From NCBI GenBank assembly GCA_048938025.1, contig JBHLMP010000012.1, positions 43,137-73,155 of the forward strand: a DNA stretch of 30,019 nt, given 5' to 3'. This document shows, piece by piece, positions 1 through 30,019 of this stretch (positions within the stretch are counted from its first letter, which is position 1; each line of letters opens with the position of its first letter). The notes beneath the pieces are model-generated. The model did no database searches. It had not been told where the DNA came from and worked only from the letters and a program-made list of their open reading frames with translations. The stretch is from Promethearchaeota archaeon (lineage in GTDB: Archaea > Asgardarchaeota > Lokiarchaeia > Sigyniarchaeales > SOKP01). The position numbers were made by a program, and so were the translations under genes.

Positions 1-22
1 TTTTTTTCATTTTTTTCTTCAT
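1..22 (-). CDS. Possible 5' end of a gene running off the left edge (MKKKMKK...), divergent from the histone
   Basis: The reverse complement of 1-22 reads ATG AAG AAA AAA ATG AAA AAA, open to the edge. It is too short to verify. Confidence 0.25.
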
Positions 23-132
23 AAAATTAAGTGTGAACCAAAATCTTTAAATATCTAAAAGATGTATAACTATTTAATAAACATCTAAATATAATCAAAA
101 AAATATTAAAAAATATTTAAAATTATAATCGT

Positions 133-139
133 GGAGGAG
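133..139 (+). promoter_or_regulatory. Shine-Dalgarno site of the histone gene
   Basis: GGAGGAG is complementary to the archaeal 16S 3' end (GAUCACCUCCU) and lies just upstream of in-frame ATT codons at 144 and 147. Confidence 0.75.
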
Positions 140-146
140 ATCTATT

Positions 147-362
147 ATTAGTGAATATATTTCATGGAGCCCTATCAGACGCTTAATGAAACACAATGGT
201 GCTATAATCGTAGCAAGAGATGCTGTGGATGAACTTGTCGATTGGATGGGCCAATCGGCAGAAAAAATAACAAAAGTAGCCTTAAACTTAACTAAACACT
301 CGAAAAGGAAGAAAGTGACAAAGGACGACATTCTTTTAGCCATTAAATACTTTAAAGGCTAA
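147..362 (+). CDS. Archaeal histone (HMf-like histone fold, about 71 aa), not in the ORF track; probable ATT start
   Basis: Manual translation gives (M)SEYISWSPIRRLMKHNGAIIVARDAVDELVDWMGQSAEKITKVALNLTKHSKRKKVTKDDILLAIKYFKG*. The P-I-x-R-L-M-K alpha1 and H-x-K-R-K-x-V-x-x-x-D-I-x-L-A (L2/alpha3) motifs match the archaeal histone fold. There is an in-frame TAA at 126-128 and the stop is at 360-362. Confidence 0.93.
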   Translation: MSEYISWSPIRRLMKHNGAIIVARDAVDELVDWMGQSAEKITKVALNLTKHSKRKKVTKDDILLAIKYFKG

Positions 363-426
363 AGAATAGGCTTCTCTAAAGCAAAAATAAGATAATTTGA
401 GTTAAATATAATCCAAATCATTTAAT

Positions 427-450
427 TTCTTTTTTTTTCTTCTTATTTTT
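427..450 (+). terminator. Oligo-T tract, candidate archaeal terminator for the histone transcript
   Basis: The long T-rich run (ttcttttttttttcttcttatttttt) starts about 65 nt after the histone stop. Confidence 0.45.
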
Positions 451-556
451 TGTAACCTTTACTCTCTAATCTCTTAAAAATTTTAATCTTAAGATTTAAA
501 ATAAGAAGTCATTAATATTGTAATGGATGCAATATCTTTTTTTTTCATATTTTTTG

Positions 557-605
557 CCATAACTGTGATTATAGTTATGCATTAATCATAACATCACAGT
601 TATGG
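557..605. repeat. Nested inverted repeat / hairpin in the histone-helicase intergenic region
   Basis: CCATAACTGTGAT (557-569) is the exact reverse complement of ATCACAGTTATGG (593-605). The inner pair GTTATG (574-579) / CATAAC (587-592) closes a 7-nt loop. T-runs flank both sides. Confidence 0.85.
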
Positions 606-693
606 ATTTTTTTTAAAAAATTAATAAGAATAATTATAATAAATCACTACTGTCTCTTATTTTAATTATATTAATTAAACTAATAAAAAATGT

Positions 694-2847
694 ATGAATT
701 TAGGGTCTCAGGAGTATTATAACGGACTTTATTTGAAAAAGAATGAAGTTCTTTATCGACATTATCAAAGTAATATAGTTAATCGTTGTAAAAATAAAAA
801 TTCCTTAATTATATTGCCAACTGGTTTAGGAAAGACAATAATAGGCATTTTAATAATAGCAAATACCCTAATAAAATATTCCAAGTCAAAAATTATTATA
901 CTTGCTCCAACACGACCCTTAGTTTCACAACATAGGTCATCCTGTCAAAAATTTCTAGATATAAATACTGAAAAAATTGTATTACTTACCGGAAAAATAC
1001 CTCCAGAGAAACGAACATTATCATTTAACAATTCTAGAATAATTATTTCTACTCCCCAAGTAATTAAAAATGACTTAATAAGGGGAAGATATGATCTGAC
1101 TCAAGTTTCACTGATAATTTTTGATGAGGCTCATAAAACAAAAGGAAATTATTCATACAATTTTATATCAAAAGAATATGTTAACACTTGTAATGATCCT
1201 TTAATTTTAGGATTAACAGCTTCCCCAGGAAAGGATTTTGAACATATCCAAGAAATTTGTGATAATTTGTGTATTGAAAATATTGTGTTTAAAAATTATG
1301 AGGACAAGGATGTTAAAGATTATGTTTATGACATTGACACATATATTAATTTGGTAGATTTACCACTAGAGATTCTTGAAATAAGCCAAATTTGGGATAA
1401 TTTATTTGAAAATTTTTTAAGATTCTTCATAGAGAGAAAATTAATAAATCCAAATAAACGATATTATTCAAAATTAGATTTTTTAAGAATTTCTCATGAT
1501 TTAACTTTATCCTTGAAATATCTAGATTGTGTTGAATCAGAAATGTTTGATGAGGAATTTCTAAATCATTTATTTTTTCAAGATCCTAAACTAATTGATA
1601 TTGTTAATGAAAATCGTTATGATATCCATTCAATTTTCTCATATTGTTCAACCTGTATTTCTATACTTCATGCAAAAGATCTATTAGAAACTCAAGAAAT
1701 TTCTCTTTTTAAATCTTTTTTAGATAAAATTATATCTAAGGCTGAACGAGATGTATTATCTGCTAAAAGAATTGTTAATTCTGAACAATTTAAACTTACA
1801 AATATTATTATTGAAAAAGAAAGTTTATCTAAATTATCTCATCCAAAGATAAATAAAGCAATTGAAATTATTAAAGAAGAAATTGAAGAATTTCAAAATA
1901 GAAAAATCATTCTTTTCACACAATATAGAGAATTAGCAGAATATTTGAAGAATAAGTTAAAAAAAGAATTCAGGAATGAACTTATTATAGAGAAATTCAT
2001 TGGACAGACAACTAAACAAGATGATATTGGATATTCACAAGGAATCCAAATAGAAATACTTGAAAAATTTCGCAATAATGAAATCAATATATTAATCGCA
2101 ACAAGTGTAGCTGAAGAAGGTTTGGATATTCCAAATGTTGATGCTATAATTTTCTATGAATCTGTTCCTTCAGAAATAAGGTTAATTCAAAGACGTGGTA
2201 GAACAGGAAGAAATAGTCCTGGGAGATGCTATATTCTGTTAACTGAAGGAACAGTTGATATACCCTTCCATATTGTTGCTCGAAGAAAAGAAAAATTAAT
2301 GAATTCAGTATTATTAAATAAAGAGCAGTTAAAATTACAGAAGAATCTAAAAAGAAAGAAAATTACATTCCTTTCTCCTAAAAAAGAATTTTCAGAAATG
2401 GATATAATCTATAATTTTAGAGAAAGGAAAGAAAGAGAAATAGAACTTTTAGCGAACCGTTCAATAGAAGATATCATTTCTCAATTAGACAAATTTTATA
2501 TAAGTGCAGATTATAAATCATTCAAAGACTGTGGTATAACCTTTTTTTCTGATTTAATAAAAATGGATGATATTAATTTAAAAAATAAAATGTTAAACAT
2601 AAAAAGGAAGACCCCTAAAATACAAAAAGAGCATAAAGCTTATTTAAATAAGAATGTTAAATGCTTGATTAATTTAGTTAAAACTTACAGTAAAAGTGGA
2701 AAAATAAACTTTAAAAAGTTTGAAGAGCTTGCTCGAAATGAAGATATTGAAAATAAGAAATTTCGTATTCATTTTAATCAAGCTTGTTATTTAGGATACT
2801 TAAAAAAACAAAATGATTTTGTACATTTTGTTATGGATTATGAATAA
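694..2847 (+). CDS. hef: Hef/FANCM/Mph1-family SF2 DEAH helicase lacking the ERCC4 nuclease domain
   Basis: Q motif RHYQ; motif I LPTGLGKT; Ia APTRPLV; II DEAH followed by GNYSY; III LTASPG; IATSVAEEGLDIP; VI IQRRGRTGR. No ERKxxxD nuclease motif is seen in the C-terminus. Confidence 0.9.
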   Translation: MNLGSQEYYNGLYLKKNEVLYRHYQSNIVNRCKNKNSLIILPTGLGKTIIGILIIANTLIKYSKSKIIILAPTRPLVSQHRSSCQKFLDINTEKIVLLTGKIPPEKRTLSFNNSRIIISTPQVIKNDLIRGRYDLTQVSLIIFDEAHKTKGNYSYNFISKEYVNTCNDPLILGLTASPGKDFEHIQEICDNLCIENIVFKNYEDKDVKDYVYDIDTYINLVDLPLEILEISQIWDNLFENFLRFFIERKLINPNKRYYSKLDFLRISHDLTLSLKYLDCVESEMFDEEFLNHLFFQDPKLIDIVNENRYDIHSIFSYCSTCISILHAKDLLETQEISLFKSFLDKIISKAERDVLSAKRIVNSEQFKLTNIIIEKESLSKLSHPKINKAIEIIKEEIEEFQNRKIILFTQYRELAEYLKNKLKKEFRNELIIEKFIGQTTKQDDIGYSQGIQIEILEKFRNNEINILIATSVAEEGLDIPNVDAIIFYESVPSEIRLIQRRGRTGRNSPGRCYILLTEGTVDIPFHIVARRKEKLMNSVLLNKEQLKLQKNLKRKKITFLSPKKEFSEMDIIYNFRERKEREIELLANRSIEDIISQLDKFYISADYKSFKDCGITFFSDLIKMDDINLKNKMLNIKRKTPKIQKEHKAYLNKNVKCLINLVKTYSKSGKINFKKFEELARNEDIENKKFRIHFNQACYLGYLKKQNDFVHFVMDYE

Positions 2848-2857
2848 AATGAAATAA

Positions 2858-5800
2858 TCACTTAATTTTTTCATCTTTTTCCTTTTGTAGAAAGTAATAT
2901 ATTAAAAGAGCACCTGTAATTATCACAGGTACTGCAATTACAGCAGGATTCCCTCCACTGAAAAGGAATAAGTAGTAAGAAATGGTTACAATTGAAGTAA
3001 CTAAAGCTATAATGGGTCCATATTGTCTAGCAAAATTAGTTATATGGCGTAAAACCATGTTTAATTTGAAATTTGTGCTTTTAATTACTTCTAGTTCAGT
3101 TTCATCTAATTCGTCTAATATATCAGGATTTTCATAATATATCCCAAACCTAGGGTCATATTTACCACTTAAATCTCCGTCACTAATAAGATTTAATAAG
3201 TGATCTTGTATATTTTGCTTTTTTATTTTTAATTCATGATTTAGAAACCCTATAGTCAAGAATTCATTTGTTACTGCTCTAATTGTCATATCAATATAAG
3301 ATTTTAGTACTAATCGTTCTAAGGATTTAACTTTTTCACTTAGGATTTCGTTATATTCATTAATGAATTTATTATAATCTTCTAAAATGTATTTTGATAT
3401 TTGACCGAAATTCTTTGATTGCTTATTAAATTCTCTTATTTTATTATTAATATTTTTATTGATTTCTTTAATCTCCATTTCAATATTCTTTGCTCTCTTT
3501 TGAACTATTAAATTTATTCTTTTAAATTCTTTAATTTCAATGTTGTCTTCTACTTTTCTTTCTAAATTACCGAGTAATTGGCTTAAATAAATTTTGTAAT
3601 CATTAATTAAGCTCATTAATTTTTCTCGGAAAGATTCATGTTTCATCATGGTTATCTGATCATTGACTTCTTTAATTTTTTCCTCAAATTCATTTAATAA
3701 ATTGTTTTTTTTCTTAACAAATAATTCCCTGATTTCAGGAACTAATTTATTTGAATCCTCAGTTTTATTCCAAAGTTTTTTTAATTTCTCTTCAATTTTA
3801 TGTTGAGTTTGGATAGACTTTTCTTCAATTATTTTTTTTTTAGATTCAAAATCTTCTTGGATCTCTCCATGAGAATGAATGTATTCTGTTTTTTTGAGTA
3901 TAGCTTTAAAATTTTGCATAGTTTCAATTTTTAAATTGTTATATTGTTTATCGATGACATTTATCATTTCATTAAAGAGAGCTAGACTAGTATTTATTTT
4001 TCTAATTGCTAGTTTATCATTTTCTATAACAGATTCGAAATAACCCTTGGTTTCAACAAATTCTACTCTTTCTTGATCAATCTGAAGCTCATTTACCTTA
4101 TTATAGAATTGGTTTGGGATGACATTTTCAAAAATTTTCAAATCATTAATTCGATTTTGAAGTTCAAGCATGTTTACATTTAAAGTTCTTTTTCTTATAC
4201 TTGAATCGTAAAGTGCCAAAATTTTTCCTATTCTTTCTCGGTTTAATTTTAATAATTGATTGTCAATGTAGTTTCTAAGTTCTTTATTCAAATAATAATT
4301 ATCTGTATAAACAAGCAAGTATTTATCCTCTTCATTAAGCTCTGCATTTATTTTAGAGATATCAATCATATCTTTAATCTTATTTATTAAAACTTTACAA
4401 CTTAGGTTTAAATCATTTTTTAAATCGCTTAATTTAATATAATTTGATTTTTTCTCATAAGCAAATAAGTTTATTCTTTTTGAAATAATTTCATTTATAT
4501 ATCTATCTTTTAAGGCTGGTATCTCATTACTTAGAAATTCCTTAAATTTTTCCCATTGTATTATGGTTACTTTCGATTTTGCTTCGAAATCTTCAATAGT
4601 TTTTTTACAATTAATTAATTTTTTTAGATATATATTATTAGCAGCTTCAAATATGGCTATAAAATCATCAAAACCTTTAATAACGTTTTTGATTTTGAGA
4701 TTATTCATTTGATCTAATTCATTTTTATAGTTATTTAATTCTGTTTTAAATTTACTAACTTCTTGTGATACAAAATTATCAAAATCTTCAATTTGAGTAC
4801 GATTCCTCTCAATAACCACTTTATTCTTTAATGATTGGACCCTTTCTGCTATTAGTTCAATGATATTCTCTTCCAAATTATCTAATGCTTCCAATAAATA
4901 CCCATAGAGAAGATAAAGCTTTTGTTTGGATTTAATATCTTTTTTAACTTGTAATTGGATTTCTTTAATTTCTTTTGTTTTTTTATCTAAAAGTACATCA
5001 GATTCTTGTTTAATAACATTAAATGCTTCTTGAAATAGATTATGATCAGTTATATTCTTAGCTTTTTCACTTATTTCCAATATCTCAATTTTTACTCTTT
5101 CTTTAATATCATCAATCTTTCTCATATTAGTATTAAAGAATTGAAAACCTGAGGTATAATAGCTAAAGATAGATTCAAAATTTTCTTTAAAACTTAACCA
5201 ATCACCAATAACTTTTTTATGTTTACTTAGAACACTTTTTTCTTTTGTAGTAACTTGTTGAGAGACATTGTAAATTATATTATCATATTTACTGACACTT
5301 TGTGAAATTTTATCAAATTCTTGAACAATAAGATCGAATTTTTCATTACTATAACCTTGTTCGAGAGTTTCCCTAAACAAATTTCTAAAATCATCAAGTT
5401 TTTTTGTAAATTCCTCAGTAATACTACCAATTTTTGCTTCTAATTTTTCTATTAGGTTACTTATATCTCTTAGATTCTCTTTTTCGAAAATTTTCTCTTT
5501 TAAATATAACTCAATTTCGCTTAATCTTTTTTGTATTACAGAATATACTTTATTCCATTGAGTAATATCAGACTTTAGCAATGTCTGAATATTGAGATAA
5601 TATAAATCTTCATTAAATGAATTTTCAATATTTTCATTAAGAAAGCCGGCATCCATTAATGCATTTCTTACAATAAATTTTAACCTTTCTTTTGCATAAT
5701 CAATCTCATCTAAGATTAGATAAGATTCAATTTCATCCTTTATTTGTGATGTAATATTTTTTAATTTTAAAGTCATATTATAAATATCGTTCTTAATATC

Positions 5801-7240
5801 CTTCAATTTCTCTTTTTCATGTAATAATTGCTCTAAATTTATCTCAGTATCACAAATTATTATTCTTTCAAGAAAGAAATCCAAATAAAACCTCTTCTTC
5901 ACGATTTTACCCTTAAAAAAATTACGTTGAATCAATTGATCTACCAAGGGAATAATATCATCTTTTAATTTTAAGGATTTAAATGGGTATTTGGATTTAC
6001 AATCCTTAAATATTTTTTTAAGGGATATTATGCTCTTATTTGAAAGTTGATTATATATCTCTTGAGCAACAATTCTTTTCCCTTGACTTAGGTTACGTAT
6101 AAAATTTTTAAATTCAATCTTATTATTTAAGATTTTTAAATTAAAATTATAGCTTAGATTTATATATGAAATTATTTCTTCAATTACATCTGATAAACCA
6201 AATGTACTTTTTATTTGATTTAAATCGATGTATTTCTCTTTTTCTAATTGTCTAAATAATAATCTCTCAATTTCATTGATAAATTTTTTCCATATCAATG
6301 ACAAAAGAATGATTAATTTTGAAATATCAATTAATTTATTTAAATTCCACCCTGCCTGATTATTTAATATTTCAATTATTTTTAGATTAATAAAAGAAAA
6401 AATACCAGCAGGATTATAATCTAATAACCATGAAAAATTCTCAAGGCCATATACTATCCAAAAGGTAGTATCAATTTCTCCAATTTGTCTAAAACTGAAT
6501 CCACCATTTTCTCTTTGAAATTGGTAGAAATATTGAAGATCCCTTTCACTAACTTCAGAATTTAGATCTAACAATTTCAAACATAATAACTTAAAAATTA
6601 AAGAAGGATTTCTTTTTTTATCACTAATATATGAATTAAATTTGTCCTTTTTTAAACGGATATCAAATCCTAGAATAGTAAATATTTCTATTACGTAATA
6701 TAATGTCTTTGCTGCTAAAGGTTTTTTATCAATTTCACAATTTTTTTCCAGACAATGTAAAAATCCATTTCCTTTCCTGTGAGATAAAATAAAATTTATA
6801 ATCTCTTCTCTACCTTGGCTTTGATCCGATATGGCAAAGTATTCATTCAAAAGCCCTAAGATTTTCAAACTAGAGAGTGCAAAATAAGTGGACCAAATAT
6901 CAGGTATATTTTGGGAATCAGGTTTGAATTTAAAACCTATTTGATTATTTTTATGAATTTCGCATTTTTTAATATAATCAAATATTTTATCTCTAAATTC
7001 ATGCTTATCTTCTTTAAGATATTTTCTTAATAACAGAAACCAATAAATCATTTTAATGTTTAAAGACTCATTAACAAGTAGAGTTTTGTTAAAGTTTTGA
7101 TAAAATTCTACCACTTTATCATAACCACTGAAATAATAAGTCCCTAGTTCTCTTCCTTTTTTGAGCACAAATGATTTAAATGGTTCCTTTTTAAATTCCG
7201 TAATATATGGATAAGCAGTTTTTTGTTCAATTACTGTCAA
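2858..7240 (-). CDS. Large membrane-anchored protein: N-terminal prenyltransferase/squalene-oxidase-like repeats, PCI-like winged helices, long coiled coils, two C-terminal TM helices
   Basis: TTG start after an AGGGGT SD-like site. Repeats GFKF..PDIWSTYFALSSLKILG and QRENGGFS..DTTFWIV. WH/PCI-like segments LVDQLIQRNFFKGKI, IKDMIDISKINAELN and LLNLISDGDLSGKYD. Heptad-rich K/E/N stretches. Two hydrophobic helices and a basic tail at the C-terminus. Confidence 0.8.
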   Translation of the reverse strand: MTVIEQKTAYPYITEFKKEPFKSFVLKKGRELGTYYFSGYDKVVEFYQNFNKTLLVNESLNIKMIYWFLLLRKYLKEDKHEFRDKIFDYIKKCEIHKNNQIGFKFKPDSQNIPDIWSTYFALSSLKILGLLNEYFAISDQSQGREEIINFILSHRKGNGFLHCLEKNCEIDKKPLAAKTLYYVIEIFTILGFDIRLKKDKFNSYISDKKRNPSLIFKLLCLKLLDLNSEVSERDLQYFYQFQRENGGFSFRQIGEIDTTFWIVYGLENFSWLLDYNPAGIFSFINLKIIEILNNQAGWNLNKLIDISKLIILLSLIWKKFINEIERLLFRQLEKEKYIDLNQIKSTFGLSDVIEEIISYINLSYNFNLKILNNKIEFKNFIRNLSQGKRIVAQEIYNQLSNKSIISLKKIFKDCKSKYPFKSLKLKDDIIPLVDQLIQRNFFKGKIVKKRFYLDFFLERIIICDTEINLEQLLHEKEKLKDIKNDIYNMTLKLKNITSQIKDEIESYLILDEIDYAKERLKFIVRNALMDAGFLNENIENSFNEDLYYLNIQTLLKSDITQWNKVYSVIQKRLSEIELYLKEKIFEKENLRDISNLIEKLEAKIGSITEEFTKKLDDFRNLFRETLEQGYSNEKFDLIVQEFDKISQSVSKYDNIIYNVSQQVTTKEKSVLSKHKKVIGDWLSFKENFESIFSYYTSGFQFFNTNMRKIDDIKERVKIEILEISEKAKNITDHNLFQEAFNVIKQESDVLLDKKTKEIKEIQLQVKKDIKSKQKLYLLYGYLLEALDNLEENIIELIAERVQSLKNKVVIERNRTQIEDFDNFVSQEVSKFKTELNNYKNELDQMNNLKIKNVIKGFDDFIAIFEAANNIYLKKLINCKKTIEDFEAKSKVTIIQWEKFKEFLSNEIPALKDRYINEIISKRINLFAYEKKSNYIKLSDLKNDLNLSCKVLINKIKDMIDISKINAELNEEDKYLLVYTDNYYLNKELRNYIDNQLLKLNRERIGKILALYDSSIRKRTLNVNMLELQNRINDLKIFENVIPNQFYNKVNELQIDQERVEFVETKGYFESVIENDKLAIRKINTSLALFNEMINVIDKQYNNLKIETMQNFKAILKKTEYIHSHGEIQEDFESKKKIIEEKSIQTQHKIEEKLKKLWNKTEDSNKLVPEIRELFVKKKNNLLNEFEEKIKEVNDQITMMKHESFREKLMSLINDYKIYLSQLLGNLERKVEDNIEIKEFKRINLIVQKRAKNIEMEIKEINKNINNKIREFNKQSKNFGQISKYILEDYNKFINEYNEILSEKVKSLERLVLKSYIDMTIRAVTNEFLTIGFLNHELKIKKQNIQDHLLNLISDGDLSGKYDPRFGIYYENPDILDELDETELEVIKSTNFKLNMVLRHITNFARQYGPIIALVTSIVTISYYLFLFSGGNPAVIAVPVIITGALLIYYFLQKEKDEKIK

Positions 7241-7475
7241 ATATAATTAAAACCCCTAAAATAATAATTTTAAAATATTAATATTTTCTTTTAGGATCAA
7301 ATATAATAATATGAGCATTTATTTTTTTGGGAATATTTTTATATTTGATTTTTCAATCTACTAAAAAGAAATAAAACTCAACCTCTTTTGTAAAATATCA
7401 CTAAATATTAATAACTTGCTAAAGTTAAAAAGAGATGGGATACAACTTATTCATTTCAAAAAACCCTTCTAATCC

Positions 7476-8105
7476 CTAATTTTGTGTGCTAGATAATTTT
7501 TTACCTAGTTTTTTGTTCATATAGAGACAAACTGCTGCAAAAAGGAATGAAACTGTAATGATATATAAAATATTCCTTAATAAAAATAGATTTATTCGTC
7601 TAGGGAGATATAAATAAACATACCACGCTTCAGATAAACTTGAAGTCCCATTTGGCGAAGAATCTTTTGCCCAAACCTGTATAATGTAAAAAATGCGATT
7701 TACATAAGTACTTAAATTCTCCCATTTATAAGTCCATGAATCACCTTCAGATGAGGTCATTGAAGCATTTATTAATAAATTTGTCAAATTCGAAATTTGG
7801 ACTCGAACATTTCCAGGTAAAAGAGGATATTCATCTGTTATATTTACAATTATCTCATAAGATTTCGTTTCTATTATAGTACCATTTATATTAGGTTGAA
7901 TAAAAGTGATATTTGGACCAGTTAAATCAGGTTGATTGAGATATATTGAGAACTCATCCTGATATACTTCTCTATTTTCATCGTTATTGTTCAAAATAAA
8001 ATCTATATTCAGGTTTAGTGCTATAATTGTTACTGTAGAAAATATCAAACATACCATAATGAGTGGAAATTTAACTTTATTATTCCTTTTTAGCACCTTT
8101 GTCAC
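7476..8105 (-). CDS. Membrane/surface protein with an Ig-like (Big/FN3-type) domain between N- and C-terminal TM helices
   Basis: N-terminal hydrophobic helix; DLTGPNITF..IIVNITD..WTYKW..YIIQVWAKDSSPNG beta-sandwich pattern; several N-x-S/T sequons; C-terminal TM followed by a lysine-rich tail. Confidence 0.7.
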   Translation of the reverse strand: MTKVLKRNNKVKFPLIMVCLIFSTVTIIALNLNIDFILNNNDENREVYQDEFSIYLNQPDLTGPNITFIQPNINGTIIETKSYEIIVNITDEYPLLPGNVRVQISNLTNLLINASMTSSEGDSWTYKWENLSTYVNRIFYIIQVWAKDSSPNGTSSLSEAWYVYLYLPRRINLFLLRNILYIITVSFLFAAVCLYMNKKLGKKLSSTQN

Positions 8106-8270
8106 AGAAACTTGATTGAAATATTTAAGTTAGAAATAATTCTAATTTTAATATAAATTTTAAGTAATTGAAGGAAGTCCTGTCTTAAAATTGTAAAAGA
8201 TAAGGATGTCTTCTATCAATCTTCAATTAAGAATAATGAAAACAAATAAAGAAAAAAATAAAAAAATTAT

Positions 8271-9776
8271 TTATAAACTAGGATCGCTGGCAAAACTCCA
8301 TGTATCTTTAATGCCCAAATTATCTTGAATTAAAGGTGCTTGAATATCATCTATTGACTGTGTTTGTCCTGAAAGTATTAAATTTTTCGCAGAATTAAAC
8401 GCGTTTCCTATTGTCTCAGTTTGATTTAATTGATCCCAAAATGAATGAAAGAACCATGATCCTGCAAAACCATCAGCATTTGTGTTATCTCGCCAATACC
8501 ATGAAAAAACATCTGTTGTTGAAGTGATTAATATAGAATTGGGTATATTGTACCAACTTAGCCCTATGTTTGAGTTTTCATTTAAAAAATTTCCACTAAA
8601 ACAAATATCAATATTAATCAACATTCGTTTACAATTAATTTGTTTAACTAAATTAAAAAATTCCAATTCCGTGATATAACTATCATCTGCTTCGAAATGA
8701 AATGTTGCATTTCCATCACCCAGCATTTTATTTGATCCATGGTCAGTCATAAAAATTATTAATTGATCTTTCTTTGTAATAGTAGAAGCAAAGGAACCTG
8801 GAACTGAAATATCTAATTCTTGTTTAAACCTACTTGAATTCACGTCGTCATTTTCTACATCAACAATAGCATTGGTTAAATCATTTAATACTCCATCATT
8901 TGCGTATATATCTATTATGCTATCATTAGTATGATAGAGCATTAGAAAGATATTATCATCAGTGTACCCATGATTCTTTAGAATCCAGTAAACTTGGAGT
9001 GCTTGAGCAGGAAAACCATCTGAATCTGTATTACTAGGGGGAGGGCTTGGAATTGGTGGTGGAAACCAATATTCTACTTTAATATCATCAAAAAGTACCA
9101 TATCACCACCATTCATAATACCCTCAACTGCTAAAACTAAATGTAATTGAGTTATTTCATTTAGAGTCGAATTGTCGGCAATACCTGTTACATTTAAAAA
9201 TGTCCATCCAAAAAAACCTCCAAATAACCCCGTCGACCAATCTGTTCTTACTATACCATTGCTAGAATTTAACCACCGTAATCCTATTCTTGCCCCTGCC
9301 CCGGGAGGTGTTATATTAGCAGGTGTAATAGGTGAAAAGTTTATATTAGTTGTGATATTAACCCAGGCAGAAAGCCTGTATGCCGCAAATTTAAATAACT
9401 CATAATAATTTGTCCAATTGTATACGAACTCCGTATTAACATATCTGGGCTGTGGAAAACCAGTTAATGTATATAAAAATATAACTCCAGGAGTATCATG
9501 ACCAGGTATAGAGGTATCAACTCCTCCAGACATATTACCGAAATCTGGCGTCCATCTAGGTGGACCTTCAATATCAAATTTTGAATCTTCTCCATCATTA
9601 AAACCAGGTTCACCTTCCTTCCAATAAAAATCATTAGCACTGCAAACTATTATCGCTTTTCTTGTTCCTTTTTCAGTCGGTTTTTCTTCGAGAGGAATTA
9701 ATAATGTAACTAAACCCACGATCAATACTATGGTAATAACAACTATGATAGTTGGAATCCATTTTCTCTTACTCAT
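8271..9776 (-). CDS. Membrane-anchored clan CD / C13-family (legumain, Gpi8/PIG-K-like) cysteine peptidase with an inserted CBM4/9-like domain
   Basis: N-terminal TM; beta1 RKAIIV; VYWILKNHGYTDDNIFLML helix/strand typical of C13; catalytic-dyad motifs IFMTDHG and IDICFSG. The insert has a YRLSAWV..WTFLNVT..VLFDDIKV jelly-roll pattern and ends in a Pro-rich linker. Confidence 0.8.
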   Translation of the reverse strand: MSKRKWIPTIIVVITIVLIVGLVTLLIPLEEKPTEKGTRKAIIVCSANDFYWKEGEPGFNDGEDSKFDIEGPPRWTPDFGNMSGGVDTSIPGHDTPGVIFLYTLTGFPQPRYVNTEFVYNWTNYYELFKFAAYRLSAWVNITTNINFSPITPANITPPGAGARIGLRWLNSSNGIVRTDWSTGLFGGFFGWTFLNVTGIADNSTLNEITQLHLVLAVEGIMNGGDMVLFDDIKVEYWFPPPIPSPPPSNTDSDGFPAQALQVYWILKNHGYTDDNIFLMLYHTNDSIIDIYANDGVLNDLTNAIVDVENDDVNSSRFKQELDISVPGSFASTITKKDQLIIFMTDHGSNKMLGDGNATFHFEADDSYITELEFFNLVKQINCKRMLINIDICFSGNFLNENSNIGLSWYNIPNSILITSTTDVFSWYWRDNTNADGFAGSWFFHSFWDQLNQTETIGNAFNSAKNLILSGQTQSIDDIQAPLIQDNLGIKDTWSFASDPSL

Positions 9777-9980
9777 AAGATTTCACTACATTGAAAAATA
9801 TATTCTTTAATAAAACTATAGTTTCATCAAATTTTTAAATTTATCCTCTTTATCAAAATTATTTTTTCAATATTTCAATGAAATGAAATATGAATCAGTT
9901 AATATAGTCTTAAATAAAAAAATAATATTAAAAAAGAAATAGGTTTAAATGAGCTATTCGCTCATATTTTTAATTCCTCT

Positions 9981-11384
9981 TCACTCTATATCTTTAATAG
10001 ATGGTGTTAAGAAATCTTCTTCTTTAGGTTTTTCTGTCATGTTTAAAAGATTATATTCAGTTATCATCTGAAGTATCCCCATAACTTTCATGCCGTGATT
10101 GTACATATCATTCGCGTCAGAGAGATTCCTCCAGCAAAATGGGCATTCGGTTGTCAAGATATCTGCACCAACAGCATTCGCTTCATCACATCGCAAACTG
10201 GCAGTTCTGAGCGAAAAATCAGGATATCCCGCCCTCACCCCTCCACCAGCACCACAACACATACTATCAAGTTTAATACGATACATCTCTTTAAAGACAA
10301 TACCGACATCCTCTGCAAGCTTTCTAAGAATTATACGTGGAACTTCATACCACTCTTCGATTCTTTTCTTAATCTCTCGCGAATCGAACATAAGATTCTT
10401 GGATTCTCTGATCATTTCTTGTTCAAAATCTACTGCGAAATGTCTTCCTGTATGGCAGGGATCATGATAAGTAACAACCTTTCCCTTTAATTCTTTATTT
10501 GGCTTAAATTTGATTTTCTCTTGTTGAATTAACCTTGCTACTAGTTCAAAAGCGTGCTGTGTTTTGAAAGGAAGCTTTTCCCCTTCAGGCATCCATTTTG
10601 GATAATCAATGGTAAAAGTTCTATAACAACCCGCGCAACTGAAATATACCATTTTTACATTCTTAAAAGCTTCTAAATTTTTATTCATTAATTCTTGAGC
10701 AGTATCAACAGCCCCAATCCTAAAGAAAGGACTTCCACAGCATACTTCATCTCCGATTATAGTGAAATTCATTCCTAATTGTTCAAATAGTTTTGCAGTT
10801 GTAATAGCGACCTCTATTTGACGATAACTTGCTGTACACCCTACATAATATGCAATTTTGGCCTCTTTATTATCTATATATTTTGCTAAACCTGCATCTT
10901 TTGCCCATTTAAATCGTTCTTCTGCTTTACCTCCATATGGATTGTTCAATTCTTTAACCAATCTGTCAACTAATTCATGTTTATCAATCATTGGTACTCC
11001 TGATTCTATACACGCAGCCCGTAAAGATTCAATAATATCAACTGTTGGAATCTTATTATCACACTGAGCTGAACATTGACCGCATGTTATGCATGGCATA
11101 ATTGCATCCCTTACTTCTTCAGTAAATTCTAAATCCCCCGTTAGAATTGACCTAGCAATCCAAATCTTACCAGCATTCCAGAACGCTTCCCAACCATATT
11201 CTATACCAGCAGGACAAGCATCCACCATTCCTTCATAAAGTACTGTACCTTGCTTTCCAGCATACTCTCCTATTCCTTCTCTATCAGGTTCACCAGAATA
11301 AGCGAATTTACATGCCTTACAGTGAATACATTTAAAAATTTCTTTTTTTAGCTCTTGGAGCCTTTCCATTCCTGTTTTTGCCAT
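9981..11384 (-). CDS. HdrD/GlcF-like (Fe-S)-binding oxidoreductase with two CCG domains
   Basis: CxxCxxC..CP and CxxCxxCxxxC ferredoxin motifs; YYVGC..CCG..CAGC and YHDPCH..CCGAGGG..CPFC CCG-domain motifs; strong SD AGGAGGT. Confidence 0.9.
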   Translation of the reverse strand: MAKTGMERLQELKKEIFKCIHCKACKFAYSGEPDREGIGEYAGKQGTVLYEGMVDACPAGIEYGWEAFWNAGKIWIARSILTGDLEFTEEVRDAIMPCITCGQCSAQCDNKIPTVDIIESLRAACIESGVPMIDKHELVDRLVKELNNPYGGKAEERFKWAKDAGLAKYIDNKEAKIAYYVGCTASYRQIEVAITTAKLFEQLGMNFTIIGDEVCCGSPFFRIGAVDTAQELMNKNLEAFKNVKMVYFSCAGCYRTFTIDYPKWMPEGEKLPFKTQHAFELVARLIQQEKIKFKPNKELKGKVVTYHDPCHTGRHFAVDFEQEMIRESKNLMFDSREIKKRIEEWYEVPRIILRKLAEDVGIVFKEMYRIKLDSMCCGAGGGVRAGYPDFSLRTASLRCDEANAVGADILTTECPFCWRNLSDANDMYNHGMKVMGILQMITEYNLLNMTEKPKEEDFLTPSIKDIE

Positions 11385-11403
11385 TTTTTTTTACCTCCTT
11401 TAC

Positions 11404-12891
11404 TTAAGGAAGAGCAAGTCTTCCCGGATGCATTATCATATTAGGATCAAACATCTTCTTTATATTTCTTAAATATTTCCAGTACATCGCTGCTTGACTA
11501 TAAGTTAATGGGGCATGAATATATGGGTCTGGTCTATAATTTAACCATCCCTGTTTTAGGTTATATTCCGTTGTTTCTCTATTCATAGCTTGAACCTTTT
11601 CATAATCTGATTGTTTAGTGGAATCAAAACAGATGATTGGCATACAAATTGCTTGTCGGCAGCGTTCGATACTCGCGATCCACATTACTGGGGGGAATCC
11701 ATATTTCTCCATTGTTGCACAATAATTTTCAGCAAAATGAGCACATTCATTCCATGGTGTGTACCAAGTTATAAATAAAAATCCGGCTTCCCAGAAACTA
11801 TAAGGTATAGCAATTTTATTAGGTTTTTTTAACCTGCTTGCAATTTGTTTCGGATGAAGTTCCTGAGGTTTTACAGCATCAGGATCTTTAGCTCTATTCT
11901 TCTTGAAATCTTCAGCCATTTTGTTAATTCTATTAGTAACATAATCCAGTTCCTCTTGAGTTTGTGCCCAGCACTCCCAATTCATCCACCATTTACTAAT
12001 TCCCATTTCTTTAAAGAATTCATAATCATGGGGTACTTTATCTTTAGGCCATCGAGCCATGACTAAAGGATAATTTCCGCCTTGAACCATAACAGCGTTA
12101 TGGGCAATTCCAAATTCTTGTTTCCCAATTTCTAACGTTAAATCTTGCATATCATAAGGGTTGGACATACCCCATACAACTACGGTCTTAAATTCAGGAT
12201 GAGGAAAAATCTTAACTGCGACTTTTGTAACCACTCCTAAAGCACCTTGACTCCCCATAATAGTTGACCAAATATCAGGTCCTAAACCATATTTATAAAA
12301 GGGTTTAGCAAAAGGAAGAGCCCAGGAGCCAGTTCGTACAATGTCACCATTTGGAAATACAATTTCTCCACACATAAAATTATCTCCTTGTGGTCCGACG
12401 CTTGAAGTATAGAGAGAAAAACCTCTATCAATGGCGTCGCCCATAACAGTTGAAGCTGGTGGAGCACCATCTGGGATAGGGGGCGCCCAATCTGGAGTAT
12501 TCTTATGCATATAAGCCCAAAGTTCACCAATTGTTACCCCAGGCTCGACAACGGCATACCGATTATCTGTGTCAATTTCAATAATTCTATTCATTCTGCT
12601 CAAATCAAGAAGAACTCCAGCAGGCTTAATTGTTGGACATGCAAACCCACCGGATAAACCTGCAGAAACGGGACTTACTGGAATTTTTTCAGCAGAGCAG
12701 TATATTAAGATTTTACGGATTTCTTCAACATATTTTGGACGTACAACGATATCAGGGATTTGACTTTCTAGACCCATAACAGACTTTGCAAGATACGATG
12801 CTGTAATTGCTTTATTATTGGTAGCGTATTCTTTGCCAACAATACCAACCATAGCTTCTAAATCTTTCTCGTCTGGTAATTTATATGACAT
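11404..12891 (-). CDS. FAD-binding oxidoreductase of the VAO/PCMH (GlcD/D-lactate dehydrogenase/4-cresol dehydrogenase) family
   Basis: PDIVVRP..LLDLSRMNRIIEID..AVVEPGVT FAD_binding_4 signature; GSQGALGVVTK; C-terminal KKMFDPNMIMHPGR. Lies 19 nt upstream of the Fe-S partner. Confidence 0.9.
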   Translation of the reverse strand: MSYKLPDEKDLEAMVGIVGKEYATNNKAITASYLAKSVMGLESQIPDIVVRPKYVEEIRKILIYCSAEKIPVSPVSAGLSGGFACPTIKPAGVLLDLSRMNRIIEIDTDNRYAVVEPGVTIGELWAYMHKNTPDWAPPIPDGAPPASTVMGDAIDRGFSLYTSSVGPQGDNFMCGEIVFPNGDIVRTGSWALPFAKPFYKYGLGPDIWSTIMGSQGALGVVTKVAVKIFPHPEFKTVVVWGMSNPYDMQDLTLEIGKQEFGIAHNAVMVQGGNYPLVMARWPKDKVPHDYEFFKEMGISKWWMNWECWAQTQEELDYVTNRINKMAEDFKKNRAKDPDAVKPQELHPKQIASRLKKPNKIAIPYSFWEAGFLFITWYTPWNECAHFAENYCATMEKYGFPPVMWIASIERCRQAICMPIICFDSTKQSDYEKVQAMNRETTEYNLKQGWLNYRPDPYIHAPLTYSQAAMYWKYLRNIKKMFDPNMIMHPGRLALP

Positions 12892-13089
12892 TTTAATCTT
12901 TCTTCATATTTTTTGATTTTTTTATTAATATAATATAATATTTTGGTAAATTAACTACTAAATTTTAAATTTTCTTATATCTTTTTCAAGCAAAAAATAA
13001 CTTTTTCTTATAGAAGTTTTGTAGAATTCCGAATTACAATATTACATTATTGTAAATTATTTTAAATGAAGAGAAAAAGCAGAAATTAA

Positions 13090-13665
13090 TTAGAAATTCT
13101 CTATTGAATTTTTTGACTCAAAATTTAAATAGCTATAATTTTCAATATATTCACAATCCATAGAAGATTTTTTCCTTCTTTTGTCATTTATAATAAATTT
13201 TTGAAATTCTTCGTTATCTTCATCGATAAATTCCCAGAATTCCTCATAAATTTCTTTTAAATTCATTTCTTTTTTTCTTGGAACAATTTCAGCTTTTTTA
13301 GAGGTTTTTTTCTCCGTACCATCATAATTTAAAGGGCAGTATTCCAAAGAATTACCCTCTAAAATAATATTTTCAAACAATTCTTTATCATCCTCTTCAG
13401 CCGGATTAAACGCTTTTACTCCATTTCTTAAGTTCTTAACATTTTTTTGTTCCAATTCAAGATCTACCTTCTGATACCCTCGGATTTGAAAATCTCTATC
13501 CATAAAAACCTGGAAATGATGCGGACAGATTAATCCTTTATGGATTGAAATGGTTGTTAATTGAGAATTTAGACTTTTTTTTAATTCTGGAATACCAACT
13601 ATATCCCTAGACTTACAGATTGGACATATTACTTGAACTTTTTTTGTTATTTTCGGGACAATCAT
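13090..13665 (-). CDS. Zinc-finger-like hypothetical protein (CxxC...CxH), Lokiarchaeia-type family; ATG at 13665 preferred over GTG at 13677
   Basis: ICPICK..ICPHHFQVFMDRDFQIRGYQKVD motif. A TATA-like TTTAAATA lies on the minus strand near 13723-13730. Confidence 0.65.
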   Translation of the reverse strand: MIVPKITKKVQVICPICKSRDIVGIPELKKSLNSQLTTISIHKGLICPHHFQVFMDRDFQIRGYQKVDLELEQKNVKNLRNGVKAFNPAEEDDKELFENIILEGNSLEYCPLNYDGTEKKTSKKAEIVPRKKEMNLKEIYEEFWEFIDEDNEEFQKFIINDKRRKKSSMDCEYIENYSYLNFESKNSIENF

Positions 13666-13796
13666 TAGGATTCTCACATTCTAGAACAAAATCTTGCTAT
13701 TAATACCATATCTATAATCTTATATTTAAACCTCCTTTATTCTTATGAATTACAAAATAGAAATTTGGCAAACCAGTTAAAAAGAAATTTTAAAAA

Positions 13797-14600
13797 TTAT
13801 TGTTTAAAAAACATTTTTGATGAATATCTTATACCAATAAAAAGGAAAAACAGAGAGAAGATTAAAGTTAATGGTAAGTGCCCTACAATTATGTAGGCGA
13901 AATTAGGTTCTGTTGAATAAAAATATAGCGTAATAGTTATCACCAGATATATTAAACAGTTTAAAGTAGCAATTTTCCAATTTGAAGACAAAAATCCTAG
14001 AATTAAATTAGGGAGTATAAATAAAATACTTATGTTTATGGTAGACAATAATATTAAAATAGGCATAAATCTTGTAAATAATTGTTCTGGAGTAAAGAAT
14101 CGGTTCAAATTAAAATAATTATACATAAAAGAAGTTACGTTTATGCTCAGGAGAATTAGAAAATAACATAAACATCCTACGATTATCCATGACAATAATA
14201 ATCTTATCTTTGGAGAAGGCATAATTTTCCTTCTTAAATTATTGTTAATTATTCTTTCCATATCATCAGGGTAAATTGTTTCAAGATCATAATCAGGTGA
14301 ATAAGAATCAATGAAATCTTGCATTATATTTTTAACAATTAATGTCACTAAATGGTTATTGTCGTTAGTACTTACAACAGTAGCTCCGAGAATTCTTTCT
14401 TCTGAATTAGGTACTAAAATAAGTTTATTATTTTCTCCGAGATCAACATTTTTAACTATACCTCCTAATGCTTCTCTACTAAAGTTAGCAATTGATGAAA
14501 AAAATCCTATTAAGACATTTTGATCATATTTTTCTTTCATAAAATTTTTAGAATACAACAAAAATCCGTTCTCATCCAAGAAATATATACTTTTTATCAT
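13797..14600 (-). CDS. Longin/roadblock-like N-terminal domain fused to about four TM helices
   Basis: MIKSIYFLDENGFLLYSK..LIGFFSSIANFSREALGG.VKNVDLG.NKLIL matches the longin beta-beta-alpha-beta pattern. Four hydrophobic segments make up the C-terminal half. ATG at 14600 is used here; the ORF track uses TTG 14609. Confidence 0.75.
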   Translation of the reverse strand: MIKSIYFLDENGFLLYSKNFMKEKYDQNVLIGFFSSIANFSREALGGIVKNVDLGENNKLILVPNSEERILGATVVSTNDNNHLVTLIVKNIMQDFIDSYSPDYDLETIYPDDMERIINNNLRRKIMPSPKIRLLLSWIIVGCLCYFLILLSINVTSFMYNYFNLNRFFTPEQLFTRFMPILILLSTINISILFILPNLILGFLSSNWKIATLNCLIYLVITITLYFYSTEPNFAYIIVGHLPLTLIFSLFFLFIGIRYSSKMFFKQ

Positions 14601-14637
14601 ATGATACAACTTTTTTTTATAATTCTTAATTATATTT

Positions 14638-16344
14638 TTAAGTTATTTCATAAAATTCTGAATAATCTTCTAAAGAAGCTTTATATCTTTTAAAACCAAA
14701 AAGATTTTGACTAAATAAATCTACTAATCGAATTATCATTTGATCAGGCTGATCTTTTACAAATATTTTAAATCTCTCATTTCTTCTTTCTTCTATGATT
14801 TTAGCTATTTCATCAAATTCATATAATTTTTTTATTAAGTCTTCACCCGGATTATCTAATTCAATTATAATTATTTCACCAGATTGAGGTAATTCTTCAA
14901 TTAAATTGTTGAAGGTTCCTGTTTTAGATTCTAAATTGCTGATAGTTAGGATTTGATCACAATTGGATATTATTCCTTCGGGAGCATAAAAGATTAAAAT
15001 CACATGGAACTTTTCTTTAATTTTTTTCATGTAATTATTAAATTTATCATATTCTAATCGGTCTAATATTTCAAAAGGAATAAAGAACATAATTATTGAA
15101 GGAAATTGTAGTAAAGCCCTGGCAATCGAAAATTGGAGGAATTCTAATTGATTTAATTTGGAAGTTCTTTTATTTTTCTTATGTAGTAATCCAGTGACTT
15201 CTAAAGCATTTTTAATATATATATTTTTAAGACGAAATCTCTTTGAAGTAGCTAAAAATATTTCTTCCATTATATCATCAATCTTTGGTCCAAAACCAGC
15301 ATCTTTCAATATTGTGTTCAATGTAGTTTTTCTATTTTTAAGGATTTCATTAAGATTAATATCATATTTGATTGCTTTCTTAATTTTCATGTTTTTTATT
15401 TTTGATTCATACGCTTGGGGTAGAATTACTATTTTTTCTAAATCTTTTTTATTTAATTGTTGAATATGACTTCCAAAAATCTCAATTGTCCCAGAAAAAT
15501 CAGAATAATTTCCCGAAATAGCCCAAAATAAATAAAATAAATCATATTTATGTTCTTTATCATGGAGTTGTTGTTCCTCATAGAGTATCCCTATTGATTT
15601 TCCTCTATGAATATTGAATGAGACATTTTTTATTCCATTTTTAATAGATACATTATTAAGAATTAAATGCTGAGAATTTTCCTTTAATTGATCCAATTTT
15701 AGATGGTCTGTAACAATTTCACACACTTCATCGATTAGTTGATAAATGTGAGGGGGCTTTAGCTCATTCCAGCTTTTAATAATATTTTTTTCATTAAATT
15801 CTCTTTCATTTATAATTTTTAAAAGTGTTTTCGAAAAGAAAAATGAGGGTAAGAGAGGGTATTTTTCAAAATTTATCTTTAATATTATTATAAAATATGG
15901 GAAAAAAATTCTAATCTCTCTAAAGTAAGGATTATTCTCGATTGGATAATTTTCGAACTTTTTATCTATTAATTCCACTTCTTTATCTAATAATGTTAAA
16001 CGCTTTTGAAATTCTTTTCTAATAAGTTTCCTCATACGTTCAATAATTTTTCTAGGACTGACAAGACCATCCTCATCAAAATCAGGTTCTACAATAATTT
16101 CATTAAAATCAATTTGTTCTTCTATTGGGGTATAGATTTTTAATAATGGTACTCCTTTTTCCATAACGTCTTTGTTTGTAAAAAATAATACTTCGATAAA
16201 CGACTTTTTATAAATTAAATTTAGAATTGATGCAATTCCAAACGTATTTTCTCTATATGTCATCCAAAAGCGCTTCGAATATCTAATTGCTTCTAAGATT
16301 TTTAATCTTAGACGCTCTAATTCATCATTTCTAAAGTTTTTCAA
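14638..16344 (-). CDS. UBC/UEV/RWD-like domain(s) fused to a degenerate (Walker-less) ABC ATPase domain
   Basis: TTG start with an AAGGTG SD, overlapping the upstream stop. ILKINFEKYPLLPSF..KSWNELKPPHIYQLI is UBC-fold-like with no catalytic Cys. IKNVSFNIHRGKSIGIL, LPQ, SIARALLQFPSII and CDQILTI are NBD-like, but GxxGxGK, LSGGQ, DE and the H-loop His are lost. Confidence 0.7.
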   Translation of the reverse strand: MKNFRNDELERLRLKILEAIRYSKRFWMTYRENTFGIASILNLIYKKSFIEVLFFTNKDVMEKGVPLLKIYTPIEEQIDFNEIIVEPDFDEDGLVSPRKIIERMRKLIRKEFQKRLTLLDKEVELIDKKFENYPIENNPYFREIRIFFPYFIIILKINFEKYPLLPSFFFSKTLLKIINEREFNEKNIIKSWNELKPPHIYQLIDEVCEIVTDHLKLDQLKENSQHLILNNVSIKNGIKNVSFNIHRGKSIGILYEEQQLHDKEHKYDLFYLFWAISGNYSDFSGTIEIFGSHIQQLNKKDLEKIVILPQAYESKIKNMKIKKAIKYDINLNEILKNRKTTLNTILKDAGFGPKIDDIMEEIFLATSKRFRLKNIYIKNALEVTGLLHKKNKRTSKLNQLEFLQFSIARALLQFPSIIMFFIPFEILDRLEYDKFNNYMKKIKEKFHVILIFYAPEGIISNCDQILTISNLESKTGTFNNLIEELPQSGEIIIIELDNPGEDLIKKLYEFDEIAKIIEERRNERFKIFVKDQPDQMIIRLVDLFSQNLFGFKRYKASLEDYSEFYEIT

Positions 16345-19300
16345 CTTTCGGCACCTTCATTGCTTTATAACGAAAATATTGTTCCATTTTAGAATCCATT
16401 TGTTTTAATTCCTGAATTGAATTCTTACCCATTTCTTCTTCTATTTTTTCAAACAGTTTATCTATATTTAGATTAGTAAATATTGAAAAACTGATATTTG
16501 CTTTATTTTCTAAAACTTTTTCTATACCTTCAACTAGTTCAAGTCGAGCAATTATATTCTCTTTTGGCTCCCTAAAAGTAATTTCAATCGATCTACCTTT
16601 TCCTGGTAAAGTAGCTAAAAGGTTTTTTGGTTCTCCAAAATCGATCATTCCACGTTTTCGACCAAATATAGCAACAAGATTACAAAATCGGGATTCTTCA
16701 GGATAGTGAGTAATCACAACTAACGTAGTTTTAAATTGCTCATTGATTTTAGTTAAAACTAACCATAAGTTCTCTCTAACTACTGGGTCTAAACCTGATG
16801 TAGGCTCATCTAATATAAGAAACGTTGGTGAATGTATTAATCCAATTGCAATGCTAACACGTCTTTTTTGCCCACCAGAAAGGTCTTTGACTAATTCATT
16901 CATTTTATCTTCTATTTCTAAGCTACGCAAAATTCTCTTAGATCTACTAATAATTTCTTTTTCTGAAAGACCATAACGACTTCCAAAATATAATAAATTC
17001 TCCAAAGTTGTAAAATTATGATAGATTTTTCCTAAATCTTGTGGCACATATCCATATATAGGTCTAATTCTTCTTGACGATCTTTTATTCATATCCATTC
17101 CATAAATTTGACAAAAACCTCTAATTTTTCTCATACCAAGTAAACCTTTTACGAACGTAGATTTACCGGCACCACTCTCTCCTAGAATTCCTAATATTTT
17201 ACCATGTTTTACATTCATAGAAACAGAATCAACAATTAATTTTCCTCCTGCATAAATACTTAGGTTTTCACAATTAATGGCTGGAAACTTTTGCAAATAA
17301 GAAATATTAAGCTTTCCTCCAATACCCAATGTTAATCTTATCCTTTGTGGTATTGAAAGTCTTTGATATAATTTTAACAAAATGAATAAACCAATTCCAG
17401 CAATTTCTGCTATTAAAATATATGTTAATAATTGACTCCAGGGTTTAGAATCAAAGCTCTGGTCATACTGTAATTCATCCACAATAATTATACCATAAGC
17501 TATATTTCTTAAATCTCCTCCAAATCCAGGATTATCTCCAATTCCTCCAGTATTTAAACTAATGCATTGAATAAACCAATTTAAAGTATTTTCAATATTT
17601 TCTGGTTGGAACCTATAATCATAAAGTGCTTTTGCTCCAATATAAGTTATTAAAAATGTTGATGGTAAAGATAAATAACTCCCTAGGGCAGGCAGAACTG
17701 AAAAAGAACCATCAAGAGTTTGTGCATTTTTTAGAAATTCGATGGCGGATATTTTAGACATTGGTTCGGAATGTAGCAATTCAGTAAATATTTCAAGTCC
17801 ATAATAGGTTGAAATTACATCACTATAAAATCCAACATATAGCGAAAACCCACCATCAGGATTTTGACATGATCTCATCCAATGAGTAAGATTATTATAA
17901 TCGATATGATTTACTCCACCGAGTATTTTCAATGAAGTTAAAGCCCAATATGTACTTTCAACAGTTGAGATATTCGCATTAATTAAATACAAAAATACTT
18001 TATACAATGGTCCAAACATAGAGAGAATTATTTCAACATCTCCACCTATGCTAAACCCTCCATCAGGATTTTGGAGATCAACTAAATACCTTTTTGTATT
18101 ATTAATTGTAGAGGAATCAAGCCATTCATTAGTGAAAGGACGAAGCATTTTGTAGATATTCAGTCCACAATAGGTTGAAAAAAGTGTTGCATTTTCTCCA
18201 GGATTGGATGCAAATCCTCGATTATATTGATTATAACATTGGTTAACGAAAAATGTAATATTATTTAGTATATCCTCATTAATGATTTCCTCATTTATTG
18301 TTCCATACAATATTTTTGGATTATATTTATAAAGCGCTAAAATTCCAAAATAATTCGCTTGAATAGTAGTCCGACCAAATAAAGAATTTTTACCTTGAAA
18401 ATAATGAAGCCAATCATAATACCTAAGAATTATATCGTTGATCCCGGAAAAATTCGTTAAATTGTCTTCTCTTAGAATATCGATTGCTTTTATAGCAGCC
18501 CATCCAGATTTAAAGTTTGAATTGTCATCAGGATGTAAGCCAAAACCTCCATCTGAGCTTGAACAATCAAGTATATAAGATAAAGTTTTTGTATCGTTGA
18601 AAAATGTGGGTTTTGGTAATCCTAATACTCTTAATGAGGAAAGCGCATAATATGTTGATTGGACATCGGAAAATCCCCCTATGATGCTAGCAAATCCTCC
18701 ATCGATGATGTTATAAAGTGAATTATAGTATCCCCAAATAGCAGTTTGTTCACTAGCTGTATAACTCATATTCAACCCTAAAAATGCTTTGATTCCATAA
18801 TATGTTGTTTCTGCTGTTGCGATACTTAAAACAGTGTCTGTTAATTTGTAACTACCAGCAAGCCATGTTGAATTGATGAAATTTGAAATGTTATCATTAT
18901 CAATGATAAATTCAGCATTTAAGGTGTTTGCTAAATCAATAGCCATTGATGTAGAAATTATATCAGATTCATTTAGAAAGGGTAATGCCATGAATCCTTC
19001 TCCATTATCTTTCAATGAAACATTTAAATAATTAATAATATTATCTGTGTCTCCCTGCTGTATTTTTCGAGTTAAATAAGATTTATTAGCAATCTCTAAA
19101 GTTTTTAAAGCGTTATAAGTGGAAATCATGTTACCAAGTCCAGCTACATCTGAATATGACCCATCTATATTTTGTTTTTCAAATATGTAATCAAAAAATA
19201 TATTTGGTTTGTATGCTTTAATGTATATATTTGAAATGTTATTTGGGTTTATTAAATTGGAAGAAGAAATACTCGCAAAAGAAAAATTTATTGAGTCAAT

Positions 19301-19531
19301 TGCTCTGAAATTTGAATCTAAATTCGGTTCGATGAATAATCCCTGCTCATTTTGATGCGTCCATGTAAAAAAAACAGCATTGTCTTTAATGAATTGAACT
19401 TCATGATCCTCTATATATGAAATGTAACGAACGTTCACTAGAACTAAAGAAAGACTTGTAATACCAATGAGAATGCTCATTAATAATAAGTTTCTCAAGT
19501 TTCGCTTGTTTTTACGGCTTAAATTAATTAT
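16331..19531 (-). CDS. Fusion protein: N-terminal TM/signal, extracellular prenyltransferase/squalene-oxidase repeat barrel(s), TM helix, intact ABC ATPase (start ATA 19531 or ATT 19528 by SD; TTG 19498 in the ORF track)
   Basis: About 9-10 Q/N-x-D-G-G-F...STYY/WAL repeats; many N-x-S/T sequons; TM LLTYILIAEIAGIGLFILL; Walker A GESGAGKS, Q-loop GYVPQ, LSGGQ, Walker B LILDEP, H-loop ITH. Confidence 0.88.
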   Translation of the reverse strand: MINLSRKNKRNLRNLLLMSILIGITSLSLVLVNVRYISYIEDHEVQFIKDNAVFFTWTHQNEQGLFIEPNLDSNFRAIDSINFSFASISSSNLINPNNISNIYIKAYKPNIFFDYIFEKQNIDGSYSDVAGLGNMISTYNALKTLEIANKSYLTRKIQQGDTDNIINYLNVSLKDNGEGFMALPFLNESDIISTSMAIDLANTLNAEFIIDNDNISNFINSTWLAGSYKLTDTVLSIATAETTYYGIKAFLGLNMSYTASEQTAIWGYYNSLYNIIDGGFASIIGGFSDVQSTYYALSSLRVLGLPKPTFFNDTKTLSYILDCSSSDGGFGLHPDDNSNFKSGWAAIKAIDILREDNLTNFSGINDIILRYYDWLHYFQGKNSLFGRTTIQANYFGILALYKYNPKILYGTINEEIINEDILNNITFFVNQCYNQYNRGFASNPGENATLFSTYCGLNIYKMLRPFTNEWLDSSTINNTKRYLVDLQNPDGGFSIGGDVEIILSMFGPLYKVFLYLINANISTVESTYWALTSLKILGGVNHIDYNNLTHWMRSCQNPDGGFSLYVGFYSDVISTYYGLEIFTELLHSEPMSKISAIEFLKNAQTLDGSFSVLPALGSYLSLPSTFLITYIGAKALYDYRFQPENIENTLNWFIQCISLNTGGIGDNPGFGGDLRNIAYGIIIVDELQYDQSFDSKPWSQLLTYILIAEIAGIGLFILLKLYQRLSIPQRIRLTLGIGGKLNISYLQKFPAINCENLSIYAGGKLIVDSVSMNVKHGKILGILGESGAGKSTFVKGLLGMRKIRGFCQIYGMDMNKRSSRRIRPIYGYVPQDLGKIYHNFTTLENLLYFGSRYGLSEKEIISRSKRILRSLEIEDKMNELVKDLSGGQKRRVSIAIGLIHSPTFLILDEPTSGLDPVVRENLWLVLTKINEQFKTTLVVITHYPEESRFCNLVAIFGRKRGMIDFGEPKNLLATLPGKGRSIEITFREPKENIIARLELVEGIEKVLENKANISFSIFTNLNIDKLFEKIEEEMGKNSIQELKQMDSKMEQYFRYKAMKVPKVEKL

Positions 19532-20547
19532 TTCTTAATCACCTTCATTGTCTTTAAATTCTTTTCTTTTTCTTCCTCCTTTTGAATCCTAATTTGAAAA
19601 TATCTTCTAAAAGAAGCAAAATCTTTACTCATTGAATTAATTTTTATGTCATTCTTAACCATATATTGAATTAATTTTGATAGATTTTCCTCAAAATCAT
19701 CCATTAGGACCTCAATTTCTTCATTTCCAACCCTTAATAATGTTTTAATAGCTGAGAATTGTTTAATATATTCAATTAGCTCTTCATTTAAATGTTCAAT
19801 TGTAAATCTTGCGACTAATCCATTACTCGGTAATGATGATATTAACTTTTGAGGTGTATCAAACTCTAACAATTTTCCTTCCCTTAAAATCGCTGCTTTA
19901 TCACATATCAATGCTGCTTCAAGGTCATGAGTTATAATAAACATGGTAGTATTTAATGTTTGATTTAGCTTTTTCAGGTACGTAAGAATATCGTATCGTT
20001 TACTTGCATCTACACCTGTAGTTGGTTCATCAAGGAATAAAACACTTGGTCTGTGAATTAGTCCAAGTGCCATTGAAAGACGTTTCTTTTCACCCCCACT
20101 CATGTGTTTAACTCGCTTTTTCCATGTATCTTCAGGGAGGTCAAGAATCTTAAATAAACTCTTGGCAGTTTCTATTGCTTCTTTTTTATTCTTGCCATAA
20201 GTTGAAGTAAAAACTTCAACATTATCAAATGGACTTAAATCAAAATATAAATTTAGTAACTCTAATTGAGGTACATAGCCAATATTAGTCAATATTAATG
20301 AATGATTAGATTTTTTTGCTGGAGATAAATCAGTTACCTTTACATTACCAGTCCAATTTTTTTTTTCTATTTGACATGTTAATACTCTAACTATTGTTGT
20401 CTTTCCTGCTCCTGAGATTCCGAATAATCCAATAATCTCTCCCTGATTCACATCAAAGTTAACGTCATGAATAATATGTTTTTCACCAAATTTTACATTT
20501 AAATCTTTGACATCCACCATTGTTTTCTGTGATTTCGATGAATTAAT
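19528..20547 (-). CDS. ABC-2 type transporter ATP-binding subunit (ATT at 20547 by SD; ATG at 20520 in the ORF track)
   Basis: Walker A GISGAGKT, GYVPQ, MSGGE, LFLDEP, ITHD, plus a C-terminal regulatory domain. Confidence 0.93.
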   Translation of the reverse strand: MNSSKSQKTMVDVKDLNVKFGEKHIIHDVNFDVNQGEIIGLFGISGAGKTTIVRVLTCQIEKKNWTGNVKVTDLSPAKKSNHSLILTNIGYVPQLELLNLYFDLSPFDNVEVFTSTYGKNKKEAIETAKSLFKILDLPEDTWKKRVKHMSGGEKKRLSMALGLIHRPSVLFLDEPTTGVDASKRYDILTYLKKLNQTLNTTMFIITHDLEAALICDKAAILREGKLLEFDTPQKLISSLPSNGLVARFTIEHLNEELIEYIKQFSAIKTLLRVGNEEIEVLMDDFEENLSKLIQYMVKNDIKINSMSKDFASFRRYFQIRIQKEEEKEKNLKTMKVIKK

Positions 20548-20550
20548 TTT

Positions 20551-21783
20551 TTACACCTCATATTTTCTTCTTCTGAAGATTACAAAAGAAATTATCACTA
20601 ATATTAGACTAATTATAAATAACCAAAAGAAATGCATACCAATTACAGGCTGACCTTTTGTAATAATTCCTCTGATCATAGGATCTCCATGAGATAAGGG
20701 TAGAATATATGCAAAAAATTGTAAAAAAGAAGGCATATTTTCAATAGGAATGAATATACCACTTAATAATACTATAACAAGATAGAAAGCGAGAAATAAT
20801 TGATTAGCCTGTGTTTTTGTCTTACTCTGTGAGCTAATAAAAATACCCAATGATACTCCAGAAAATCCAATGATGAATAATGCTATAAATAAATCTACTA
20901 TATTGCCTGCCAGATATAATCCCATAGCCAAACTACTAATTACTAATAAAGTAACCTGAAGTAATAATACAAGCATATATGCTATATATTTTGAGGTTAG
21001 AATTTCAGATCTTTTTAGAGGAGTAAGTAAAAGTCGTGCGACTGGTTTCTCTTGAACGATTACTAAAATAGATAACACAAATGCAATCCCAAAAACCATG
21101 AAAGATAGAGCCATAACTATACTAGAATTGAATGAACTGCTATAACCCTCCGGAATAGTAAATTCTTCAAATCCTTGGACCTCAAATTGAGGAGTTAGAT
21201 TCGTATCATTTATAAATATTTTAATTGAATCATAGACCGCATTTAGACTCTGTTGAATATATAGAATATTTGAAGCATCAAGAATACAATCGATTAATCC
21301 GGGAAGACCCCATTCTAACATTTCAGAAAAACCAACTGGTATTGATAAAATAATTCTAATAGATCCAGAAATTAAATCCTCTCTTGCTTGTTCCATAGCA
21401 TAAATTTCTTCTGTTGCATTATAGAACCGAACCAAATCAAGTAACTCTGATTTATTCACGGCATTTACATAGGGTATAGTATAATGATCTAATTTTGATT
21501 CTACAAGATCATTTTCATTAATAAATGTATTAGAATCATATGATACTACTACACAGGGAATAGATTGTAGTTGACTCGAATCATCGGTCATTGTAAAACC
21601 TAACATAACTATTATTAAAGGGGGCATCACTATTGCTAACATTATATTAAATTTATCAGCCCACAAAAGTTGAAATTCTTTTTTGACTTGTTTTACGATT
21701 CTAAGAATACTCAGTTTTAAATTTATAATTTTATTACTGAATTTTTTAAAATTTAATCTTAAAGATTTCTTCTTAAATCTCAC
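20551..21783 (-). CDS. ABC-2 type permease (YbhR/YhhJ-like) with a large extracytoplasmic loop
   Basis: KKEF..DK N-terminal motif, TM1, large loop, ARLLLTPLKRSEILTSK, LSGIFIP..MP..LPLSH. GTG start with a GAGGT SD. Confidence 0.92.
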   Translation of the reverse strand: MRFKKKSLRLNFKKFSNKIINLKLSILRIVKQVKKEFQLLWADKFNIMLAIVMPPLIIVMLGFTMTDDSSQLQSIPCVVVSYDSNTFINENDLVESKLDHYTIPYVNAVNKSELLDLVRFYNATEEIYAMEQAREDLISGSIRIILSIPVGFSEMLEWGLPGLIDCILDASNILYIQQSLNAVYDSIKIFINDTNLTPQFEVQGFEEFTIPEGYSSSFNSSIVMALSFMVFGIAFVLSILVIVQEKPVARLLLTPLKRSEILTSKYIAYMLVLLLQVTLLVISSLAMGLYLAGNIVDLFIALFIIGFSGVSLGIFISSQSKTKTQANQLFLAFYLVIVLLSGIFIPIENMPSFLQFFAYILPLSHGDPMIRGIITKGQPVIGMHFFWLFIISLILVIISFVIFRRRKYEV

Positions 21784-21787
21784 TATA

Positions 21788-22942
21788 TTATACCTCTAAT
21801 TTCTTAAACATGTAAATGATGTAAGCTAATATAATATAAATCAAAGAACTTAAATTAAGCCAAAAAAGATTATATAAATTTGGAAATAATCCTTTTAATG
21901 TTATATCGGTTATCAGTGGAACTGCATTTGATAGCGGGAGTAAATTTATAAAAATTTGTGCCCCTTGCAAATCAGTATTTAAAGGAAGAATATTTCCAGA
22001 AAAAAGGATTATCACAATAAACATAATTATATACATTTGATTTGCACTTTGCTCTGTTGGGCTTAAAGTTGAAATAAATAACCCAATGCAAATCCCGCAA
22101 AAACCAATCATTATTAGAACCAAAAAAAGAAAAAACAATGAACCTAAACTATATAATCCAAAGAATGATACCATAACAAATATCTCAGCTGATTGAAGTA
22201 GCATAATCATCGAATTCGCAATCAATTTACTCAAAATTATCTCTCTTTTAGCTGTTGGAGTTACAAGCATTCTTGGAAGTGGACCCTCAGCAACGATTGA
22301 GAGCGAGGTTAAATTCATAGTAGTTCCAAGAATTATAATGGGTAAAATTAATGGAATAGCGTAATTTAAAATAGCTGATTCCCAAAAGGGAACATCAAAT
22401 TCTAAATATGGAACCATCATTGTAAAATTGGCAATCATGCCTGTTTCTGCCCGAAATAAAGCAATAGGCTCTTGTATGGCAACTTCAATAGCTGTTATTG
22501 CAGCAAGATCAGATGCATCAATATAATAAATTAGAACTGGGCTAATCTTATTTTCAACGGATTCTGAAAAATTTGCTGGCAGAATTATGATTATGTGTAT
22601 ATCGCCATTTTTTAGGAAATTATAACAATTATGGTATGCATTATCAAATTCTTCTGAATTGGTTGCATTATAATATCTATAAAGGTCCCAAGATGAGGTA
22701 TTATATTGCATTATTGATATGAAGGTATCATCATATTTAGAGGAATTATTAGGAAAATCGTCATATGTAGGCATATCATCACAAGTTATAATAGCAGATG
22801 AAAAAAATTTTGTAATGCCTACTCCGGTTGTTAGACCAAATACAACAATTAAAATAATAGGAATTACAAACAACAACAATAATGTCCTTTTATCTGATCT
22901 GATTCTACCAAATTCTTTTCTAACTAATCCGCCTAAATACAT
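21788..22942 (-). CDS. ABC-2 type permease (YbhS/YhhJ-like), paralogue of the downstream permease
   Basis: RKEFGRIRSDKR, TM1, large loop with sequons, RMLVTP...EIILSK, FSGNILP..LLPLS. Confidence 0.92.
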   Translation of the reverse strand: MYLGGLVRKEFGRIRSDKRTLLLLFVIPIILIVVFGLTTGVGITKFFSSAIITCDDMPTYDDFPNNSSKYDDTFISIMQYNTSSWDLYRYYNATNSEEFDNAYHNCYNFLKNGDIHIIIILPANFSESVENKISPVLIYYIDASDLAAITAIEVAIQEPIALFRAETGMIANFTMMVPYLEFDVPFWESAILNYAIPLILPIIILGTTMNLTSLSIVAEGPLPRMLVTPTAKREIILSKLIANSMIMLLQSAEIFVMVSFFGLYSLGSLFFLFLVLIMIGFCGICIGLFISTLSPTEQSANQMYIIMFIVIILFSGNILPLNTDLQGAQIFINLLPLSNAVPLITDITLKGLFPNLYNLFWLNLSSLIYIILAYIIYMFKKLEV

Positions 22943-23199
22943 TATATAAGGATTTTAAGGATTTATTCTATACTTAGTTTGCAAAAATTTCATTTATAAT
23001 AAAAATTATTAAGATCTTGTTATTAAAAATTTATTCTCAAAACTGACAAAATTTCAAAATCTTTTACTTGTTGATTTTTTTCTTTAGACTTAATTGTCAT
23101 TGTTGTGTTTTTCTGTTTACATAATCTCAATCTTTAATTTCAATAAACAATGTTATTATATATCGTATATTTATTTGATATCATCAACCAAACACTATT

Positions 23200-24600
23200 A
23201 TGAGAGAACTGAACGTTTTTTTTGAACCTAAAACAGTAGCAATAATTGGAGCTTCAGACCAATTTAGATTTGGCTATGCAACTACAAATTATCTATTAAA
23301 CTCAAAATTCAAGACATATCCCGTCAACATAAAAAAAGATAAAATACTCGGGCATAAAGCTTATAAGAATATTAAAGATATCCCTGATGAGATAGATCTA
23401 GCAATTATATTAATAGGAAATGATTATGTCTTAGATTCTGTAAAAGATTGCATAGAAAAGGGAGTAAAAGGGATAGTTATCGAATCGGCGGGGTTTGCTG
23501 AGACAGGAATAGAAAAATATATTGCTATTCAAAATGAAATAACAAAATTAGCAAAAGAATCACAAATTAGAATTATCGGACCAAATTGTATAGGAGTTAC
23601 AAACTTCTATAATGAATTTACGACTGCTGATATGGCTTTTGACCAAACAATAAAAGGTTCTGTATCTATTGTGGCACAATCAGGAGTATTGGGGAACATT
23701 TTCATTGATTGGGCTACAGATCAAGGAATTGGTTTATCAAAAGCGATTACAATCGGTAATAAAGTTGATGTTGATGAAGTAGATATGTTAGAATATTTAA
23801 TTGAAGATCCTGAGACTAAAGTTATAACCATTTATCTTGAGGGCACAAAACGGGGTAAAGATTTATTGAAAACTCTTAAACAATCAAAAAAGCCTATTTT
23901 AATTCTCAAAAATGGAAGAAGTGAAATTGGTTCAAATGCAGTTAAAAGTCATACTGGTTCTTTAGCTGGGAATGATCAATTCTATGATGCACTTTTTAAA
24001 CAACATCCAACAGTTTTTCGAGTTAATAACTTTTATGAAATGCTTAATATAGCTCAAGTTTTTGCCACACAACCGTTACCAAAAGGAAAAAATATCGCTA
24101 TAATCACTGGTTCAGGAAGTTTAGGAGCTTTAGCCTGTGATGAGATTGAAAAACAAGGATTAACTCTCGCAAATTTAAGTAAAGACACTATTAGCCAAAT
24201 TAAAAAGGTAATCCCAAACTGGGTTTCGATAAATGCAACAATCGATTTAGGACCCTCACTCTTTCAAACATTAATACCATCACTTAAAGCTGTTTTTAAA
24301 GATGAAAATGTCAATAGTATCTTATTCATATTTTCTGTCCCTCGTTGGCCACTACAAATGTTCAATATCTCACCAGAATTATTTTTTGATCAGATGAAAC
24401 ACCTTTCTAAGGAGTATGATAAACCAGTGATCTGTGTGTGCTTTGGCTCTCGATGGACTTTTGAGTATCTTAAAAAAGCAGCACTTTCTCCACAATCAGA
24501 AATAAGAATTCCAATCATGATACGTATAAAACATGCGATTAAAGCTTTTAAAATGATGTATGAATTTAATCTACATTCAACATCGAATCGTACAAGTTAA
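23200..24600 (+). CDS. acdA: Acetate/acyl-CoA ligase (ADP-forming) alpha subunit / CoA-binding protein
   Basis: FFEPKTVAIIGAS CoA-binding start, SAGFAETG, RIIGPNCIG, AQSG, GNKVD, IYLEG, phospho-His motif SHTGSLAG. Confidence 0.88.
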   Translation: MRELNVFFEPKTVAIIGASDQFRFGYATTNYLLNSKFKTYPVNIKKDKILGHKAYKNIKDIPDEIDLAIILIGNDYVLDSVKDCIEKGVKGIVIESAGFAETGIEKYIAIQNEITKLAKESQIRIIGPNCIGVTNFYNEFTTADMAFDQTIKGSVSIVAQSGVLGNIFIDWATDQGIGLSKAITIGNKVDVDEVDMLEYLIEDPETKVITIYLEGTKRGKDLLKTLKQSKKPILILKNGRSEIGSNAVKSHTGSLAGNDQFYDALFKQHPTVFRVNNFYEMLNIAQVFATQPLPKGKNIAIITGSGSLGALACDEIEKQGLTLANLSKDTISQIKKVIPNWVSINATIDLGPSLFQTLIPSLKAVFKDENVNSILFIFSVPRWPLQMFNISPELFFDQMKHLSKEYDKPVICVCFGSRWTFEYLKKAALSPQSEIRIPIMIRIKHAIKAFKMMYEFNLHSTSNRTS

Positions 24601-24667
24601 ACTTATTTTTCACGATTTTTAATAATCTAACCTAATTTTAAGAAAAATATCTAGATTAACATTTCTA

Positions 24668-24695
24668 AAAAATCGGACTCCAAAAATCGGACTCC
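24668..24695. repeat. Perfect 14-bp tandem direct repeat upstream of the zinc-ribbon gene
   Basis: AAAAATCGGACTCC occurs twice head-to-tail (24668-24681, 24682-24695). It is GC-rich relative to the flanks. Confidence 0.85.
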
Positions 24696-24767
24696 AAATT
24701 TTTTTTAATTCATTTTCGACACTTTCTAATTAAGTAAAAATAAATTTAAAATCTGAAGTGATAAAGA

Positions 24768-25274
24768 ATGGATGTTAATGTTTTTGGTGTCCCTTTGCAA
24801 GAGATTGTAGATTGGTTCTTAGCACAACCATTATATGGTCAAATCTTAGTATTAATAGGTGTTGTTGCTGTTTTAGTACTTGCTGTAATTGTAGCTTATT
24901 ATGTAATAAAAGGGGTTGCCTATTTGGTATATTACCTCCTTAAAGGGATTTATTATCTCTTAAAAGGTATAGGACTTCTCTTTTATAAGCTTTGTGAAGC
25001 AATCTATTATGCAATTTCAGGAAAAGAAAAACCTAATGCTAATAAGCAGGAACAACAAGAAGCTGAATTAATTCAGCAACCAGTTCAACAGTTATCTCAA
25101 CCAAAACCTCAAAAAATTATTCAAATTGTTGACCCTGAAGCAACTTTTTGTACAGAATGCGGAAAGGAATTTTCTGCTGGTATGGCTCAACAATTACATG
25201 ACAAAGGTCTTGTTTATTGCGTACATTGTGGAAAGGGATTTAAATCAAACTATATGCAAATTGAAGGTCAATAA
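24768..25274 (+). CDS. Membrane-anchored zinc-ribbon protein
   Basis: N-terminal TM, repeated YYxxKG(V/I) helical units, Q/P-rich linker, C-terminal FCTECG..YCVHCG; AGTGAT SD. Confidence 0.75.
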   Translation: MDVNVFGVPLQEIVDWFLAQPLYGQILVLIGVVAVLVLAVIVAYYVIKGVAYLVYYLLKGIYYLLKGIGLLFYKLCEAIYYAISGKEKPNANKQEQQEAELIQQPVQQLSQPKPQKIIQIVDPEATFCTECGKEFSAGMAQQLHDKGLVYCVHCGKGFKSNYMQIEGQ

Positions 25275-25293
25275 TTTTTTTCTTTTTTTTTTT
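25275..25293 (+). terminator. Oligo-T terminator
   Basis: A T-run (tttttttctttttttttt) follows the stop codon immediately. Confidence 0.55.
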
Positions 25294-25420
25294 AAGAAAT
25301 TCCTTAATTTTTCAAGAATAAAATAGGAATAAATTTCTATTTTATTGTAGGAGAGGAAAGATTAAAATACCTAATTAATCATATTATATTCTAACTACAT
25401 TTTATCTAGAGTTTAAGAAT

Positions 25421-26767
25421 ATGTCATCTTATAAAGGAAAATTACTTGTTTTAAGTTTGATTTTAATTTCTCTTTTTAGTGTATGCATTGTCCCAGGTCA
25501 AAGTGATAATTCTGGATTGAAAACTTCGAGTACTATGTCTGATGTAATTATAGATGGAAATATAACAAAAACAGAATGGACTAATGCTGAATGGAATATT
25601 TCTTTTTATTTAGATATTGATAATACTGCTGATTCTCTTGGTCAAATTAATGTTGATGGGAATAATTCTCTATATTTAGGTAGGGATTCACAAAATCTTT
25701 ATATTGCTCTTGATCTTTGGTGTGACAGATCTTATAATGAAACTGGAGAATGGGTTGGTTTATGGTTGAATACCAAAAAAAGAGAGTTTACAAATTATAC
25801 TGATTGGCTTAAATATATAAATGATGGAACAGAATCGTTACTCTATGATGTAGAAAATGATCGACGATGGGTGCTTTATTCTAATGATATTGGCATTTAT
25901 ACTGTTTATTTGACAGATGATAATGATTATAGTCCTGTATTTGGAGAAATAGAAGGTTCTTCTTATAATTTTCAATATACTTGGCGGCCTGACTTCAATA
26001 TAACTTCAGAATTGGTAGGATCTGACCAAATTTATAGATTAGACTTTTCAATTGATTTAGATAAATCTCTTATATTACCTGGAGAAATTGATGTCCTTCA
26101 AGAATTAGAAATTCGTATCAATTCAAAATCGAATACAACAATTGATTCCCATAAAATTATTTTATGGTACAATAATGGATCTATTCCTCCATTAACAGAC
26201 ACGAATCAGGTTATAGATTTAAATACTGCAACTAGTTATCTCTGGGATACAATTCCTTATGGATTAGGGAACATAACAGTAGATAAAAAATTACAATTTA
26301 GTTTATTTGGAAATCACACTGATGCTTTTGTGACTAATTTTAATCAAATTTATTTAAGAATTTACAGAAACATGACTAATTATGCTGGTCCTGTTGATGT
26401 TCCATATTCCTCCATAAATACTTATGAAATTGCATGGGATTTTGGTCCTAGTGTGGGTAATTCTACGGATCATCGAATGTTTGAAATTGCTATTCCAACA
26501 AGTGAACTTGAAGGTTATAAATCATATAAAGATTTAGGAATAATAGTAGGTGGTTATGGGACAATGCTGTTTAAAGGAACTAATCATTGGTGTTTTTCAG
26601 AGATTGATACTTGGTTACCTTATGATGATAGCTCAGATTATAAATATTATAATATGGGAGGAACTCGTCCAAAAACATTTATTCCGGGATATAATTTATA
26701 TTTTATAATGGGGATTTTGGGTGTAATATCATTGATTTTAATTAAAAATCGGTCAAAACTTAATTAA
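25421..26767 (+). CDS. Secreted surface glycoprotein with a DOMON/CBM9-like domain and an IPGY-type (Loki-CTERM, PGF-CTERM-like) C-terminal sorting signal
   Basis: Signal peptide; IIDGNITKTEW..LYLGRDSQNLYIALD..MFEIAIP DOMON/CBM9-like motifs; many sequons; C-terminal IPGYNL + hydrophobic helix + basic tail. Confidence 0.75.
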   Translation: MSSYKGKLLVLSLILISLFSVCIVPGQSDNSGLKTSSTMSDVIIDGNITKTEWTNAEWNISFYLDIDNTADSLGQINVDGNNSLYLGRDSQNLYIALDLWCDRSYNETGEWVGLWLNTKKREFTNYTDWLKYINDGTESLLYDVENDRRWVLYSNDIGIYTVYLTDDNDYSPVFGEIEGSSYNFQYTWRPDFNITSELVGSDQIYRLDFSIDLDKSLILPGEIDVLQELEIRINSKSNTTIDSHKIILWYNNGSIPPLTDTNQVIDLNTATSYLWDTIPYGLGNITVDKKLQFSLFGNHTDAFVTNFNQIYLRIYRNMTNYAGPVDVPYSSINTYEIAWDFGPSVGNSTDHRMFEIAIPTSELEGYKSYKDLGIIVGGYGTMLFKGTNHWCFSEIDTWLPYDDSSDYKYYNMGGTRPKTFIPGYNLYFIMGILGVISLILIKNRSKLN

Positions 26768-26772
26768 ATATA

Positions 26773-26787
26773 TTTCTTTTTTTTTTT
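26773..26787 (+). terminator. Oligo-T terminator
   Basis: tttctttttttttttt lies a few nt after the stop codon. Confidence 0.5.
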
Positions 26788-26947
26788 AATTTTAAGAATT
26801 TATATATACATAAAATATAATTGAAATAATTTACTTAATGAAATTATTTGATTAATTAGAACTGATTTAATTGAAGATTCCTATTATATATTTCTCTTCA
26901 TCAGGCAATACAAAAAGAATATCAACAAAATATAATGGAGAATATTA

Positions 26948-27730
26948 ATGGATGATAAAGAAGTAGGGAAATATTGGAATGAAAATGCTGAGAACTGGAC
27001 TAAACTAACCCGAATGGGGTATGATATTTGCCGTAATTGTGTTAATGCGCCAGAATTCTTTAAAATTCTACCAGATGTTACAGGATTAAAAGGACTTGAT
27101 ATTGGGTGTGGTGAAGGCTATAATACTCGTTTAGCAGCACAAAAAGGAGGAAAAATGACGGCAATTGATATATCTGAAGTATTTATCAATCATGCTATTG
27201 AAAAAGAAAAAGAAGAACCATTAGGGATAAATTATCAAGTTGCTAGTGCAGGAGAATTACCTTTTGAGACTGAATCCTTTGATTTTGGAATATCCACAAT
27301 GGCTTTGATGGATATGCCTGAGATTGATAAAGCTTTTAGTGAAGCATATCGTGTTCTCAAGTCAAACGGATTCTTCCAATTTTCAATTATTCATCCCTGT
27401 TTTTCTCTCTCTAATCCTGAATGGATATATGATGATAAAGGTGTCAGAACGGGTTTAATATGTAAGGATTATTTCAAAAATTCTAATGGAGAATTTGAGG
27501 AATGGATTTTCAGTGCAGCTCCCGAAGAATTAACAAAAGACATGAAAAAATTTTGTGTCCCAAGGTTTAGACATACCTTAAGTTATTGGTTAAATACTAT
27601 AATAAATTCAGGTTTTATCTTAGAATATTTTAAAGAACCATTTGCTAATGATGAAACCATCAAAAAGCATCCTGGTTTAGTAGCTACACGTGTTATTGCA
27701 TGGTTTTTAATAATCAGATGCAGAAAATAA
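26948..27730 (+). CDS. Class I SAM-dependent methyltransferase
   Basis: LDIGCGEG motif I, AIDIS, LPFETESFD, YRVLKSNG..FSIIHPCF. Confidence 0.9.
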   Translation: MDDKEVGKYWNENAENWTKLTRMGYDICRNCVNAPEFFKILPDVTGLKGLDIGCGEGYNTRLAAQKGGKMTAIDISEVFINHAIEKEKEEPLGINYQVASAGELPFETESFDFGISTMALMDMPEIDKAFSEAYRVLKSNGFFQFSIIHPCFSLSNPEWIYDDKGVRTGLICKDYFKNSNGEFEEWIFSAAPEELTKDMKKFCVPRFRHTLSYWLNTIINSGFILEYFKEPFANDETIKKHPGLVATRVIAWFLIIRCRK

Positions 27731-27744
27731 ACACTCTACTCTGT

Positions 27745-28617
27745 CTATTCACTCAAAATTTTTTCAAATAGTACCACACCGAATGGCTCCCCCTCATAAT
27801 ATGAAAACCCCATCTTTTCAACTTTTTTTGCAATATGAGGATGACAAAAAATTTCAAAAAATTTACTCTCTATTGACTTTAACTCTTCTTGAATGATATA
27901 TTGAATTAATTTAATTGCTATTTTTGGTATTCCATAGACTATTAGCCAAATTTCGTCTTCTTTAGGGCCCTCTTTAATTTGCTCTCTTCTAAATTTCACT
28001 TTTTGAAGAATAGCATTAGAATTACTAATATACCACTCTCCATCTTCATCAGAAATGTATTTTAAAGGGATATATGTCCATCCCATACATAGTTCGTCTT
28101 CAGGAGCAATACCAAAATTTTTGTATCGATTTTTAGCTTCTTTAGCAGATATTTTTTCGACGATAAGTGATAGCTCTCCATTTATTTCAATATCTTTTCT
28201 TTCCGCATCAAGAACATTCATACTTTTCTTGATTTTAAATCCAAAGTGCTCTGCAACTGAAATTGATCCTAAGTTTTTTGAGGATGTTGCATACTGGGCA
28301 ACTTTTGCATTTACTTTATGAGCATAATTAATGCCATATTTTGCAAGTTTTTTTCCAATGCCTTGCTTTTGGTAAGATAATTTAACCCTTCCCCCTTCAA
28401 ACCAAGCAAATTCATTATTATATAACTTTACGCGACTAAAGGCAACCAAATCTTTTTTTGATTCATCAATAAAAGCCCCATAATTTAAAGAATCCTTATC
28501 ATCTAACCATTCTTCTATGACATAGGGCACATAATCATAACCTTCCCATATATCTTTACAAATTTCCCTTATAGCAGGAATATCATAATTTTTTAGTTCT
28601 CTGAAATAGATCTTCAT
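27745..28617 (-). CDS. GNAT family N-acetyltransferase (NAT16/histidine acetyltransferase-like)
   Basis: DIWEGYDYVP..W N-terminal motif; EGGRVKLSYQKQGIG acetyl-CoA-binding motif A; N..S...AEHFGF motif B. Confidence 0.82.
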   Translation of the reverse strand: MKIYFRELKNYDIPAIREICKDIWEGYDYVPYVIEEWLDDKDSLNYGAFIDESKKDLVAFSRVKLYNNEFAWFEGGRVKLSYQKQGIGKKLAKYGINYAHKVNAKVAQYATSSKNLGSISVAEHFGFKIKKSMNVLDAERKDIEINGELSLIVEKISAKEAKNRYKNFGIAPEDELCMGWTYIPLKYISDEDGEWYISNSNAILQKVKFRREQIKEGPKEDEIWLIVYGIPKIAIKLIQYIIQEELKSIESKFFEIFCHPHIAKKVEKMGFSYYEGEPFGVVLFEKILSE

Positions 28618-28730
28618 TAGATCACTTCATTAGACAGATAGTAATGGTTAATGTTAAATATAACTTTATCCTAAAAGATATTTACCATATTTTATTACAT
28701 TTTAAAAAAGTAACCTATAGTGATTATAAG

Positions 28731-30019
28731 ATGGCAGAAAAACAAATCGAGGGAAGTCCTTATTCAGAAAAAATATGGTTAAAATCATATGATAGCCACG
28801 TAAAACCAGAAATAGATGTTGAAGTTATATCCTTAGCTGAATTGATGAAAAATACTGTAGAGAAATTCCCTGATAGTCTATGTTATGACTTTCAAGGAAT
28901 ATGTGCTACATATCAAGAAGTAGAAAGAGATATAATCAGTTTTGCTAATTTTCTTTTAGAAAATGGAGTACAAAAAGGTGATAGAGTTGCTATTATGCTC
29001 CCTAATACTCCCCAATACTTTGTAGCTGTTTGGGCTACTTTTTATGCTGGCTGTACTTCAACTGGTATGAATTTTCTTATGCAAACACCAGAGATTATCT
29101 ATCAGTTAAAAGATAGTGGTGCAGTTGTTTTATTTACCCTTGACTCATTTTACGAAGAGAATGTTCAAAAGGCATTACAATCAGGAGAAACTAATGTTAA
29201 AATTGTTATAACTACTAATGTTGCAGATGTATTAAATTTAGATTCACAGATGAAAGAACAGCTAATAAAAATAGGTAAGTTGCCATATGGCGATGTCATA
29301 ACTTTAGAAGGCTTTAAATATTTTACTTATAATCAAATTTTAGAAAATTACCCCCATGATAAAGCACCGAAAGTGAAACTAGACCCAAAAAATGATATTG
29401 CTTTTCTACAATATACTGGTGGTACGACAGGTCCTCCAAAGGGAGCTATATTAACTCATGAGAATTTAATATATAATATTAAACAAATTTATCATTGGTT
29501 GGAGCCAGGTGCAAATCCTGGCAAAGAAATTTATATTTCTGGATTTCCCTTTTTCCATCTTGCTGGAATGGCATTTAATCTTTCGTCAGTACATAGTGCA
29601 GCAGCCCAAATTCTCATTGCAAATCCAAGAGATACTACGTATTTGGCTAATAAAGCAAAAGATTATCAAGGTAAAATTAGATTAATGGTAAATGTTCCAA
29701 CACTCTATTTATTACTCCTAAGTAATCGAAAATTTAAAAAATTAGATTTTAATACTATTGATGTATTTCTTTCGGGAGCCGCTCCTTTTCCTTCAGAAAG
29801 TATTAATGAGTTTGAAAATGTTGTAGGAAAAGATAAAGTTTTAGAAGTTTATGGAATGACTGAAGCATCTCCAATAGTTACAATGAATCCTTATTTAGGC
29901 GTAAAAAAGATTGGTACAGTTGGAATTCCAGTATCATCAACACAAGTTAAAATTGTAGATGTTGTCGATCGAGAAACCGAGGTTCCTATTGGTGAACCAG
30001 GTGAGATTGTGATAAAAGG
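28731..30019 (+). CDS. fadD: Long-chain fatty acid--CoA ligase (AMP-binding), truncated by the window end; not in the ORF track
   Basis: Manual translation from ATG 28731 gives MAEKQIEGSPYSEKIWLKSYD..KGDRVAIMLPN..LQYTGGTTGPPKG..SGAAP..YGMTEASP..GEPGEIVIK, open to the edge. SD AGTGAT. Confidence 0.92.
   Translation, partial: MAEKQIEGSPYSEKIWLKSYDSHVKPEIDVEVISLAELMKNTVEKFPDSLCYDFQGICATYQEVERDIISFANFLLENGVQKGDRVAIMLPNTPQYFVAVWATFYAGCTSTGMNFLMQTPEIIYQLKDSGAVVLFTLDSFYEENVQKALQSGETNVKIVITTNVADVLNLDSQMKEQLIKIGKLPYGDVITLEGFKYFTYNQILENYPHDKAPKVKLDPKNDIAFLQYTGGTTGPPKGAILTHENLIYNIKQIYHWLEPGANPGKEIYISGFPFFHLAGMAFNLSSVHSAAAQILIANPRDTTYLANKAKDYQGKIRLMVNVPTLYLLLLSNRKFKKLDFNTIDVFLSGAAPFPSESINEFENVVGKDKVLEVYGMTEASPIVTMNPYLGVKKIGTVGIPVSSTQVKIVDVVDRETEVPIGEPGEIVIK

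Follow-up and report, generated by a model that had tools for sequence, protein, structure and literature searches.

A prenyltransferase-type double toroid joined across the membrane to an ABC ATPase in a probable Asgard exporter cassette

Why should an ABC ATPase be joined, in one polypeptide, to a large domain that is predicted to lie on the opposite side of the membrane? This question is raised by the window (the whole 30,019-nucleotide stretch of a Promethearchaeota genome that was analysed), in which the open reading frame at 16331..19498 on the minus strand encodes 1055 aa in a single uninterrupted frame. Translation starts at a TTG codon at 19498; the database copy begins at M7, and the longer TTG start agrees with the homologue alignment. 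A first-pass annotation had set the gene at 16331-19531; the frame was right, but the end overshot the TTG start by 33 nt, reaching the stop of the upstream gene. From the N- to the C-terminus, the fusion comprises a hydrophobic anchor, about 655 aa of prenyltransferase-beta-type repeats, a transmembrane (TM) helix, a DrrA-like ABC ATPase and a C-terminal regulatory domain:

19430..19495, minus strand: N-terminal hydrophobic segment, residues 2-23 (Kyte-Doolittle peak 5-23; AF2 helix 2-21)
18455..19420, minus strand: first alpha/alpha toroid, residues 27-348, predicted outside the cell (PF00432; AF2 helices 31-344, pLDDT mostly >90)
17450..18454, minus strand: second alpha/alpha toroid, residues 349-683, predicted outside the cell, directly on the membrane helix (Pfam, PDB, Foldseek)
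17360..17449, minus strand: single TM helix between ectodomain and ATPase, residues 684-713 (AF2; hydrophobicity scan)
16604..17287, minus strand: DrrA-like ABC nucleotide-binding domain (NBD), residues 738-965 (PF00005; TIGR01188 drrA; invariant motifs)
16334..16603, minus strand: C-terminal regulatory-type domain, residues 966-1055 (Foldseek; NBD alignment)

The topology was deduced from the two hydrophobic segments of the protein, at residues 5-23 and 690-708. The first one, predicted to be a signal anchor or signal peptide (residues 2-23), follows a K/R-rich start in 20 of 24 family members, and the four members without it look like gene calls shortened at the N-terminus. The second one is present in all 24 members with a net charge of +2 to +6 behind it; in the fusion itself, the 20 residues ahead of this segment (668-687) carry a net charge of -3, and the 20 behind it (711-730) carry +4. 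In the AlphaFold2 model, residues 684-713 form a TM helix and the two toroids occupy about 27-348 and 349-683; pLDDT is mostly >90. A weak hydrophobic stretch at 488-506 was rejected as a third TM segment, since it would place the NBD outside the cell; AF2 models it as two short helices within the second toroid. Taken across the family, the modelled helix, the hydrophobicity and the charge pattern support an ectodomain outside the cell and a cytoplasmic NBD, with hydrophobic segments on both flanks of the barrel, as had been suggested from the sequence at first sight. The accompanying claim that the ectodomain is rich in N-glycosylation sequons was borne out in part: N-x-S/T sites are enriched, but the enrichment is modest rather than striking (16 sites against 9.8 +/- 2.7 in shuffles, the fraction reaching 16 being 0.02). 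Over 36 homologues, the ectodomain has 2.14 sequons per 100 aa and the cytoplasmic part 0.95; N71, N176, N209, N436 and N509 are among the conserved sites.

On the cytoplasmic side, ABC_tran (PF00005) matches residues 757-901 with E 2.3e-26, and TIGR01188 (drrA) matches with E 3e-46. The latter score, 158 bits, is under the equivalog-type cut-off of 312, and the domain is thus only DrrA-like in the sense of a subfamily likeness. The Walker A motif (GESGAGKST), Q820, the LSGGQ signature (S874-G876), the Walker B residues D897/E898 and H931 are invariant in 36 of 36 homologues, so that the NBD is complete, with every catalytic motif intact in the uninterrupted frame, as the first-pass annotation had stated. 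By Foldseek, the closest folds are the NBD-plus-R domains of TM_1403, NosF, PmtC and ABCA. The regulatory domain itself matches 4yer_A, 7o0y_B, 6xji_C and ABCA chains, as in the ATPases TM_1403, NosF and ABCA, and a three-way alignment that includes both neighbouring NBD proteins extends through this C-terminal region.

These neighbours belong to a tightly packed cassette, in which two ABC-2 permeases and a free ATPase precede the fusion, and a dead ATPase paralogue and a small membrane protein follow it:

21788..22942, minus strand: ABC-2 permease 1, 384 aa (PF12698, PF12679, PF01061; TM scan; syntenic in related loci)
20551..21783, minus strand: ABC-2 permease 2, 410 aa (PF12698/PF01061 families; TM scan; synteny)
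19528..20520, minus strand: free DrrA-like ATPase, 330 aa, motifs intact (PF00005; TIGR01188 E 1e-54)
14638..16344, minus strand: dead ATPase paralogue, 568 aa (AF2 pLDDT 85.5; Foldseek 4yer_A; NBD alignment)
13797..14609, minus strand: small membrane protein, 270 aa (TM scan; syntenic in 9 of 12 loci)

Permease 1 has a first TM segment, an outside domain of about 150 aa and then five more hydrophobic segments; permease 2 has the same layout and about 30% identity to it. Both adjoin the fusion in 10 of 12 related loci, and one more locus ends at a contig edge. In 11 of 11 related loci, the free ATPase has retained Walker A, Q-loop, signature and Walker B; in the window, its stop lies 29 nt ahead of the fusion start. 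The start of the dead ATPase overlaps the end of the fusion by 14 nt. This protein has about 215 aa of N-terminal alpha/beta modules, followed by an NBD fold with a regulatory domain, of which the best Foldseek match is 4yer_A (TM-score on the target 0.72) and other matches to the NBD fold include LptB and MlaF. Against the two live NBDs, the alignment shows that Walker A, signature, Walker B and H-loop are all missing, and none of the four motifs occurs in any of the 33 members of its family. No Pfam domain was found on it, nor is any on record for the 120 homologues listed; each of these 120, out of 203, is named either 'hypothetical protein' of an Asgard metagenome-assembled genome or, generically, JGI 'ABC-type multidrug transport system ATPase subunit'. 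AF2 models its N-terminus as helix, beta-meander and helices, twice over, with a conserved Y162-P163-x-x-P166; this is compatible with an RWD fold, but neither Pfam at E up to 10 nor the PDB profile search returned an RWD/UBC-like match, and the best PDB profile match, Rpb8 at E 0.003, is probably due to chance. The 270-aa membrane protein, the last cassette gene in the window's own family, combines a soluble N-terminal domain of about 135 aa with four hydrophobic segments. It has no Pfam match, no longin domain was detected in it (Pfam E up to 10; PDB profile search), and an Atlas search returned only Promethearchaeota clusters without names. A known anti-phage defence system was also considered for the cassette and rejected, because PADLOC gave only generic ABC-ATPase-type matches (mad3, mad8, AriA) on the two live NBDs and none on the permeases, the dead ATPase, the 270-aa membrane protein or a 195-aa neighbour.

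We consider it probable, though by no means certain, that the fusion is one of the two active ATPases in a heteromeric type V (ABC-2) exporter, whose other parts would be the neighbouring free ATPase and permeases 1 and 2. Two PF12698/PF01061 permeases and a DrrA-like NBD lie directly upstream of the fusion, and the signature and Walker motifs of both live NBDs are what would be expected if each completed the ATP site of the other. The N-terminal extension would loop outside as two toroids, held by the front anchor and the rear TM helix; as only about 24 residues lie between that helix and the ATPase, the toroids would have to sit at the rim of the membrane domain of the pump. We infer that they serve as an outward-facing binding module, which may receive, present or hold hydrophobic (lipid-like) cargo, or attach the pump to a ligand at the surface. 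Dedicated accessory subunits would be provided by the dead ATPase and the small membrane protein. As to the origin, a tail-anchored surface toroid protein was most likely fused to a downstream ATPase gene. Several such proteins exist in this genome: in all three of its other membrane-anchored PF00432 proteins, a toroid stands between an N-terminal hydrophobic segment and a C-terminal TM segment, and there is no NBD. Against the exporter proposal, the partner of the fusion could be the third, dead NBD rather than the free ATPase. A complex prediction for the ectodomain (27-686) with the two permease outside domains scored 0.00, which weighs neither way.

The same genes could be read as a receptor or sensor, in which an outside ligand bound by the toroids controls the inside ATPase, either directly or by way of the dead ATPase and the small membrane protein; the cassette would then be a sensing, regulated pump whose cargo does not pass through the toroids. 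Two dedicated non-catalytic accessory proteins conserved together with the fusion would suit such a role, as would the pace of the ectodomain, which evolves about twice as fast as the NBD (24-39% versus 54-70% identity to the most distant family members). In two other Asgard genomes, moreover, related double toroids from other families are joined across the membrane to 7TM_transglut and cytoplasmic ATPgrasp_ST, a pattern expected of a reusable sensor ectodomain. However, Pfam found no kinase, transcription factor or other output domain in the cassette, both live NBDs carry the full hydrolytic motifs of working transporters, and signalling through a single helix usually requires dimerisation. 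We regard this alternative as rather unlikely. Two points nevertheless weigh against the exporter proposal: the 7TM/ATP-grasp fusion fits a sensor role no less than a cargo role, and fast evolution of an ectodomain is also expected of a surface protein pressed by viruses or partner organisms.

Alternatively, the cassette could encode two machines, the permeases with a homodimer of the free ATPase forming an ordinary exporter, and the fusion forming a separate membrane device with the dead ATPase (and the small membrane protein). The dead ATPase always adjoins the fusion and shares its best structural match, 4yer. In addition, five of the 18 related loci having the free ATPase gene carry it as two frames, broken at residue 168/169, together with an intact fusion; in two of these genomes, G141 and G077, the permeases are on another contig or were not found, and the fusion, the dead ATPase and the membrane protein are kept. 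The fusion may therefore not strictly need a neighbouring pump, a point that also weighs against the exporter proposal. On the other side, a dimer of the fusion with a dead NBD would be devoid of a complete ATP site, given that no Walker A or signature exists in the dead family, whereas the signature and Walker residues of the fusion are invariant. The order permease-permease-NBD-NBD also persists in the most distant loci (L030-L032). We consider a two-machine arrangement improbable.

The earlier suggestion was that the barrel is an isoprenoid- or lipid-binding domain or a non-canonical catalytic one; the residues of the toroids speak against the latter. Pfam detects Prenyltrans (PF00432) in four stretches of the fusion with E 1.1e-35, the best being residues 467-644, and six QxxDGGF-type motifs lie at residues 109, 263, 313, 476, 545 and 593. 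In the PDB sequence search, the first toroid matches RabGGTase beta at residues 256-328 and the second matches GGTase-II/III beta at 513-600 (E 7e-16); the second toroid also has a Foldseek match to 6j74_B (TM-score on the target 0.65). The initial estimate of some 650 aa of repeats, enough for about two barrels, is thus in agreement with the roughly 655 aa and two toroids of the AF2 model. The second toroid is better conserved, with 14 invariant columns compared to six in the first. Over 24 members, the invariant ectodomain residues are confined to Gly, Phe, Asp and Gln positions of the repeat scaffold, and no invariant polar residue was found outside it; the conserved cysteines are those of the repeats (C-Q-x-x-D-G-G), and the ectodomain has no invariant His. 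A motif scan of the fusion protein found no D-x-C, DxDD, DDxxD or CxEQ, which confirms the reported absence of the zinc motif and of DxDD. Three known kinds of protein were rejected on these grounds. A canonical protein prenyltransferase beta subunit would share the repeats and the toroid, but the zinc ligands Asp-x-Cys...His are missing, the genome (96.7% complete) has no match to the alpha-subunit repeats (PPTA, PF01239), and the domain lies between two membrane segments, opposite a cytoplasmic NBD. A class II terpene cyclase lacks support without DxDD; SQHop_cyclase matches are sub-threshold in the fusion and its relatives, and SQHop_cyclase_N reaches 23.1 bits on the fusion, below the cut-off of 26.2. 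An alpha-2-macroglobulin/complement thioester domain would need the missing CGEQ (CxEQ), and TED_complement matches weakly, in relatives only. Since these motifs are absent and only scaffold residues are invariant family-wide, the toroids are read as a non-enzymatic binding module; to judge from their sequences, they are not enzymes of known kinds.

An extracellular enzyme, in the form of a non-canonical prenyltransferase or cyclase to which the pump delivers a lipid-linked substrate, is accordingly very unlikely, even though the homology to protein prenyltransferase beta subunits is clear and the double-toroid layout recalls class II cyclases: catalytic motifs, alpha subunit and conserved polar residues beyond the scaffold are all wanting, and we know of no diphosphate donors to be expected outside the cell. 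That the fusion is an assembly chimera, or a frameshift hiding two genes, has a negligible chance, because the open frame, about 1000-1100 aa long and free of internal stops, recurs in dozens of independent assemblies and contigs from other studies cross the junction.

One such contig, from an independent study, spans the TM/NBD junction (17223-17722) with seven differences. PF00005 and PF00432 occur together in 120 of the 120 homologues listed (51-100% identity), which carry Loki-, Thor-, Hermod- and Hod-type names, and in nine of nine distant representatives (31-36% ectodomain identity). The fusion is therefore genuine. A family-level match without internal stops was obtained in 37 of the 301 Asgard genomes searched, and the Atlas contains one cluster with the fusion architecture, with 89 members, all from Archaea. 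Among 150 further related proteins, in a scan that omitted one protein (P0003, the first row of the distant-homologue listing), 15 have an NBD and all of these are family members or fragments, so the architecture was not found outside the family. Short matches to the ectodomain only may be contig-edge fragments. Within the genus, eight of 21 other genomes have the fusion (nine of 22 with the window's own). The distance between the flanking FAD-enzyme and CoA-ligase genes is 10.3 kb in the window but about 0.9-1.1 kb in all five non-carriers of the genus that were checked. As a whole, the cassette is accessory, an optional module whose genes are acquired or lost together.

A more specific possibility, which we put forward as doubtful, is that the cassette is an Asgard-specific lipid machine. 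The pump would extract isoprenoid lipids or polyprenyl-linked glycans from the single membrane and load the membrane-apposed toroids for delivery to the surface, protrusions, vesicles or syntrophic partners, with the dead ATPase and the small membrane protein tying it to cytoplasmic regulation. Relatives of this toroid fold bind farnesyl and geranylgeranyl chains. A cryo-tomography study (PMC9834061) describes Asgard archaea as bounded by a single membrane, with unidentified 'complex surface proteins' but no ordered S-layer. The fusion and other membrane-anchored toroid proteins like it are candidates for part of this surface. If the toroids bind isoprenoid lipids, the cassette would open lipid trafficking and membrane remodelling to testing in the lineage nearest to eukaryotes; the lipid machine, if real, would be the archaeal equivalent, among the closest relatives of eukaryotes, of lipid trafficking by Lpt, Mla and ABCA. 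If they only dock or sense, the fusion would be a clean new case of an ectodomain wired to a cytoplasmic ATP-using engine.

[quoted passage not shown] Two tandem alpha/alpha toroids also form the beta-gamma didomain of squalene-hopene cyclase; class II cyclases, however, are monotopic enzymes of the cytoplasmic face with DxDD, whereas the toroids here would lie outside and are devoid of it.

Among ABC systems, the first-pass annotation could not place this topology, and that view still stands: no published description of the fusion was found in the literature searched, although family lists in supplementary tables beyond that search could include the family. ABC transporters are among the best-mapped membrane machines, yet to our knowledge no characterised ABC system has a motor subunit that threads the membrane to a 650-aa outside double toroid together with a conserved dead third ATPase. 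A partial precedent is TagH of the Bacillus subtilis wall-teichoic-acid ABC-2 exporter TagGH, in which an ATPase is reportedly followed by one TM helix and an extracytoplasmic domain. TagH would thus likewise tether an outside domain to a motor subunit, but its NBD comes first, its C-terminal outside domain is small and not a toroid, and it is bacterial. The type V exporters, including TM_1403 (4yer), NosDFY (7o0y), PmtCD (6xji) and human ABCA1/3/4/7, provide the best match for the NBD plus regulatory domain of both the fusion and the dead paralogue. As in the cassette permeases (PF12698/PF01061), TM1 and TM2 of ABCA transporters are separated by a large outside domain, and NosDFY also works with an extracytoplasmic partner. 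Nevertheless, none of TM_1403, NosDFY, PmtCD and ABCA is known to run its ATPase through the membrane into a large outside domain, or to have a third, dead NBD subunit. In LptB2FGC and MlaFEDB, an extracytoplasmic lipid-binding partner anchored by a single TM helix (LptC, MlaD) sits on the ABC transporter and takes the lipid, an arrangement that is the functional analogy behind the exporter proposal. Unlike the toroids, LptC and MlaD are separate proteins with a beta-jellyroll or MCE fold, and their transporters have other folds (types VI and VIII).

The fusion gene is a single open frame of 1055 codons on the minus strand (16331-19498); the end at 19531 proposed in the first-pass annotation overshot the start codon by 33 nt. 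Pfam assigned two domains to the product, PF00432 prenyltransferase alpha-alpha toroid repeats in four stretches (E 1.1e-35), with six QxxDGGF-type motifs, and an ABC ATPase domain at residues 757-901 (PF00005, E 2.3e-26), which in NCBIfam was nearest to the DrrA subfamily with a score under the model cut-off. A motif scan of the whole protein detected no D-x-C, DxDD, DDxxD or CxEQ, in line with the earlier remark that the first two were missing.

A word-indexed search of 5.8 billion proteins, in which 7996 candidates were scored, returned 1212 matches at E <= 0.001. For the domain architecture, to be checked according to the first reading, PF00432 and PF00005 occurred jointly in all 120 fusion homologues among the matches listed (51-100% identity, most of 990-1068 aa). 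The names under which these homologues are recorded assign the window to Loki-type Asgard archaea (Promethearchaeota). An exhaustive HMMER search of 1.84 billion representatives with the ectodomain alone as query yielded 445 matches at E <= 1e-3, including 24 at E <= 1e-30. The same two domains were present in all nine distant full-length representatives scanned (31-36% identical), and those bearing names were Promethearchaeota or Lokiarchaeota. Among 150 further proteins from the toroid searches (P0122-P0271), only 15 carried the ATPase domain (NBD), all of them members or fragments of the fusion family, and the ESM Atlas held one cluster only with this architecture (89 members, all Archaea). 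At E <= 1e-10, 52 of the 301 genomes of the phylum matched the fusion. Family-level matches (E <= 4.4e-62) were found in 37 of the 301, with internal stops in none; besides the window's genome, the carriers were 33 of the 68 remaining members of its family, a single genome from each of two more families in the class, and one from a different class. The gene is covered by contigs from four DNA runs, which stem from four studies, and one contig of another study (X4 record 11) spans the ectodomain/TM/NBD junction at 17223-17722 with 7 differences. The two-domain homologues, the stop-free frames across genomes and this independent contig exclude an assembly chimera. Both domains are already recognised by automatic annotation, as in the JGI name 'ABC-type multidrug transport system ATPase subunit/prenyltransferase beta subunit'. 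The fusion is real, conserved and restricted to Asgard archaea, as a variant of a predicted ABC-2 exporter.

The protein has two hydrophobic segments (5-23 and 690-708), the second flanked by a net charge of -3 at 668-687 and +4 at 711-730. An AlphaFold2 model based on a 36-sequence alignment (mean pLDDT 82.1) gave the following arrangement.

AlphaFold2 regions of the fusion (residues)
2-21: N-terminal helix
~27-348 and ~349-683: two helical toroids, pLDDT mostly >90
684-713: long helix
715-811: poorly modelled stretch
after 811: remainder of the NBD and C-terminal alpha/beta domain

Since the ATPase has to lie in the cytoplasm, with a single helix between it and the repeats, the toroids are placed outside the cell. 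In a set of 24 family members reaching down to 24% ectodomain identity, the helix before the NBD was followed by a net charge of +2 to +6 in every member, and in 20 a K/R-rich start precedes a hydrophobic segment at the N-terminus; the gene calls of the remaining four appear to be shortened. The hydrophobic segments, the charge pattern, the modelled helices and the 24-member comparison thus bear out the topology first proposed, an ectodomain outside bounded by TM segments. The accompanying claim that it is rich in glycosylation sequons held in part, the enrichment being modest (16 observed versus 9.8 +/- 2.7 in shuffles). Over 36 homologues, sequon density was 2.14 per 100 aa in the ectodomain versus 0.95 in the cytoplasmic part, and several sites were conserved, among them N71 and N509 in 35 and 34 of them, respectively.

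The genes of the cassette all lie on one strand, with spacings of 4-30 nt or a 14-nt overlap.

Genes accompanying the fusion, in cassette order
minus strand, first: permease 1, 384 aa, PF12698/PF01061
minus strand, second: permease 2, 410 aa, PF12698/PF01061
minus strand, third, before the fusion: free DrrA-like ATPase, 330 aa
minus strand, directly after the fusion: 568-aa protein, no Pfam match
minus strand, last: 270-aa membrane protein

Both permeases have an outside domain of ~150-160 aa between TM1 and TM2. In the model of the 568-aa protein (pLDDT 85.5), alpha/beta modules make up the N-terminal ~215 aa, and behind them come an NBD and a regulatory domain; the protein's best structural match, like that of the fusion, is TM_1403 (4yer). 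Alignment with the two live NBDs revealed that Walker A, signature, Walker B and H-loop are lost, and none of the four was found in any of 33 members of this dead-ATPase family. It has 203 homologues; the 120 listed had no Pfam domain on record and were named either 'hypothetical protein' in Asgard MAGs or, generically by JGI, 'ABC-type multidrug transport system ATPase subunit'. Synteny was compared at 12 loci from 12 genomes. In 10 of them the fusion and the free ATPase have both permeases next to them, and an eleventh locus is truncated where its contig ends; in genome G141 the permeases are on a separate contig, beside the genes that usually flank the cassette, and in G077 the query used did not find them. 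The dead ATPase is present in 11 of the 12, the twelfth locus stopping just past the fusion, and the 270-aa protein in nine, every one from the window's own family.

The cassette behaves as an accessory module. Only 8 of the 21 other genomes of the genus carry the fusion, many non-carriers being 92-100% complete. The spacing from the FAD-binding enzyme gene to the CoA-ligase gene is ~0.9-1.1 kb in five non-carriers versus 10.3 kb in the window; the flanking genes are thus close together in non-carriers, and therefore the cassette was gained or lost as a block. The FAD-enzyme gene itself is intact in the window (11404-12891, minus strand). Its homologue matched in two pieces at loci L021 and L023 (query 1-46 and 41-495), and in three non-carrier genomes the match begins at query 33-36, with one TGA and one TAA inside; a recoding site, an alternative start or a frameshift close to the N-terminus may account for these differences. 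This gene and that of a CCG/4Fe-4S protein are the most conserved of the neighbourhood (70-96% identity in loci carrying them). Window G+C is 24-37%, and positions 9000-13000, spanning these two genes, have 0.32-0.37 versus 0.24-0.30 elsewhere. A 501-aa protein at 8271-9776 (minus strand) has a legumain-type Peptidase_C13 domain at residues 257-475.

In the organism's own genome PF00432 matches five ORFs. Three further proteins carry a hydrophobic segment at the N-terminus and a TM at the C-terminus; none contains an NBD, D-x-C or DxDD.

Further PF00432 proteins of the own genome
L033:1829-4885 (contig C51): 1018 aa
L034:1353-3686 (contig C68): 777 aa
L035:1223-2332 (contig C41): 369 aa

They appear to form a small family of surface toroid proteins with membrane anchors, and in this organism such toroids recur as a surface module. 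Next to the 369-aa protein is a 313-aa ORF that partially matches actin and has zinc ribbons. The 1460-aa protein at 2858-7240 (minus strand) partially matches Prenyltrans over residues 47-207. Its helical middle is very long, K/E/N-rich and of coiled-coil-like appearance in sequence, and its hydrophobic segments are at the C-terminus only (1410-1451); as the protein has no N-terminal signal, it is probably cytoplasmic and tail-anchored. Two distant, generic prokaryotic toroid-repeat proteins (P0153 and P0154) matched PF05817, the Ribophorin II N-terminal domain of an oligosaccharyltransferase subunit, at 28.5 and 26.4 bits versus a cut-off of 23.4, which hints that this domain is related to toroid repeats; Pfam gave no PF05817 match in the window's fusion. 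In two genomes of other Asgard families, a double toroid 27-29% identical to the ectodomain has other fusion partners, 7TM_transglut and, on the cytoplasmic side, an ATP-grasp of the sugar-transfer type, which is a second wiring of the same outside module to a cytoplasmic ATP-using enzyme.

Toroid/7TM_transglut/ATPgrasp_ST proteins
L036:7296-11465 (genome G087): 1389 aa
L037:7226-11434 (genome G146): 1402 aa

Beside them lie a double-toroid protein upstream (680 and 816 aa, respectively) and a transglutaminase-core protein downstream.

These data fit best with a heteromeric type V exporter in which two distinct permeases are combined with two distinct live ATPases, the fusion being one of the latter. 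The pump would consist of permease 1, permease 2, the free ATPase, which retains Walker A, Q-loop, signature and Walker B at every one of 11 related loci, and the fusion. Because the TM-NBD linker is short (~24 residues), the TM helix and the adjoining toroid would be forced to the pump rim. LptC on LptB2FG, MlaD on MlaFE and NosD on NosFY are established precedents for extracytoplasmic partners, and by analogy with them the toroids may form an outward-facing module that accepts or presents pump cargo, probably hydrophobic, or docks the pump to a surface ligand. The fusion would have arisen most simply by read-through from the gene of a tail-anchored surface toroid into an ATPase gene downstream. 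A sensor role for the fusion is a rival reading, plausible in view of the 7TM/ATP-grasp relatives of the toroids. It is also plausible that the fusion and the dead ATPase make up a separate device, a reading favored by the free ATPase of five species (loci L009, L011, L014, L015 and L020; genomes G141, G077, G104, G264 and G065), which is encoded there in two frames that part at residue 168/169. The split occurs in 5 of the 18 loci containing the gene, all of one genus, just past Walker B and the D-loop, and the halves are 71-80% identical to the window's free ATPase; this may reflect a functional ATPase in two pieces, a programmed frameshift or shared decay. That the toroids are a non-canonical enzyme, as the first-pass annotation had allowed, is unlikely, known catalytic motifs being missing and the invariant ectodomain residues across 24 members being repeat-scaffold positions only (GGF loops and their Q/D).

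Because only the scaffold is invariant while the surface is free to change (identity across the 24 members was 24-39% in the ectodomain versus 54-70% in the NBD), the toroids were read as a binding module; the sequences have the pattern of a scaffold-type binding module rather than of an enzyme. By sequence and fold they are nearest to protein prenyltransferase beta subunits (RabGGTase/GGTase-III beta, E 7e-16; 6j74_B, Foldseek TM-score (target) 0.65), but the Asp-x-Cys...His zinc site that defines those enzymes is missing, the genome is without the PPTA alpha subunit that they need, and the toroids sit outside the cell. Likewise, neither the DxDD of class II cyclases nor the thioester of macroglobulin domains is present.

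The main texts of the open literature yielded no description of the architecture or the cassette, which agrees with the initial view that this topology was not known from characterised ABC systems. The Asgard transportome paper handles ABC2 systems generically only (PMC7997004), the Asgard GTPase paper reports that BLAST found no RabGGTase subunit homologues (PMC10933270), and Lokiarchaeum cryo-tomography describes complex surface proteins of unassigned identity (PMC9834061). The window's repeats are RabGGTase-subunit homologues at the domain level, not the enzyme. Overall, the fusion first noticed was confirmed, and its first reading was supported only in part. B. subtilis TagH, in which an ABC-2 ATPase is linked to a domain outside the cell, is a partial precedent; what is unusual about the present ABC-2 variant is the fusion of motor to ectodomain together with a dead third ATPase.

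Follow-up and report, generated by a model that had tools for sequence, protein, structure and literature searches.

In the window analysed here, which is the whole stretch of 30,019 nt, from an AT-rich Asgard archaeon of a Loki-type lineage, two adjacent genes on the minus strand carry a Shine-Dalgarno (SD) word at the usual distance from an in-frame ATT or ATA. This raises the question of whether these codons are the true starts and, as proposed in the initial annotation, whether such initiation is routine in this organism. From the comparisons described below, we put at roughly 0.88 the probability that many genes of this genome, including these two and the gene for initiation factor aIF1, begin at ATA, ATT or ATC (ATH) behind a ribosome-binding site and sometimes, which widens the earlier ATT/ATA reading, also at CTG or ACG. 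The support for ATH starts across the genome consists of an enrichment specific to frame and spacing, N-termini conserved upstream of the canonical codons, and codon interchange among orthologues.

Two putative coupled starts at ATT and ATA

The features that bear on the two genes, plus a histone-fold gene used for comparison, are as follows.

147..362, plus strand: histone-fold gene, read from ATT 147, with GGAGGAG at 133-139
16331..19531, minus strand: 1066-aa gene, with an N-terminal membrane anchor, prenyltransferase-like alpha-alpha toroid repeats and a C-terminal ABC ATPase domain
19496..19498, minus strand: TTG, the earliest in-frame canonical codon for the 1066-aa protein and a rival start (ATG 19480 is next)
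19528..20547, minus strand: ABC transporter ATPase gene, 339 aa, from ATT 20547 to TAA 19530-19528 (Pfam ABC_tran, E = 1.2e-25, residues 27-177)
19529..19531, minus strand: ATA, proposed start codon of the 1066-aa gene, 9 nt past the T of GGT and overlapping the ATPase TAA as ATAA
19538..19544, minus strand: SD word AGGTGAT, inside the last codons (K-V-I) of the ABC ATPase gene
20518..20520, minus strand: ATG, the earliest in-frame canonical codon for the ABC ATPase, which may act as a second start or encode an internal Met, kept in 6/6 orthologues
20545..20547, minus strand: ATT, proposed start codon of the ABC ATPase gene, 7 nt past the T of GGT and 3 nt past the permease stop
20551..21783, minus strand: upstream ABC-2 permease gene (Pfam ABC2_membrane_3), from GTG 21783 with SD AGAGGT 8 nt upstream; its 3′ end holds the ATPase SD
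20554..20559, minus strand: SD word GAGGTG, located in the final codons (E-V) of the permease gene, kept in 6/6 same-genus orthologue loci

The permease gene ends in a TAA at 20553-20551, and ATT 20547 is in frame with ATG 20520, situated 27 nt upstream of it; no SD-like word was found in the 30 nt preceding this ATG. Re-reading the positions therefore bore out the description of GAGGTG (20559-20554) followed by an in-frame ATT, with an ATG 20520 that lacks an SD. It did the same for AGGTGAT (19544-19538), followed by in-frame ATA 19531 and ATT 19528, the former overlapping the upstream TAA as ATAA. This ATT (19528-19526) comes directly after the ATA, and both are in frame with TTG 19498 and ATG 19480. 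The product of the 1066-aa gene matches Pfam Prenyltrans (E = 1.2e-35) and ABC_tran (E = 2.3e-26), and its extension reads I-I-N-L-S-R-K-N-K-R-N before a hydrophobic stretch; the translation thus contains the basic n-region (NLSRKNKRN) that had been ascribed to it.

Spacing is given here as the number of bases separating the T of GGT from the codon, the anchor distance being one greater. Our recount returned the same spacings as first reported, both for the non-canonical codons (7 for ATT 20547, 9 for ATA 19531 and 8 for the histone ATT 147) and for the canonical starts ATG 11384, TTG 16344, GTG 21783 and ATG 24768 (8 in each case). The anchor distances of the two focal codons, 8 (ATT 20547) and 10 (ATA 19531), fall within the range of 7-10 at which canonical first in-frame ATGs peak, with a maximum at 9. 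The ABC ATPase most likely starts at ATT 20547 and the 1066-aa toroid-ABC fusion most likely at ATA 19531, each as a coupled, operon-internal start.

Conservation of the extensions among orthologues

Orthologues of the two focal genes share 70-91% protein identity, and the extension peptides are conserved in them (six loci for the ATPase, seven for the 1066-aa gene). Indels within the extensions are multiples of three, whereas those in the spacers are not. For the ABC ATPase, an in-frame ATH occurs at an anchor distance of 8-10 in 6/6 orthologues (ATT in four, ATA in one and ATC in one); the indels between SD and ATH are of +1 and +2 nt, and the sole indel past the ATH is of -3 nt. The conserved extension and the exclusively in-frame indels argue that the long form of the ABC ATPase is under selection.

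The seven same-genus loci of the 1066-aa gene all retain an SD-like word (AAGGTGAT, GAGGGTGAT or AAGGTGGT) and an in-frame ATA at SD spacing. The position of TTG 19498 is not conserved, reading CTA, CTA and TTA in orthologues L041, L043 and L044. A TTG is retained one codon further upstream in L043, and L041 and L044 lack any canonical codon there. L041 has CTA also at the position of ATG 19480, so that neither position holds a canonical codon in it. In a distant orthologue (L046), the gene begins with ATG behind GGAGG and encodes a basic N-terminus of equal length.

In this genome, canonical codons are present downstream for both genes (ATG 20520; TTG 19498 and ATG 19480). Initiation could then occur both at the ATH and at the downstream canonical codon, yielding a long and a short form, a possibility to which we give about one chance in four. 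The ABC ATPase, with its ATT 20547 and ATG 20520, is the likeliest case. Besides the conservation of this ATG in all six orthologues, two of them have extra in-frame ATG codons just upstream of its position, and the nine-residue extension matches no family profile, the ABC_tran match starting at residue 27 and requiring nothing upstream of the ATG. In the systems examined to date, near-cognate codons are also weak as starts. Sulfolobus aIF1 discriminates against AUU (PMC4705826). The absence of an SD before ATG 20520 and the selection apparent on the long form weigh against a short form.

Frame and spacing of codons behind SD words across the genome

Initiation at the ATH codons has also to be weighed against chance, in which case the canonical codons (ATG 20520; TTG 19498 or ATG 19480) would be the real starts and the SD-like words mere codons of the upstream genes. 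Both words do sit within coding sequence (E-V; K-V-I), a candidate of the same type in the MCM gene proved to be such an accident (see below), and lack of an SD is normal here, since an SD 5-mer at an anchor distance of 8-10 precedes just 214/3110 first canonical starts.

A whole-genome SD-centred tally was dropped in favor of an ORF-anchored zone test, because the codon periodicity of coding sequence swamped the former. In the zone at SD spacing, in-frame ATA, ATT and ATC showed 38/4463 occurrences versus 56/26718 for other codons, an approximately 4-fold enrichment (Fisher p = 5e-10), and the AT-rich permutations AAT, TAT and TTT were depleted. No enrichment of ATH was found with a reversed mock motif or in deep coding sequence, where all codon classes lay at 0.16-0.43%. 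The zone test thus sustains the earlier view of non-canonical initiation as routine, in that in-frame ATH at SD spacing exceeds the AT-rich background.

We then defined as orphan SDs those 6-mer ribosome-binding sites without a nearby ATG, GTG or TTG and situated upstream of the first canonical start of a long ORF (n = 62). In frame, these face ATH in 17/23 and CTG in 2/23 cases at offset 9, and ATH in 12/31 at offset 10 and 4/8 at offset 8; in the other two frames at offsets 8-10, ATH ranged from 0/8 to 2/31, and in background frames and offsets it amounted to about 10% or less. The 19/23 near-cognate codons at offset 9 correspond to a binomial p of 6e-13. While a single SD/ATH pair could be fortuitous, this genome-wide result, together with the retention of SD, in-frame ATH, extension and frame in 6/6 and 7/7 orthologues at 70-91% identity, and with an orthologue (L041) devoid of canonical codons at the TTG 19498 and ATG 19480 positions, argues that neither site is due to chance, an explanation that we regard as unlikely.

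Near-cognate codons make up around a fifth to a quarter of the SD-led genes, themselves a minority in this genome, and the candidates are spread over 28 contigs. About 10 of the approximately 40 entries in the candidate list are expected to be chance matches, one of them proven (the MCM 'SKGG' site). A bias towards operon-internal positions was not found: a same-strand ORF ending at -10 to +30 nt lies upstream of 16/73 near-cognate and 76/214 canonical SD-led starts. A search of the assembly for the 16S rRNA gene gave no match, and the anti-SD was thus not read directly; the SD consensus used is one that we take to apply, its backing in this genome being the enrichment itself.

Probable non-canonical starts in other protein families

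Among 37 further candidates, the Pfam match begins upstream of the first canonical start in 11, with families including NifU_N, CbiM, UQ_con, HhH-GPD, Oxidored_FMN, HxlR, Response_reg, Ras and Fer4+ETF. The same occurs in the histone-fold gene, whose CBFD_NFYB_HMF match starts at 168 in the window, the first ATG coming only at 186. In this genome there is no usable canonical start in the genes for aIF1, CbiM, an E2 enzyme, an AAA ATPase and MCM. Position 1 of CbiM is ATT in 3, ATG in 26 and TTG in 1 of 30 loci, and all three ATT-type genes carry AAAGGTGA. The start position of MCM, alignable in 74 of 80 loci, is occupied by ATG (32), TTG (28), ACG (9), GTG (2), ATT (1), ATA (1) and ACT (1). 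The interchange of ATG with ATT or ATA anticipated for orthologue alignments was therefore found, in the 1066-aa gene, CbiM and MCM.

The MCM gene of this genome has ACG as its real start, 49 codons upstream of an ATT that stands behind AAAGGAGG and was one of 39 candidates. This ATT was rejected as a start because AAAGGAGG represents conserved S-K-G-G codons inside the gene.

A standard initiator tRNA

The route that we envisage would need no special tRNA. The 3′ end of the 16S rRNA would pair with an SD word centred on GGTGA, and the pairing would set the codon approximately 8-10 nt downstream in the P site. There, the ordinary CAU initiator tRNA would accept AUG, GUG and UUG and, at a useful rate, also AUA, AUU and AUC, with CUG and ACG less often. 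ATH-started proteins would thus presumably carry Met as their first residue.

The initiator tRNA gene of this genome (contig C55, 10639-10771) has anticodon CAU, A1, a GGG/CCC anticodon stem and two introns. Its exons match at 100% the intron-less tRNA-Met(CAT) gene of a relative from the genus (aligned positions 1-77 of 79 nt), and only blastn with that gene located it; it was missed by ARAGORN, run with and without introns, by the Rfam tRNA model (25 matches) and by two motif scans of the genome because of its two introns. This tRNA shows no changed anticodon or anticodon stem.

Alternatively, a dedicated initiator-like tRNA with an Ile anticodon might read AUA, AUU and AUC, and proteins would then start with Ile instead of Met. 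We scanned 41 genomes of the genus with a pattern for the initiator-type anticodon stem-loop that allowed any base at position 34. The predominance of ATH in the non-canonical set would fit such a tRNA, and TAT and AAT variants of the stem-loop occur at 6 places in 5/41 genomes; yet these variant sites are all non-tRNA by ARAGORN, the apparent use of CTG and ACG fits the mismatch tolerance of a single CAU tRNA, and a standard CAU initiator is present, making this explanation very improbable. The matches of the pattern scan were rejected as evidence for a special tRNA, since 9/10 were not tRNAs by ARAGORN and a reversed control pattern matched about as often. An origin in contamination, ATG-to-ATH sequencing errors or broken genes is scarcely credible, even though the assembly is a draft in 88 contigs reconstructed from a metagenome, its contamination being estimated at 5%. 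The candidates lie on 28 different contigs, and the same ATH codons turn up again in other species whose genomes were assembled independently, some of them closed in a single contig.

The aIF1 gene and usage in related genomes

The stretch of the aIF1 gene from the in-frame stop to the zinc knuckle contains no ATG, GTG or TTG, and its only near-cognates are two ATT codons. Read from the first ATT, the protein begins no more than 2 residues from the N-terminus of chain 4mo0_A. In 29/29 evaluable loci among the best 30, the gene offers no near-cognate other than ATT (in one locus, ATC). The gene for this fidelity factor thus starts, in a conserved manner, at a codon that aIF1 discriminates against, as described for AUU in Sulfolobus in the accessible text of PMC4705826.

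In 32/33 evaluable aIF1 loci, a short upstream reading frame consists of a GTG plus 4 codons and terminates at a TAA overlapping the ATT. The overlap is trivial because AAA follows the ATT, and the GTG itself belongs to the SD-like word.

By analogy with bacterial infC, the ATT start of aIF1 may establish a feedback loop, in which low aIF1 would lead to more AUU initiation and hence to more aIF1. Start-codon selection may be relaxed, as suggested in the initial annotation, and aIF1 may be the means. In a second species of the genus (G006, 800 kb), the zone test gave 11/1248 for ATH versus 12/8307 for other codons, and orphan SDs at offset 9 gave 10/11; the near-cognate share is similar in that species, and two genomes from a different family (f2) show a several-fold lower one. 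It is tempting, if doubtful, to extend this to a family-wide low stringency held by an AUU-started aIF1 in a loop of the infC or eIF1 kind, with about a quarter of the SD-led genes near-cognate, and several-fold fewer in sister lineages with ATG or TTG aIF1 genes. The link between the aIF1 start codon and genome-wide near-cognate usage is thin, the contrast covering two genomes versus two.

Relation to known systems

In bacteria, infC (encoding IF3) and pcnB start at AUU behind an SD, and infC is autoregulated because IF3 rejects non-canonical starts. The genes described here resemble infC in that an SD-positioned AUU would be read by a normal initiator tRNA, and in that the gene of a fidelity factor (here aIF1) bears the weak codon, conserved across genera. 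They differ in that the aIF1 fold is unrelated to that of IF3, the host is an archaeon, usage spans about a fifth to a quarter of the SD-led genes instead of a handful of regulatory ones, and the feedback is here a proposal. IF3 is treated as a fidelity factor in the accessible text of PMC4705826.

The likeness to eukaryotes lies in the same set of one-mismatch codons, a homologous gatekeeper (eIF1/aIF1) and a suboptimal start of the factor's own gene. Eukaryotic near-cognate initiation, at CUG, ACG, AUU and others, is tuned by eIF1, and Ivanov et al. reportedly described, in 2010, autoregulation of eIF1 through a poor start context. In contrast to eukaryotes, SD pairing and not scanning would position the start, and the weak element in aIF1 is the codon itself, not its context.

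Reviews name AUG, GUG and UUG as archaeal starts in the parts available (PMC7531240, PMC4705826). For AtubA, from a Kariarchaeaceae (Heimdall-type) Asgard genome, a 'likely rare ATT start codon' with a plausible ribosome-binding site is described in PMC13394414; like the genes here, AtubA has conserved sequence, its first beta-strand, that is encoded only if the upstream ATT behind the site is the start, but in the accessible text this concerns one gene, called rare, from another Asgard class, with no genome-wide or comparative claim. Ribosome profiling of Haloferax volcanii assigned about 30% of putative alternative initiation sites to near-cognates, set aside to limit false positives (PMC7261190, text as available). 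This hints that archaeal ribosomes can initiate at near-cognates, although the sites concerned are internal or alternative ones, not main starts of conserved genes, in a euryarchaeon that is GC-rich and mostly leaderless. Our literature search, with supplementary tables outside its scope, found no paper on systematic non-NTG starts in Asgard archaea or on a non-AUG start of aIF1.

Implications

To our knowledge, the start codons accepted by common gene finders are limited to ATG, GTG and TTG, in which case they would truncate or overlook dozens of genes in each genome of this clade. Among the affected candidates are eukaryote-like proteins that are now the subject of expression and structural work, such as the E2 enzyme, small GTPase, gelsolin, histone, MCM and aIF1, and the published tubulin study, in its accessible text, had to mend such a start by hand (PMC13394414). 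A lineage with a normal initiator tRNA and other start codons would offer a natural system for how aIF1/aIF2 stringency is set. If low stringency is indeed held by an AUU-started aIF1, near-cognate initiation tuned by eIF1/aIF1 dosage would predate eukaryotes. A weak start on the gene of a fidelity factor is found in bacteria (infC), in eukaryotes (the poor context of eIF1, an analogue) and, as proposed here, in archaeal relatives of eukaryotes, which would make the origin of eIF1-type non-AUG control directly testable.

Candidate ATT and ATA starts in the window

The initial annotation had proposed that two reading frames on the minus strand start at ATT and ATA codons placed behind Shine-Dalgarno (SD) words, instead of at the downstream canonical codons (ATG, GTG or TTG). 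The two encode an ABC ATPase and a 1066-aa protein.

Features around the candidate starts (positions in the window)
21788-22942, minus strand: ABC-2 permease gene (Pfam)
20551-21783, minus strand: ABC-2 permease gene (Pfam)
20559-20554, minus strand: SD word GAGGTG, within the last codons of the preceding permease gene as read from the sequence
20553-20551, minus strand: TAA stop of the same permease gene
20547, minus strand: ATT, proposed ABC ATPase start, in frame with ATG 20520 and 27 nt 5′ of it
19528-20547, minus strand: ABC ATPase gene (Pfam)
19544-19538, minus strand: SD word AGGTGAT, within the final codons of the ABC ATPase gene
19531, minus strand: ATA, proposed start of the 1066-aa gene, overlapping the ATPase TAA as ATAA and sharing its frame with TTG 19498 and ATG 19480
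16331-19531, minus strand: gene for a 1066-aa fusion protein that joins prenyltransferase-like toroid repeats to an ABC ATPase domain (Pfam)
133-362, plus strand: histone-fold gene (Pfam match from 168; first ATG only at 186)

Both proposed pairs, GAGGTG with ATT 20547 and AGGTGAT with ATA 19531, are present at these positions, confirming the observation, and ATG 20520 indeed has no SD-like word across the 30 nt upstream. The spacings from the T of GGT are likewise exact, with 7 nt for ATT 20547, 9 nt for ATA 19531 and 8 nt for ATG 11384, TTG 16344, GTG 21783 and ATG 24768, as well as for the ATT at 147 of the histone-fold gene, which sits 8 nt after GGAGGAG.

Comparison of the 1066-aa gene in seven loci from the genus, including our own (70-100 % identity), showed that the SD-like word and the in-frame ATA, at a distance of 10 from the T of GGT (the anchor; distance equals spacing plus one), are kept in all seven. 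The extension peptide is conserved as I-(I/V)-x-L-(S/G)-(R/H)-K-x-K-R, with synonymous changes; in one of the loci (L041), CTA replaces both TTG 19498 and ATG 19480. In another family, an orthologue with 40 % identity has an ATG behind GGAGG and an equally long basic N-terminus. For the ABC ATPase, all six loci compared contain GAGGTG followed at distance 8-10 by an in-frame ATH codon (ATA, ATT or ATC; ATT in four, ATA in one and ATC in one) and the pattern I-(N/S)-S-x-(K/E)-(S/T). Indels between SD and ATH were of +1 and +2 nt, and the sole indel 3′ of ATH was of −3 nt. A second start of the ABC ATPase at ATG 20520 is possible, since this codon is also kept in 6/6 loci.

Near-cognate codons at SD spacing across the genome

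The organism is a Loki-type Asgard archaeon, and its genome is a 3.52-Mb draft in 88 contigs, with 29 % G+C. Proteins of the E2 ubiquitin-conjugating, gelsolin and Ras/Arf types are among its products. No 16S gene was found in the assembly, and SD words were defined as k-mers of an assumed consensus rather than read from the organism's own 16S. Among 3124 ORFs taken from stop to stop and at least 120 codons long, first in-frame ATGs peaked at anchor distances 7-10 (counts of 67, 47, 103 and 77).

We then considered orphan SDs, that is, 6-mers situated 5′ of the first canonical start of the ORF and with no ATG, GTG or TTG in any frame at distances 4-15 (n=62). The in-frame codon at distance 9 was ATA, ATT or ATC in 17 of 23 cases and CTG in two, giving 19/23 near-cognate codons (binomial p = 6e-13); in-frame ATH also occurred in 12/31 cases at distance 10 and in 4/8 at distance 8. 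In the other two frames, at the same distances (8-10), ATH ranged from 0/8 to 2/31, and at other in-frame distances it was ca. 10 %. A 6-mer SD at distance 8-10 preceded 16/1769 ATA, 13/2154 ATT, 9/540 ATC and 2/112 CTG codons, and 57/26813 of all other codons; for first canonical codons, the figures were 44/2022 for ATG, 18/755 for TTG and 4/333 for GTG.

An origin of this signal in the AT-rich background is at odds with the controls: AT-rich permutations were depleted (AAT, 1 observed vs 6.3 expected; TTT, 2 vs 6.8), all codon classes deep within ORFs had an SD at 0.16-0.43 %, and a reversed mock motif showed no enrichment in the same test. The tally suggested by the initial annotation thus reveals an ATH enrichment above background that is specific for frame and spacing.

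SD-led genes are a minority, with a 5-mer at distance 8-10 in 214/3110 first canonical starts. After background subtraction, near-cognate codons account, by rough estimate, for ca. 0.25 (6-mers) or ca. 0.19 (5-mers) of SD-led starts. Their SDs are longer, reaching at least 6 nt in 35/73 near-cognate candidates vs 66/214 canonical SD-led starts; a preference for operon-internal positions was not found (16/73 vs 76/214).

Protein families extending upstream of canonical starts

Conserved coding sequence was found 5′ of canonical starts. A Pfam scan covered 37 of 39 candidates, the remaining two being the window genes, scanned separately; the match began 5′ of the first canonical codon in 11/37, from a list that is impure, with ca. 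10 of ca. 40 expected by chance.

Examples of candidates
NifU_N: match at residues 2-126; first ATG at codon 7
CbiM: match at residues 2-212, profile positions 1-204; first ATG at codon 24
UQ_con: first canonical start at codon 69
Response_reg: match from residue 4; first canonical start at codon 15
Fer4+ETF, behind CTG: first ATG at codon 59

Separately, in two HdrA-like ORFs of 183 codons (contigs C85, minus strand, and C87, plus strand; locus L035) conserved sequence precedes any canonical start, and no convincing ATH was found at SD spacing. These ORFs could be gene fragments; alternatively, translation might pass through an upstream stop, for instance a selenocysteine TGA.

Start codons interchange among orthologues

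Alignments of orthologues bore out the expected interchange of start codons, with ATA versus ATG in the 1066-aa gene, ATT, ATA and ATC in the ABC ATPase, and further series in CbiM and MCM. Since profile position 1 of CbiM corresponds to residue 2, the ATT lies one residue before the match, at the N-terminus of the family. Position 1 in 30 CbiM loci is ATG in 26, TTG in one and ATT in three, namely our genome and the two relatives nearest to it. Each of the three ATT-starting genes has a strong word, AAAGGTGA, upstream, and no comparable SD was found in the other 27 loci, where the codon is ATG or TTG (all within L158-L187), which suggests that a strong SD may make up for a weak codon.

Two further genes with long 5′ regions lacking ATG, GTG and TTG
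Contig C48, locus L018 plus 150 nt upstream, minus strand: MCM gene, 67 codons without them
Contig C7, ORF containing locus L003, minus strand: AAA ATPase ORF, 260 codons without them

The homologous start position of MCM, alignable in 74 of 80 loci, is ATG in 32, TTG in 28, ACG in nine, GTG in two, and ATT, ATA and ACT in one each, the ACT being misaligned by one codon and adjoining an ATG. The start is ACG in our genome, and the nine ACG loci (9/74 alignable Promethearchaeia loci), which include its closest relatives, have it behind AAGTGA or GAGTGA. Another candidate SD in MCM, one of the 39 candidates above, was rejected, because the motif consists of the conserved codons S-K-G-G and is a proven accident. 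In the AAA ATPase ORF, the Walker A motif lies near codon 85 and the second codon is an ATT behind GAGATGAT, an SD with one mismatch.

Initiator tRNA and the aIF1 gene

Genes for initiation components
C55:10639-10771, plus strand: initiator tRNA gene, CAU anticodon, two introns
C24:2575-2913 (locus L188:1462-1800), minus strand, outside the window: aIF1 (SUI1) gene

ARAGORN and the Rfam tRNA search of the genome both missed the initiator tRNA gene, whose two introns interrupt the anticodon loop, after position 37, and the T-arm. Its exons are 100 % identical to the intron-less tRNA-Met(CAT) gene from a relative in the genus over aligned positions 1-77 of 79 nt, with A1, a GGG/CCC anticodon stem and the CAU anticodon. 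The initiator tRNA is thus normal, and a dedicated tRNA is not indicated.

The aIF1 gene has no ATG, GTG or TTG between the upstream in-frame stop and the zinc knuckle. Its first canonical codon occurs 34 codons past the first Cys, within the fold, and the only near-cognate codons upstream are two ATT, leaving ATT alone available as start. With the first ATT as start, the protein would begin within two residues of the N-terminus of the solved Methanocaldococcus jannaschii aIF1. The arrangement is the same in all 29 evaluable loci among the best 30 in the order; the codon is ATT in 28 of them and ATC in the other.

Start codon of aIF1 by family (f) and genus (g)
f1 g14, g15, g17, g20, g22: ATT
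f1 g18: GTG
f1 g13: GTG, upstream of an ATA
f2 g8: ATG
f2 g2, g9: TTG
f2 g11: GTG
f2 g5: ATA, no canonical codon upstream
f2 g10: ATA, in-frame GTG three codons upstream
f4: ATG

Additionally, in 32 of 33 evaluable aIF1 loci of relatives (L189-L218, L234-L237), a GTG followed by four codons in another frame ends in a TAA overlapping the ATT (ATTAA); this short frame may merely result from the SD-like GGTTGTGA word together with the ATT-AAA codon pair.

Distribution among relatives

The same zone test was applied to 800 kb from each of three relatives.

ATH and other codons with a 6-mer SD
G006 (same genus): 11/1248 vs 12/8307, Fisher p 5e-5; ATH at distance 9 from orphans, 10/11; near-cognate share, 0.34
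G055 (f2, aIF1 ATG): 3/760 vs 9/5328, Fisher p 0.18; 2/2; 0.07
G032 (f2, aIF1 TTG): 3/731 vs 5/4788, Fisher p 0.08; 1/3; ca. 0.09 (by hand arithmetic from the test counts)

Therefore, in these 800-kb samples the near-cognate habit is strong in our genus and weak or non-significant in the two f2 genomes, a contrast of two genomes against two that is suggestive only.

Implications for initiation

Two reviews give archaeal starts as AUG, GUG and UUG (PMC7531240, PMC4705826), and one of them describes SD motifs as not prevalent in Prometheoarchaeum (PMC7531240). A tubulin study of 2026 puts forward a single ‘likely rare ATT start codon’ with a ribosome binding site in a Heimdall-type genome (PMC13394414), and a ribosome profiling study of Haloferax set aside ca. 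30 % near-cognate alternative sites (PMC7261190). Our literature search, limited to main texts, returned no systematic report of non-NTG starts in Asgard archaea, nor any report of aIF1 starting at a codon other than AUG.

Our results support the reading that this organism initiates routinely at AUU and AUA, where Met would probably be the first residue. Bacterial infC starts at AUU, and the ATT start of the aIF1 gene described here parallels it. In Sulfolobus, AUU is discriminated against by aIF1, according to a review (PMC4705826). We infer that start-codon stringency would be lowered through aIF1, and that an infC-like feedback would act on aIF1.
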